From: Lepidodermella squamata
Taxonomy: Eukaryota; Animalia; Gastrotricha
Direction: 5' to 3'
NCBI GenBank assembly: GCA_047495785.1
Contig: JBLDXI010000042.1
Location: 3,348,001-3,412,000, forward strand
Length of the DNA stretch: 64,000 bases
The notes under the pieces are model-generated. The model worked only from the letters and a program-made list of their open reading frames with translations. It did no database searches and was not told the DNA's origin. Positions 1 to 64,000 of the stretch are shown piece after piece. A program made the position numbers and the translations under genes. How positions within the stretch are numbered: position 1 is the first letter of the stretch; the number at the start of each line of letters is the position of its first letter.

Positions 1-75
1 CGAAACGCGGTCGAAGTTCAACGGATTAATTACCAGCTCTTGTACGCAGGCAACTATATGAGGATCTGGTGACAT
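1..75 (-). CDS. 5' start of a further MIF4G-family paralogue (G8), running off the window
   Basis: Minus frame from ATG at 75 reads MSPDPHIVACVQELVINPLNFDRVS, like the N-termini of the other paralogues (LLDNPDQLDLVA, LAEHPEEIDLVA). Acceptor-like ataatag near 98. Confidence 0.5.
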   Translation of the reverse strand, partial: MSPDPHIVACVQELVINPLNFDRVS

Positions 76-253
76 TTTATTCAATTTTATATATAACCTA
101 TTATCCAACAAAAGTTCCGTTTTAGAAATTTTCGAAAATATTTTTCTCATTTTGTAATGACGAAAAGCCCAAGAACAAATGTCCCCGGGCAAAATTTCAC
201 ATCGTGAGTTACGATATTTATATATACAAAACAAAATATTAATCAACACGGAA

Positions 254-3200
254 TCATTTGCTCGTCGTTGAAGTAGGACGACAAGATGCAGCAGGCTGGC
301 CGGGATTTGATCGCTTAGCACTTGAATCATTGTTAGGAATTGAGCTTGAATTAATTTCGCCAGGTCTTTTCACCCCTTTGTTCGATACGGGTCGGTTTGA
401 GCCATTATTAGCTGAGTTACTGGAAGAAATCGAAGCTGGCCTTGTTAGAGTAGAATTACTCAGCGATGAGCCGATTTTTCGCATGAAAACAGCACTAAAT
501 TGCTGACAATAATCGTCACTCGACTCTGATCGAACGAATTCGAGGATTCGATCGAATTCTTGCTGGTACAATGCCGAGTTTTTCGCGAGTTCGGGCGTCA
601 GTTTTGAGAGCATGCCTTCCAATTTACGACTAGCCTCCTTCGCTGGATCAACGTCAGGCCAGTGTTTTTTCAGGTTCAAAATATCTCGCAATATTAGTTT
701 TGATTTTTCAGATGACGAGCCTATTTTCGCCAAATCAGTGAAAAAGCCGGTCCACCACGATTCCAATTTTTGCGCACGAACCAGAGGTGGCAATAATTTT
801 CCGATTCCTGAAAATATCTCGAATAGCAGGGCTAAGGAATCCTCGTCACCGATGGACAATAAAGCGTCCATGAATGGCGTTAAAAACTTGAGATCAAGCT
901 TTTTGTTCAAAAATAAGCCATTTGTTATCCTGTTGACGGAAAAAAATTAAAGATCGCGAGCTACTTTTGAGGCATGGAACTCACTTTACACATCCTATTC
1001 GACGCTTTAAAAACAAATTTTCCAGTCGATGAATTTCCTCGACCTTGTCGGCAATTGTTCTTGTTTCACCGGGAAGATAGCACATGAGAGAATGCAACTG
1101 GTCACAAATAAATTATATCGACAAGATAGCAAAATAATTATTTATAATGTACCGTTTCAGCTTTTTTCGAACCCGTTTCTACGGCTGATTTGGCCAGCTC
1201 AAGGTCTGATTTAGCTTGCCCACTGACGTATTTCAAGCAGAACGCTTCGAAATCCGGCTGAAAATTGCGACTACGACCGAATTCAGTTTTTGCTAGATCA
1301 TTAATCGCTTTGACAGCCTCTTCAGTAGTCTGGTCGTTGATCAATTCAAAAACCTGTGATTAACAAATAAATTACGAAAAATTCTTAGAAAAATCTACAA
1401 AAATCCACCCTAATAGAAAATTGCGAAACTGCTTCATAGAAGGCAAGAGGAGTAGGAAGGGACTTGATATGAGCTTTGTAAGCTTTCAACCACGGCGGTT
1501 CTGAATTCGACGGGTTGTCCATAACAATCGATCGCAAAATCACGCGAAGAGCGTCATCTTTAGGTCCTTGTTCTTCCTGAGGCTGCGGGGCAATAACAGC
1601 CGCAACATGGTTGGGGAAGGTAGCAGATTGAACTTGAGCGATTTGACGTTGTAGCTCGTCAATCTTTTCTTGCATAGAGGCAAAATCGTTGACAGAAACA
1701 ATGGGAATAACAGCAGGGGGCAATGTCGGGTTGTTTTGAACCGCCGGCACCGCCACCCTTGCAGGAGGTTCGGGTGAGGCTGGCGATATATTACCGCCTA
1801 AACTTCGCCGGCTAACATCAGGCGCGCCACGACTCGGCAAGTTTTGTTGACCTGGCGAAATCGAAGATGAAATTTCTGACGGCCGAGTGGCCAAACTAGG
1901 TGCCGCCAGGGCCGGAAAGGAAGGGTAATTGGCCGCAGTTGACGTTATCGCGAGAATTTTCGGGGCAGAACCAGTAGAACTGGGCCGAGGAGCTGCCTCT
2001 AATCGGGCTAGTGGAATGGCAAGAGCAGGCGGCTCGATTAGAGGAGGAATACCCAGGTCGAACGCTTCCACTTTACAAGTACAAGCCGGATTACGTCTCA
2101 GACCTCCTTTCTAAAAACAAAATTTAAAAAATTTGTAAATAATGAATTTTATGAATTTTTTGTATATAACACATAATTAGGCTAAAAACTATTGCGCAAC
2201 ACGATAATTATGTTTTGCAACAGGCAAATTATGAACTTTTTTGAAACCCACCGTTTTCATGTCATCCAAAAACTCGGTCACATCGCCATTCAAGGCGCTA
2301 TTCGGTATTCGGTTCGAATGCAAGTTCTGCGATAAACGATCGATAACAACGTCCCAAAACGCAAATTCCTCATCGGTGAGCTGAGCGTTGTACTGGCTTA
2401 TCAACAATTCGATATTCGATATACATTCAAACATGATCCTCGATGAGTTTTCATCTTCATTAGTCGCTAACAATGCGACGTAACTTTGAAATATGTCTCG
2501 AGGAGCTAGGCCAAGTCGGTATAATTCCCTGGTCAATCTGAAATAAGAGAATATGAAGGCCGAAAGTTGAAATTAGAATTGACTTACTTGAAGCTTTTAA
2601 AGAAATTTTCGAGGTCTTGTTTGTTTTGATCATGCAGAACTTTCGTCACGGCATCGCGCAGCGTTATTAGATTGTTCGGGAATATTTTTATTTCGAACTA
2701 GTAATAACGAAAAATCGATAAAAATTTATAGTGGATTTTGAAAATTTACATCTTTCAGAGTTTCGAGGAGTTGAATACAGACTTCAAAACTGGCGCCTTC
2801 TACAGCTAAAATCTGGAAAAAAATAAAACATTTGCGAATTTTTTTTGACTTGACATATACTTACGCCATCCAAAAGATGTTGTGTGTTTAGCTGAAACAT
2901 CCCGGCCGTTCCTTCTTTCGATAAAAGCTGTTTCATATCATTGCTGATCGATTGGATCTGATCAGGATTCCGAGTCAAATTCGACAACAAACTTCTGACA
3001 GTCAGCGGAGTTTGAATAATCGTTTTCTGCAAATTAGGAGCTGGAAACGAGTTGCGCCCAGCGGATAATGGAATCCCGGCAGGTCGTACCGGTGGCGCTA
3101 TCTGGCCACTCGGAGCGAAAGCGCGGGGTGCGAAATTATTCACTGGCCTTGGCTCGAGTTGGACCAGTCGATCGCGGTGAAAACGGCCCGCATGTTGGGA

Positions 3201-4211
3201 AATATCAACAACTTGGGTTTGAGCGGGAGGTCTAATTGCAGCTGTAGTTGGAATTGTTGGCCGATTACCGCCTGCCGGCCTAGCCGGGTTTGATTGGGTT
3301 CGAGAAATCATCGACTGGTTATGATTTTGCGGTCGGCTATCGTTTGAATCGGTCAAATCGACCATCAAGCCTTCTAACCGCGGCATTTGCCACCGGTTTT
3401 GCTTTTGGAGATAGTCGAGGAAAATCGCGAGAGTTTTCGCGAAACTCCGATCTTGCAGCGAATTTAATGAATCGCGAAGTTTGATAATAGTATTTTCCCA
3501 ATGGAAATCTTCCATTTGTTTCGCGTTCCACGCAACAACTCGCTGGTCGACTAGTTCCGAAGCAACGCGAGCAACAACATATTGGAACTTGATCCCCAGC
3601 TCGAGGTTGAGTGAAAGACTGGCGGTGGTGAAAATTGTTTTGAAAACAGTCACCTGAAGAATTTTCTGCCGAATACAATCCGCCGCAAAACTATACAAAA
3701 AACCGGATTTCAGGGGAAAATGTTCGAAAAAACCGAAAACAAACGGAGCTCGCTGTTCGAAGTGATTGAAGCCCTCCTGGGTGATATCACAGGGTTTGAA
3801 AATCACATTCGCAAGTGAATCTTTCACTTGGATTATTCCTGTAGATTCGCTCGATAAGGTAACCTAAAATTAATATTGAACGTTAAAACAAATCAGGGAT
3901 ATCAAGCATACATTTTGAATCTCGTCCAGCAGTTTCAGGTAGAGTGGCCTGATGGTTTGATGCGCTTTGAAACACTGAAAAATACCATTTTCGAAATTAA
4001 CGTAAAATTGACAATATTAAAATTTTACATGGGCGAGAATAGTAGATATTGCATCTTCGAAACCACGCTGTGTGAAATACTGGTTAAGATGGCCTTCGAA
4101 TTCGTGCGCATAGTAGCCAATCTGTTCGGCGTCACCTCGAGCGGCAAATTTTTCCAGCAGCTGGCCGAGCTCGCGATCACGATTCACCGTATACCCGCCA
4201 CCTGGACGCAT
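254..4211 (-). CDS. Multi-exon divergent multi-MIF4G protein G7 with Pro/Arg-rich linkers
   Basis: ORFs 4017-4211, 2784-3827, 2189-2536, 1385-2071, 1138-1344 and 254-910 join through short GT-AG introns. The last module (FMDALLSIGDEDSLALLFEIFSGIGKLL..WWTGFFTDLAKIG..ILRDILNLKKHW) follows the eIF4G MIF4G pattern. The start codon is uncertain. Confidence 0.65.
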
Positions 4212-4262
4212 TTCGCACCGAATGGAATATACGCAATAATTTCATAAATTATACATCTAGCT

Positions 4263-5086
4263 TTAACATAAAATTTTAAAATTATTACCTAAGGTTTCCT
4301 CATACTGCCACATATTTTTCTATAGGCGAGAGTGATTAAACCAAAAATGGTATAATTTTTAAATGTACCTCTTCTAGCTCTTTGATAAACTGAGCTATTT
4401 CACCCCTATAATTAGGATTTTTTACCGCTTTCACGTATCCGGCTTTCAGGAGTGAAAGCGCATTTATTGCCTCTAGAACAGCGGGTCCAAGCGAAATTTT
4501 ACCATCCTCGATAACATTACTCAAGCAGCGTAAAATTTCGAAAAGTCGCAACATTTTCGACTGGACAACGCAATCCTTAAACGCAACTTTCAAGCGCGAA
4601 ATCAAGACATCAAGAGGCAGCAAATGTTGCTTGGTCAAATCGCCTAGAACCCTGCAAAAATAAAATGAAAAATCTTAACAAGGAAAAAAGGAGTATTACT
4701 CAAGCTCGGTTCGATAGACTTGTGATTGATTTATGAAACGTTTAGTCACTGCAACTCGCGAAATAGCATAGGCTATGGTCATATCAGGCGATTCCGGGAA
4801 GCTCACCGTCCACGGCAGGAGATATTTCAACATTTCGATGAAACAGGGGCAATTAGGTCTTCGTAGTATTGCGTTTATAGTCTGTGGTAAAACTATGGTA
4901 CACTTAATACATATAGAAGCCTAGAAATTATACCTGGCACCATACTTCGCTGACGATATCTAACAGCATCTTCTCAGTAAGGCTCTTCCTTCTTATATTC
5001 GCCATCAATTGCGTGCATAGAAACATTTTCTTCCGGCTAACAGGCAGAGAATTTACGAAATGCTTGATCCAACCAAAACGCGCCAT
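4263..5086 (-). CDS. Short single-module MIF4G-like paralogue G6
   Basis: ATG 5086 (MARFGWIKHF..), several small exons including ORF 4336-4638, and the family's phase-0 intron before a K-x-x-W motif (EE|KNMW). Stop at 4263. Confidence 0.45.
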
Positions 5087-5186
5087 TATTAAAATCAATT
5101 TACGATGTCTAAAATTGAGGATAAAGACGTGTCAAGTTTGCTCGATATTTATTATAAATAAACAAATTTTGTAAATGTAAATTTGA

Positions 5187-7905
5187 TCAATACGTTCCGG
5201 GGGCAGAGGAAGAAATGTGCGTTACTGACTGATCGATTTTTTGCAGCAAAATTTCAAACATTTGCTGGCAGTGATTGTCCTTGTAACTCGCTAAAATAGC
5301 CGGATCTTTAGCCAGTAACTCCCTGGCACTTCGCAGCGATGCGTAATAAGTATCAGGGTCATTTACACGAGTTTCGGCAGAAATCGCAGTCATTATAGCC
5401 GAGAGAGCCTCGCGAGTCACGCGTTTGCTATCAATAGGTGGCCACTGAGATTTTTCGACCAGAATCGATGATGCAAGTAATCCGATTTCGGGCGAATTCG
5501 CCTGAGCGGCTAGTTCTTCGAAAAACGAATCCCACCAGCTTTCCAACCCGTTTTCTGACACATTCAGGGCTAACAAACGGCCGCAGTCGACCAAAACTTG
5601 CCACAAATTTTCGTAGACAGCTTTCGATGGGGAGATAATCAAAGCATCGCACAGTTCAGTTATGAACTTGATACCCAGCCGCTTTTTCTGATATAAATGA
5701 GCAGCCAATTTCGCGCAACCGATACGACGTTTCTTACTCAATTCCTCTGAAATCTGGGGGAAAAGATATAACAATATTAATGGGCTATTTTAGACAAATT
5801 ACCTGAGAATCTGGTGCTTTATCACAACCTCCAGCTAGATACATCACACAAAAAGCTTCGAAATCAATTTGAAAGACCTTCCCGCGACCGAACACGGTTT
5901 GCTGAAAATGCGAAATAGCTTTACCAGCTTCACTCAAGCTCTCGTCATTTTCAATAAGCTCGAAAATTCGCAATAAGCTAGTTTCAAGAGATCGAGTGAA
6001 TTCGTAGGGCGACGGAACTGTTTGGAGATGAGCGACTAGAGCCCAAAGCCACGATTTTGAGATATCGGTTAGAGAAATCGAGTTGAGCAATAGGTCGAAC
6101 TGATTCAATTCTTCAATATTGCCAGTGCACTCAACTGATTTTTGAGCTTCACCCCAGACAGGGTTCTGAAAAGTTAATAATTAAATGGGTTGAGGGTTGA
6201 GCGAACTTCATTTTCGTACCATGTCGTAAAATTTCAGAAATTCTTGAGCTTCAGCATGCGTTTCCGGGTCGCTGTACTGAGATCGCAACCGATCCAACTG
6301 CTGAGACCAAAACGCGACTTGTTCCGGTCGTAAGGCAGGCCAAGATCCAGATAACACGTTTTTGTGAACATTTTCGACGAGGCGAAACAGCAAGTAGAGG
6401 GACAAATTATCGTCACCTAATGCCAATTCCAAGGCATATTGTTCGAAAAGCTTGTCTGGCACCAATTGAACCCGCACCAACTCGTTAGAGAGGCTGGAAA
6501 ATTTGGAAAAATGATCTAGTTTAATGAAATTGAACTTTTCTACCGAAAGCTGGCGCAAAACTGGTCAATCTCATCACGGCTATTGAATTTGTTAGGGACA
6601 GTCGTACAACGAGCGACAGCTAGAAGAAACGTGACATCGGAAGATTTCCACACCACCTTAAAATATATGCTAGAATTCCATTTTTTTTTTTAAAGATAAA
6701 CCTATCTTACATGCTTCAGTGAGGCAAGCAGGGCGACAAAAGTCGGAAAATGAGGGGCTGAATGGGAAGCAAAAGTCTGAATCGAGAGAAATATAACACA
6801 TATTCGGTAAATTTATGCTGAATTTTTACCGCGTTCAAAAGCTCAAATACTCGGTCGTCGAATGCCACAGCAGTTGGCTGAGAAGTCAACAGACTCTCAA
6901 GATACACCGACGCTTTCGGTAGGAAACTGGGAGACTCAGCTAGTTGGGACATGATTGACAGAGCCGCGGACTTTTCCGTAGCAATAGGCTTCGCTTTCGG
7001 CGGAGATCGTGAGTTCTCGGCTGAAACAGCGCCCTCGGAGCTCTTTCTTTTCCGGCTACTGCTATACCACCTTCCTTTCTACACAACATTGAGACCATTA
7101 AGGAGGAATTAAAGAGGGGCAATTCGACCTAACCCGTTTCAAATCTTTGAAGAAGTTTAAGATGTCGCTCTCGTATCTCTTATCGGCGATAAGACCTCGA
7201 TCGTAGTCTTTCTTAAGGCGGTCGACACATTCCGTCCACTCCTTGTTGTTCGAAGGATCAGATGGGCTTATTTTGCTATCATATAGCAAATCAGCAAGGC
7301 GCAAAATCTCGTAAACGAAGTAGGTGCCGTATTCTGATGAATCTTTGTTAATCGTGGAAGCTAAATTCTTCAGATAGCCGAACGGGCTCAAATGACTGAG
7401 CAGGTATATCTCTTTAAGGAGGCTAAAATTATCTTGCAAATGATTGAAAAATCGAAATTTCACGGTATACTTACGACATTTGCAGTCGGAATCGCTCGAG
7501 ACCCTTTCGATTTACCTCAGGAAGGGGCGCAAAATAACTCTGAAGAGCAAATTTCACACTTGTCAATTCGTTCGCAAAATAGAATTTTTTCTGTATTTAA
7601 AAAAAATTGAAAAAAAATTAAATTTCATCGCCGGAAATACCTCAAATAAGGCATCAATGAGCTTGGCGTAGTAAGGTCGAGCGGAGGAGGAAGCATCGAA
7701 ACCCTGAAATAAAATTTGAACTTGAAATAGAAATATCTTGCAAAATCCTAAATAATGCCTTTTCCAAGATGTCCGCGACCAGGTCGAAAAACTTCTTTTT
7801 GTCCGAGCAACGCTCGAGCGTCTGTGCCACTTCCGAGACCAAATTTTTCCATTGATCGGGATGCTTTTCTAAGACATCGAGCAGAAGACTCAACTCTCGA
7901 GACAT
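5187..7905 (-). CDS. Multi-exon multi-MIF4G protein G5
   Basis: ORFs 7654-7905, 7098-7463, 6716-6952, 6208-6558, 5785-6108 and 5187-5774. KRRIGCAKLAAHLYQKKRLGIKFITELCDALI..YENLWQVLVDCGRLL parallels eIF4G RRSLGNIKFIGELFK..LECLCRLLTTIGKDL. Confidence 0.7.
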
Positions 7906-8011
7906 TTACAAAACCTATTCCATCATTAGTTTTAGCAAATATTGGCAACATTCCAAGCATTAACAATTGAGTTTTGAGCATAAAATGCGAATCACCCGAA
8001 AGAAAAATGAG

Positions 8012-10540
8012 TTAGTTATTTGCAGGGGCAGGCATTTCAACGCCAACGGACTCGAGTTTCTTCAACAAAATTTGAAAAATTTGAAAAATATGAGGGTCAT
8101 ATGAAAATTGTTGTTCGATTAATTGTTTGATGCGAGCTATCCAGTCGTCATTGTTTTGATTGCGTTCGATAGTCAGTTCGGAGGCAAATATCTCTAATAG
8201 CTTGGCAGCTTGAGATCGAGCATTCTCCAGAGATTCCGTGCAAATGATCAGTACAGAGCGAATCAGTGTCTTGACTGAATGAGAGGACGCTTCGTTTCTT
8301 TCAGAGTCTTTCATTTCTTCGATGAAATTTTCCAGCCATAGGATGAAATCATGATCGACTAGCGAAAAATCGACCAGTTCCAAAATTCCTCGCAAGCAAG
8401 TAATCGATTCGACAGAGTTTGAAGCGAGTAAACGATTACAAATCGCCATTATGCATTCATCATCGACCAATCCATCTTTGAAGAGGACAGCAAGGAATCT
8501 TAATTATAATAATCAATTCAAAATAAAGGTTCAATTTACAACTCAACAAACCTGACAAGGTTCAGTTTTAGATTCTCAAAGCCAGGTTTTTCAAGGAAAT
8601 TAAGAATAGCATGCTGGAGAGATTGCTTAAATTTCTTGCCGCGACCGAATTCCGTATCATTGAGTTTTGAAATTGCGGCGCGAGCGCTTTCAAGACTTGC
8701 TTCATCGGTAATTTTATCCAATATCTTTTGAAAATTTATAATTTTTACTCATTAACTAAAAACAGGCTGCAAGTACAACCTCCGATAGAATCTGGTCTAC
8801 CAGACCAGCGAATGCAAAGTTGCTAGCCGCGGCTTTCAACGCATCGATCAAAGGTGAGACCCAATCGTGCGAGCTATCCGATAAATCAATATTTCGTACA
8901 ATTTCGTCCCGACGAGGTTCCAAGTAAATGAAAGCTTGCCATCCGCCATTCTAAAAAATGCAAATTCATAATAACTATATCCCGCTGAAAAATTGTCAGT
9001 TTACGCTGTCAAGGCTTTCAATAAAATCCGATGCTTCATTTTTAGAAAATGCCTTGAAATCGTGATTTTCGCAGGCCAATGAAAGGCGATTGGTCTGAGA
9101 CTGCCAGAAGACGATATCATCCAGTGATAACTTCGCTTTGGTACTTTTGAAAGCATCGTAGACACTCGAAAGAATGCAGTGAAGTAATATCAGACCGATT
9201 TCTGAATATTCACGCGAAAATTTTTCAACAAATTTCGTGAAAATTTCAGCATTGATCACACCATATTGAAACAGCTCAACGGCAAATCTGATCAAAATAG
9301 CCGTTAAGAAACATAAATTATATGAAAAATGTTGCAATACCGTAAGCTGTGTTTGAACTTTCCGACATCTGCAAGACTGAGGACATGCTCGGTGGCTTGG
9401 AAGCACAACTCAGAGACCTCTTCCTTGAACGTACAGTTGCCGTGAGGCATCGAGATTCCAATATCACTCAAGCTGGCTAACAATTTGAAACCAACAGACT
9501 GCTCTCTCCGAGCCAAATAAACAGGATTCAGTACTTCGAAAACGGCATCTTTGAATTTTCCAATATCCGAGCTTTCGTTCAGCATTTGGCGAATATTTGC
9601 CGTAGAACGGTTCAGTAAGGCCGGGTTCATCAGCAGAACCTCCATCGTTCGAGAGATGACCGAAGGGGGATCGATATCAAAGAAAACACCCGAATCTTGC
9701 TCTTTGGGTGGGCTAGCAATGTATGGATTTTTGACTGGGGGCTCAAATTCACATGGAAAATGGTCAGCGGCCCTTTTCTTTGCTTGGAAATGAAAGTTAG
9801 CAAGATCGCCCGAAATCCATCTTTTCTTCTGAAAAAAGCCGGATGTAAAAAAAGATCCGAAGTAACAGATCCAAAATTAGATTACCTCTTTGAGATTATC
9901 GAAAAATTCTTCTATCCTCTCTAAAGCTCGAGGGTCGTTGATCACACCGTTATTGCAACCGTTCAGCAATTTTTGGAGGCAGCCGGTTATGAAGGCATTC
10001 TTTCCCCCACTTGCAACTTCATAGTTTCCGTCGATCAAATGACTAAACGCAGCCAACACGTCAAAGGTCATTAGCAAGTTGGTTTCAGACACGTCTTTGG
10101 GAAGATTTACAGCAGCTGATTTCATAGTACCAGTCCTGATAGCGCCAACTTTGTACAGCTCAATAAGCAATGGTAGTTTCTTGCGGAGCTCCTTCAAACT
10201 GGACATCGGTTGCAAAAAATAGCTATGAACCGCGTCAGTCATCTTCACGCCTTTTCCGTCTTTAGGGGTAATTTCAATCTGTTGAGAGAAAAAGGTTTTA
10301 CGCTATTTTACTACTTGCCAAGCTGAAAAATCATACATGAATTAACTCCTTGATCAGGGCGGCAAAACGGGGTAGAAGAGGTAGGCTAAATCCTGTAATT
10401 TTGTCCAGCAACAGAGTAGTTTTCATCTTCAAATCTGCTTTGGTTGGGCATGCAACAAATTTCCTCAAATACGCCTTAGTAACCATTTCCAGGTTATACG
10501 TGTCGTCAACCAACCATCCGAGTTCCAACAAAAAATCCAT
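8012..10540 (-). CDS. Multi-exon multi-MIF4G protein G4 (three modules)
   Basis: ORFs 10331-10540, 9877-10248, 9304-9645, 8996-9406, 8536-8721 and 8012-8470. Exon-by-exon paralogous to G3. Contains CIMAICNRLLASNSVESITCLRGILELV. Confidence 0.7.
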
Positions 10541-10644
10541 TTTTCTATAAAAAATGTAGAATTAATCAATTTTTAATAATTTTTTAATATAGATTCCGTT
10601 AGCTATCCAAACATAAAATTTTAAAAATTAACAAAAAAGAAGCA

Positions 10645-13170
10645 CTATTCAAGTTTTTTCAGAAAAATATCAAAAAGACTAAGAACATGATCATCACCGC
10701 TAAATTCACGAGTTATCAATGTTCTCATGTAGTTGACGATTAGAGAATACTCTTGCGGAGATGAGTGCCGTAGATTCTGAGTTAGACTTGCAGCTAAATT
10801 CGTTAAAAGATCCCGAGCTTGAGACTTGGTACTCGGCCATAGATTTTTCATGTCGAGTATTGCGAAGACCGTCGCTCGAGTCGACGATGTGAGTTGGGGT
10901 TTTGTAGCGAAATTCTGTAGCTCATTGAAAAAGTTGTCGAGCCACGTCAAATTTTCACGGTCTTGCATTTTCGGACCCAAATGGCTCTCGACATCTCTCA
11001 ACAGCTCGAGGAGGTGGGTCAGCGATTCAGACGATTTTGAAACGAGCAGTGCATCGCATACTCGCTTCAAATAATCCACATCTACGAGATCATTTTTGAA
11101 CAAATGGCCAATGAACCTTTTGGTTAGAAATTTCGAATGCAATCAAATTCAGAAAATCCAACTCAACTAACCTTATGCAGGCCACTTTGTCAGAGAGACC
11201 GAAATCGCCGGATTTTGTGAGGTATTTTAGAATAAATCGCTCGAATGCTTGCTTAAAATCCCTGCCACGGCCGAAAGATGAGGTCAAAAGAATTGACATA
11301 GCCTTACTTGCGTTTTCAAGGCTTGTCGAGTCACGAGTCTGAGACAGAAACTAGCGAAAAATTGTTTATCATACCTTAAGCCTCCAATTTATAAAATATA
11401 CCTTCAATATTAATTGCTCGATGAGATTTGTAAAATGGGCATGCGATTCGGACTTTCTGAGTCGATTAACAAGAGCCGATGTCCAAACTTCGGCTTCATA
11501 TGAAAGATTAATATCTCTGACAAAAGGATCGAATTCAAGACCCTGAGGTAGAAATGCTTGCCAACCGCCGGCCTAATAAATACGATATATTGACAAAATT
11601 AAATCTGAATTAATGCCTTACATTATCCAGATCGAGCAGAAAATTTATCACAACACTTTTGGGTATTAATTCGAATTTATTTTCGTAGCAGGCTATCGAG
11701 AGTCGATTAGACTGCATTTTCCAGAATGCGGCTTCGTCAAAGGTTAGCTTTTGAGATCCTTCCTTCATCAGAGCGAAATAATTCGAACAAATCGTAAGTA
11801 GGACAATGAGGCTCATTTCGGAATCGTCGGTTGTGAATTTACGGACATATTCCTGGAACAACTCACTTCCGATTACTCGATATCGGAATAACTCATTCGT
11901 CAATCTGAACACAAATTACAAAAATGGGAAATATTTTAGAATAAAAATTATACCTGAAACTAGATTTGAAGCTATTGACATGGTCCATGGTGGTAAAAGG
12001 TTCGGTAACTCGACAACAAAGGGCTGAGATCTCCTTCCTAACCGAACTATCACAATCCGTGAACATCACTTCAACATCGCTCAAACTTTGCAGAAGTTTT
12101 AAGCCGGTTTCCAACGGACGACCTTCTCTCGCAAGATAAACCACGTTCAAAATGTCGAAAACACCCGCCTTGAAACATTCAAGATCCGAACATTCAGACA
12201 ACATTTGGCGAATATTATTCGATGTTTGATGGAGCAAATCGGGATTCAAAAGTAAAATCTCCATGGATTTTTTAATTAGGGAAGTAGGAGTAGAAATGTT
12301 GCAAGCTGAGCTGCATGGCCTTGAATTTCGGGACTCAGTTCGCGATGACTTGGAAGGCGAAATTTCTTGACGATCGATTTGAGCCCGCTTTCGAGACTTC
12401 AAATTCGAAGTCGACACTTCAACCCATCTATTTTTCTAAAATATATTATTATGGTATCAGGAATTATGAGAATTGTTCCGAAAATCACCTCTTTCAATTG
12501 GTCGAGAAATGCCATGATTTTTGCGAGATCTTGAGGGTCTTTAATTTTACCGTTGTCACAGCCTGCTTGTAATTTCTGAACGCAGTGGGTCATGAAAGCA
12601 TTTCTTTCCGGGTTCATAATTTCGAAATTCCCATCGACCAAATGACTGTACGCCGCAGTTATTTCGAAGAGCATTAACAGATAAGTCGAGGGTAACAATT
12701 TAGGCAGTGACGTCGCAATGATGCTTTTAAATGAGCCAGGCCTGATCGCCTGAATTTTTATCAACTCGACCATGAGAGGCAATTTTTGACGAAGATCAGT
12801 CATTCCAGTGTACGCTTGCATAAAATAGCTGTGACTAGAGTCGATAAAAGCGCAAATCTTTTTCGTGGTTTGGCACATAATTTTAACCTGAAAAAACTGT
12901 TAATTAAGCAAATTCAGAAACGTGTAAAATACCAACCTTGTCAATCTTTTTCACGAGCTTAGCGAATATTGGAATCCGAGACGAGTCGAAGCCCGCCATT
13001 TTTCTCAGCAAGGCAGATGTTTTATCGAAAAATTCAGTTTTCGTTGAACATGATTGAAATTTAGTCCGGTAATCCGCGGCTACTAAATCAATCTCTTCTG
13101 GGTGTTCTGCTAGCCGATCGAGCCCGTTAAAAAATACGGGGTCAATATTTGAAAAATTATTGTCAGTCAT
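10645..13170 (-). CDS. Multi-exon multi-MIF4G protein G3 (three modules)
   Basis: ATG 13170 (MTDNNFSNID..); ORFs 12904-13239, 12399-12878, 11893-12417, 11610-11912, 11090-11299 and 10645-11142. Contains FIGHLFKNDLVDVDYLKRVCDALLVSKSSESLTHLLELL. Confidence 0.7.
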
Positions 13171-13253
13171 AAATCTTAAAAATTCTAAATTTAAGACACA
13201 AACTAGTAAAAAAGTTTTATTCAAACAACTAAATCTCAAAAAAAATCGAGTAC

Positions 13254-16200
13254 TTATTGATAGCCACTGAAAGGTAACGGAGTGGCAGGTACACCGGATG
13301 AGTAACTATCAGACAAGACCAAATCCAATTTTTTCAATAATACTTCAAAAATTTGTTGCGTATGATTGTCTTCAAATTCACCGAAAATCAACGAACGAGC
13401 GTATTGAAACATCAACTGGTAATCATTATAATTAGTAAAACGCATATTCGCATCGAGTTCGCCAATCATTTTAGCCAGTAAATCGCACGCATTGCTCTGC
13501 GGCCACTTTCGCTTTTCGGCCAAAATTTCATTTATCGATGATTTGATCGCGTCCGAGGTGGATTCGTGTTTTAATACGGCCGTCAGTTCGTCGAAGAAAG
13601 CGTTGAACCAAATTAAAAGGCCGTTTTCTTCTATCACAGATGAAATTTGCTCGCCGAATTCGGTTAGAATCACAGACAAACATTCAAAAGATTCGTTAGA
13701 TCTGGTAGCTAGGAAATAGTCGATCACAGAAACAACAAATTTGACATCGATATGGCCCAATAAAAACAGCTTTCCAATCAATCTGCGAAAAATATATTAT
13801 TTTAGAAAGGAAATTGAATTTTCTGACAATTCAAAGCTGAAAACACGAATTCAAGTTAAAAAACGTCATGTCGTATATGATATTATTGCACTAGCAATGA
13901 TAATAGAACCACACGTTCAAGAAGAAGACAGAAGACCATATACCATTTAACTGAGAAAAAAATACCTCGTAAAATTTAACCGCTGGATTGAGCTGGATTC
14001 TTCCGCGTTATTTGTAAGAAATTTCAAACAAAAGCGATCGAACAATTTCCGGAGATTTTTCCCTCTCCCATAGTCATTTGCGAAAAGAATAGCTGTAGCT
14101 TTCGCTGCTTCCAACAAATCAGCATCATGCGATGCCTGATCGATCATCTGAATAAAATGAATATATTTCAATTTTTTTATCGGATTATTGAACCTCACCT
14201 TTTTAATCACGATTTGCAGAAAAGTAGAGAATTCGATAGGCGATTTAATTGTCATCATTTTAATTATCAAAGGCCTTAGCCAAATGCTGGCCTCAGTTCT
14301 CAAACAAATCCCTTCCAGAGGGTCCATAATTTCTTCTTCCACGTAAGGCTTAGCAATCCACGCTCCATTCTGCGAATATTATCAGTTACGGGAAAATTAT
14401 TGGTAAGTTAACTACCTTCAGAAAATCTTGAAGAAACTGTTCAACTTCGGCTTGAGAAATGTCGCTGAAAATCTTTTTACGGGCTGCTTGAGCTAACCGC
14501 TCGGTTTTTTCTTCCCAGAATCGAATTTTATCAGCTGCCAACTTTGAGCGATCGAGGACTGAGTAAAAAGTTTGAACAACACGAAACAACGCAATATGTC
14601 CGATCTCTGACTCGTCTTGGCTGAAGAAAGCCGCATGGCTCTCGAAGGCTTCGTTGTCTACAAAACCAGAGGAATACAGCTCGCCAATGACCCTATAAAT
14701 TACAAATTTATAACAAACTAATACGGATAAATTGCTCACTTGAGTCTTGACTGATATTTTACAACGTCTGCGATAGCTTTCAACGATTTTGGCTTTCCGC
14801 AAGTCAGATTAATTTGACTCAGGCACGTAACAGTTTGCCCTTGGGACGTTTTGATTTCAATCTGAATAGAATGAAATGAATTTTGAATTACAATCAGAGC
14901 AATTTCACAAACCGCTCGCAACGCATGAAGAAAAGTTAGGCAGGTTGCTTTACACGCAGGACTTGAAGATACAAGAATCTAAATTGGTCGCTTTTCAACA
15001 CATTTTAGCGCAAAAATTAGTCGAAGCACTTACCGAGTTGAGAACTTCGACAATGCACTTCATGAATTCGACCTGAGTATTACATTTAGTGACAGCTGCT
15101 ACAATTTCATTGGTCGATGGAGATAAATCTATAAATTGTAGCTTCTTAGGGTCTTTGAGTATATCCTGCAATATTCTCTTCACGGCATCAGACGGCTGCT
15201 CTTTAATATCATCATCCGAATCGTCCAAAACAATCGGTTTTTCTGAGGTCCCTGCTTTATCGAGATTCAACACTGGCGCCTTTACAGGGACTACGGCAGG
15301 TGGAATCGCTGTTGGAGCTGTTATATCCCAACGAGATTGGCGCTTCGGCGATATTTGCTTGGGCTGATCAAGACTGGACATTGGTCTCTTGACCGGTTCC
15401 TGTTTAGCTATCGGTTGATTTATTTGCTTCTGCTGGTCAAGACTGGACATTGGTCTCTTGACCGGCTCCTGATTAGCAACCGGTTGAATCAAGGGTTCAA
15501 TTTTCTTCACTATCCATGGCGATTTCTAAATTACGAAAAACGATAGAATGTCGCGGTACCAATCGACTATAATTACCGATATGAATTCTTGCAATCGACC
15601 AAAGGTAATAGGATCTCTTATTTTAGCGATACCCACACTTTTAAGCCTCTGTACGCAATTAATCATATATATTCTCATTTTCGGACTCTCCGTGATGAAA
15701 TTGCCTGCCAGCAAAGAGTAATAACTTTCAGCCAACTCTAGGAGGTTACCTAAACCGACATTGTCATCGGTTTTAGCGTTACTTTCAGTAATGCTCCTGA
15801 AAAGGTTGATTTCGATGATTTTCCGCTTCATCAATTCGTTGAATATAGGCATTCTTTTTCGCAGCTTATCCGGCGTCACTTTCTTCATGAAAAAACTGGC
15901 GAATGCGTTGACGAGGGTCAGCGGAAATTTACTATCAGTACACGAAACAGCTATCTGAAATGAAACGGTATTTTGACTGAGAATTAAATCAAGCACTTAT
16001 TATATACCCTTTCGAAGCGTTGCAAAAGCGAAGCAAATAGCGGGGCACACTCAGGTCCGGCATCGGCGGACTAAACGATGGAAATAATTCGATAAAGTCT
16101 GAGTTGGAAAGCAGGAAAATTTCATACATAGTCAACAATAACACCAACGTTAGCAAAAAAGCTCTTCTTCGTCTTGCAGTTAACAAGCACTGGGTGAATA

Positions 16201-16262
16201 GCGCTAGCAACCAGGTCAAGCTGATCTGGATTATCAAGCAGTTTTTTCAACAAAATAATCAT
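13254..16262 (-). CDS. Multi-exon multi-MIF4G protein G2 with internal 23-aa repeat, ULM-like and SIM-like motifs
   Basis: ATG 16262 (MIILLKKLLDNPDQLDLVA); ORFs 15526-15996, 14995-15510, 14386-14802, 13947-14342 and 13254-13781. Contains IGKLFLLGHIDVKFVVSVIDYFLATRSNESFECLSVILTEFGEQI. Confidence 0.7.
15353..15489. repeat. In-frame 69-nt tandem duplication inside G2
   Basis: Two copies encoding QEPVKRPMSSLDQ(Q/P)KQI, period 69 nt. Confidence 0.9.
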
Positions 16263-16426
16263 TTCAGCCTATATCATCGAGATAGAAAGCAAGCAAAATT
16301 TAAACAAAAGATCACTTTATTTTTCATAAGTAAAAAGACTTTTATTCGCTATACTTTACATCTACCACCAACAACAAAATATTGAGCACATATAGCTAAA
16401 TTTGAGCAAGTAAAATTGCAGAATGT

Positions 16427-19400
16427 TCAAGTCGTTTGGTTATACGGAACACTAGTCAGCGATATCACTCGAGCCGCCGAAGAGGTAGCCGGGCTTGACG
16501 GAATTTCATTCGTACCAGGCACAACCGGCTGCGATTTAACAATTGGAGCACTTTCAACCGTATTTTGAATTATATTAGCACCAGTATTGTTGTAAACAGG
16601 TAAGGTAGGCCAGGTGTATTGCTGATACGGAATCATCAACGAAATTTGTTGAACCTGATTTTGGGAAGTTGCCAAGTCGGAGAGACAGTTTTGGAATTCT
16701 GAAAGCATTATGTCCATCAGAGAGCACCCGAATTCAGCTGGGCAGTCTTTGTAAAAATTTCGAATTCGATTTAGCACAGCGTCGTATTTTGTCTGTTGTT
16801 TGAGCAAGGCAGGTGTTAATTCTAGCATCATTAATCTCAAACGTTTCGCAGCCATCTCTTCGTCGCTCAAAACAGGCCATGAGTTCTGCAAAAAAAATCC
16901 ACAAAATTCTCAACTCTGTTAAAATTAAGGGTAATAATTTACCGATTTCAGCTGTAAAATTTCCGAAACAACAATTCGCATTTTGATTGATGAATAAGAA
17001 TTCTGCCCAATTTGAGTCAAGTCGTTGAAGAAGTTGGTCCACCACATATCCATGCAATTAGCCCGAACTTCGGCCTCAAACTGCCGACCTGCGATAACGA
17101 GAATTTCCAGTAAGACTTCCACCATTTCATCGGAAATAACGCGGCCCAATAGCGAGCCAGTGAATGATAAGAACCAATTGAATGGCATCAGTTTTTCGCA
17201 AAATAACCGGGCGATTAATCTCGCTGCGCCTAAATATTTTCGTCGCACCGATGAATCCACCGTTTCGAATTTATCCTTCAAAATCATTTGCTCATTTGGC
17301 TGTAAAAAACGAGAGTCAACACAAGAAATTCAAGCAATGAGACCATTACCGAGCTACTAGAATCAATCTCAGCGAGAAGCTTATGCAGAGTCTCTTCGTT
17401 TTCACTTCGGCTTTCGTGGCTAAATAATTTTTCATAGGCCTCCCGTAAAGACACCATAAAGCCTTTACCGCCCTCATTTTTCAACGAATCAAGCTCTGTT
17501 ACAAGTTTTAGAGCAGCTTCGAGCGAAGAATTGTTGTCGATGTTGACGAAAAGACGGTTAATTATTGCCTCGGCAGCTTCGGTAAACAAGCATGGTGTTC
17601 CGAGTGATAATAAAGTCGACTTGAGAACTTTCACCGTAGTCATAATTCCGTCACTTTTCAGGAAATTCGTCTCCAAATAATCACAAAAATTTGCGTGGCT
17701 AATAGGAGCAACTTGTTCTTCCTCATGATTCTCGCTAATTTTTGCTTTTTTGGCTTTCGATTTATTGCCTTTCCGAAACCAGCCTCCTTTCTGAATCGAA
17801 TCGATAAATATTGCGTTCAAATTTTCGCGGATAAATCAGACAAACCTTCTCAACATCTTCTAAGAATGAAGAGATTTCATCAACACGATCATGGCCAATC
17901 AAATGTTTCGAGCATGATTTTGCGAGATTTTTCGTGGCTTTAGCCCAGAAATCACGTTCTTCATCCTCATATTTCCAAGATTTGTTATCAATCAACCAAT
18001 CGACCACGCGCAAGATTTCGTAAATAAACAGCGCTTTGGCGATTTTATCAGATTGTTCGGCATCAATAGCGCGGACGAAAATCTTGAAAACACTCTTCTC
18101 CAATAAATCGAGCCGATACAGCTCCTTGGCAACGGTCAGGAAGGGACAAAATTTGGCCAAATGCTTCAGTTTCGTGAATTTTTTGTAATTCAGCACGTAG
18201 TTCGTAAAAGCTTTGCAAAGAGAGTAACTCTTTCCCTTCTTTCCTGTAACAATCGAGACTGAACGGAGGCTATCTAACAACTGAATGTAGACAGGGAAAG
18301 CCTCCGATGAAGCGCTAGAAACCTAAAAATGCGGTAATAATAAGTTTCGGTAATAAAATACATTCCATGGTCTACTATAAACATACCACTGCCCAAATGG
18401 CAGCCGCAGCCTCACAGAGGCCGTCCTTTGTAGTAATAGAACGCAATACATTTTCCATTTCATTAGCTAACGAAGGCCAATTTTCGGGAATCGTTACGAC
18501 CGATTGAAGAATTTCGTTTATTTTCTGGGTGAAGTCTTCAGTTACAACATCAGATTTCTTCGCGTTTTCAGTCGGCTCATCAGTGTGATCTGACGTGGAT
18601 CCAATAAAAGGCTTTTCTTCGAAGCCTTCGTCCACCGCGTCAGAGGTAGCTTTTTGAGCCATTTCTGCTGCAACAACGATGACAGAATCATCATCGTCAC
18701 TTTCATCCACTTTATTATCATGAGTATTGACGTTGTTAGCAGTTTCTTGGAAAACAGTCTAAACCGATGCTAAATTAATTCCATGAGATCGTAAACTTTA
18801 TGAAACTTACATGCTTATTTTTTTCGGTACTTCTGATGATATAGCGAGCAATACTAGCTCGATGCCAGCCTCCTTTCTGTTTTAGTAAACAAATTCGTGA
18901 AAACAGGTAGGAGTTTCGTAACAACGAATCTTACAAGAGGAATAGCAGCTAAGAACGCTGAAATTTCTTGCGCTTTTTTGACATCTTTAATCGTATTTGT
19001 TTGACAAGCCATGGCCAAGGTACAGCAGCAATCTTCATAGAAAGCCGCCTCAACTTCCTTGTACTTCCAAAAATTGCCATCAGCCAATTTATCGACATTC
19101 GCCATGATTTCATATAGGGCCAGCATAGAAACCTCGTCTTCTTTACATGCAAGGTCTGCAGCCAGGTATTTGAATATGCCATGCAGAATCATCTTCTGCA
19201 GGTATAATGCGTTGATTAAAGGTAACGCTTCGCGAAATTTAGAAACATCGCCGAGTTTTGTAAACTTTTTAAAGTGCATCACCCAAGATGATACAACAGT
19301 GGTCACCCTGTTAGGGCTACCTCGATTTCCATTTCCCTTGTAAATATTCTGCAAAGCTTGGAGCAGTTGAATAAATGAAGACAGCTGAGATGTTCCGCAT

Positions 19401-20512
19401 TGAATGGCGAAAATTAAGATCGCATATATTGTGTCCCGAAATTTGCCGTCAGAGCATTTCCGCAAGGAATTTTCGATTTCACGAGCGCTAGATTCAATAT
19501 CTTGAGCAGTGCCACTCCATTTTGACACAAGTCGGCGAATAAATCCAATGCAAGAACGAATGGAAGGCGACAAATCTGAGTCATTAACAACTTGCAATTG
19601 CACGGGTTTTTCAGTTGTAACAGGACGGTTATCAACAGGCTTGGGCTTCGAAGAGATTATTTTCCTGTTCCAGCCACCTTTCTAAAATTGCTCGAAAGTT
19701 TGAATAATATTCTGCAACTTTTCTAATGCATTACCGTTTTCACAGAATTAAGAAACTCGGAGATCTCTTGGCTCGTAGTGCCCTCTGTGAAGCAAGTTTT
19801 TCCATTAGTAACTCTACCGCAGCAATCGGCCCATACTCTATCTTCGTTTGGACTCAAGAAGTATAAGCCGTCATCAATTAACCTGTCAACGATCTTCAGA
19901 ATTTCGAACAAGCAAAGCAAAGCGGTATTTGGCAGTTTTCCACGATGTCTGTTGAAGTTTTGAGCAAAAAATAGGAACGGTTTTCGCTGTAATAACTTTG
20001 CACGCTCCAGATCCTCCAAAAACGGCAAGGCACTAAGAAACTCATCCAAAGGAACTTTGTCCATAGTAGGCATAATTAGACACATTTTAGATACTAGTTG
20101 ATTAACAAATAGGTTTGAACCCGAATTCGTCACTATCTTCATCTGATCAAGTGAAAGAAAGCGTAAATCATTCATAAATTTGTTGATGAAACAATAGCAA
20201 ATAAGCTTACCAAGGCTATTTCTTTTAGGAAAGAAGCGATCGTCTGTTGTTTACTGCGATTTGCGGTATATGCCTAACCATATACGATAAAATATCGTAA
20301 CTATGTCATGGCCCATTCAATTTTACCTGGGTGAGGATGACCTCAATCGCCTGGATGAATTTACCCTCATCAGATGTAAGCGCCTCCATGAACAGCCTGG
20401 CCTGACGAAAAATATCACTTTTGTAGCACGTCATTTGGTCAGCCAGTTGGGCGATAGATCGTGGATCATCATTGCCGAGCGAATGACTTCGCTTGCGTTG
20501 ATTTGCTGCCAT
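16427..20512 (-). CDS. Multi-exon multi-MIF4G protein G1 (about four modules), first gene of the left array
   Basis: ORFs 20306-20512, 19723-20175, 18854-19603, 18375-18710, 17762-18280, 17284-17820, 16925-17287 and 16427-16891. Three internal modules each end with an intron then KGGW. The last module is RRKYLGAARLIARLFCEKLM..VEVLLEILVIAGRQFE..IKMRIVVSEILQLK. Confidence 0.72.
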
Positions 20513-22268
20513 GCGGTTTGATAGATTCAGGTTTTCACATATAAGCCACCTAGGAGAAAAATTGAATAATAAGGCTCCGTTTCACAGCACAGAACAGGCT
20601 AGAATATCTCACAAGTCATACGTCAACATAATACCTAATATATTTCATTTGTCACGCAAGGGGTGCAACTTAGAGATTTTAGGAAAGGTTTTTACGGAAA
20701 CTGAGCCAAGTTAGCACGGCCCAGCCGTCAGCAGTCAATTGACTCGAAATTACAAGGCTTAAGGAAAGCCCCGAGTTCAGGTTTCATTTGGGTTTCCTTT
20801 CTCTAAACTGATAGGAAACCATTTAAGAACAACGCAATATTATTCCAGCAAGTTCATAGATTAAAGTTATAGAAGCCTAACAAAACTAACAAAAAGCTAA
20901 CCAGATTAGCCGGTCAATCCATCATTCATCTCCCGCAAACGGTCACTGTTACCAGTTATCAGCCAATGCCGATTGTGGTTTTAACTGTTAGAAAACGCGA
21001 ACTAATTAGCAATCTCTTGTATGCAATAGTTCGTAGTTCATTGCTCACACGCAGGTTTCAATCTCAGCCACCAGCTCTTTATTGTCTCTCTCGCGGCGCA
21101 GAAGCGGATAATTCGAAAGTCGAGCGACCCGCCAAAAGCCCGCGCGGCCTCATAAATATTTCAGCGATATTAAAAGAATATATAACAATAATATTCTATG
21201 CGACTATCTTAATTTTTCAGTCTGAGCTTAAAAATAATTTTAGGATTATTTTTGATTCCGCAAAGGTTGCAAGGCTAGAGAGAGTTTTTCGGCGGAGTCG
21301 GTTCAAGCAGATGTCGTTAACGGTTCGTGACAGCCTTCAGCAGCCGTTCGCTTAGCGTAACGTAAAACGTAAGACACTCAACGCCACTTGTTAAGCCAGC
21401 CAAGAAGCGATAATCGATCAGACTCACTCACAACTTCCGTAAAAACACACATAGCGCATAAAGCGTGAACCCGTCATCCTTCTTCCACTTGCTTTGTCAA
21501 CTTTGTAGCTGTAAAGAACTTCGTTTCCTCCTGGTTTTTACTTACTTGATAGCTGTAAGCTTTTAAGTAATAAGTAATGAATGAAAACTTTTCCGATTGT
21601 AACCTTATTTGGTGTAGAGTTGCAACTTCAGCGCGCAGCAAACTCGCTTCGATTTTTAATATTTAGGTAAATATCAATCATCAATCAAGAATTCGCTGAT
21701 AGTATCATCCTATAGATTTAAGTATTTAGCCTTTAGTCCGTCATCTCTCCATACTCCATATGCTCTTGGTAGCTCATATCTCCTACAGAGATTTATTGAT
21801 TCTTGTTATATCAAAATGACCCCCTTACACCATACTTAATAAGTATTGTTCTCAAGATTTTTCTGCCTGGCAGATTGTCTCGCGCAGTTGTGTACGTGAT
21901 GCGTAATAGAGCTATTTTTAGGTATATTTCTGCTTGTGAGATAAAGCAAAGGCATCTCCAGCTGCTGCATCATGGCGCTGGGCTTGAGGAATTTAAGAAT
22001 CAAAAGCAATCTAATTGAAGATGTTTCCTTGGATGGATATCGAATCTTGATTTCTACATCTTTCTCTCTAGTAATTTATCAACTGCTCAGGGATATAAAG
22101 GTTATATAATATACGTTATAAGTTTGTTTGTGAATGATTCCCGAGGCGTTATTTGATATTTGATAGCGTGTGCTAACTAATTTGATTTGTTTAAATATTT
22201 TTCTGTGTTTTCCATTAGAACAGTCTTACATATTATCTCTGCTGAACCTATACGTATCTGCTTCCACT

Positions 22269-22844
22269 ATGAACCCACAAAATCAACTGCTAAAATGCCC
22301 TTTAAACCCTGTCCATAATGTCAAACGCAGCAGTATGGATTACCATCTTATCCGATGCATACAGGTTTGAGCTTCATTTTAATAAAGATTTCATCTTCAT
22401 GTCTGCATCTTTTTCTTAGCAAATCGGCGCAGATAAAGTAGAGAAGTGCCCTTTTAATGCTAGCCACGTTTGGCTCAAAGGCCCTGGCAAAAGCGTCGAA
22501 AAACACATGGAGACCTGCCCTAGTCGGGCGGTGGCGATGCAGGGATCTATTTATTTGAATCAGAATACTGCTGCTGCCCCTCCTCTCCCTATGGCCACGC
22601 GACCAGCTCCGGCTGCCGCTGATGACGAAGAAGACTGGGGCTCTGGACCGGCCCGCGAGAAACCGATGGAGATCCAAATCGGCCGAAGCAATTACGCCTA
22701 GTAAGATCTTATTTTCGCTTGGCTTGAATATACAACCTTTTATCCCATAATAGCTTACCTGCGGCCGAAAGACGTAAAATACGCGAAGACCAGTTGAAGG
22801 CATTTAAGGAAAGGATGGGCGAGCAGCAGCAAAGCAACGAATAG
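22269..22844 (+). CDS. GTSF1: GTSF1/Asterix-like protein with two CHHC (U11-48K-type) zinc fingers
   Basis: Exons 22269-22364, 22420-22700, 22754-22844. Fingers CPLNPVH..YHLIRC and CPFNASH..KHMETC, then an acidic DDEEDW motif and LPAAERRKIRE. Confidence 0.8.
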
Positions 22845-23382
22845 AGCACCAATGCTACCTCAAAATCTTGCCTATTCGTCACTGATCTTAACATCTTTCA
22901 GCGTTTATTGTTATATATTTTCTCAACAGCCATGAACAGTTTTCGAAAGTGAGACTTTTTTACGCGATATTTTCAGCAGAAACTGACCACTGATGGATAA
23001 TTTGTTGTATTATAAGCGGAAAATTTGGAAAGCTTTTAGCTTTTGTCTATGAAAAACTCCTTGGCAAACATTCTCTTTCTTTCCCGCAGAGGCAACTCGT
23101 TGAACCGCATAGTATGAGCTTAATTTTCCAGATAAACTGCAATTGTAAATGTAGCAACTACTGGCTCTGGAATGTCCTCGTTCAGTCAGGAGTTTCTTTA
23201 GCTATTTGCTGTCAAGGAAGGTCTCTGCGGCGAAAAAATCTCTTGCCTAAAAATGGTGCATTAAACTCTTGTTTTTTATCATCAGATAAAATAGGATGTT
23301 TTAATTTTGACTATTACCATTTTTAGATTTTTACGTTATAAGCAATCTTCACTGAGCCAGATTAATTCGTGTCCTAGCCTAG

Positions 23383-24086
<704 letters not shown>

Positions 24087-25540
24087 AAAATCAGTGTGGA
24101 AAATTTGATACAAAAAATGGAAAATTTCTTAACGTGTTGTAATCTTAATTCTGTGTTCTGCAATTATTTATCAACACATCAGCAACAATATGTATACATT
24201 TTTGCAAGTTTTATTGCGGTGCCAGTTGCCGCATGACCGAAAACATAGCTCCTTCCTCTTTCCGTATTTCGCAAACAATTAGGCAGCAAGGCGACAATAT
24301 TACAATGGTGCGAGTATTTCGTCTTCTTTGTGTAATCGTGTCTTTTCATATTAATGTAATTCGTACTTATTATACCAAAAAATTCGAAACACTTTGTATT
24401 GAATGCAGACTTCGACCTGGTTTTATACTACGTATTGAAAATAAAATTATTAGCATTTTTCTTGTATATAGTCGCGATTTTTTTTCAGTCGCGAGTAACT
24501 CGTTTCTTTTAGCCCGTTGAATCGAAATGATAGAATGCTCTTGATAAAAAGAAATTCAAATGAGAGAAATCTATTATAACACTAATTATTATTATGCAAA
24601 CAAAATTAACGAACTTTCCATTAATTGATTTTGTTTTAATGAATAATTCCGCACTCGCATATTCGCACCGAGACTCTGTGTTGTTGATGCTGAATCAAAA
24701 ATTGGTAGAAACTGACCGTCTTGTAAGGACCATGCGCTTTGGGAATTTCGGTTATATATTTTCGCCCGCGGTAAATTGCCTGCTAATTGCGTCTGCACCA
24801 AAGTGTAACGGCCAGTGCACGCAAAATCGTTGTCTAGGCTAATTATTTGTTGTCATTATAATAATCATATTCTCTCGCCATTTTTCTCTCTTCACCGAAA
24901 ACTGCTTTTTCTTTTTTGTCTATCTTCAACCACATATAATCTTATTTATCATCTCTGCACAACTTTCAAGCTTGTAATTTTTCAGGAAACCAATTTTTCG
25001 TGTTCGCTTGAAAAGTGCTGAAAAAAAACTTCATTGGTCGTGTTTTTTAGTCTTCTTTCCGCTTGCAAGGTGAAAAAATACATTTATTGTACCTGCTCTT
25101 CCCGAGTCTTTTAATCGCAGTTTTTTCTCTACAACTTGCGATGAAAATTCTCTTCGTAATCTATTCAAGTATGTGGTGTTTCTAAGGAAGAAAAACTGTT
25201 ATATAATAGTCAAATTCGCTGATAAAAATGTAATTTAAAAAGCTTTCAATGGCTTTTAAAATCGCGCAATTTCAATGTGCATTTCACACCACGCCTGCTT
25301 GCCTATAAAACGCGGGGCTTTGGACAGAGCGCATGCTAATATCGGATGCAAGTCTCTCGCTATAACTGAGCAAAACCTAAACACCACACTATACAGCTAT
25401 TAAATCTATATCGTGTAATTTCACCGCTGTAAAACAACAAATGTTACCTACTTTTTGTTTGGCTAACAATTTATGGAAAATTATTACAATTCCTTGCAAT
25501 AAACGCGAAAAATTGATAGTAGGTGATTACTGATTTTTTT

Positions 25541-26433
25541 ATGACGAGAAGTTTAACGTGCGTTGTTGTTGGCGATGGAGCTGTTGGAAAGACTTCGCTG
25601 TTGATCTCATATGCCACGAACAAATTTCCGGTGGGATATGTGCCTACAGTTTTCGACTACTACAGTGTTCTCATTTCGATTGCTGGCACACCTTTCAGTC
25701 TACGTAAATAGCTATATTCTCAAAATTAATTATTGCCTCTGCATCAGCTAGCCATCCAGCCATGCAAATGTATACTGGACACTCGTAGACCACCTGAAAG
25801 TTAGGGTATAGCTGGAAATCCGGGAAGAATAATTAGAACTCAGTTTTCGGAGCGAATTATTAGTATTATATTTTCTTTCCTCAGAGTTGGTTGATACGGC
25901 GGGGCAAGAAGACTTTGATTGTCTTAGGCCTATCTGTTACTCACAGGCAGACGTCTTCCTGGTCTGCTTCAGCGTCACTGAGCCTGAGTCATTTGCGAAT
26001 GTAAAAACTAAGGTGAGTTATCAGTCATACTCCAGATGTCCAACATAATCGAGGAATTTAGTGGGTTCCTGAAATCTCTCAACATTGCCCAAACGTGCCC
26101 TTTCTACTCGTTGGCACTAAATCTGACTGTCGAGGTAATGCAGCACTTCTTGCAGAAATGAAGCGCCATCATCAGCGACCAATCTCATCTGATATGGCGC
26201 GATATCTAGCAAATGAAGTTGCAGCAGTTAAATATGTAGAGTGCTCTGCTTTAACACAGGTAAGTATACTTATAAGAGGTATTCTGAGTTATTTTATTTT
26301 CGATATGTTTCTTTAGATCGGCCTCAAGAGTGTTTTCGATGAAGCAATAATAAGCGCTTTCAACTTCAGATTTCCTTCTCAGCTGCGAGAAGTTACCCGG
26401 CGAAAGAAAAAACGCCGGTGCCACATTATGTAG
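25541..26433 (+). CDS. Divergent Cdc42-like Rho GTPase (tandem paralogue)
   Basis: Exons 25541-25703, 25885-26012, 26062-26259, 26317-26433. [38 protein letters not shown], polybasic RRKKKRR and CaaX CHIM; frame intact. Confidence 0.9.
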
Positions 26434-27156
26434 TTATTAGCTGGAGTCTCGCATGCTTATTGCTTTTTCGTGCAAGAAGGAAAACCAGTGATTAATGTGT
26501 GCAGGTTGCAGCGTGAAGTAATGCTGTGGCATGTTTATTATTTTGGAATAGTTTACACCTAATGAGCATGAGTAGCAGCTGCCGGTTTTTTACACAGCTT
26601 ATACAGCAATAATTCCTGATCATCAAAGAACTTGATGAGAGATTTTCTCTTTGTGCCGCTTTCAATAATTACAGTAAAAGTTGTGTAAACCGGAGTCGTC
26701 TAAACCGGAATTTCTCTAAACCGGACGGATTTCAGTGGCTCTTGCAGAAAGTGTGCACTTTACATTATAAATTTGTCGTCTAAACCGGACTCTGTAAACC
26801 GGACTTTTCCTAATTCGGAGCGATTTTAGACGTGGGAAGGTTAAAAAGTCCGGTTTAGACCATTTTTTCCTTGGTTTTCGTCATTTTCAAAGCGTTTGGA
26901 ACCTGGGTTTTCCGAGGCGTTAACTTTGGCGTTGCTTATGAATGACAGCCAAAGCTTGGATGATCCACTGCGCCACCTCCGCTTATGAAATACGATGACG
27001 ATTAACTCCTACCCAACTGCTTTTTTATAAACAATTTTGAGAACCACATTTGCATTGGATAGTTACTGGGTGCTATACGATATCACTTGTTACCCGATCT
27101 AATTGATCAGTGAATACCTAAATCAAGGTAATAGTTTGGGATTTTTGGGATAAAGC

Positions 27157-27672
27157 GCCCCATCCCAACTGAAAAAGTGCCGGTAAAAAAGTTGGCTGAA
27201 CCTAGCCGAAACATATTGTTCGACATAGTTCGCTGTAAAACGAATCCCAAAAATGCAGACTCAGGTTTCCATACAGGGTGGCCAAAAAATTCCGCAGAAG
27301 GAGAATTCGATGCGCATCGATTTAATGAGGAGTTTCAAAAAATTGAGGAGTTCCATTGGCAAAAGAATGCTTGAAATTCCTCAACTTCTTAAAACTCCTC
27401 ATTAAATCGATGTGCATCGAATTCGCCCTCTGCGGAATTTTTTGGCTACCCTGTAAGTATTAGATAAAAGTTATCTATGCAGGTTACGATATGAGGTATT
27501 AGTTCGACCAAGCACAATTATGTCAAAATTGTTAGGCCACGTTCGTCCACGCCCGATATCGTTTGACCACATCTCAATACGTTCGCCCACGTTCGACCAT
27601 GCAAACCGTGCTTCGTCTAGGTTCGGCTAAACAAAATTTATTCGACCAGGTTCGAACTGGTGCCGATGGGGC
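27157..27672. mobile_element. Probable intermediate nested TIR element
   Basis: Inverted ends GCCCCATC / GATGGGGC, subterminal inverted match (GGCTGAACCTAGCCGAAACA vs reverse complement AGCCGAACCTAGACGAAGCA) and GTTCG repeats. No clear TSD. Confidence 0.5.
27274..27453. mobile_element. Palindromic 180-bp Tc1/mariner-type MITE
   Basis: Inverted arms of about 80 bp starting CAGGGTGGCCAAAAAATTCCGCAGA and ending TCTGCGGAATTTTTTGGCTACCCTG, with TA on both sides. Confidence 0.9.
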
Positions 27673-28801
27673 AGGAAATATAATTTGATTTTCATTTCTT
27701 AAATCTGCTATTAACCGTAATTAATCGTTATCTAAACGCAAATTTAGACTTTGATTTCCTAAGCCGGACAAAGTCCGGTGGTCGTCTAGACCGGATTTGC
27801 TCTAAACCGGACGATTTTGCCTGGCGCGCTGCTAGTCCGGTTTACACGACTTTTACTGTATTTATGCAACTAATTCCTGAATCATTATTTGTAATAAATT
27901 TCGAAAGATCTGTAAAGCCAAGCTATGATTTTCAAAATGTAGGCCTGGTCTGAGGTTATTTTTGATTCTTCAAAGCCATTAACGTCTCATCTTTACCAAA
28001 ACTTGCCTTCAAGTAACGATGCATGTGACAGAAAGGGAAGTAAAGGGTCTTCTTGACATTGCTTGTTATGGCAATCGCAGCGTAGGCATCTGCTAGTAAA
28101 CCCTTAACTATTTCTTATTTTACGAGCCACACCGAAAGACAAACAAGATCTATCTTTGAAATGGAAAATTGAGAGCAGGAAGCTATAACATAGACAATTT
28201 GCTGTCTTCATGCCGATCCAATGCTCATTCTCCTCACACCCGCCGCGCTTTTCCGACTTTTTTGGCAAACGACCGAAAAGTTCTTCGAAAGCGGACCTGC
28301 AATGCCTTGATAGGTATGTATGGAAAGAGAAAACTTCAAGTAAAGGTGCAGGAATGAAAAGTGAATTGGGCGGGGTAAATTGCAAAACGGCGCGAGGAAC
28401 TTCAGATATTGAACTTGCACGCGCGTGTCACAAGTTATCGCAGCAAAATTCCTCACATCTGAGTGACTTGCAGTAAGAGAGCGTCTCTGCCCCGTTGTCG
28501 ATGCCCACAGATGAACAGCCATAACGATTTCACTCCAAACCCCGACTTCTCGTCTGCGGTTCGCGCTCGGCGCTTGATAGATTGCAATTTACTGCGACGA
28601 AGAAAAATTGATATTATGTAAAAGAATAATAGAAACTTCAATCCAAATAAAAATTGTTACTAAAATTTAAATAATATTTTTTAGTTTCTAAGGAAGCTTT
28701 TTGTCACTCCTGTCCTAGCAACAAGCCGCTATTTCACATGAATCTTCGATCTTAGCAGCCTCATTCGGTTCTTGTCTCCATCTTCTGCCTGAACGTTCAA
28801 G

Positions 28802-29610
28802 ATGTTCAGATCGAAATACTTTACTCCGAAAGAAGTGGCGTTTCACAACACGGTCGATGATATATGGGTTTCATATTTGGGAAATGTCTACGATTTAACG
28901 CCGCTAGCCCAGCAATTCAAAGGTAATTTCATCGCCCATTCAAAATAGTTTTTCTTATTCCAATTGACCCGCAGATGATATACTTCTCAAACCTTTGTTG
29001 GAAAGTGCTGGGAAGGATATTTCTCATTGGTTTGATGCTAAAAAGCGAGACGTATGTAATTTTTGCCTTTCGCACCTTGATTTTTAATGCCAACATGTAT
29101 AGATTCGAAGAAACATCGATCCGGTGACTGGGTGTAATGTCTATTACTGCCCGCATGGCAGATTCATCCATGTTCCACCACCTTATCCAAGCACTGAGTG
29201 GACCAACGACTTTGGCATTCCTTGGTGGAGAGATGATCGTTATTACGTCGGTATATTGTCAAAGAAAACGAGATTGATCAAGATTGTTAACACTCTAACA
29301 TCTCAAGAGCAAGTTCTCGAAGTAAGTCATTATCCAATTCGGAATTCTATATCTCAACTCCGACTTTGATGTTTTCTAGGTATGCAGCGAAGAGACCATG
29401 AATGAAATTCTCCAAAGATATCTGAAGTACAATGCCCATGCTGCTAGTTATACGTGGAAATACGACGAAATCAATCTGGATATGAACAAAACTCTCATGG
29501 AAAATCACATCCCCGATGAGGACGAGGAGTTTTACAAACTGGGCATGCGAGACGATGAATTTCTTCAACCAGTGTTACTTTACTTCAATGATGATCTCAC
29601 TGAGGCGTAA
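28802..29610 (+). CDS. CYB5D1: Cytochrome b5 domain-containing protein 1 (motile cilia, radial spoke)
   Basis: Exons 28802-28922, 28975-29051, 29103-29321, 29380-29610. [63 protein letters not shown] and terminal [10 protein letters not shown]. Confidence 0.93.
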
Positions 29611-29730
29611 AGACTTATTCAATTCTGCTTTTTATATATCCTAAGCTTCGTGATGAAACAATTAATTTTACAAATATATATCCGTTATTTTACATTTTAG
29701 GCAGATATTATATTACCGTAGTGACTTGAG

Positions 29731-31466
29731 ATGGCGCCAAAGAAGAAGTCAGGAAAGAAAAAGTTGGCTAACATGACCGAGGAGGAGCGGTTGCTCTACT
29801 TCGAGCAGCAACGTCTTGCCGAAGAAGAGAAAGCCAAGGAAAGAGCTGCCTTTTTGGAGCGATATTTAAAGGTAATATCAATTTGTAACGCAAATTTAGT
29901 AACAGCTCTGTTATTCGATCTATTTTCAGAGCAAACTCGAGGTTGAAGAGAAAAACAGCCGGTTCAACACCAACAAGCTCAATCACCAATGGCGTAACTT
30001 CATGCGCGATGTTCGTGCCAAAGAGCTCAAGAAGGATATTGAAATTCTCAGCCAAACTTTCGAGCGTGTCGTTGACCGCAAGGAAGCTGTTATCCAACTT
30101 CTCGAGAAGGATCTCGCTGATGCTGAAGAGCAGTATGCTATGGCTTTCAGAAGCCATGTCCAGAATGTTGATCGCCTCATCTGTTAGTTGTCTATCAATC
30201 CCTTTTACTATTTATTCATGTTGTTATTCTCTAGGCATCCAAAATCAAAGGCTAAACACTCTGGAAGACGAATTTGAGATTGAGCTCGCAGTACTGAAGG
30301 AAGAGTTTGACACGGAGCGACAAGTTGTCTTCGAGCGCCATAAGTAAGACTTGAAACTCGAAAGGGTTCGATTTTATAAGTTCTCTGTTTACAGGCAAGA
30401 AATGGAGTATCTTAACGATGTTCTCTTTGCATTGGAACAACAATTTGCAGACAAGGAATTCGAACTGAGAAATGAGTTCCAGAGCAATCGCGATGAATTG
30501 AAGAACAAAAGTGTCGAAGAGAAGCACGCGCTCCGTCATGCGCTACAAGCGGCGGCTGAAGATTTGTGGAAGCAGTTCAAAGCGGCGATGGAGACCTACA
30601 AGAACAACACTGAGGAACGGCGGAAAATTTTCGAAAATCTCAAGGAAAAAGACGAGAAAGCCGCTGAAGAAATTGAGCAGCAAATGCGGAAAATTCATCG
30701 TTTGAACGAGAAAATCACAGCGATGAAGAATAAGCTGGCGGGCCATTCGCGAGAGAATGAGGCTCGTAACAAAGACATCCGAGAAGGACGGGAGAAAATG
30801 TCCCGTCATTTTCAAGAACTCAAACAGCAACTGGCTAAAATCCGCGAGCAACACAAAGCTGATCTCGGCAATTTAGTCGTCGAATCGAATCAAGCTATCA
30901 AAGACTTGAAGAAAAAGATCGAAAAAGGTGAGAAAATGCTTCGTTTGGCCGAAATGTGCCGTCGGCTTGAAACAGAGGAAGAAAAAGTTCTTCCTTTCTA
31001 TCAGACTTCGCTCACTAAGGAGGAGCAAGAAGATGTCCAACAAGCTCTGGCTGAGCCTCTTTCCGAGCCAATGGCTCAACTTATGCACGACTTCGCTCCT
31101 CTTGATAACTTCTGGAAACGATCGAATAAGGTCTGCCTCGATAAACTTGCGCTTGAGAAAGAAAGAAGTCAACTGAACGCCGAAAATTCACATCTTCGCT
31201 TCTTATTGAAACAATATCTGGACGGTAATTTTTTCTGGCGGCTTTGAAGGAATTATCTTGACTTGTTTGTTATTTTTTCAGGAATTTCTGTGAATCATGA
31301 AGTGCTTGGCGATAAGAATCCGCTTTTTGTCGTTAACAATAAGACAAATTTGAGGGTAGCAGCGCCGATTGTACCGGTTGGAGACACGCGAGTTCGAGCC
31401 CCAAGCCAAGTTGTCCTCGAGGGCGCCATCGAATGTCGACAGAAGCAGCTGATGAAACCTACGTAG
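29731..31466 (+). CDS. CCDC65: Dynein regulatory complex subunit 2 (coiled-coil domain-containing 65)
   Basis: Exons 29731-29871, 29930-30182, 30235-30343, 30395-31224, 31282-31466. [34 protein letters not shown] and LKQYLDGISV. Confidence 0.93.
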
Positions 31467-32588
31467 CTTGTTTTAAATTATTGAACGCCAATATGAATAA
31501 TTCCTTTCCATTTTATCTCAAAATGTGAATGTACGTTGCTTCATTTGTATGTGATACATTCTACAATCTACATTGTTGCTGTCAATGAAAGATCTAATAA
31601 AAAAACTTATTTTGGCGATTTATTTTTTGAAAATTTTGAGTGAATTGTTGCTCAAGTTTCGACTGCTAACATACAGTGAACTCTCTCCGTGTTACCTCTT
31701 TTATCCACTATAACGATTTCCCTCTTATAGTGATAGCTGAGGGAATAAAATGAAGAAAGTGGGCAATTATGAATTTTCGTAATAATTTACAGTATTTGCT
31801 GTAACCGTTCACTTGGTTTTATCGGCATCAGCTGGCTTTATGGCGAAATCACTCGCTTTAGTTTCCTCCTGGTATCAGAGGCCGAAGGCTGGGGTGTCTC
31901 AAACTTTGGCTCGTCTTCTTCACCAGCCTGAGAAATAACAATTTCCTAGCATTTTATCATTTTTGGGACGCTAATGCAAAGAGTCAGGCGATCAACAGGT
32001 GGTGTGGTATACGCAAACCTTATCAAAGTACGCCTCAAAGTAAGCGATAGCTGTGCGGCAGAAGATAATTAATAATTACAATAAACTAATTGACAACCGA
32101 AAAGTGCAAGCGTATTGGAGCTTTTTGCATTATATGTTGAACATTGAAAACATTTTTTTCCCATACCAAGATATTGTTTTTGTTATAGATCTTACTCTCC
32201 TTTGCTGTATGATTATAAATATTTTCTACGTGGAAATAGCTGTTTCAGCTATCGAACGCTTTAAAATGCTCAACTTTCAGCTCTTATTATTAGTTAATGT
32301 CGTTCGCGACGCGCCAAAATAACCACTTTGATGACTCATTCGATCGTACTTTGACGAGCCGAACGTAAATAAGGAGTACGTTCGGCTTATTTGGGCACTG
32401 ATCGTAATATGAATTTGCGTTCAAGGGTCGAACGAACATTCCATAAACAAGCTATAAATAGTAAAGTGGCCTTCAGCGCGTCGCTAACGATGTTTACCTC
32501 TTGTGATACTTATTATTTTAGGAGAGATGTGCCACGTTTTTCAGGGCCCAAGAATTTACAGCTGAGTACTCGTGAAAATAATTTTACC

Positions 32589-33737
32589 ATGAGCGAAGTC
32601 GGAAATTGCTCATGCGGATCGGTAATCACTTTGCATGCTATTTCTACAGCTTTTACCGCGTTAACTGACGATATTTCGGCTACCATCAACGAGTCGTTTC
32701 GAACAGGCTTCAAATCAGCTACTTCTACCCATCGAGCCATCGAGCCATCGAGCTCTGCGGCATCCGACATGATAGTGACAGTTCACGAGGATAACATGGA
32801 TATCTCAATACGCTTTCGCCGAGAATTCGACTCAGTCACGTTCGCAAAGAAAGTCTGTGATATCATGGCTCAACAAGTGAAACCCCAATTCGACGTTAAC
32901 ACCTGTATATTTCTCAATTTCTGCGTGCAATACGAACTGGACGATGAGTTGGCACGAGTTATTGGTGATGTCAAGAATGTGCTTCCGATGTGCTTCCTCG
33001 AGCACCTTATCAACAAGAGCATCGAAAATAGCTCACGCATCTTTCCACTTTTGGTCAATAATTTAGGTGAAATGGTGCAAGCAATCTTCGAGAAACGCTT
33101 CCGTATCAGGGCTTGCCTCGTCGCTCTTCGCCGCTCAGACGCCGCCAAAGTTGCTCAGGCTGAAGCCAACTTTAGTTTGGTTATTGACCAATACATGTCT
33201 CACCCTCACGACTGGTCGGAAATGTACCTTGTTCGAAATAGCTATCTAATATTACAAAAATTTTGTTCTGTGGAAATGTGCGAGAAATTTACAGATTTTG
33301 CGACATCCAGCCTTTGCCAAAGCAGTGTGGGACGTGCTGGACACGAGTTGGCTTATTATGCGAATCCTGACAGGGTATCAGGAAACCCTGAGCGAATGAA
33401 ATGCATCGTGCCCCTCCTTCGTAGCGGCATAAGAGCGAACAAATTTACAAAATATTTCCAGTGCGATGTTGAATCATTCCAAATCGATCATCGCAATTCG
33501 CAAGCTGGCAAGAGGAACCTGAGCGTATTTTATGAAATAATGTCACACTGTCACACTTCTGATCAGAATATTCGCCGCTATCGGCTAACCAATGGGAACC
33601 TCCAGATGCTGGCGCGAACTGCGATCCTCCGCCGATTGCCGATTGGGTACCGCAAGAGACGAGATGCCGTACAAAAACTTTACCTTCCGAAAGTATTGAA
33701 GGGCTACCTTGAATTTTCAGATTTGTTTTATGAATAA
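32589..33737 (+). CDS. Intronless protein with C-terminal SOCS box and unrecognised N-terminal region
   Basis: Long ORF ending LQMLARTAILRRL..AVQKLYLPKVLKGYLEF (BC box plus cullin box pattern). Probable ATG 32589, downstream of an acceptor at 32521. AATAAA at the stop. Confidence 0.75.
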   Translation: MSEVGNCSCGSVITLHAISTAFTALTDDISATINESFRTGFKSATSTHRAIEPSSSAASDMIVTVHEDNMDISIRFRREFDSVTFAKKVCDIMAQQVKPQFDVNTCIFLNFCVQYELDDELARVIGDVKNVLPMCFLEHLINKSIENSSRIFPLLVNNLGEMVQAIFEKRFRIRACLVALRRSDAAKVAQAEANFSLVIDQYMSHPHDWSEMYLVRNSYLILQKFCSVEMCEKFTDFATSSLCQSSVGRAGHELAYYANPDRVSGNPERMKCIVPLLRSGIRANKFTKYFQCDVESFQIDHRNSQAGKRNLSVFYEIMSHCHTSDQNIRRYRLTNGNLQMLARTAILRRLPIGYRKRRDAVQKLYLPKVLKGYLEFSDLFYE

Positions 33738-34842
33738 ATAATGATTGAAAACCGTTTGACTATATGTCTTTGATGGGATATTCATGAAAATTTATATATT
33801 CATTTATTTGTGTATTTATGAAAATTCACCAAGGTAAACTTCAAGAATATAAAAAAATACAAGTTGTCTGTGTTAACGCACCCCAGCGAATACATAGCTT
33901 TCCATTTCTTAAGAAAGGCCCTGAGTCTTACGATCAGAGTTAGGCCAGTGGATGGTTATTGTCGATTCTATTGGGGTTTTAACTTCTATAATCCGAAATC
34001 AAGTCACGCGAATCAAAATTGGCAGGAAATTCGTGATATACACGACCATTTTCAAGTAGTCTCTGACCAACGTCAAAAATCTTCGACCGCGGCTGTGGCA
34101 TGATCATATTACCTGCCTTCATCAACGTTTCTAACCGACCTATTTTTTTTGTAATTTGTCGGCGTGTGATCGTTTAAGGTGGACGAAAGCGACCAATGAG
34201 TTTATATCGGAATTACGTAGGAAGAGTAGTGAGCATGGTGAAAGTTGGGAGGCAAGAGCCGAACACCTCTTGCTCCGAGTTCCCTCGGCCCTGGAAACTT
34301 TTCATTCCTATACGCCTCCCTTGTTTGAGAAAAGCTGGAGCGATATATTCTGATATCTGTTCAAATATTATCCGGAACAAAAAAACCCAATCGATTCTAC
34401 CATTATTGGGACACCTCTTGTTTCGAGACATTATCAATGCACTTGAGTTCATTTTTGTTTCACTGCGAACACATGACGGGCCAACGCACACATCAGTCTA
34501 GCCAGCTGATTTATCGGCATTGTTCGGCAGCCTTTAGTTAAAACCCTAAGGGACTGTAATCACTCCGCAGACATAACGTCCATGTTATAGCTAAATATTT
34601 TTCAATAAAATTTCGCTGTCTACAGCACAACACAATTAAATTGTCCGATGATTGCAACTATCAGTCTGTTATTACCCGCCGCGATGCGACTAATAACTTC
34701 GATTTAAGGAACAGATAATAATTGCTATTTATCATTATTATCATTTTCGGCTTATTTAGCGACGACGAGTGGCCGCTCGTAAACGATGGTGTCGTTGTGG
34801 TGATACATCCGCCCGAATGTTTCGAGCGCGCCCAATTACAGG

Positions 34843-34864
34843 GCTGCTGCTGCTGCTGCTGCTG
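34843..34864. repeat. (GCT)7 microsatellite
   Basis: Direct reading. Confidence 0.85.
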
Positions 34865-36759
34865 TTGGCCTTGTTAGCAATAATATTAGCCTGTAATAAG
34901 GATGCCCTTGATTTTTAGCCGCGTGCGCTCAAAACATGCGCGAGTCTCATTTCCTCCCGCGACAAATGACGAACAAAGCGGCCCCACCTCGACGCAGCGG
35001 ACTGGTACACTAATTGTTATCAGGGCAACATCGACTATTATTATCGCGGTCGCGGTCTGATTGAAAGAAACTGCATTATCGTTCCATGATGTCGTATAAC
35101 AATATCCGGCGCGATTTTGCGTCGCCCGGGCGTGAAACGGCCTCCGCGTTTACAAATTTCATTTGCTAAACAGGACAGCAAACATGGGCATTTTTATTGG
35201 CATGTATTATCGAGATTATTTTTATCAAGTCTGATCCGCGCCCTCTATTCAATAGGCCGAATTTTGCTGCCCGTTTTAAATAATTACGTGGCGACAAAGA
35301 AAAAGGAATCATAACAAGAAAATACTCCGTCTGCTCAAGCGACAATTTGTTTCCTTTGTGAACACAAAAATGGCGGCTGGTACTAGTAATTTCCGACCGC
35401 TGAATTGTTTTGCGGGTACATAATACTAAATAAAAATACAATTTAAAATATTTTGCGAGATATTATTGAGGGCGGAATTTTCAATTACGCGCGCACAAAA
35501 AAAATCAGGGAAATTTTCTCGAAAAAAAAGAGAAAACTCGGTTTTGTAAACACCTTGATGGCCGAACAAAGGAAAAGTGAGGCGTGAAAATCTACTAACT
35601 GGCTATTGTTATTTTTTCGCTACCAGCGTAATTACAATAATAATATAAAAATAAACAATAATAGACTTTTGACTCGCGCGTTTGTTTTCGACTTGTAACA
35701 CGCGCTTGTTTAGATTAGGGTTACACAAAAGCTGCGTGAAAATATACCGGCAAAAACGTTGCTTCAAGTCGCGGTCACACGAGCCGCAAGCTAGATTATC
35801 ACGCCATTATTTAGGCTTTGTTATATCAATAGCAGTAATAATTAGAATAACACCATTTCGAGAACTTTTAACCAGGTTTTTATCACCCTCCTCCGTCATG
35901 TCAGGTTTCGCCCGAAAAAAAAACAACCAGAATAAAACACGTCATTTTTTTATTGCCATAATTATTGATAATTTCATCACTTTCAATAATAATTACTAAA
36001 ATTACAATGCAGCTATCAATTTCCGAATTTTCATAAATTAACGCAATGGAAGAAATAAAACAAAATAGCTGATATGAGAGAATTCGAAAAAAAATCAAAA
36101 GTACCAAGTCGAGATTCAAGGCATTGACATTAAAAACTCGAAATATGTGCACGTTATACAAGAGACAGATTACTTTTTATACAAGAAATAACACACAACG
36201 CGAGTGCCACATTATCCTGTTTCTAATTGTTGTTAAGATTGCGCAAGCAGGTTTTTTGTCCTACAAAAGCTGCCAGGTATCGCTTCAACACAATAACAAA
36301 GCCGGCCGCAATTTGTTATAAGACAAGTAGCTGTTGAATTAATTTGTCGTTTTTGCGAATCAATTGTTTTTTTCTCAACCGCGCTAACAATGCTATTAAA
36401 AACACGAGAGAGAGCGCGCGCGTTTATAAATATCAAAAGCGCGCGAGTTATTAAGGTGGTTTTTTTGTGAGAGCGCGCATTGCAGTGAGGCAGAAAAACA
36501 AGAGACAAAAACCACCGCTCGGTTAAGCATTACAAGCGGCACAAAAGCCAATATGATATCAATAAAATAACAATTAATTGTACTACAATAAACAGGCGAC
36601 AAAACATCCGGCTTTCAAAATTAATTCTCGAAAACGTGTCATGGTAGTATGAGTTGAGATTGATAATCAAAATTATAGCTCGCAGAAAAGAAAGAGACGC
36701 AGAGATCGAATAGGAAACGCATAAATACGATTATTGAATGATGCGATATTGTAGTTAAT

Positions 36760-36943
36760 TTAAGACGAGGGCGCCAACAGGCTGTCGATGTCGAAAATGC
36801 GGCGTTTCTTCGACGCCGAGTGATCGTCGATTAGAAGTGATTGACCCGAGTTGGGTGACACAGACGCGACGTTGCCAGCCGCGGCGGCTGCCATCAGCCG
36901 GCTCAAATGCTGCAGGTTTAGAACGTTACTGAGCGACGCTTGT

Positions 36944-36978
<35 letters not shown>

Positions 36979-38219
36979 ATGTGGCTGTTCATCATCGCTG
37001 ACAACCTCGACCGGCGAGTTGGACGAATTTGAACTAGTAGGCGCCATGTTATTAGCACCCTGATTTGCGCCAAGCAACAGCCCTAGATTCGCGAAATTTC
37101 CGCCGAATTGCGGGTTCGGTACGGCGAAACCTGGGTGATGAGCGCCGAGCCGCATCGCCAACCTGGCAGCCATGCTTACCGGATCCGCTGCTGGAACCGC
37201 GTCGGCGTCGAGACCAGCGATCGCCGCGCCTCCACCGCCGCTTTTCATCAGCAAAAACTCGCTGAAACGCTCAGCCGGTGACATTGACAGCGACGATTTG
37301 ACGCCGCCAGACTGCGGCGACGCCTTACTGCCGCCGCCCTGTTGATCGCAATCTTCGTCGCTGAAGTGCTGCTCGCCACCAATCATGCATTCATCATCAT
37401 CATCGTCGTCGTTATCAATTATTCCCATGTGTTTCTTGATGCGCTTCTGCGCCTTTTTCCGCCGAAAATCGCCGCGTTGAAAATCACTCAAATTAGCCGG
37501 ATGAATTGCCCAAAAGTGGCCCTTGCCATTTGCACTTCGACCAACCTGGAAAAATATCAAAATTTAGCATAAATCAATTCGAAAAATCGAATATAACCCA
37601 CCTTAACGAAGCAATCATTTAGGCTAAGATTGTGCCGAATGCTGTTGCGCCAACCAGGCCCGCGAGTTCGGAAGTAAGGATAGTGATCAAGGATCCACTG
37701 GTAGATATCGCTAAGGACCATTTTCTTCTCAGGTGAGCTGAGAATCGCCATGGCAATTAGACCGATATAACTATGAGGCGGTTTCGGCTCTTCGCGAAAA
37801 CATGCCGCCATGAGATGAGGCGCCATCAAAGCCGCTGCAGCCGGATTTGACAACATTGCCGCTAACGGGTTCGGATGTTGTGGGACCGCGTTAGGGTGGT
37901 TCAAAACCGCGCCGCACATTGCCGAAAACAACTGCTGTTGCCTTTCTTGTTGTTGATAGGCAGCGGCAGCTAATGCCGAGGCGTAAGCGTTTTGAGGCGA
38001 CATTGCGTCTTGGTTCAATTGATTAGCCATCGCTTGCTGCTGTTGTTGATTTCCAAGAGCACGAGAAGCCATTTCGAGGTAGGCAGCCGCGGATAACGGT
38101 GCTAACATCGAACTGACTGAATTCTGATTGTTTTGCGGGTTGTTGTTAGCCGGCGAGTTGGTTGAAGCGCGCGACTCCGGGCCGAGTAGATTCGGGTGAG
38201 GCGAGGCGGTTTGAAGCAT
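36760..38219 (-). CDS. FOXQ2: Forkhead transcription factor FoxQ2 (467 aa, C-terminal EH1-like motif)
   Basis: Exons 38219-37602 and 37545-36760 (56-nt intron). [61 protein letters not shown]|[18 protein letters not shown], poly-Q tracts and terminal FDIDSLL. Confidence 0.92.
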
Positions 38220-38300
38220 TTTGCTGTTGACTCGAATCGAAAATTAGTAACAAAATGATTGCGCGATCGCAAGGCGATGCGTGTGTGCGCCTCGCGCTGT

Positions 38301-38337
38301 GATTGGTCGGCGCACTGAAAGGGCGTGCGCTGATTGG
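38301..38337 (-). promoter_or_regulatory. Pair of CCAAT boxes 31 bp apart just upstream of the FoxQ2 ATG
   Basis: GATTGG at 38301 and 38332 (CCAATC on the gene strand). The spacing resembles paired NF-Y sites; the TSS is unknown. Confidence 0.4.
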
Positions 38338-41300
38338 TCCGATAAGAACACGCAATAATAAAACGTCTAATAAATATTTGTGAGAAATCAAGTTGTGATG
38401 AGAAGTCAAAATTTGTCAAGTGGTTGGAGACGGTTTTTTTTAAACATGTTATATATCTAGAGCTCTTTATTGAGTGTCTCACGCTCTCTCGTCTCGAAAT
38501 GATAATGAAAAACAATAATAGTAAAGCGCGCTTGAAAAAATAGTCAGCAGCCGCTGGCCGGGGGTAAGAAGTGTTTGCTTTGAAAACGTTTCAATATTAT
38601 TTTTAAAATAATTTGCCACTTGCCAACTTTAAAATAATACTAAAACATTAGCTGTAACAAATGACAAATAATGCGTAACAAGTGGCGGCTCGCACGAGCC
38701 GCGCAAAATATATGCGCGCGCGCTAATATATTACTACTACACTGGGCATGAAATCTTTTTTACCGTACCAAAACTAGTAGCGCGCCAGGTGAAAATTGTG
38801 TTGCCTGAATTTTTGTCGTGTTTACGCAAAATAAAGCATTTTTCTTCTTGCTCGTCGTCATCTCTTCAGCAGTAGTAGCAGTGATAAAAGAGAGCGCGCG
38901 CGAGTCGTCGGAACGTACAAAATGATGACAGTTGACAAATGACAATGCTGCCGATGAAAAAGTGATGAAAAACGGTTTTTCAACGCAACAACGTTTTCAT
39001 CGCGATGAGAGACTGTTCGAGTGTTGGCACTAGTCGTGTGATGTTACAAAATTTTTACAGCAGAATATATATACATATATGCGAGCCAGAGACCGAAACA
39101 CACCGTTAAACATAACAAACAGACAATACCTACAAGAAACACACACAACTAAAAACAAAACAGCAAACAAGTAGCGAAACCGGTGTCGAGATTTCGGGTT
39201 TTCTGCGGTTGTGGCAACTGCGCGCGCGTATCACATTTTTGAGCGCGCGCAACTGGTGACAAATTAGCGCGACGGCCATCAAAAGCGCTCGACCGCGCGT
39301 TATTACTATTATTAGCCGTGTTTTACGAGTTAAAACCGCATGCGAAACCAGGTAGATATTAACGTTTTCCCACTCGCAGTAATAATAATAATAATAATTT
39401 GAATAATTTTAGAGGCCCCGGTCGCGGAGTTTGAGGCTAATGATGATGATGATGTTAAACAGCAATAAACAGCGATATGGTGTTTGTATACAGGCCTTGG
39501 CCTTCAAGTTAATGTTGGAAACTTCCCACGACTTGTTGATGCCATTTCACACATTTATTTTACTAAAAATGCTAATATCCCGAGTTAATTAGGTCGTTGA
39601 ATGTTGTTTATTGCTAAACAACCCGAGTAAAAGCGTTTAAAATAAATTTTCAAAAATTTTATAAGGAGGATTAGAGGTGCGAGAGGCGATATTTTATACC
39701 TGTGGAGTGGAAGATGATGATTTAATAAGAAATTCAATTCCATCGGCGATAATTGCCGCCTTATGTTCGATTGGCTGTTGTTAAAGCACATGGCCGAGCT
39801 AGTTAGTTGGGCGGGTGGCGCGCTGCTGCGGATCTACGCGCCCGGTTATTTGGTGCGGACGGCGAGCGAGTGAGTGCGCGCGCGCTAGTGTCGCGCTCTA
39901 CTACGACTTTGATTGACGGTGGCGCGCAGCAGGCGAGCGCGCGATTGCGGGCCGATATTTTGTTGCGCGATGCGTATTGTCTAACGAAAAAGCCAGCATA
40001 GATAAATAGACGTAACCAGCGAGCGCAAACGGCTCGGTGTAACATCGCTGTTTCACACGTGTTAAAACTCGCTAGGTAAGTAAGTGTAGATCGAAAGCAG
40101 AGACGGGTGTTTGAATTTCTGCGATTGTATACAAATTGAAAAACTCGAAATCACACCTCGCCACCAGACGAGCGAAGAGCCGGCTCAAGAGGTTATACAA
40201 CAGACAAAATACACAGGAACTATATACATCAGGTGCGCCACTCGAAAAACGGTTATCGAGTTTAGGTACGCGCAAATATATTGAACTTGACTCTCGAGAC
40301 GCGAGAATGGCTAATAAAAATCAAGTGACAATCAACACGTCCGGGTAGGGGGTACGTAAGGTAAAACCGTCATTAGCCAATAAGGAAACGAGTTCATGTC
40401 CTCATGGCTATCATCTAATTCTATTTTGCAATATTGTTGTTACAGGTAAAGGCGCGTTCTCATAACTTCTTCATAAGGGTGTTATCACAACAGGTTATCT
40501 AATGGGGCGAGACAAGTAAAAATTTTCTCGTACGATAGAATAAGTAGTCTAGAAAATGATTTAACGAAAGCGAAATTTAGAAGGGAAATTCAAAAAAAAT
40601 ATTCTGTACTCAAATATCATAGGCAGTTTATTGCGGTCTTCTTCAAAATTTAATCAGCTGTGAGCCGCCAGAAATTTTAACGTTGAACATAACAAACTAA
40701 GCTGTCCCATCCCCAGTATTCTAGCCAGTTGCCGATGATTCCCTTTGGCTATAAATTGAAATGGAAATTATATTTAAGACAGTGCAATAATTTAGGATTA
40801 ATTGCTTAGGTAATTAACTACTCGTGACAGAGTGGATAATTAGGCAATGAAATTGAAGAAATTATAATACACCTGTGAGATATCAGTTCAGTATAACGAG
40901 GAGCGTATCAGGGTTTGTTATTATTATTACAGGCGCGCGCTCTCGTTACAATGGTGGGATTGTTGACGTTTTATTGACGTGACATTATCATTATCATCAT
41001 CCTTGTTCAGGTGTTATCTAAACAAACTTGTCTGGCGTTCCGCAGCAGTCAGCTTTCAGTCAGTGAAGAAAGTAAACACACCACCTCGTCGCCGTCTCAT
41101 TGTCATCTATTTTTATTTATTTATTTTTCCAAGATTTCAGCCCCTTTGCATAGGTATAAGTTGAACAAGGACAAGGCGATGATAGAGAACAGAGGGCTTG
41201 TTAATAAAAATATTTTATTATTGTTTAGCCTCACATTATACCATCTAAAACCGGCTATTATTAGCGCCGATTTGTTGTCGCGCTGCCGTTTGACTCTCAG

Positions 41301-42900
41301 CGTCAATGACACGTTACGTGTTAACAATATTTTGTACCTTGTGTTGTTCAATTTCAAGAAAAACAGAGACAACAGCGCCTCGCCTCGAGCGTGTGCGCTA
41401 AACCTATTAGCCATGCGATACTATTCACCTGTGACCGAGAAAACAACCTGTGTGTTATTTTTGTTTTGTTATGTAACACTGCAAGCGCGCTATACACGTT
41501 GATATTATTTAATTATTGTAATTTGTCAAAACTCTCACTCGTATTATATTTAGCTGCGCGCTTAGGCCGACAGTTTTAAATGCGCGACCTCTGAGTGGGC
41601 TTCAATTGTTGCAATTGTTTTCAGACTCTAAAAAGCCTACGGTTAGGCGGTGAAAAGCTGTCGCTCCTGCCCTTCGGAGTGACAATTTTTCGAAATTCCG
41701 TAACTTGACCGAATAAAATTTGCCGATGCCAGTGGACAGTAGAAGCAGGCTTCTGAGGAACTCTTGCAAAAATATGAGAATTTTCTATTCTGGAAGCAAT
41801 TTTGAGAGCTATTACCTATTACATTTATGAAAATTCGCTGTAGCTCAGGCAAAGGGATATATTCGGGATAAATTCGGGGGTCCTGTTACGAGCCCGGCGC
41901 ATTGCCACCCCTGAATTATAAAGCCAGGAGATTTTTTTAAATTTATTGTGAATTTTCCTGCGAAATTACTGCTTGCAAAAAATCTTTAACCAAAATGTAT
42001 AGGACAGACTGTATATTGTTAATAGATGAAAAATTACGGCTAGCAATTTTCCTGTTGGAAAAATCCTGATTCCTCTTATCAGATCACCTGCGCATTTCAG
42101 AAGAATGAATCTGATAGCGAAATTGAGTCCAGGTGAAATTTGAATCGATTAAATTCGGAAATGCTGCGTCGAGATGATTATCCGGCATGCTCCCTCCCAG
42201 TTGTTCCGTGGTGAATTGAAAAAAAATTCCGGCAATCAGAACGGTTCGCGATGTGAGAGACAGAATATGAACGTTTTTTTATCATTTGCCATCTTAAAAA
42301 ATGAAGTTTGCTGACCTGGCACTTCTCATCCACTCTTCGCACAACAATGAGCTACGGCTCAAAAAATCAGGCGAGAGTCCTCTTTCCAACGGTTGTCAGC
42401 TCGAGGAAAAGTTCCACAAATTGGCGAAATGACAAGCAAAAAACTTTAACCAACATTTATGGGACAGACTGTAAACTGGAATAGCCAAAATGCGTAAAAG
42501 CAATTGTGGGAGAATCGCGAAAATTATGGGATATCGTGAACTCATTACTGAACATCATTATAAATTCTGTATCAAATTATTCCAGTCAGTTCCAAGTCCC
42601 CAATTGAAAGACCCAGCCTCTAGCCCTAACCTAACCCTAACCAGTTATATTACCGAATAAAATGGTTAGGCATTGAATTAAATGAAATTTGGTACCGCAG
42701 TAAGATTTTCCCAAATAAATATTATTGCATCGCAAAACTAGTTTTTTTTTAACAGGACAAGCAGGATTTCAAAGATTATTATTTATTTCCACTGCCTTTA
42801 AATCGTTGTACAATAAACATGCAAAACAGGAATTTCTTAATTGGGTACGTTTTTAAAAAGTTGTGCAAATCTACCCTAAAAATTAAGAACACATTGAGAA

Positions 42901-43984
42901 TTACATGAATGCAGACGATGAACGGGAAATGTCAGTCGCCGTCGCGATGGTGGACAAGCTAGCTTTTTGAGCAACTTCATCTTTCGTCGGACTAGAGTTG
43001 GTCGCATAACTCGCCTCAAACTGCCTGCTCTGCTGCTGATGCTGGATAAAAATGTTTGCGTTTGACGGCCCAGCAGTCGCTGATCTAGGACTAGCATCAT
43101 CATTAAAAAACTCCGGGTAAACAGTCGATCTGGGCGATGTAACGGTTACGTACGGCTGAAAGTTGTCGTTGCTATGCAGGTTCGGAATGCTGATAGTGTA
43201 GTAGTAGCTCTGCATATCGCTCGTTGAGGCTATCATCGGCGTATTTGCTAAATCCAAACTGCTCCTCTGCTGCATGCTGTAGGCTTCCTCGCGGCTCTGC
43301 GTGAGGCTCTTGATGGCATACATTGAAGACTTATTGCTTCGGTTCAATCCAGGCGCGTACTCTGTAGGAGCGGGTGAAGACTGTTTCGAGAGTTGTTGTG
43401 ATTTTCGAATCGCATCGATCTAAAGTAAAAAATCGGAGTGAGTTGAAAAGCTAGGAAATTAAATGAGATAATTACCACATCATCGTATTGTCTCGATTTT
43501 GCTCGGCTCGATGGATGGCGAGAGAAAAATCGACGGAAATTTTCCCGAAAAGTAGCAGGTTTCGCTTGTTCGTCTTTCCCGGCTTTGCTTGGAACGCCGA
43601 GGGCTAGCATCATGTCCTGGCGTCGTTTTCTCAATTCCTCCAGCACTGTTGCATGGTACTCATGGGGATCATCATCATCCTAAAAAATGGAAAATAAATT
43701 AATAATAGGGAATTTCATGTTTCGGTGAACGAAAATATGTAGGTACCTACCGCAAAAGTAAAGTGAACCATGGCAACAATGGCTATTCCATAGGCGACAA
43801 GAATGACCAAGACGTATAAAAATGGCCCGAGTGTCCCTATGTAATCTTCCAAATCCATAGGTTCAGCGCCATTTGTTAGATTTCCTTTGCTTGCCGATGT
43901 TTCGTTGTTGAAGGTTGCGCAAACCTTGCAAATTGCAGCGAGCGAATTGAGCGGGATATGCTTCGACTTTTTGCCACTCCCCAT
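42901..43984 (-). CDS. Single-pass membrane protein (about 318 aa) with KCNE-like topology
   Basis: Exons 43984-43751, 43679-43476, 43419-42901 splice in frame. N-glycosylation sequons NET and NLT precede one hydrophobic helix (FLYVLVILVAYGIAIVAMVHFTF), followed by DDDDPHEY and a Ser/Thr-rich tail. Confidence 0.7.
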
Positions 43985-44570
43985 CTTCTTGCTTTGAAAA
44001 CAGCCGAAAAATGACGGGAAATATTTTCCTCTTCTGCTCGTAAATAATTAGGAGGGATTTTGTGTGGTCGGATAAAGCTACACTAGGAATCGATTACAAT
44101 TTTAATCTAAAAATTGATTACTATCATCGACTCTCACGCGTCTCAAAATGCCTTACTAGGTATTCCCGCAATTAATTACGATTATATCGTCATGAGAAAT
44201 CGACCCGCTGCACTTTTCGAGGTAATATTTCCGAACATTCCTATCTTTTCGATTATCGATAAAAGACGAAGTAGTGGTGTTCCTCTTTATTTCTCTCAAT
44301 TTTTCAAGGCCTATCGTCCACGAAAAACTATCGATAACGCTTTGATAGTTTCATTTTACTTCATAACATTACAAAAAGGTTCAATCAGCGCTAAATTGGC
44401 AGGTAGGTATGCTTTTCATAGAACTGCGTCTCAGGAACAGAAAATTTCAATTTTCGAAGACTGAAATCGCACACAGGTGGGTTATTTTGCGTGTTCCGGG
44501 TGTGATTAGACTGTTCAATAGTATTTTTGACGACAACTTATAACGTTATTATATAATGAGACAACAGCAT

Positions 44571-44957
44571 TCAGTGCTTCGCGTGCTTCCAGGTGGTCGG
44601 GCCGAATTTCGCCTTGTAATTGGCGGGGAGGTCAGGGACAACTTCCAAACCCTGAAATTAATCATAATTTCATGGAAAATAATGCAAAAAATTAAGGTGG
44701 AACTTACGGTGGTGTGATATTCATCGCCTGCGATCTTCCTATCGCGAAGAAATAGGGTGAAAGACCGCTGATAGTGATCAAAGCTCCAGTTTTTCGGCAT
44801 GGGCTGTAGAAAACTCATAATTAAACAATTAATATTAAATTTTTCAAATAATTACGTGTCCATTGAAGAAAAACTTGTTGATGTAATGCTGGGCCCAAAT
44901 AGGGACGTACAAACCGGCTCCGACGAGCGCGAGCGATGGCAAAATTTCATACCACAT
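44571..44957 (-). CDS. NDUFA1: NADH:ubiquinone oxidoreductase subunit A1 (MWFE), 92 aa; not recovered as a whole by the ORF track
   Basis: Exons 44957-44856, 44803-44708, 44651-44571: MWYEILPSLALVGAGLYVPIWAQHYINKFFFNGH|PMPKNWSFDHYQRSFTLFLRDRKIAGDEYHTT|GLEVVPDLPANYKAKFGPTTWKHAKH. Matches MWFEILP..RDRRISG..GLE. Confidence 0.88.
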
Positions 44958-45087
44958 TGTGTCTCAATAACGATAAAAACACTAGATAAATCAAGGAAAA
45001 ATGCTTGAAAAAAATGCGAAAAATTATTGAGGTTCCACGCAACAATAAATCTCAAAAATAGGACTAAAATTTTTGGAAGACAGTTCG

Positions 45088-47121
45088 TCACTGAGCAATT
45101 TTCGCTTGCTCATCATCCGGCTGCTGCAATTTGACTTTCCTTAGCAACGTCAAAACAGCTGCGGGGGTTATACCAGCTATCCGCCTCGCAGCTGCAATAG
45201 TTTTCGGCCTAGCAGCAGTTAATTTCACACGACAATCAGTCGAAACTTTCAGTTGAGAATAATCGAAATTTTCCGGGATTCTAACAATCTCATCACGCCG
45301 TAGCTCTTCGATTTCTTCCATTTGCCGTTCCAGGGGTAGTGAATAAATTGCTTCGATTTTCAGTTTTTCACACAATTTACGCCAATCCACGTCATCGGGC
45401 TTGAAATTTGAGGGAAATCGATCAGGAATAGCGCGTAACATTTCGTCAAGCTCAACATTTTCCAAAGCCAGGACTTCAAACGCACTTTTCGGGGCGTTGT
45501 TAGTCGAAACGAATACCGTATTTCCAAATGCGGATTTCAACGTTTGCTTCCAGACGCCAAAGTTCATCTTGATATCCTTCAAAATATCGATCGAATCGTG
45601 AACTCGTTTGTAAAAAGAACGAGTTCGAGCTAGCCTTTCTGCTCCGATGAAACCAGCCTCGTGAAATTTGAGGGTTAACCGCTCATCAGCGTTATCAGGT
45701 CTCAAGAAAAATCGGTATTCCGACCTACTTGTGAACATTCGATACGGTTCCATCGTTCCTTGTGTTGTCAAATCGTCAATCAAAACTCCGATGTAGCCAT
45801 CAGTTCGACTGATTTGAATCGGGTCACGATTTTTCGCCTTCAAACCAGCGTTAATTCCAGCAACAATGCCTTGAGCAGCAGCTTCTTCATACCCAGTCGT
45901 TCCATTGATCTGACCAGCAAGGAACAGCCCTGAAACAGCTTTTGTTTCTAATGAACTGTGCAGTTGATCTGGCATTATATAATCGTATTCAACACCGTAA
46001 CCAGGCCGGACTATCACGACTTTCTCCAGGCCGGTAATCGTCCTAAACATTTGAGTTTGAAACTCCTCCGGTAGTGTATTTGACATTCCTTGAGGGTATA
46101 TCAAGTTCGAGTCGAAGCCCTCCGGTTCCAGCCAAATTTGATGGGATCGATTGGGGAATCTAAGCACTTTCGCCTCGATTGATGGGCAAAATCGTGGTCC
46201 GTTTATGTCTTCTCGGACATGAGTTGTCAAATGAAGGTTACTTTTTATAATTTTATCGACCTGAGGTCCTGTATAGGCCATGTGACAAGGCATTTGTCGT
46301 TTCGGGTCGATCCAAACTGATGAGTGCATGAAAGAAAACGGAGAGGGTTGGTCATCGCCATGCATTTTTTGAAGTCGGCTGAAATCTATAGTTCTGCCAT
46401 CCAAACGAGGTGGAGTGCCAGTCTTGAGGCGACCGATTTTGAAGCCCAATTCATGCAAAGTATTGGCTAGCCCTATGGCAGGTGCATCGCCAACTCGACC
46501 AGCTGGTTTTCTCGTAAGACCAATATACATTTCACCACGCAAGAAAGTTCCCGTGGTTATCACAACTGCCTTGGATCGAATTTCAGTGCCAGATGATAGC
46601 TTAACGCCGAGGCACTTGGTCCCAGAATTTGATCGTTCAATCATGAGATCTTCCACACTTGCCTCAACCATGCTCAGATTTTCCGTTTTCGACAACTCGG
46701 CTTGGATGGCGCGCTTATAAAGAACACGATCAATTTGAGCACGATGGCCCCAGACTGCAGGACCTTTTCGTTTGTTCAAGACCTTGTATTGGACACCAGT
46801 ATAATCGCATATTTTAGCACAAACGCCGTCAAGAGCATCAACTTCTTTCATCAGATGGCCTTTGCCGATTCCACCGAATGACGGATTGCAAGACATTTCG
46901 CCAACAGTCGAAAGTTTTTGAGAAACCAAGCACGTCCGCAAACCCATTCTGGCGGCGGCTGTCGCTGCTTCTGTGCCAGCATGGCCACCTCCAACAACAG
47001 CAACGTCACATTCGATGAAAGGTAACGGCGGTTGAGCTTGAGAGCTGCAACGCCGTAACAGATACAAATATTCCCTTGTTGGATAATTTGACAGGCAATA
47101 TTTGAGATGACTCAAAATCAT
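45088..47121 (-). CDS. MTO1: Mitochondrial tRNA modification protein MTO1 (GidA/MnmG family), intronless
   Basis: 677-aa ORF with N-terminal targeting-like extension, [51 protein letters not shown] and [13 protein letters not shown]. Confidence 0.97.
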
Positions 47122-48258
47122 CTAAAAATTGAGGAACATCAAAGTTTAATATACTAAGCCACGATACACCAGCTAACCTAGACAAGCGATTGCGGCGTTG
47201 CCTTGAGCACCGGTAAATTCAAATAGCTTCCAACATAATGGCCCATTTGGGTACTCTACTATCGAGCAAACAATTTCCCTCTTCATAAATATCATCCAAA
47301 GAAGAGATAATAAATCATCTGAGGTCGCATTTCAAAGTAAGCCACAAGTTGTCTAGGTCATAAGTGTTTTTGCGGCTAGTAGATAATGTTTTTTCTTTGA
47401 AGAGGGCTGTGGAATGGGGGAGAGGGTGTTGATTATGAAAATGAGTTCTAAGCCGCTAATCTACCACTCACCAAGGACAGCAGACAGCACTGATTGCCGG
47501 AGATTCGAGGTTCGGATCAGCCACTCCGATTCCGATGATCGGTCGGCGAAACTAGAAAACAAGCAGAAGTGCAACAACTCTAGCCACCCTCTCTTCGCCG
47601 CATTCAAATAATTACATTAAATATTTTTAATAGTCATAAAATCTTATTGAATACTTAGATTGAAAATGTAAAATAACAATTGTTGAAATGATTAGTTGAA
47701 AAATGGATGAAATTGCGCGGGGCTTTTTGAAACGAGAGACATCCGATGATGTCCCACGGCGGTCTTGAAAAACTTTTTCCAGCATATGATTGACTTGATA
47801 GCGTTTACATATCTTTCAATAGCTTACTTCACTGAATTTTTAGATGTAAAGAAGTAGAACGAATTCGCTATGGTTGCGAAAATGGCGGCTTGGAAAGTTT
47901 GTTAGGTAGGATATAGCGCATCATTTTTTACGGCTTTTCCGCGGCTTTAAAAGGTCCCCTGGGCTGTTTCAAGTTTTATTTAGGTACATTTTGCTATTTC
48001 CTACCAAATTCGATTATAGTTTACATTCTGTTTACATTCAAATGAGCATTATACCCATTTTTATCTGTTTTTCCTCAATCTTGACGCTTTTGACGAAGTT
48101 TTCGTGGCTTTACATTGTCTCGTTTGTTCCTAGTCATATCATGGCATACTTATGGTGCTATGCGGCACTATGCGGTTACTTTTCCTTAATTTTCCTTTGC
48201 AAGTCTTGTCGAGACACTTCGTTTAACTATTGCTTTTATTCGCGTTTCTAGGTTTTAT

Positions 48259-48618
48259 CCAAGTCAATCTTTAATAGCTAGAATGTTTGACCGTCGACAA
48301 GGTCGGACTATCATTCTGAATTCCTGCCGCAGTTGGTCAAGCATAATGCTTCACAGCCGTGGTTACCATGAAAGCGATGGAATCCTCTCACAGCTTTTGC
48401 TCTGTCGTGGAAATGTCGAAACCGATGTATGCCAAGTCAATCCTCAATAACTTGAATGACCGTCGACAAGGGCGGGAAAGAGCGGGCTGTCATTTTTAAT
48501 TCCAGCCGCAGTTGGTCAAGCATAATGCTCCTCGGCCGTCATAATGACCGCGGTTAACATGGAAAGCAAAGCGAGGGAATCCGCCAACAGCTTTTGCTCT
48601 GTCATAGAAATGTCGTTG
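48259..48618. repeat. Diverged two-copy tandem repeat (about 170-190 bp unit)
   Basis: CCAAGTCAATC..TGACCGTCGACAAGG..GCCGCAGTTGGTCAAGCATAATGCT..ACAGCTTTTGCTCTGTC..AAATGTCG occurs twice in series. Confidence 0.85.
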
Positions 48619-49832
48619 AGAATTTCTCAGCAATATCCCCAACGTTGATATGGATTGTTTTAGGTAGCCAGATACTGGCTGTTTTTGAGATATAGCTATT
48701 TTGATATGATTGTTTATGAATATATGGGCATTTTTGCGCAGTGAGGGGGTTATTGCAAATGATATTGTCTTGGTTTCCAAGCTTTTCTATTGATTCTACA
48801 TTAATAATGATTGTAATTTGTAACTTTGTAATAATCTGATTCGAATTTAATGCATCGGTTGTTTTTCGAATTCCGTTTTTTATTCATGATATACCTATCT
48901 TGTTTGGAATTTTTTGTGACGTGCTGTGGGAGAAATAAATTCATTCATTATTTTATATTTGAATGTTATCTTGGAATTGACCGGAAGACTTTGTTGAAGT
49001 TTAAATTTGAGTCGAAGTTACAGAGGCATGTTCCTGATCGATTAAACTTTCTGATGAAGTTGCTGAGCCGCATAACACAATTTTTTTTATAAAGGGAACA
49101 AAAGTGCTTCACAACACGGGTGAACAACGTTTCAACCACTATGAAGCACCCAAAACACAGAATTTGATTGGCGTCCTTTACACGTGTGCCACTCAGAATT
49201 TTTTCGCGTGAGTCTCACTGCGGTATTCAATTCACTATACTTGTTGCTTTCATGCCGAAAATCCCAGGTTGACGGTAAACCGCCAGAAATTTATTCCACC
49301 CATAACCAACCGGCAACAGGCCAGTCAACCCAACCTGTTTGCACCTCTGCTTCCAGGTAATTTATCACTCACCATGATATGAAGGGGCAAAGGTCAATTA
49401 ATGGAAACGGCTCTTAGACTTTATGAGAGCGGACAACTGTGAATTCGGCAAGTCAGAACAGAGAAATCAGCATTCAATAAAAGTTCGACAACAATGCCAA
49501 TGTTTGTATTCATGTGTTTGGTATTAATATTATTAACGGCGGTGACTGCAATAGGTGACTGCAACCGATAACCTGGTCTTAGTCGGAGTTGCTATCGGAG
49601 CAAAAGTTGTGGAGGCTGTCGAAGAACTTGCAATGGGCGCACAAGTAGTTGAGGCCGTAGATGGACTCGGCGCAATGGAAGATGTTGGCGTTGTTGTTGC
49701 TGACATGACAAAAGTTGGGTTGTTGTGGTTTGTTGTTGAAACAAACAGAAGATACCAAAAAAGATATCAACAGATTAAAGATATCACAACGCTATTAAGT
49801 CATTTATATGCTGGAAAAAGATAGATCAAAAC

Positions 49833-50241
49833 GAAAAATACTTTAACCCGCAGCAAATTCATACTCTTTTCCGCAGCAAATTTCTTTATTTTCTTTCCAG
49901 CATCTCCAATTTTTCTCCAAATCTAGGGATTCTCACTTATTCCGATAGAAGAGGATTAGGGCTGTTGAAAAAGCCCTAACTCATTAATAAAAGATTGACT
50001 AATTTGGGGATATGATGGAAAGTCCGAAGTCATCATACTTTTGTCTCACAAATCACACTATTGGTGAAACTTGAAAAGGGTTCGTTTGGCAACATTAGTG
50101 CCAATCGATAGCCCTCGAACCCCGCTATCAACTGGCGTCGTGATTAGCTTCTTATCAAACGTAACCTGGCGTCCATGATTGAATAAATGGAAATTTGCTG
50201 CGGAAAAGAGCGAAAATTTGCTGCGGCCAAAAGTACCGTCC
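49833..50241. mobile_element. Non-autonomous Mutator-like (MULE) element
   Basis: 9-bp TSD GATCAAAAC at 49824-49832 and 50242-50250, G..C termini, and imperfect TIRs of about 55 bp containing doubled CCGCAGCAAATT. Confidence 0.82.
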
Positions 50242-51945
50242 GATCAAAACGCCATGCGACTTCGCCGGGTTAGACAGCGGTGATTTGGGCGAAGTCCCGC
50301 ATGACGGTTTAAATTAATAAACATGAGGGCTGTCACTCTCAATACTAGCTGCCCCCAGTTACACATAACAAGTTTGAAATAGCAGTTAATAAGCAGTTAC
50401 CAGGACCGTGGAACATGAAATTGATGGAACCCGGCGACATCTTCTCGGTATCAATTAACCTAGGGTTAGTAGAATTTTATCAAAATGTAAGACGGAAGTA
50501 ATAATCACGTAATTTTCACAGATCAATTCCCGTGAACGAGTATCCCGCAGCTTTGAAAAATATTCTTGACAGATTCTATTTCACATCACCGCCGAAGAAA
50601 CTGTAACATCACCATTTGGCATTCAGTCGGCGGCGAGAACAGCCGCGACGAATAACGAGGATACCGCATCAGCAACACCGGGCAGCCAGTTGTAGGCAGA
50701 TACTAGCAAGCAAGCAAGCAAGCAATGTTTTATTCGATCAAAACAAATTAACTAGCACCGGCCACGGGTGGGCTTTGGGCGCGTCCTGGAATATTTTCGA
50801 ATCAACACAATAAATACAGACAAAATGGGCAGGTCCCCGGAGGGGGACTGCTGTTAGGCGGAAGCCGACCCCCCGTTTTTCTCTGTTTGTGGTGGGCGAC
50901 TGCGGCAGATGCTCGTTTTCTGCGTTCATCTTTTTGAATTCTTTGCAAAAATTAGTTGCCAAGAAATATTTGGAAAAAATGTATTTTTTCTGGACAATTA
51001 GTTGCTGTGATATAGCGTCGTCTTCCTCGTGACTCTTCTTCGCCGTCTTCCAGCATTCATGGCGAAAGACGTCTGCTAGTCGTTCGCCGTTTGTCATGTC
51101 TCCTCAGTCTGGCTTTTTGCTTAGGTGTACTCTTTCACTAATCCGCCCTTTTCTTGTTATCAATTCCTTCCTATCCCTCATCTGGTATATACAGACTGTA
51201 ATCCCTGCGCATCAAGTTCATAGTTGAGTCTCTTGGAATTCATCTTTATTACTCCATGCTTTCATGAGAACCTCTCTCGGTGATCCTCTCGTATTCATTC
51301 ACTCTCCGTTACAAAGCGTTATTGAGAAGAGCTTAGTGAGCTATTCTTACTCCGAACTCATGAATGCTAGATTTCAGATGATCCAGATAGAATCTAGGAA
51401 GCATACTCTAATGCCACTTAGAACCCAAGGTTTCGCTGACCTACGCTACCCATGCCTACTAAGATTTAGCTAAATGATAGCTGCTCCTTAAGGAGTCTAT
51501 TCTCAGAGTCGCTCTGTTTTTACTTACTCCTTTGTCAACCTGGATACTCACGCTGCGCTATCATTCTGTATTCTGTGGAATTCTGTGGAATTGTGGAATG
51601 ATCAGTGATCAGTGACAAGTGATTTTAAGTTTGATTTCGAAAATATTTATCTGAAGAGATCTTGGAGTATCATCCGGGAGTATCTAACCATAGTAAGCAT
51701 CTAAACTGAGCAATTACACGCTCCTCCGAGATGGAGCTACACGGAGAAGTCTTCGCAAATTGAACAATCATAGACATCAGATAAATCAAAATCAAATTTG
51801 ATTATCTGATCTCTAGGCAAATAATATTCACAATAGCCACATTCCAATTAATAGGTATTAAAATATTCAATATATATGAGTATCAATAATATCATACTCA
51901 TACTCTTCAGACTCGTAGTCTCTTTGCTACTCTTGTACACTCTTA

Positions 51946-52108
51946 CAGTGAAAGTTGTCTAAACCGGACTCGGGTCGCGCCAGGCAAAATGGTCCGGTTT
52001 AGACCAAGTCCGGTTTAGATTAAAATTATAATGTAAAGTCCACACTTTTGGATTGAGCCACCCGAAAACGTCCGGTTTAGACCGGACCGGCTCAGACAAC
52101 TTTTACTG
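51946..52108. mobile_element. Minimal 163-bp copy of the 26672-27858 MITE family, opposite orientation
   Basis: TA-CAGTGAAAGTTGTCTAAACCGGA..ACAACTTTTACTG-TA. Shares GCGCCAGGCAAAAT and AATGTAAAGT blocks with the reverse complement of the larger copy. Confidence 0.88.
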
Positions 52109-52819
52109 TATTTGTGCAAGTTTCCTCTCAACATGTAGCATTTAGCATCAAAGCAGATTTTGTTTTGTTTTATTATCAGACACTCATCAGACATCATCAC
52201 AAGGTTATGAGTCCCATGATTGTTGGGCGAACCGCGGTCCTCAGGCTTCGGGTGCCGAATGGTAAACAATCTTAAACAAACAATCACTTTTTCGTGGAGT
52301 AAAAAGAAGCAACAATCATTCCCCACTCAAAATTGTAGACCCAAGAAGCTGAATAAAGTTTGAATATGTATGATTAACTTTTCCATCCTGATATCCTCTT
52401 GATTTATTGATTCTATTGATTTAGCGAATGCTTTCAAAGTTTATTATGAAAAGGTTGCTTTTCGTTATAAGAGTCATGAGTAATTAAGCCGGGGCTCTAC
52501 TTATGACTCTTTACTCATTACTCATCTGGATGATGACGAGCATCAATGCTTTTGCACTTGATGAATCTGAATTTCGGATGTATTTCTCTGAGAATCCGAA
52601 TCTGAGAATCTGAGAAGTGCATCCGAAATTCAGATTCATTAAGTATAAATTTATTGGTGCTCGTCATCATCCAAGTTGATCGATCCTTACCTGTTACCTG
52701 AGAATCGAAGAGCACGCACATGAAAGCGCCTAATAAAGCCGTCTCATAAGCACAGATGAGGAACAGTTCATGTTGTCTTTTCTTTAAATGTGGTGGAAGA
52801 ATTCCAATGAGAAGGCTCA

Positions 52820-53330
52820 TTTATTTTATTTATTTATCTATTTAAGAGCTGTAACACCCAAGAGAGCAGCTCGATATAACTGAACATTGAAAGGTAACAT
52901 ATAACATTACTGGACAGTTACAATGTCAAATGAGGCACGATCAGTAAATCATAAACAAGGATGAGCGCCACATATGATTCTAACAGCGCGATCTTGAGTT
53001 GATTGGAGCCGATGCAACGTTGTCGGTGTTGCCTGTCTCCCAAAGTTCACTACAGGTAAAATTGATACGTCAATGAATAATACGCCTCGGCATGTCAGCT
53101 TACGCCATGTATCAGAACAAAATCCGGTCTTCAGTAACAAATATAGAGCGAGGATATCACGAGAATTATTTCACAGCAGGCTTTCGCACAGGTCAGACTT
53201 GTTAGAGTTGTGGGGATGGCAGATCAACCGCGCCGATACCCGCGCATTACAGTTAAGCACATCAAATGTTCAATATCATTCTTACAGTATACTCTGAACA
53301 TCGAGCTAGCGTTAGGAGTGACTCGCTCAA
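52820..53330 (-). mobile_element. Decayed 3' fragment of a non-LTR retrotransposon
   Basis: Peptide ILPVVNFG..TLHRLQSTQDRAVRIICGA resembles the post-RT region of LINEs. An (AAAT)n-like tail lies at about 52820-52843. The 5' boundary is approximate. Confidence 0.55.
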
Positions 53331-53371
53331 TTCCACAAACGCATGACTGCAGCTGAACTTGAACTTATGAC

Positions 53372-53618
53372 CAGGGTGCGATCTTCGATCCGCGAGCTCC
53401 CGGGGATGGAAAAAAATTTTTGCTGTTTTTGCCAAAATGACGAGTCATTTCGGCTAATAACCGAGCGAAGCGAGAAAATTTTGGAGATTTTCCACTAAAA
53501 CACGCCCCAGAACCTTCCAAAATTAACAAAACAGTAGGATAAATTCTCATTTTGTTGTCTGGCCCGGCCGAGCTGGGGGGGATGATCCCCCCCATCCCCC
53601 CCTGAAAGTCGCACACTG
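53372..53618. mobile_element. hAT-type MITE
   Basis: Perfect 8-bp TSD CTTATGAC (53364-53371 and 53619-53626); TIRs CAGGGTGCGA / CAGTGTGCGA. Confidence 0.9.
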
Positions 53619-54144
53619 CTTATGACGGTTTCGCAAGGATGCGCTACAATGTGTCCCCCTTTCCTGTTTCGGGTGGCGAAAATAATGATATATCAATTCA
53701 GTCTAAAAGTCGAAAAGCGCACAAGGGGATGTTATTGAAGATCAATCTGGCTGAGTAGCCCCCTGTCGAAGCAAGCCAGGCGTAAAGAGTGAGGTCAACA
53801 GCTCGTGTCCTCGGCAAAGAGAGCTAAACAAATAAACCTGTGACATCTCGACTCCAATCCAGTTCGTCCTCATGATATTTTAGATTGTTCCCCTCACATC
53901 CCCTCACTTCCCCCTGTTATCCAATTTATCAAGCTAGGGACCTGCCCATTACGCCACGCTGCAAGCGCAGCGCAGCGGCGTAAGAAAATACATATTATCT
54001 TTACATACACGTGCATAACATATAGTTATAATATAAGTTATAATACATAATATAAAGTTATAATACATATAGTTCTGATCATGACGTGGGAATTATTTAA
54101 ATAAATTGGCGAAGACAGAAAAGAGAGGACAGGAGAATTACGCA

Positions 54145-55350
54145 TTAATTGTTATTACTGTTAGGGTAAACGTGTAATTTAAGAGCGAGTCGGTAGTTAG
54201 AAGCTATAGTTAAGATGTGTGACAGTGCGATATTGTTGACGGATTTGCAAGTTACTATGGATTCGATAATTGAATTGGCAAAATTATTAACATCATGATT
54301 GATACTATCGAACGAGGCTAGTTGTGTTAGAGGAGCGTGGTTCGGGATAAATTTACATTCAATATAGAGGTGGCATATTAGATCTATAGTATCTTGGAAA
54401 TTTCTAATAGGCGTAGCAAGCGAATCACCATGTTTAAGACAGAAAATGCATTTCAATCCTAAGTTATTGATATAGCAAAAGGGTTTATGAAGAGAGTTTG
54501 TCCTAATCATACTGAGTATCCTAATATTTTTCACCGACCAAAAAGCATTTTGAGCATTAGAATATAGCAGCAATTTGTCGAAATTTTCGTCTGTAAAAAC
54601 AGGATTTTGGTATATAGTTTTTAAATCATTAGCTATAGATTTTTTGTTGTTTGTTATCCACACTTCGTACCACTTTCCAAGATGAGCCAAACCCTCAAAT
54701 TGAGAAGTGGCGGTGAAGATGTTGGTGCCCCCAAGTTTTTCGACATCACTTTGTAAATGTTTGAAAATATGGCGATATAGATTTTTATTTGCGTCAATAA
54801 CGTCAAAGGCAGTTTTGATAAGCACATGCTCGTTCTCAAACTTGAGTCGTAGAAAGTACCTGACGGCTGATTTTGTGAGGACAAGTTCAGGTGGGTCGAG
54901 GTAGAATTCGCGATTTACTAGTTCATTCCTAGCAGAGGTTGGAATTCGACAAATTTGTTTCACGAAATGGGTGTTAAATGAGAAAACTTTATTCTTTTTT
55001 GTCTGGCCCCAGAGGCCACTGGCATAAGTGTAGTTGCCGATGACGTATGAGTTGTGTAAAATATTAAATGTTTTCGGTGGAAGATAAGTAGTAAAATTCT
55101 CTATCATGTTCGGGATCAGTGCGGTTATACGTTTTGTATTCGCATTGATAACCTCCACCATTTTGTCGAAATTCAAATTATGCGTGAAATAGACGCCTAG
55201 GTATTTAAATTCTTTTACTCGTTCAATAGATTCACCGTTGAGAGTAAATTTTAGGTTGATATTTTCGGAAAAACGTTTCTCAAAAATCATTATTTTAGTT
55301 TTCTCAACGTTAATTTTAAGGGCAGATACTATAACGGTAGTAACGAGCAA
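54145..55350 (-). mobile_element. 5'-truncated non-LTR retrotransposon (RT thumb and C-terminal region, open frame)
   Basis: LKINVEKTKIMIF..LNGESIERVKEFKYLGVYF and C-terminal CIFC..HLYIEC knuckle. No YADD core is present. AT-rich composition differs from host genes. Confidence 0.88.
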
Positions 55351-56363
55351 TAAGAAGTTTCAGCAACGGTCGGCTTGCAGACGAAAGCAAGAGTTGAGAC
55401 GAAGCGTCGAAAAGTATGACTTCAATGTTCTATGTTGAAAAATATGACTTCATGAAGAGAGAAAATACGACGAAGTCACCCATATGTGAAACTACCGTTT
55501 GGGGTGACTTTGGTGACATGTAATTGATAATACGCTTCGTGAGCGTATCAACTTGGTCAAAATGCCAACTACGTTTGGCTGCAGGTCTTGCCAGCTTTCG
55601 ATTGACATCCATATCGACTATACTTCAATGTAACACATGCCACCGCGGTTATTCGAATAAGTCAGTTACAAAAATCAATGCCAATGTCACCCCACTGGGG
55701 TCACCCCAGTTGACGATATGTTGTTGTAAATTCCGCAATTCACCATGTAAATTCACCCAAGCCAACATTTGATGAAATCTTTTTTCAAAGTTAATTGAAG
55801 AATTCTAGGCACACATCCGGCTTTCCAGCTTTGTAACTACTTCCTAACTGTTAACCTTGTCACGACGGTTTAGCAACTAAAATAATCATTAAATGCAACC
55901 AGTCTTAAAGACAACAGCCGATCATATTTATTAAAAAAACTGTACAGGTGCTGCAGTATAAAAGATTTATAAGCCAGCCTATATTGGTTGAAGTAGCCGT
56001 TTCCTATTCGCCTCTCGTGCATTTGTCGAATTCTGCCATCAGATCTCTTGCCAGCGCCCTGCCTTCAACCACTCGAGCCAGCTGAACCTCGGACGTATTC
56101 GGTGTGCCAAACGACGCCCATGTTGTCGGTGCAGTGGAAGGCGGTGTTGCGCTGCTGCTGGTTGGTTTGGTAGTTCCTCATGTTGGCGTTGGCATGATAT
56201 TCCTGTCGCCGTACTAGTTGAGCCCTAAGTCGAGCGGAAAGCTACCGTCGTGGAATATCACGATTGTCTTCGAAAACACGAGGAATACATTTGCAGCTGC
56301 GTGGAAAATCAAAGATGAGGTATAAGAGCTCGACAAGGTCTGCGGAATGATTTTGAAGAATTC

Positions 56364-56750
56364 CTGTTACCTGTGCTAGTGAAATAGTTGCCTGCCTCAT
56401 GCGACAACTGAATGGCGACGTCAAGCTTGTCCCAACAGAAAAGCTTTATTTTTCCTCCGAAGCAACGACATTGAATGGCAACTTGTATTGGATGAGAAAA
56501 CTGTGGCGCTGATATCATTTTTGACGGGGACGCTGACGAATAGAGTAAATGGGCTGATAATTTGGCGACTGAAATCGCGTTTTCCTGGGACGCCCATGTT
56601 TTCTCATCCTGTTACGGCTCATAATGTGGCCAAGTTGACGCGACGTGGCTTTGTTGAGGTACCAACTGCCAGAGGTCTGCTCGCATCTGGCCAAGTCGAA
56701 TTGGGCGGATTGGCCGATACGAATAGCATTATTTTGGCGATTCAAAACAA
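56364..56750 (+). pseudogene. Inverted, internally deleted, frameshifted copy of the adjacent PPCDC-like gene
   Basis: High nucleotide identity to the reverse complement of about 57379-57863, with two internal deletions, frameshifts, a stop codon and no start. Confidence 0.9.
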
Positions 56751-57344
56751 TCGACAGCAGAAAGTACCATTGCTTGGGCAACGCAAAAACGACGGCATAT
56801 AAGCGTGAACGAATGAATCCCGTTCCGTTACTGTATTTGGACACCGCAGAAACGAAACCGAACATTCGCCTCGAACAAGCATTGAAACTGCCGCAAACCG
56901 TTGAAGCACTACAAGTAGGAATCTCTTGAATACTGATAGATAACTTACAAAATTTAACCTACTAATGAATAGATACTACCGACTTGGCTTCCACGGGAGC
57001 AGCTTTGACCGAATATTCATTCGCCGTATTCGATGATCTTCAAGATGACAATGGCCTCGACAGATCGAAAATCTGTTCCATCCAATCTATGAATGCGCAC
57101 ACGGTATTAGCAATAATCTACTGCTGCCCTTAGCCGATTCACACCACCGCCGATGTAACTTCGACACTACCTTTTGACACTCCAAGGAGCTGTTCCATAC
57201 AATCCATGAATAAGCGTATCGGCTGATTCCAAAACCATTCGAAAAAATCGTCGAGACATATGATGACTGTGTATCCAACCAACATGCGACTAGTATTGAA
57301 GGAGACATTGGTATTCATTGCGGCTCATCCATCGCCTGGTTTCA

Positions 57345-57896
57345 TTAATTTTGTAAAGAGAATGTGTGACAAGGCGTTTTGTTTTGAATCGCCAAAACAA
57401 TGCTATTCGTATCGGCCAATCCGCCCAATCCGACTTGGCCAGACGCGAGCAGACCTCTAGCAGTTGGTACTTCAACAAAGCCACGTCGCGTCAACTTGGC
57501 CACATTTTCAGCAGTAACAGGATGAGAAAACATGGAAGAGTTCATCGCTAACGCAAAAACAGCCGGCTTCGCCCGGGCGTCCCAGGAAAATGCGATTTCA
57601 GTAGCCAAATTATCGACTAGCCCATGGGCTATTTTCGCCAGAGAGTTGGCGTTCAGCGGAGCTATCAGCAATACCTCAGCCCATTCACTCAATTCGCTAG
57701 CATCGCCGTCTAAAATGATGTCAGCACCACAGTTTTCTACAAGCTGCCATTCAATATCGTTGCTTCGGAGGAAAAACAATGCTTTTTCTGTTGGGACGAG
57801 CTTGACCTCGGCATTCAGCTGTCGGATGAGGGACGCAACGATTTCACTAGCACAGGTAACAGCTACACTGCCGGTGCAGACCAATAAAATTTTCAT
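57345..57896 (-). CDS. PPCDC/Hal3-like HFCD flavoprotein, predicted catalytically inactive
   Basis: MKILLVCTGSVAV, WAEVLLIAPLNANSLAKIAHGLVDNL, AMNSSMFSHPVT. The catalytic His (LHIxL) and Cys (xCGD) positions read DASEL and ASGQ. Confidence 0.85.
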   Translation of the reverse strand: MKILLVCTGSVAVTCASEIVASLIRQLNAEVKLVPTEKALFFLRSNDIEWQLVENCGADIILDGDASELSEWAEVLLIAPLNANSLAKIAHGLVDNLATEIAFSWDARAKPAVFALAMNSSMFSHPVTAENVAKLTRRGFVEVPTARGLLASGQVGLGGLADTNSIVLAIQNKTPCHTFSLQN

Positions 57897-58009
57897 TGAA
57901 AAACGCCTATCGTAAATAAATGAAATAAATGTAACAATTCAAAATTTAAGACCGATCAAGAAATAAAAGACGTTTTATTTTTTCAGAAAAAATTTAGGAC
58001 TAAAAGATA

Positions 58010-60516
58010 TCAAAAATTTTGTGAGCGAGAACAACCAGGAATACTATCGCCCGACTTGCGTTTTCTCGGGTTCGTCACAGCCCCGTCTTCACTAACCGGC
58101 TGCTCAATGGCCTCGCCTTTACAGCACATGCAACTCAGGGCCGGTAAATTACCATCACTGGTCAGTTCACAAATTCGAGCGATGAATACCTCGAAAGACT
58201 GGTCAGGCGTGCAGTTGTTAGCGTAGTGATTTCGGACGCGATTTTTCACGGCCGAAAATTTCAGCGGATTCGCAATTGTCGCAGGCGTGAATTCAAGCAG
58301 CATAAGCCGCAGTTTGTAAGGCATCATATCGTCCGGGTGGCGCGACTCGACCCAACCCTCACGCTTACGGGCTAAAATATCCGCAATTAGGGCTTTCAAC
58401 TTCGGCGATGAATGCTCCTCTTGCGCAACTCTTGTCATGTCCAAGAAAATCTGCTCCCACCAGCGTTCCATGTTAATCGAAGCTGACTCAGAAGCCAACG
58501 ATTTTCCGATCGATAGAAACATCTCGAGAAGGCCTAAGGAATAATTATAAAAATTCGAAAATTAACATTTAAAATGGAACTAAATTCTAAATAATTGCTC
58601 CAATAAAAATGAGGTCCCAGCTTCCAGCATCAAAGGTGAGCGTCCTTGCACTAAATTGTTCGGATTCTTAGCGAGTTTGGCTTTTTGGTTTTTGTTGAAA
58701 TCTTAATGATATTGGGTTCAAAGCTGTTTGATGTCGGAAAAATCACTGATTTGTGAAATCGATACTCGGAATCGATATCAGCTCTGCATGCTGAAGTGTT
58801 CATCGTAAACTGACTGTTCAGAGCACAAAATACGCGTAATATGGAGATCTATCGGCTAGCCATGTCTAGAAGTGAAACTCGAAAACCCATCTTTCGGGGA
58901 AATGTAGAGCTGCAGTCTCAAAATTAGTGCTGGAACCCCAATTTAGGGTAGGTATGCACCTGGCAAACCAAAATAATGAAATGTATACCTTCGTAAATGC
59001 TTTCATTTTTCGTCGATATAGCAGCGTCTAGAAATGACACCATCACATTGAAAGGCATGTAGTTTGCCATTTGAAGTTGAGCGACAAGGCGCGGCAGAGC
59101 GGCAAGTTTCATTCGAAAACACGAATCTTCAAGTTCATACATTTGAAACAGATCATTACGTCGCTTTTCGACAATTTCCGCCTGTAGGGTGGCTAGAGCT
59201 CGCTCGCCTAACTCGATTTTCTCGTTCAGCGACTGCGAGCAATAGCCTTGAAATTCGACGATAAAATTTTTCCCGCGATTATTACAGCACTGGTAAAAAA
59301 ATACGAAAAAAATCAGAAAAAAAAGAAAAATTGCTAAATTTACCCGACTAAGGCTGATGCACAATTTCGTTGCGAATTCAAGGTACTGCGTATTTTCGAC
59401 CTGTTCCAACATTTTCCCAAGAAAATCATCAACCAACTGTGTGAAAACATGCGGCGGTTGATTTTCCAGTCGTTGCCTGATAGTGCTGACAACTTTATCG
59501 AAATTCGCCGGCGTTTCACGAATCAAAGCACTGAGTGAAACCGAAATAGGGTCTGTTGATAAGGAAGATCCAGACGGCATATTTGACAGCGGACCTTCAT
59601 CGCCACTATCATCGAGCAATATCACTTCTTCAGCAGGTCGGCTAGGCGCGTCGCTAATTACAGTGACCATGGAATTTGAGGCACTAACTGATGCGCGAAA
59701 TAGGCCACCCTTCTACAAAATTCAGCGGTAAATTTGAGTTTTTCCCGAATTTTCATAAATTTACCTGAGATAACATGGTGAGAAAACGCTGGACATCTTG
59801 AACGGTTTTTGCAGAGAAAACACCCTTGGCACATGCCTCGCGAAGGTAGGCGATGCGTTTGTCCCAAAACGCAGCGATTCGGCGGCATTTCTCCTCGTCT
59901 TTAGCAGCACGGCCTCGAATAATTCCAGCGTCGAATTCGTCAATAACTTGAAGCAAATTGTAGAGCATCAAACTGTAGTTTGTTTCGAATTCGTTTTCTT
60001 TTTCTATCGAAACAAAAGCTCGGAAAATTGTCGGCGGCATCAAGCCCATGCGATGGCATTGAGCAACAAAACTGAAAAAAATCAAATAAAAATCCCACCT
60101 TAATAAACAAATTCAAATATTTACCGCAATTTCTTGGAGAAGAAATAAACTCGTGAAATGACGCAACCAGCTGCAACTTCGCGAAAACGAACGCAATCTT
60201 TCGAATCAGTCAGCGTGCAGTAAAGACCATGGCGGAAACAGTACATCTTTAGAGCGCCCAACATTTGGACGTAGCTTTTGGCCAGTGTCTCATTATCAGC
60301 CTCGGCCGCTTTTGTCACCAGGTCCCATATACCATTCTGATGCTGGTGTTCGTTTTGCGACTTGCCGAAAATATTCTGAAGACCGGCTATTGTTTCCGAC
60401 AAACAGCGAGTAGGATTTGCTTCGAAACGATCGATCAGAGATCGAATTTGTCTTCTCTCTAGAATTTCGGAGAAATTCAAATTAATTCAAAAGAAATTAT
60501 ACAACTCACCTGCCAT
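58010..60516 (-). CDS. Multi-exon MIF4G-family protein R3
   Basis: 7-nt coding first exon (ATGGCAG|GTGAGT at 60516-60510), then ORFs 60121-60480, 59753-60085, 58924-59670 and 58010-58522. RGKNFIVEFQGYCSQ..RMKLAALPRLVAQL..PKLKALIADILARKREGW. Confidence 0.7.
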
Positions 60517-60639
60517 AACGGAAAAATTAAAAAAAAAATCACAACAACTCTACAAAAATTAAGAAATCGATATTTCATTGATTCAGGAAAACAGAAAACA
60601 ATTACAAATACAAGTGTAGAAAAAAAAGAAATTACGAAA

Positions 60640-62765
60640 TCAATTTTTTGGCTGTTTTTTAGATACACGAGTGCCGGGAGAAGATGAACTCAATCTCTTT
60701 CGCTGAATCGGAGGTTCACTCTCAACTTCTTGCGGCTCACATTTACATGAAACACAGTTTGGTTCATTCACCTTTGGCACGGGCAGTTCAGAAATTTCAC
60801 AGATACGAGTCAAAAATTGATTGAAAAAATTAGCACAAGATTCGTGATTTACATTGGCAGTCATGGCCTGAATTTGTTTAGTAGTTATCTCACATTTCAA
60901 CGGCTTGTTAGCTAGACCACTCGTCAATTCATTGAGCAAAATCTTCAGTTCATCCTCAGGTTTCCGAATTTTTCTCATCCAATTATCGGATTGCAAGGCC
61001 ATTATCTCATTAATGAGGACTCGAAGTCTATAGGAGGTATCGCAATCCTGACCTATAGACACCATGGAAGCAAAAAAATTCGGGCACCAATTTTCAACAA
61101 TAGGATTAGTTCGGCTGTTTTCGTTAATACACGCCCCAAAATTAGAGAACAGATCCAGCAAGCCCTCGTAAATTAACTCATTTTTCGTGAATAAGGCAGC
61201 ATCGATGAAAGATGTGAGGAAAGAAGCGGGTAAAAATTTCGCTTCGAAAAGCTTTCCCATCAACATCATGCAGCTCAAATATTTCTGTCTACAATTAATT
61301 TGCATGCTTTTAAAAATGTCGATCAGATCGCTTCTGTACGATTCATTATCGCCTGATGCCAGGTATTGATCTTCGAGGCTGGAAATCGCGATATCATCAA
61401 TAACAACCTGGCTAGTCACGATTTTCATCAAATAATCTTGAAGTTCATCTTTGAAATATTTTCCAGACGTATTTTTGACATCGGTTAAGGCGGAGCAAAT
61501 CCGGCAGACAAAGCTGGATACATCCCCATCAAGCAAACGTTTGCCGAACTGAAACAAATTACGATATATAAATATGATAAAAAAACTTATCTTTTATCAC
61601 CTCATCAGCTATTTGTGCAACAATTTTCGAAAAATCTGCAGGGCCGAGATTTGATAATCGCTCCCGATAAGATTTTATTTCATCCGAATTAGGTGACTCA
61701 GCGGCCAAATTGTCAAGAGGAGCGTTTGTTTCTTCGGAAGTAGTATCCTCAATATCAGGTTCGGTTTCAGCTTTGGTTTCACATTCTTCATCCTCGATAA
61801 GAATAGGAGGGGCAGAACAAGTAACAACAGACTCAAAGTCATCAATAACAACAGAACACAGCGATTGCGATTTTTGAACAGGAATATGTTGAACTGGTAC
61901 AGTTACAGAATTTACAGGCGTTTTGTCAATCAAAGGTGCTGCACGTGTAGCCAGCTTGAGAAGCAACACTCTCGGCTTAGGATCAACAATTTTCTGGAAA
62001 CTTTTCTCCCAACCGCCGTTATTTTTTATAAAAAGAACCAGCTGATCAATCGAAGCGCCGAGGTTGAAATTGTTGATAACCCGAAACCAGACAGGCGCGT
62101 GAGCTTTCAAATGCTCAGTCATTTCCATCCAAAATTTGATGTCATTAGCGCTGAGAGAAACGCGACATTTCCGGAGTTCGAACATAGTAGCCAGAACTTG
62201 GCGCAATAAGAAGGCGGCATCGTAATGAGAGAGATCAAATTTAACCGCTTGCACGGCTATTTTTCGATATAAGCCAGGTGTATTAATGGCTCCAATGCGG
62301 CCCAATTCCATGAAAAACCACAAACGGCTGCTCAATTTATTTCGGATTTCCGATAACGAGCACGTGTCTACTGCGAGATCAGCCCAAATTTTTACCATCT
62401 CGCAAAACGAATGAGGAAAGGTCACCTTACAATGAGAAAAACTATAAGAATTGATATATTTTACATGCGTAACAACCTTTGTCAAATCTTCTAGCAGCTT
62501 GATTTCTGCAGGTGAGGCGACAGTTTTAATGCACAGCTATGAAATGTTGAAATAGTAAATTTTTGAAAAATTATTAAAAAATTACCCTATCAAGAACGGC
62601 GAACGACGCGTGCCGAAAATCATCGTACTTCTTTAATAATGAGAATAGCCGCACTATTCCTTCAACACTTTGATCGCCGCTTCGAACGCCTTGCTTCCCC
62701 AAATTAGATATCAGCTTCAAAAGCTCCGAAAAATGAACAACACTCGATGGAAGATTAAAGGGCAT
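60640..62765 (-). CDS. MIF4G-family protein R2
   Basis: Exons 62765-62586, 62536-61601, 61548-60640. GKYFKDELQDYL..RQKYLSCMMLMGKLFEAKFL..YEGLLDLFSNFGACI..TSYRLRVLINEIMALQSDNW closely parallels eIF4G (SSRIRFMLQDVLDLRxSNW). Confidence 0.75.
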
Positions 62766-62828
62766 CTACTTGATAACAAAACAAAATTTCGCTAAAAATC
62801 TGAAAATTACGAATAAATGTGTGTAAAA

Positions 62829-64000
62829 TCAACAGAATTCTTGTTTTGGAGAGCGTTTCAAGTCGATATCTGATTCCATATTCGAGCTCCGTTTTCGGCT
62901 AGTCAACGTAACACCATAAACAATCGAATTTTCTCTAACAGGAGGTTTGGCGGCAACTTCCTCATCGTCATCCGATATTACTATCAATTCCGATTCGGGT
63001 TCAGCCTTGCAGAAGCAAGGCCGTTCTGGAAGCGATTCGCTCTGGTAGACTTGTTTATTCTGGTAAGGTATAGATGGGTTCTCGAAAACACCCGAAATCG
63101 CCTGAGCAGATCCGATTGCATTTTTCTGGAGTGCAGAAATGAAAACTTGATAGAACGTATCGCACAACTTTTCGGGACAGGAACTGAGGTAATTTTTCAC
63201 CTCTTCCACGGCTTTACTCAACTTTTCAGGTTGCCTAGCTGTAATAGGATTTATCGCAGCCAGTAAAATTGACAATTTTCGAGCAGCCCGCTGCCGCCCT
63301 GATAATTCAGGCCAGTTCGTCTAATTTCGGTCATTTTTCAAAAATCAAGAATATTACGAAATTAACCTACCCTTTTCAACAAGAGAATTTCGTGAATAGT
63401 CGCTTTCATAACGTCAGAGCTCTCGTTTTGTATACCGATTTCGGACAAAGTCTCGAAACAGCCCGATAATTTATCGCTCATTCCATTAGCTTTTGCGTGA
63501 GATTCAAGGTACTTTCCAGCATCAGTCATCATTTCCATGAGACCTTCGTATGCATGCTCAGTATTCACTTTCAATAGGCTGTCCAAAAATGTCATCACGA
63601 AACCGAAAGGAACGCAATTTTTGACGTATAACAGCCCGATTATTCTACCATAAATACATAACTTCGACTGAACTCAGATAAAACCTAAAATAATACCTCG
63701 GGGTCTCAATTAAATTTCTCTTCAATGAAAAATGTAGCTCATCGACCTGCCCTCTCAACCGTTTCTGCTGCCGAGGCTGTGTTGAACAAAATTATTAAAG
63801 GTAATAAAAATATACGAAACAATACCCAATCTGATGCTTGAATTTCACACTCTAATCGCGTCAATTCGCTAGAAATATGCTCAATATGAACATGGCTGAC
63901 GTTATTCAACCAAATTTCTTGCATAACAGCCATAAAACGAACACCTTTATCGTTCACAACCTTCAAATGAGATACGTTTTTAAGAAGTTATACCAACTCA
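62829..64000 (-). CDS. 3' part of MIF4G-family protein R1 (5' end outside window)
   Basis: ORFs 63739-63966, 63362-63598 and 62829-63275. FLDSLLKVNTEHAYEGLMEMMTDAGKYLE..MKATIHEILLLKR. Confidence 0.68.

What the first reader, a model, noticed from the sequence alone, without database searches (positions are those of the whole stretch)
1..20512. Large tandem expansion of rapidly diverging multi-MIF4G proteins (candidate undescribed RNA-regulatory system)
Seen: at least 8 co-oriented genes here, plus 3 at 58-64 kb, built from 1-4 helical modules. The most C-terminal module aligns by eye with the eIF4G MIF4G domain (GKxF..RRxLG..FIGxLF..ESLxCL..W..FF..IL.LK.xW) and is followed by a shared family-specific helical tail (L..LT..L..Y..R..F.ILLKKL). 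Paralogues are very divergent in protein sequence yet the frames appear intact. Known: animals normally have few MIF4G proteins (eIF4G, DAP5, CBP80, UPF2, CWC22, NOM1, CTIF, SLIP1, PAIP1, CNOT1), mostly low-copy scaffolds that bind DEAD-box helicases or RNA. None of these orthologues is recognisable here. Inference: a lineage-specific, fast-evolving family of helicase/RNA adaptors or decoys, with the evolutionary pattern of germline, genome-defence or antiviral genes.
Basis: partly seen in the sequence, partly recalled or inferred. Interest (0 to 1): 0.9.

Follow-up and report, generated by a model that had tools for sequence, protein, structure and literature searches.

The report
Tandem poly-MIF4G gene family
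A compact invertebrate genome carries a row of intact genes, two of them shown to be spliced into RNA, whose proteins are two to four copies of the MIF4G helical domain of translation factor eIF4G plus a private tail; the family is real and known only from this lineage, and its function is untested.

Summary
The core observation holds. Window 1-20.6 kb has six complete minus-strand genes, not 8 or more, plus the first exon of a seventh. Three more lie at 58-64 kb. Gaps between genes are 63-164 nt.

Each protein has 1-3 internal modules, then a C-terminal module and a ~65-aa tail: 25 modules in all.
- A profile of the C-terminal modules hits human eIF4GII/eIF4G1 MIF4G at E 3e-14. Its model matches eIF4G HEAT1 (Z 16.7).
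- An internal module folds as ten helices (pLDDT 94). Its 12 best structural matches are all MIF4G domains.

Genes D and E are spliced in cDNA. Against a ~3% diverged genome they show 20 synonymous and 12 non-synonymous changes (pN/pS about 0.17).

Family members elsewhere come only from metagenome contigs of one relative, also in tandem. Two orthologue pairs show the duplications predate that split. Springtail multi-MIF4G proteins group with canonical eIF4G, so they arose independently.

The proteins are eIF4G-derived and lineage-restricted. No arms-race, germline or defence signal was found. Helicase binding is untested. I found no paper on such a family.

The scan already found this array on adjacent DNA (s1-422658, about two dozen genes).

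The parts
1..75 (-). First exon (ATG at 75) of a further family gene that continues beyond the left edge of the window
   Evidence: The ORF segment 369..1 ends with MSPDPHIVAC.... Earlier notes s1-391799 and s1-398183 place more genes to the left.
254..5086 (-). Gene A. Four modules: internal at 4339-4674, ~3300-3863 and 2192-2572; C-terminal MIF4G at 662-1359; tail at 464-661; then a Ser/Pro-rich end and the stop at 254-256
   Evidence: HMM hits, ORF segments, ATG and gap.
5187..7905 (-). Gene B. Three modules: internal at 7101-7511 and 6211-6564; C-terminal at 5226-6180, including the tail at 5226-5444
8012..10540 (-). Gene C. Three modules: internal at 9880-10302 and 8999-9409; C-terminal at 8042-8748, including the tail at 8042-8230
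   Evidence: Position-wise sister of gene D in the tree.
10645..13170 (-). Gene D. Three modules: internal at 12402-12899 and 11613-11915; C-terminal at 10648-11350, including the tail at 10648-10839. The intron 11351-11401 is shown by cDNA. A donor at 11169 joined to ...IGHLF is shown by a loose end
13254..16262 (-). Gene E. Three modules: internal at 15529-15996 and 14416-14808; C-terminal at 13257-14369, including the tail at 13317-13505. cDNA-proven introns: 16071-16127, 14979-15033, 14862-14912, 14370-14415, 14148-14198 and 13783-13965
   Evidence: Spliced contigs of run X1 with GT..AG ends on the minus strand.
16427..20512 (-). Gene F. Four modules: internal at 19726-20250, 18932-19582 (a single exon, the one modelled) and 17765-18322; C-terminal at 16943-17835; tail exon at 16676-16885
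   Evidence: Weak Pfam MIF4G hit on 16925-17287. Orthologue P0009 in the relative.
58010..60486 (-). Gene G. Two modules: internal at 59756-60486; C-terminal split between 58975-59712 and 58013-58561, with the tail at 58157-58354. The start codon is uncertain
60640..62765 (-). Gene H. Two modules: internal at 62000-62536; C-terminal plus tail in one exon at 60775-61548 (the one modelled), with its first helix at 61586-61684
62829..64000 (-). Gene I, cut by the window end. C-terminal module at 63365-63673; tail exon at 63111-63320
   Evidence: Orthologue P0012 in the relative. The array continues to the right (s1-422658).

Best explanation
SHOWN. This is a tandem array of intact protein-coding genes; the two genes checked (D and E) are spliced into RNA and under purifying selection.
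- Each protein is 2-4 MIF4G domains (the five-HEAT-repeat middle domain of eIF4G) joined by charged or Ser/Pro-rich linkers. It ends in a family-specific helical tail of about 65 aa.
- There is no eIF4E/PABP-binding N-terminus, and no MA3 or W2 domain.

INFERRED HISTORY.
- An eIF4G-type MIF4G unit was duplicated inside a gene. The internal modules form one clade.
- Two intron positions are seen in more than one module by cDNA (just before 'IGxLF' and just before the inter-module 'GGW'); elsewhere they are inferred from sequence only.
- Whole multi-module genes were then duplicated in tandem. The modules of C, D and E group by position.
- At least part of this happened before the split from a related species, which also has tandem copies.

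INFERRED MECHANISM (from the known biology of MIF4G domains, not tested). In eIF4G, DAP5, PAIP1, CWC22, CNOT1 and UPF2, MIF4G domains dock DEAD-box ATPases or other RNP partners. By analogy these proteins would be multivalent, catalytically inert adaptors. Each MIF4G would hold one partner, such as an eIF4A-like helicase or RNA. The tail, and in five genes a SIM-like acidic-hydrophobic linker motif, would add family-specific contacts. The paralogues would differ in partner or client specificity.
For: MIF4G identity:
- The C-terminal profile hits eIF4GII/eIF4G1 at E 2.7e-14 and 7.4e-14.
- The AF2 model of H 60775-61548 has pLDDT 87.6. Its best match is eIF4G HEAT1 8huj_B: Z 16.7, rmsd 3.2 over 181 residues, 3 Z units above the next match. 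It is also the Foldseek top hit.
- The internal module F 18932-19582 has pLDDT 94.3 and ten helices. Its 12 best matches in an exhaustive search are all MIF4G domains: DAP5 Z 13.1, yeast eIF4G 12.7, human eIF4G 12.4, UPF2, CWC22, PAIP1.
- The internal profile aligns to the C-terminal profile in the same register (hhalign E 5e-5).

Functional genes:
- Spliced cDNA contigs with GT..AG introns cover genes D and E, and a SMART cDNA adaptor is present.
- Differences from run X2 are 20 synonymous and 12 non-synonymous, over 992 S and 3589 N sites.

History: tree clades, tandem copies in loci L001-L004 of the relative, and intergenic gaps of 63-164 nt.
Against: - No binding partner, RNA target, tissue or localisation was tested. 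The adaptor mechanism rests on analogy only.
- Conservation of the eIF4A-contact residues could not be assessed. The papers read name no residue list for the eIF4A sites.
- Internal modules match eIF4G only weakly by sequence (E 0.07). They may have lost ancestral partners.
- Helical-repeat Z-scores around 13 can occur by common architecture (note). Here, though, the whole top of the list is MIF4G.
- Only genes D and E have RNA evidence. Full-length spliced models were not assembled.
Confidence: 0.6

Rival explanations
1. Decoys or competitive inhibitors. The MIF4G-only proteins would sequester eIF4A, or another eIF4G partner, away from eIF4F and damp translation of particular mRNAs or under particular conditions.
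For: The C-terminal module is closest to the eIF4A-binding HEAT1 of eIF4G. The proteins show no MA3 or W2 domain in the exons scanned, and the first module starts within about 45-80 aa of the ATG, leaving no room for an eIF4E/PABP-binding region. They could therefore bind without assembling a full initiation complex.
Against: Nothing distinguishes a decoy from an adaptor with the data in hand. Several MIF4G domains per chain suit scaffolding better than simple titration. Nine or more diverged paralogues kept under purifying selection argue for distinct specificities.
Confidence: 0.15
2. A fast-evolving genome-defence, antiviral or germline-conflict family. Copies would diversify under positive selection to track changing targets.
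For: The family is a large tandem array with very low paralogue identity (13-30%). Orthologues diverge faster than MTO1 (40-48% against 69%). The distribution is lineage-restricted.
Against: pN/pS is about 0.17 in genes D and E. Orthologue pairs are retained across species, and module clades group by position, so the duplicates are old and stable rather than turning over. No expression or target data exist.
Confidence: 0.1
3. MIF4G folds reused as general protein-protein scaffolds unrelated to helicases or RNA. For example, nuclear or SUMO-linked assemblies, or structural components of a lineage-specific cell type.
For: SIM-like motifs (a hydrophobic run next to an acidic or Ser cluster) lie in the linker before the last module in genes E, F, G, H and I. 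Basic NLS-like patches follow the inter-module Trp. HEAT repeats are versatile (PMC9177959). Internal modules have drifted far from eIF4G.
Against: The C-terminal module keeps strong eIF4G-type sequence similarity. Every characterised MIF4G protein acts in RNA metabolism (established knowledge). The short motifs can arise by chance.
Confidence: 0.12
4. A decaying array of pseudogenes, or a gene-prediction artefact.
For: Single exons fail Pfam thresholds. No protein of this genome is in the public protein collections searched. RNA evidence covers only two genes.
Against: All 25 modules lie in open frames with full-length profile coverage. Splicing is correct. Synonymous changes are in excess. 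The AF2 models are high-confidence.
Confidence: 0.03

Closest known systems
eIF4G middle domain (MIF4G / HEAT1; PDB 1hu3, 8huj, 2vso)
   Same: The fold is the same ten-helix HEAT domain. The C-terminal module shares its motifs in register (GK.F, RR..G..FIG.LF, ES.E.L, the terminal LK..W). It is the best sequence match (E 3e-14) and the best structural match (Z 16.7).
   Different: There is no eIF4E/PABP-binding N-terminus and no MA3 or W2 domain. The domain is repeated 2-4 times per protein. A private 65-aa tail follows it. There are about ten genes in this window rather than one to three per genome.
UPF2 (three tandem MIF4G domains) and CBP80
   Same: Several MIF4G domains lie in one polypeptide. 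UPF2 MIF4G-2 and MIF4G-3 are among the structural matches (Z 10.8-11.6).
   Different: There is no sequence-level match to UPF2 or CBP80. The modules here derive from an eIF4G-type unit by recent internal duplication. The genes are multi-copy.
Orchesella dallaii (springtail) 'MIF4G domain-containing proteins' CAL8148144/47/49, and Planococcus citri LOC135847373
   Same: These are uncharacterised proteins with 3-4 eIF4G-type MIF4G copies. The three springtail genes lie on one contig.
   Different: Their copies group with canonical eIF4G, not with this family. They keep the canonical 'AENAWKP ... ILNKLTP' lead-in and lack the tail and the WW..FF signature. This is an independent, parallel expansion.
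MIF4G-only adaptors: DAP5 N-terminal domain, PAIP1 middle domain, SLIP1/MIF4GD, CTIF
   Same: These are proteins in which a MIF4G domain acts as a docking platform without the rest of eIF4G. DAP5 and PAIP1 are top structural matches for the internal module (Z 13.1 and 11.0).
   Different: They are single-copy genes with a single domain. No orthology was seen: the DAP5 sequence hit is only E 0.008.

Membership tests
MIF4G domain superfamily (Pfam PF02854 / eIF4G HEAT1 fold) | Five HEAT repeats (ten antiparallel helices) forming a right-handed solenoid | tested here: met
   The internal-module model has 10 helices and pLDDT 94.3. Its top 12 exhaustive structural matches are all MIF4G. The C-terminal module scores Z 16.7 against eIF4G HEAT1.
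MIF4G domain superfamily (Pfam PF02854 / eIF4G HEAT1 fold) | Significant sequence-profile similarity to known MIF4G domains | tested here: met
   C-terminal modules: E 2.7e-14 to 1hu3. Internal modules only: E 0.07 to eIF4G, but hhalign to the C-terminal profile gives E 5e-5 in register.
MIF4G domain superfamily (Pfam PF02854 / eIF4G HEAT1 fold) | Single sequence passes Pfam's gathering threshold (30.8 bits) | tested here: not met
   The best exon scores 21.1 bits, E 2.9e-4. The others give no hit. Exons were scanned separately, and this lowers the scores.
MIF4G domain superfamily (Pfam PF02854 / eIF4G HEAT1 fold) | Docks a DEAD-box ATPase or other RNP partner | not testable with these tools
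   No co-folding or binding assay was available. The papers read list no contact residues for the eIF4A sites.
Canonical eIF4G / DAP5 orthologues | MIF4G followed by MA3 (and W2) domains. eIF4G also has an N-terminal eIF4E-binding region | tested here: not met
   No MA3 or W2 hit in any exon scanned. ORFs stop about 65-140 aa after the last MIF4G. The first module starts within about 45-80 aa of the ATG.
Canonical eIF4G / DAP5 orthologues | Groups inside the eIF4G clade in a tree | tested here: not met
   The C-terminal modules form their own starred clade (99/98), sister to canonical eIF4G. The internal modules form a separate clade (100/95).
UPF2 | Three MIF4G domains with UPF2-specific sequence, plus a UPF1-binding C-terminus | tested here: not met
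   There are no UPF2 sequence hits in the PDB profile searches. The similarity is structural fold only.

The most novel reading that the evidence does not exclude
The two dozen poly-MIF4G proteins form a lineage-specific RNA-regulatory layer. Each paralogue would be a multivalent platform that recruits several DEAD-box helicases to a distinct class of mRNAs. Candidate classes are trans-spliced or operon-derived messages, or germline RNP granules. The inter-module 'GGW' tryptophan would act like the conserved Trp that anchors eIF4A upstream of eIF4G HEAT1 (Site 3; PMC9177959).
Probability: 0.15. Interest if true: 0.85.

Novelty: new variant of a known kind. Interest (0 to 1): 0.6.

Why it matters
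MIF4G proteins are normally few, single-copy hubs of translation, splicing, mRNA decay and export. This animal lineage has taken the eIF4G middle domain, multiplied it within proteins, and then multiplied the genes: about ten in this window and about two dozen in the array according to a neighbouring report. Where tested, selection constrains the copies.

That would be a natural experiment in how a helicase-docking domain diversifies. It also gives a set of ready-made variants for asking what determines partner choice in MIF4G domains. If the copies serve particular mRNA classes in an organism with spliced-leader trans-splicing and operons, they would point to a new layer of post-transcriptional control. 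If they turn out to be generic scaffolds, the finding is a well-documented lineage-specific expansion of ordinary interest.

Tried and rejected
- Pfam on 20 single exons gave one sub-threshold MIF4G hit. Single-sequence methods are too weak here; family profiles were needed.
- The search for homologous proteins with the relative's full-length P0008 found only itself. The word index cannot reach such diverged kin.
- I tested whether the tail is a truncated start of a further MIF4G ('L..LTP' resembles 'ILNKLTPE'). hhalign of the tail against whole modules gave probability 0.3%. The tail profile found nothing credible in the PDB. No tail hit appeared among the 157 proteins retrieved. The idea is rejected, and the tail stays family-specific.
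- Organism identity was not resolved. MTO1 is 55-57% identical to orthologues from many bilaterian groups (amphioxus, molluscs, insects, nemerteans, annelids, vertebrates), and 69% identical only to a metagenome protein. A chaetognath genome paper mentions no MIF4G or eIF4G. The source remains an unidentified bilaterian.
- Three full-text searches for an expanded or poly-MIF4G family found only UPF2 and CNOT1 structural papers.
- Mapping of eIF4A-contact residues was not possible. The papers read give IRES-contact residues and describe three eIF4A sites, but no residue list for those sites.
- Rfam and tRNA scans of the window found nothing.
- The family profiles found no module in 21-58 kb on either strand.
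- The relative's MTO1 locus L005 has no family module nearby. Linkage of MTO1 to the array is not conserved within the 19.6 kb seen.
Full report
WHAT IS THERE

The window is animal DNA with introns of about 50 nt and GT..AG ends. Ordinary metazoan genes lie in its middle: a forkhead factor, an MTO1 gene, a PPCDC-type flavoprotein and a SOCS-box ORF.

On the minus strand, stop-to-stop translation of 1-20.6 kb and 58-64 kb shows two kinds of recurring helical module.
- A C-terminal module followed by a conserved tail and a stop codon. It occurs nine times, with ends near 257, 5190, 8015, 10648, 13257, 16430, 58013, 60643 and 62832.
- An internal module, which occurs sixteen times.

Profiles built from these modules find nothing else in the window on either strand. 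The next ATG lies 63-164 nt downstream of each stop.

This gives six complete genes in the finding's interval:
- A 254-5086
- B 5187-7905
- C 8012-10540
- D 10645-13170
- E 13254-16262
- F 16427-20512

The first exon of a seventh gene has its ATG at 75. Genes G and H, and the truncated gene I, lie at 58-64 kb. Module counts are 4, 3, 3, 3, 3, 4, 2, 2 and at least 1.

ARE THE MODULES MIF4G?

Single exons fail Pfam; the best scores 21.1 bits against a cut-off of 30.8.

A profile of the C-terminal modules hits the MIF4G domains of human eIF4GII (1hu3, E 2.7e-14) and eIF4G1 (8huj, E 7.4e-14). Yeast eIF4G (E 4e-5) and DAP5 (E 0.008) follow.

An AlphaFold2 model of the single-exon C-terminal module of gene H (60775-61548) has pLDDT 87.6. 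In an exhaustive structural search its best match is eIF4G HEAT1 in the eIF4G-eIF4A-IRES complex. That match scores Z 16.7, with rmsd 3.2 A over 181 residues and 19% identity, three Z units above the next. The same chain is the Foldseek top hit. The match stops at model residue 191. The tail (192-258) is helical but matches nothing.

The internal modules are further removed. By sequence their top PDB hits are again eIF4G1 and eIF4GII, but only at E 0.07. hhalign to the C-terminal profile gives E 5e-5 in the same register.

The model of the single-exon internal module of gene F (18932-19582) is decisive. It has pLDDT 94.3 and ten helices. The twelve best of 48,161 chains are all MIF4G domains:
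- DAP5, Z 13.1
- yeast eIF4G, Z 12.7
- human eIF4G, Z 12.4
- UPF2 MIF4G-2 and MIF4G-3
- CWC22
- PAIP1
- mimivirus vIF4G

After every internal module comes a (K/N)GGW-type motif. This corresponds to the 'LR..NW' that ends canonical MIF4G domains. In gene E, cDNA splices '...DFLK' directly to 'NGAW...'.

ARE THE GENES ALIVE?

One run (X1) holds spliced contigs over genes D and E. It carries a SMART cDNA adaptor as a loose end. The contigs remove seven introns with GT..AG ends on the minus strand: 11351-11401, 13783-13965, 14148-14198, 14370-14415, 14862-14912, 14979-15033 and 16071-16127.

Loose ends show three further junctions, at 15526, 14739 and 11169. Coverage is present in all 30 bins and dips at the D/E boundary. 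These joints link the modules of gene E into one mRNA.

A second run (X2) is a genome about 3% diverged. Of its 40 listed differences, 32 fall in confident coding intervals: 20 synonymous and 12 non-synonymous. With 992 synonymous and 3589 non-synonymous sites, pN/pS is about 0.17. Only 40 of 141 differences were listed, so the ratio is meaningful but the absolute rates are not.

The read-laying tool could be called only once, so the other seven genes have no RNA evidence. Their frames are open across all modules.

WHERE ELSE DOES THE FAMILY OCCUR?

An exhaustive profile search of 1.84 billion representative proteins gave 899 hits at E 1e-3 or better, and none at 1e-30 or better. The proteins of this genome are therefore not in the collection.

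The top hits are canonical eIF4G-type domains. They include uncharacterised multi-MIF4G proteins of the springtail Orchesella dallaii (three genes on one contig) and of the mealybug Planococcus citri.

True family members have the WW..FF signature, the internal modules and the GGW junctions. They are only P0008, P0009, P0010, P0012 and P0039, which come from metagenome assemblies where their source was looked up.
- Their contigs carry two or three family genes in tandem, and the tail as well.
- The same samples hold the closest MTO1, at 69% identity. These contigs are therefore probably one related organism.
- Against it the family is 40-48% identical in the best-conserved part and 27-30% in the internal modules. 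That is faster than MTO1 but not extreme.

HISTORY

A maximum-likelihood tree of 38 module segments gave the following.
- The internal modules form one clade (100/95).
- The family's C-terminal modules form another (99/98), sister to canonical eIF4G.
- The springtail copies group with canonical eIF4G, so their expansion is independent.
- Modules of C, D and E group by position (m1 with m1, m2 with m2, C-terminal with C-terminal). Whole three-module genes were therefore duplicated.
- F pairs with P0009 and I pairs with P0012, both starred. Those duplications predate the species split.

The low paralogue identity is therefore largely due to age.

MECHANISM

What is shown is anatomy, splicing of genes D and E, constraint and ancestry. 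The function is inferred from what MIF4G domains do elsewhere, which is to dock DEAD-box ATPases or RNP partners. I commit to multivalent, catalytically inert RNP/helicase adaptors as the most likely role.

Rivals are decoys of eIF4A, a conflict-driven family, and helicase-independent scaffolds. The SIM-like linker motifs in E, F, G, H and I, and the basic patches after the GGW, fit the last of these. I could not test conservation of the eIF4A-contact residues.

NOVELTY

I found no paper on such a family.

The scan had already noted this array on adjacent DNA. A follow-up (s1-422658) described about two dozen eIF4G-derived poly-MIF4G genes, with one shown to be spliced. My results agree and add:
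- the structural proof for the internal modules
- the pN/pS estimate
- the orthologue pairs
- the independence of the springtail proteins

It is a new variant of a known kind of protein, not a new kind of system.

LIMITS

The organism remains unidentified.

Noticed in passing
window 18707, 15234, 62987, 61804, 59625 (minus strand): SIM-like motifs (a run of V/I/L next to an acidic or Ser cluster, e.g. DESDDDDSVIVV, IVLDDSDDD, LIVISDDDEE) lie in the linker before the last module of genes F, E, I, H and G. None was found in A-D with the same pattern.
   Followed up: partly
window 19681, 18876, 17790, 15525, 14369, 12435, 11572, 9828, 8950, 7078, 3401, 62020: Every internal module is followed by a (K/N)GGW-type tryptophan, often with a basic patch. 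An intron lies just before it: shown by cDNA at 14370-14415 and by a loose end at 15526, and inferred from sequence elsewhere. It matches the 'LR..NW' end of canonical MIF4G. It could also play the part of the Trp that anchors eIF4A upstream of eIF4G HEAT1.
   Followed up: partly
window 11169/~11110, 13783-13965, 14739/~14700: A second recurring intron position lies just before the 'IGxLF' helix in three different modules. It is shown by cDNA joints or loose ends. This is consistent with module duplication at the DNA level.
   Followed up: partly
L001-L004 (metagenome contigs of a relative): The relative's family genes have far fewer introns. For example, 813 aa with three modules lie in one open frame. 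Each frame then breaks just after the MIF4G end (...K+K/EV...), where window genes F and I also have an intron before the tail exon.
   Followed up: no
window 45088-47121 (-): An intronless 677-aa MTO1 (GidA-family) gene. It is 55-57% identical to orthologues from many bilaterian groups alike (amphioxus, molluscs, insects, nemerteans, annelids, vertebrates). This suggests an isolated bilaterian lineage.
   Followed up: partly
window 36760-38219 (-): A forkhead-domain gene (Pfam E 6e-30) with a long poly-Q run and Ala/Asn-rich low-complexity regions.
   Followed up: no
window 54145-55350 (-): A 401-aa ORF in an AT-rich stretch (GC 0.36) that looks like the C-terminal part of a non-LTR retrotransposon ORF. 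It has no Pfam hit.
   Followed up: no
window 32391-33737 (+) and 30351-31247 (+): A 448-aa single-exon ORF ending in a SOCS box (E 5e-5), and a coiled-coil ORF with a sperm-tail NYD-SP28 C-terminal motif (E 4e-6).
   Followed up: no
window 16230: A cDNA contig of run X1 ends inside the first exon of gene E and continues into the SMART oligonucleotide sequence. The true 5' end, and any spliced leader, of gene E was therefore not seen.
   Followed up: no

Follow-up and report, generated by a model that had tools for sequence, protein, structure and literature searches.

In translation and splicing, as in nonsense-mediated mRNA decay and ribosome biogenesis, eIF4A-type RNA helicases typically dock on MIF4G domains. 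CBP80 contains three of these domains, and both CBP80 and CWC22 are nuclear MIF4G proteins. NOM1 and Sgd1 are nuclear MIF4G proteins as well (PMC4072693, PMC7237134). Human eIF4GI has been found to be SUMO-modified at two lysines (PMC4018355). Among proteins with SUMO-interacting motifs (SIMs), RNF4 has VDLT and VVIV cores, VDLT being the core of its SIM2 and SIM3, and PIAS1 has a VIDLT core with an acidic/Ser run (PMC3901395). Here, we describe a family of tandem MIF4G genes in a 64,000-nucleotide stretch of Lepidodermella squamata DNA (the window), in which SIM-type motifs, basic clusters and a small Cys motif recur in the linkers and tails between and after the domains.

Results

R1, R2 and R3 belong to a tandem family of divergent MIF4G proteins

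Three neighbouring genes at the right-hand end of the window, R1, R2 and R3, and six left-hand paralogues, G1 to G6, were examined, as seen in Table 1. R1, R2 and R3 are all spliced in a public RNA-like run, X1. Their introns are GT..AG and 49-54 nt long, with one of 455 nt, and are absent from the X1 contigs. Copies within the tandem array are 25-30% identical to one another, and a search for orthologues of R1-R3 themselves found none. R1, R2 and R3 are transcribed, spliced members of a lineage-restricted, fast-diverging tandem family.

Table 1. Genes, exons and short motifs of the MIF4G family in the window
Feature	Position	Strand	Description
Gene R1	62829..64000	-	3' part only; continues past the window edge
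R1 exons in window	62829-63320, 63371-63644, 63697-63776, from 63826 on	-	
R1 splice joints in X1	63320/63371, 63644/63697, 63776/63826		
R1 tail motif ELIVISDDDEE	62958..62990	-	SIMa match (LIVI+SDD); Cys motif and basic cluster on either side
R1 tail Cys motif CFCKAE	63000..63017	-	
R1 basic cluster	62844..62900	-	SRKRSS (62883-62900), 10 residues, KRSPK
Gene R2	60640..62765	-	657 aa; three introns backed by X1 joints
R2 exons	62586-62765, 62477-62536, 61601-62425, 60640-61548	-	Layout as R3
R2 linker motif SVVIDDFE	61832..61855	-	SIM-like; three-residue core
R2 linker motif PILIEDEE	61784..61807	-	SIMa match
R2 tail Cys motif CVSCKCE	60736..60756	-	Model residues 258-270 at pLDDT below 50
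R2 basic cluster	60646..60705	-	QRKRLS (60688-60705) with KKQPK 11 residues downstream; disordered in model
Gene R3	58010..60516	-	613 aa; four introns backed by X1 joints, matched by the gene model
R3 exons	60510-60516, 60125-60458, 59765-60071, 59344-59712, 58989-59289, 58010-58533	-	
R3 layout			One N-terminal MIF4G-like module, linker, final MIF4G module, tail
R3 linker motif EEVILLDDSGDE	59596..59631	-	SIMa match (VILL+DDS); CK2-type Ser
R3 tail Cys motif CMCCKGE	58112..58132	-	C-x-x-C-K-x-E
R3 basic cluster PRKRKS	58052..58069	-	
Paralogues G1-G6	254..20512	-	Six genes in tandem, each having 3-4 MIF4G-like modules; gene models approximate
G1 linker motif DESDDDDSVIVV	18672..18707	-	SIMr match (reverse type)
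G2 linker motif PIVLDDSDDD	15208..15237	-	SIMa match; absent from the preliminary description
G6 linker motif LMVDLTDSNDS	3336..3368	-	SIMb match; absent from the preliminary description
G6 linker Cys motif CTCKVE	2066..2083	-	Right after the K-G-G-L end of the third MIF4G-like module

Each family protein was shown to consist of two to four divergent MIF4G domains of the eIF4G HEAT1 type with probably disordered linkers between them. Single exons did not reach the Pfam MIF4G cut-off (best score 21 bits, 30.8 needed), and two paralogue exons gave sub-threshold E values of 3e-4 and 8e-4. A phmmer search of PDB sequences returned eIF4GII (E 0.0046). A profile of the final modules, searched against 1.84 billion proteins, matched canonical MIF4G proteins with E values down to 2e-25, and in the reciprocal check these canonical proteins scored PF02854 at 1e-60 to 1e-143. 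Only four family-like representatives were found among the best 150 matches listed from that search, so that the family is close to missing from public protein data. AlphaFold models were obtained with pLDDT 84 (the last exon of R2) and 88. The best Foldseek matches were to eIF4G HEAT1 (E 4.6e-4, TM 0.61), which was the best match of the R2 last-exon model, and to the MIF4G domains of eIF4GII, DAP5, PAIP1 and UPF2. The N-like module was modelled with ten helices and is homologous to the final modules (hhalign E 1.8e-6), and each domain ends in K/N-G-G-W, a version of the canonical C-terminal N-N-W motif of MIF4G. With a significant profile match and a ten-helix, five-HEAT-repeat fold, the modules belong to the MIF4G domain family (PF02854), and the reciprocal search, the models and the structural matches together confirm the proposal that the R genes encode MIF4G arrays.

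SIM-type motifs are enriched in the linkers

All eleven motifs quoted in the preliminary description were found on the minus strand within exons. The published SIM patterns (SIMa, SIMb and SIMr; Vogt and Hofmann, as quoted in PMC3395311) are literature-derived and were not tuned here. SVVIDDFE is present in R2 as described; with a core of just three residues it lies outside all three patterns and is SIM-like. The comparison of the linkers with shuffled sequence that had been proposed was clearly positive. Across all nine family proteins, the unalignable linker and tail segments (1205 residues) contained six matches, each in a different protein, compared to 0.54 in shuffled sequence; none of 20,000 within-segment shuffles reached six (Poisson P about 2e-5). 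The density of 5.0 matches per 1000 linker residues is approximately 18 times the 0.28 per 1000 found in 146 canonical MIF4G proteins (Poisson P 1.5e-6). The idea of SIMs was picked only after the sequences were seen, and if a few hundred motif classes are taken as having been possible, the P value for the linkers weakens to roughly 0.006. Over the whole family proteins there were 11 matches compared to 3.3 expected (P about 6e-4), but five of the 11 lie within the domains, where they match SIMr at the start of a helix, and are probably structural. The linkers of G3, G4 and G5 contained no match to the published patterns.

The linker matches have V/I/L cores of beta-strand type beside runs of D, E and S. 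All six fall in stretches that hmmalign left as unaligned insertions, which bears out the claim that the motifs keep appearing in linkers that cannot otherwise be aligned. Among these stretches, the R2 tail is covered by an AlphaFold model and is disordered in it; here the Cys motif and RKR lie at pLDDT of about 40-60. A Ser in S-x-x-D/E context adjoins the core in four to five of the six matches. The SIM-like motifs of R2 and R3 occupy homologous linkers, whereas the matches in G1, G2, G6 and R1 are in non-homologous ones. Runs X1 and X2 show a single coding change within the R3 motif, 59611 A>T, which turns D into E.

A Cys motif and basic clusters accompany the SIM-type motifs

The short Cys motifs share a constant C-K-x-E ending that had been overlooked. 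The full motif is C-x(1,2)-C-K-x-E, and K-x-E is constant in all five copies (R1, R2, R3, G6 and one metagenomic relative). The pattern C.{1,2}CK.E occurs four times in the family where 0.03 would be expected, apart from the copy in the relative. The commonest SUMO acceptor consensus is [IVL]KxE (PMC3395311). The motif does not conform to it, with Cys at the psi position in all five copies. Within the quoted 6-7 residues there are two or three Cys and no His, short of the four Cys/His ligands of an autonomous zinc-binding motif; by itself the motif could at most be a half-site shared with a partner. In the simplest reading, CxCKxE would be a conserved regulatory site of one of two kinds: a K-x-E resembling a SUMO acceptor, with acidic residues downstream, or a half-site of an intermolecular metal clasp.

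The Cys motif and RKR align across the R1-R3 tails, and RKR occurs eight times in the family compared to 1.1 expected. A classical monopartite importin-alpha signal reads K-K/R-x-K/R, and a bipartite one, by the old PROSITE pattern, has two basic residues, a spacer of 10-12 residues and three basic residues among the next five. The R1 cluster fits the bipartite rule exactly. R2 has only a loose bipartite arrangement with an 11-residue spacer, and R3 has a four-residue RKRK that lacks the K-K/R-x-K/R start. With just three or four basic residues, the clusters are weak to moderate matches to nuclear localization signals (NLSs), and those of R2 and R3 fall outside the strict classes. A Ser follows within two residues of RKR in R1, R2, R3, G1 and G5, and RKR followed by Ser is an equally good fit to a basophilic-kinase site.

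Two motif types recur in a distant metagenomic relative

One metagenomic relative, with proteins that are 22-29% identical, has psi-DLT-x-DS behind the terminal W of one MIF4G module and C-V-C-K-E-E behind that of the next, in the same order as G6: CIDLTVDS stands at the linker position of LMVDLTDSNDS, and CVCKEE at the place equivalent to CTCKVE. The recurrence of psi-DLT and CxCKxE at the same linker positions in so distant a protein argues for selection on the linker motifs, in agreement with the preliminary description. Across five relatives only one linker SIM satisfies the strict patterns, and the near-misses are CIDLT and EVVSNDSGD (twice).

Discussion

The motif content suggests that these MIF4G scaffolds may act in the nucleus under SUMO control. 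Taking the linker motifs as selected, together with SUMO docking and nuclear import, both of which we infer from consensus matches only, we tentatively favor a role as SUMO-guided nuclear RNP or helicase scaffolds, a reading that we consider quite possible. The basic clusters would serve as importin-alpha-type nuclear import signals, and the acidic-flanked hydrophobic strands would bind SUMO-modified partners by docking in the SUMO groove, with CK2-type phosphorylation of the neighboring Ser probably tuning this docking. The MIF4G modules would play their usual role of holding DEAD-box helicases or RNP components. A far more speculative extension, which we think improbable as a whole, makes these tandem poly-MIF4G proteins a nuclear system private to the lineage. 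SUMO-marked chromatin or RNP targets would recruit the scaffolds through the linker SIMs, with every MIF4G module loading a DEAD-box helicase. An arms race against, for instance, transposons or viruses would lie behind the rapid diversification of the array, and CxCKxE would be a switch that pairs or regulates paralogues, as a SUMO acceptor or metal clasp.

Enrichment and recurrence across species show constraint on the motifs and leave the partner undefined. The motifs could be real and selected for a partner other than SUMO, with RKR-x-S as a kinase site instead of an import signal, which we judge rather unlikely. Candidates would be another ubiquitin-like protein or a phosphatase or ligase adaptor of the B56 (LxxIxE) or beta-TrCP (DSG) type, or the strand could be an autoinhibitory element that folds back within the same protein, onto its basic cluster or the surface of its MIF4G domains. 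The DSG behind the hydrophobic core of R3, also seen in this place twice in a relative, fits this possibility, as does the Ser that closely follows RKR in five of the proteins. However, all three published SIM types are matched, including the very specific VDLT core, and the B56 and beta-TrCP patterns fit one or two instances at most.

Another explanation is that the motifs are leftovers inherited through the duplications from which the family arose, recognizable to this day but without a current function of their own. R1-R3 are tandem paralogues with alignable Cys motifs and RKR in their tails, and the R2 and R3 SIM-like motifs are in homologous linkers, as would be expected of leftovers. But the motifs were kept while the adjoining linker diverged past alignment, the four other genes with matches carry them in non-homologous linkers, and psi-DLT and CxCKxE were retained in the distant relative. 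We therefore find this explanation improbable. Chance is the least credible of the explanations and is largely refuted. SIM patterns are short and degenerate, acidic linkers containing V, I and L could yield such strings, SVVIDDFE is not a formal match, and the helix-start matches inside the domains are probably artefacts. Against this stand the shuffles, none of which reached the observed count, the excess in density over canonical MIF4G proteins, and the number of CxCKxE copies, with one more in the relative.

To the preliminary description, it seemed unusual for a MIF4G protein to carry an NLS. This does not hold, since nuclear MIF4G proteins are already known (NOM1 and Sgd1; PMC4072693, PMC7237134). 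Of the NLS and SIM combination that was put forward as new, the SIM layer alone seems undescribed for MIF4G proteins. No paper joining 'MIF4G' with 'SUMO-interacting motif' was found in the literature searched, nor any report of MIF4G proteins reading SUMO. We know of no SIMs reported for NOM1/Sgd1 or CWC22. If the linker motifs bind SUMO, the family would link SUMO signaling directly to helicase or RNP scaffolding, and a large and quickly evolving gene array would become open to functional study. Otherwise, the family would be a clean case of selected short linear motifs in freely diverging linkers.

The domains resemble the eIF4G middle domain (MIF4G/HEAT1, PF02854) in their ten-helix HEAT fold and N-N-W-type motif, and the proteins resemble UPF2, which has three MIF4G domains, in carrying several per chain. 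In contrast to eIF4G and the multi-MIF4G proteins, the family lacks MA3 and W2 domains, and its last domain is followed by a private helical extension. NOM1/Sgd1 and CWC22, nuclear or nucleolar cofactors of eIF4A-type helicases, offer a functional model for the family domains, but they have one MIF4G and one MA3 domain each and are conserved single-copy genes. Through its SUMO modification, eIF4G connects its protein family with the SUMO pathway, although such modification differs from non-covalent SIM docking in the linkers of a nuclear-type paralogue. The closest likeness for the motifs is with RNF4 and PIAS1, which also carry basic clusters and have V/I/L cores, flanked by acidic or phosphorylatable residues, in disordered regions, as the linkers here probably are; the VDLT core of G6 equals the SIM2 and SIM3 cores of RNF4 and is close to the VIDLT of PIAS1. 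Unlike these proteins, the family usually has one or two motifs per protein instead of a cluster of four, and it has no RING or SP-RING domain, its motifs being joined to MIF4G arrays.

Structure and transcription of the right-hand genes

An ORF map and the contigs of two public sequencing runs, X1 and X2, revealed three tandem genes (R1, R2 and R3) on the minus strand at the right-hand end of the window. A six-frame scan found every motif string quoted in the preliminary description on that strand, where it had been placed. The X1 contigs omit about eleven short stretches with the ends CT..AC on the plus strand, that is, GT..AG on the minus strand. X1 is, therefore, RNA-like, and its joints were used to place the introns listed in the table. 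With these joints, R2 and R3 translate without a stop into 657 and 613 aa, respectively; R1 is incomplete and extends past the window end. All the motifs are contained in the confirmed exons. The short introns of the family genes are 49-54 nt long, as seen for ten introns from RNA joints and one inferred from sequence.

Only intron 5 of R3 is long (455 nt). Its core is a very high-copy repeat, with a summed contig depth of about 26,000 in X2 compared to about 100-170 in most bins (907 in an adjacent bin). There is no second copy of this repeat in the window, and a search of the long R3 intron for inverted repeats found none, nor a terminal inverted repeat. Since 417 nt of the intron (58562-58978) are absent from one X2 contig, which has 10 other letters instead, an insertion polymorphism is suggested.

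The intact flavoprotein gene adjoins R3. A decayed copy, about 600 bp from it, consists of pieces that share 55-94% protein identity with the gene and lie in several frames. The MnmG/GidA, Forkhead, SOCS-box and sperm-tail genes are located between the two MIF4G clusters, and the sperm-tail/NYD-SP28-associated domain implies that the animal has motile cilia or flagella.

Features of the window, with the introns of the right-hand genes
Feature	Position	Strand	Evidence
R1 introns	63321-63370, 63645-63696, 63777-63825	-	X1 joints
R2 introns	61549-61600, 62426-62476, 62537-62585	-	X1 joints
R3 introns	58534-58988, 59290-59343, 59713-59764, 60072-60124	-	X1 joints
Repeat core of R3 intron 5	58597-58795		X2 contig depth
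R3 LLDDSGDE	59596-59610	-	
Flavoprotein gene, intact, phosphopantothenoylcysteine-decarboxylase-like, 183 aa	57345-57896	-	PF02441, E 1.4e-24
Flavoprotein copy, decayed, partial, inverted	56383-56799	+	
MnmG/GidA (MTO1-type) ORF, intronless, 677 aa	45088-47121	-	E 2e-153
Forkhead domain	37557-38219	-	
SOCS-box protein	32391-33737	+	
Sperm-tail/NYD-SP28-associated domain	30351-31247	+	
G1 N-terminal basic cluster	20480-20500	-	
G2 linker duplication	15364-15471	-	

MIF4G identity of the family

Database, family and structure searches were conducted with single exons, one by one, and the joined spliced proteins were used only for statistics and local HMMs. Pfam did not match MIF4G in single R1-R3 exons. 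The domain was recognised only through paralogue profiles and structure. Many paralogous pieces, 25-33% identical, lie at 250-20500 of the window, and two of them match the correct half of the MIF4G profile below threshold (Pfam, E 3e-4 and 8e-4). The models of these left-hand paralogues, G1 to G6, are approximate and came from a small splice-aware dynamic program, which gave R2 and R3 exactly. A profile of the last module (alignment A1, nine paralogues) had 827 matches among 1.84 billion representatives, the best at 2e-25. The best of these were canonical proteins that have 2-4 MIF4G domains or are eIF4G-like (PF02854, 1e-60 to 1e-143). Alignment A2 was left out because its N-terminal fragments were misaligned.

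In the ESM Atlas, the clusters closest to the last exon of R2 were those of MIF4G (score 0.93), and the nearest PDB match of this exon was eIF4GII (E 0.0046). AlphaFold was used to model this exon (pLDDT 84) and one entire upstream module of G1 (pLDDT 88, ten helices); both models had the MIF4G domains of eIF4G (HEAT1), eIF4GII, DAP5, PAIP1 and UPF2 as top Foldseek matches. Comparison by hhalign shows that the N-like modules upstream and the last module are homologues (E 1.8e-6, 189 columns), and each protein has 2-4 MIF4G-like modules. Every module closes with K/N-G-G-W, where the W is conserved in the consensus of alignment A3; this probably can be read as the family version of the N-N-W that closes canonical MIF4G domains. 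Introns coincide with module boundaries across the family genes (e.g. 59712, 19681, 17790 and 7078), and the exon following a module usually begins exactly at K/N-G-G-W, which suggests growth of the arrays by exon-level duplication.

Candidate SUMO-interacting motifs in the linkers

SUMO-interacting motifs (SIMs) were scored with the three published patterns, SIMa, SIMb and SIMr, as quoted in PMC3395311, with SIMr as [DES]3[ILVM]x[ILVMF]2. These replaced a provisional definition (four-residue core, strict flank), which missed three-residue cores and caught in-domain strings. Linkers were defined as hmmalign insertion runs, since an earlier low-hydrophobicity definition excluded the SIMs themselves.

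The preliminary description had called for a comparison with shuffled linkers, and enrichment was found. The unalignable linkers and tails (1205 residues) had 6 matches, located in R1, R2, R3, G1, G2 and G6, compared to 0.54 from within-segment shuffling; none of 20,000 shuffles attained 6 (Poisson P 2e-5). The SIM hypothesis was picked after seeing the sequence, and P becomes about 0.006 when a few hundred motif classes are allowed for. The nine whole proteins (7145 residues) had 11 matches in 8 proteins compared to 3.1-3.4 when shuffled (block/global; P about 6e-4), 5 of which were SIMr at acidic helix starts within domains and were discounted. The density in the family linkers was 5.0 per 1000 residues, about 18-fold higher than the 0.28 of 146 canonical MIF4G proteins, only 14% of which have SIMa or SIMb. 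Among the strings first described as SIM-like, those of R3, R1 and G1 and PILIEDEE of R2 match published patterns, but SVVIDDFE of R2 is no more than SIM-like.

Beside the core of 4-5 of the 6 linker SIMs is a Ser/Thr in S-x-x-D/E context (SDDDEE, SGDE, SDDD and a DESDDDD run), which is the layout of phospho-regulated SIMs. The G6 core, MVDLT, is followed by DSNDS. In X1 and X2, the R3 motif shows only one D-to-E change (59611), and in X2 the SIM and the RKR of R1 are separated by an additional 3 nt, inserted in frame (62939). This within- or near-species variation agrees with constraint but is much too sparse for proof.

The G2 linker with PIVLDDSDDD contains a tandem duplication of a unit of about 23 residues (QEPVKRPMSSLDQ.KQI, twice). 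D-S-G after a V/I/L pair was seen in R3 and twice in L001, a metagenomic contig of a relative (VVSNDSGD and LEVSNDSG, about 2010-2030 and 2190-2215), and D-S-G is in G4 too (QDSGVFF, window ~9600). The spacing DSGxx(x)S/T of the beta-TrCP type fits the two copies in L001 but not R3.

Cys motif and basic clusters

RKR, the core of the basic clusters, occurred 8 times in 7 proteins compared to 1.1 expected, and C.{1,2}CK.E occurred 4 times compared to 0.03 expected; neither count was ever attained in shuffles. The Cys motif and basic cluster first noticed in the R1-R3 tails hold up in the alignment, where both occupy the same columns and the remainder is gap-ridden. The Cys motif itself had to be restated as C-x(1,2)-C-K-x-E, which is usually preceded by a Pro at a distance of 1-4 residues and followed by acidic residues. 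Each basic cluster is short. In R1, KR and KRSPK are ten residues apart, in agreement with the classical bipartite NLS rule; R2 agrees with it only if the spacer is of eleven residues, and R3 has RKRK. The N terminus of G1 has the basic cluster MAANQRKRSHS, which may be comparable to the import signal at the N terminus of CBP80, a cap-binding protein with three MIF4G domains.

Metagenomic relatives

Among the best 150 of the 827 profile matches, only four representatives were family-like (P0005, P0011, P0008 and P0014), and these came from ENA and Logan metagenome assemblies. The relatives' contigs (L001/L004/L005 and L002/L003) again have tandem family genes, 22-29% identical to those of the window. 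In L001 gene 2, the W closing one MIF4G-like module is followed by CIDLTVDS and that closing the next by CVCKEE; G6 has LMVDLTDS, then CTCKVE, in the same order and linker positions. At such low identity, this correspondence is best explained by constraint on psi-DLT and CxCKxE. A strict SIMr with acidic flanks, DDS-MTLL, was present in L002 gene A, and L001 gene 1 has EVVSNDSG twice, both near-miss SIMs. Strict SIMs are rarer in the relatives, with one linker match in five genes. Strong basic clusters follow the G-G-W/I motif in P0011 and P0151.

In P0151 (L002 9204-10571, plus strand), the exon for the tail, downstream of the last MIF4G module, runs into a low-complexity region of about 450 residues that includes poly-Q and a long segment rich in K/E, unlike anything in the window genes. 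No match to the last exon of R2 came from a word-based protein search, whose length range excludes full-length relatives. Two single-protein scans of JGI metagenomes did not find a relative, and they yielded no R1-R3 orthologues.

Discussion

The genes belong to a transcribed poly-MIF4G family, and the motif content of its disordered parts is non-random and partly conserved across species. From these motifs, the basic clusters could direct nuclear import and the acidic-flanked V/I/L strands could dock SUMO.

The main rival explanation is that the strand motifs bind a partner other than SUMO. An LIR/Atg8 motif, which would need an aromatic residue that is absent, and a nuclear export signal, for which the spacing is unfit, were rejected. 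For the basic clusters, a Ser lies within two residues after RKR in R1, R2, R3, G1 and G5, and a basophilic-kinase site is, therefore, an equally good formal reading. CxCKxE departs from the canonical [IVL]KxE SUMO acceptor rule; it may accept SUMO non-canonically, or it may contribute to a metal clasp that is shared. An autonomous zinc finger has too few ligands here, and a prenylation (CaaX) signal would require C-terminal Cys residues, which these are not.

The combination of NLS and SIM had been considered unusual for a MIF4G protein. A literature search found no paper with both terms and SIMs on MIF4G proteins seem to be undescribed, which leaves the SIM part of that view standing; a nuclear MIF4G protein is already known and is not new. 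The VDLT of G6 is identical to the core of RNF4 SIM2 and SIM3 and close to the VIDLT of PIAS1 (PMC3901395), and eIF4G itself is a known SUMO substrate (PMC4018355). By likeness to known MIF4G domains, the modules of this family may be platforms for eIF4A-type helicases, as they are elsewhere (review PMC9177959), including in NOM1 and Sgd1 (PMC4072693, PMC7237134).
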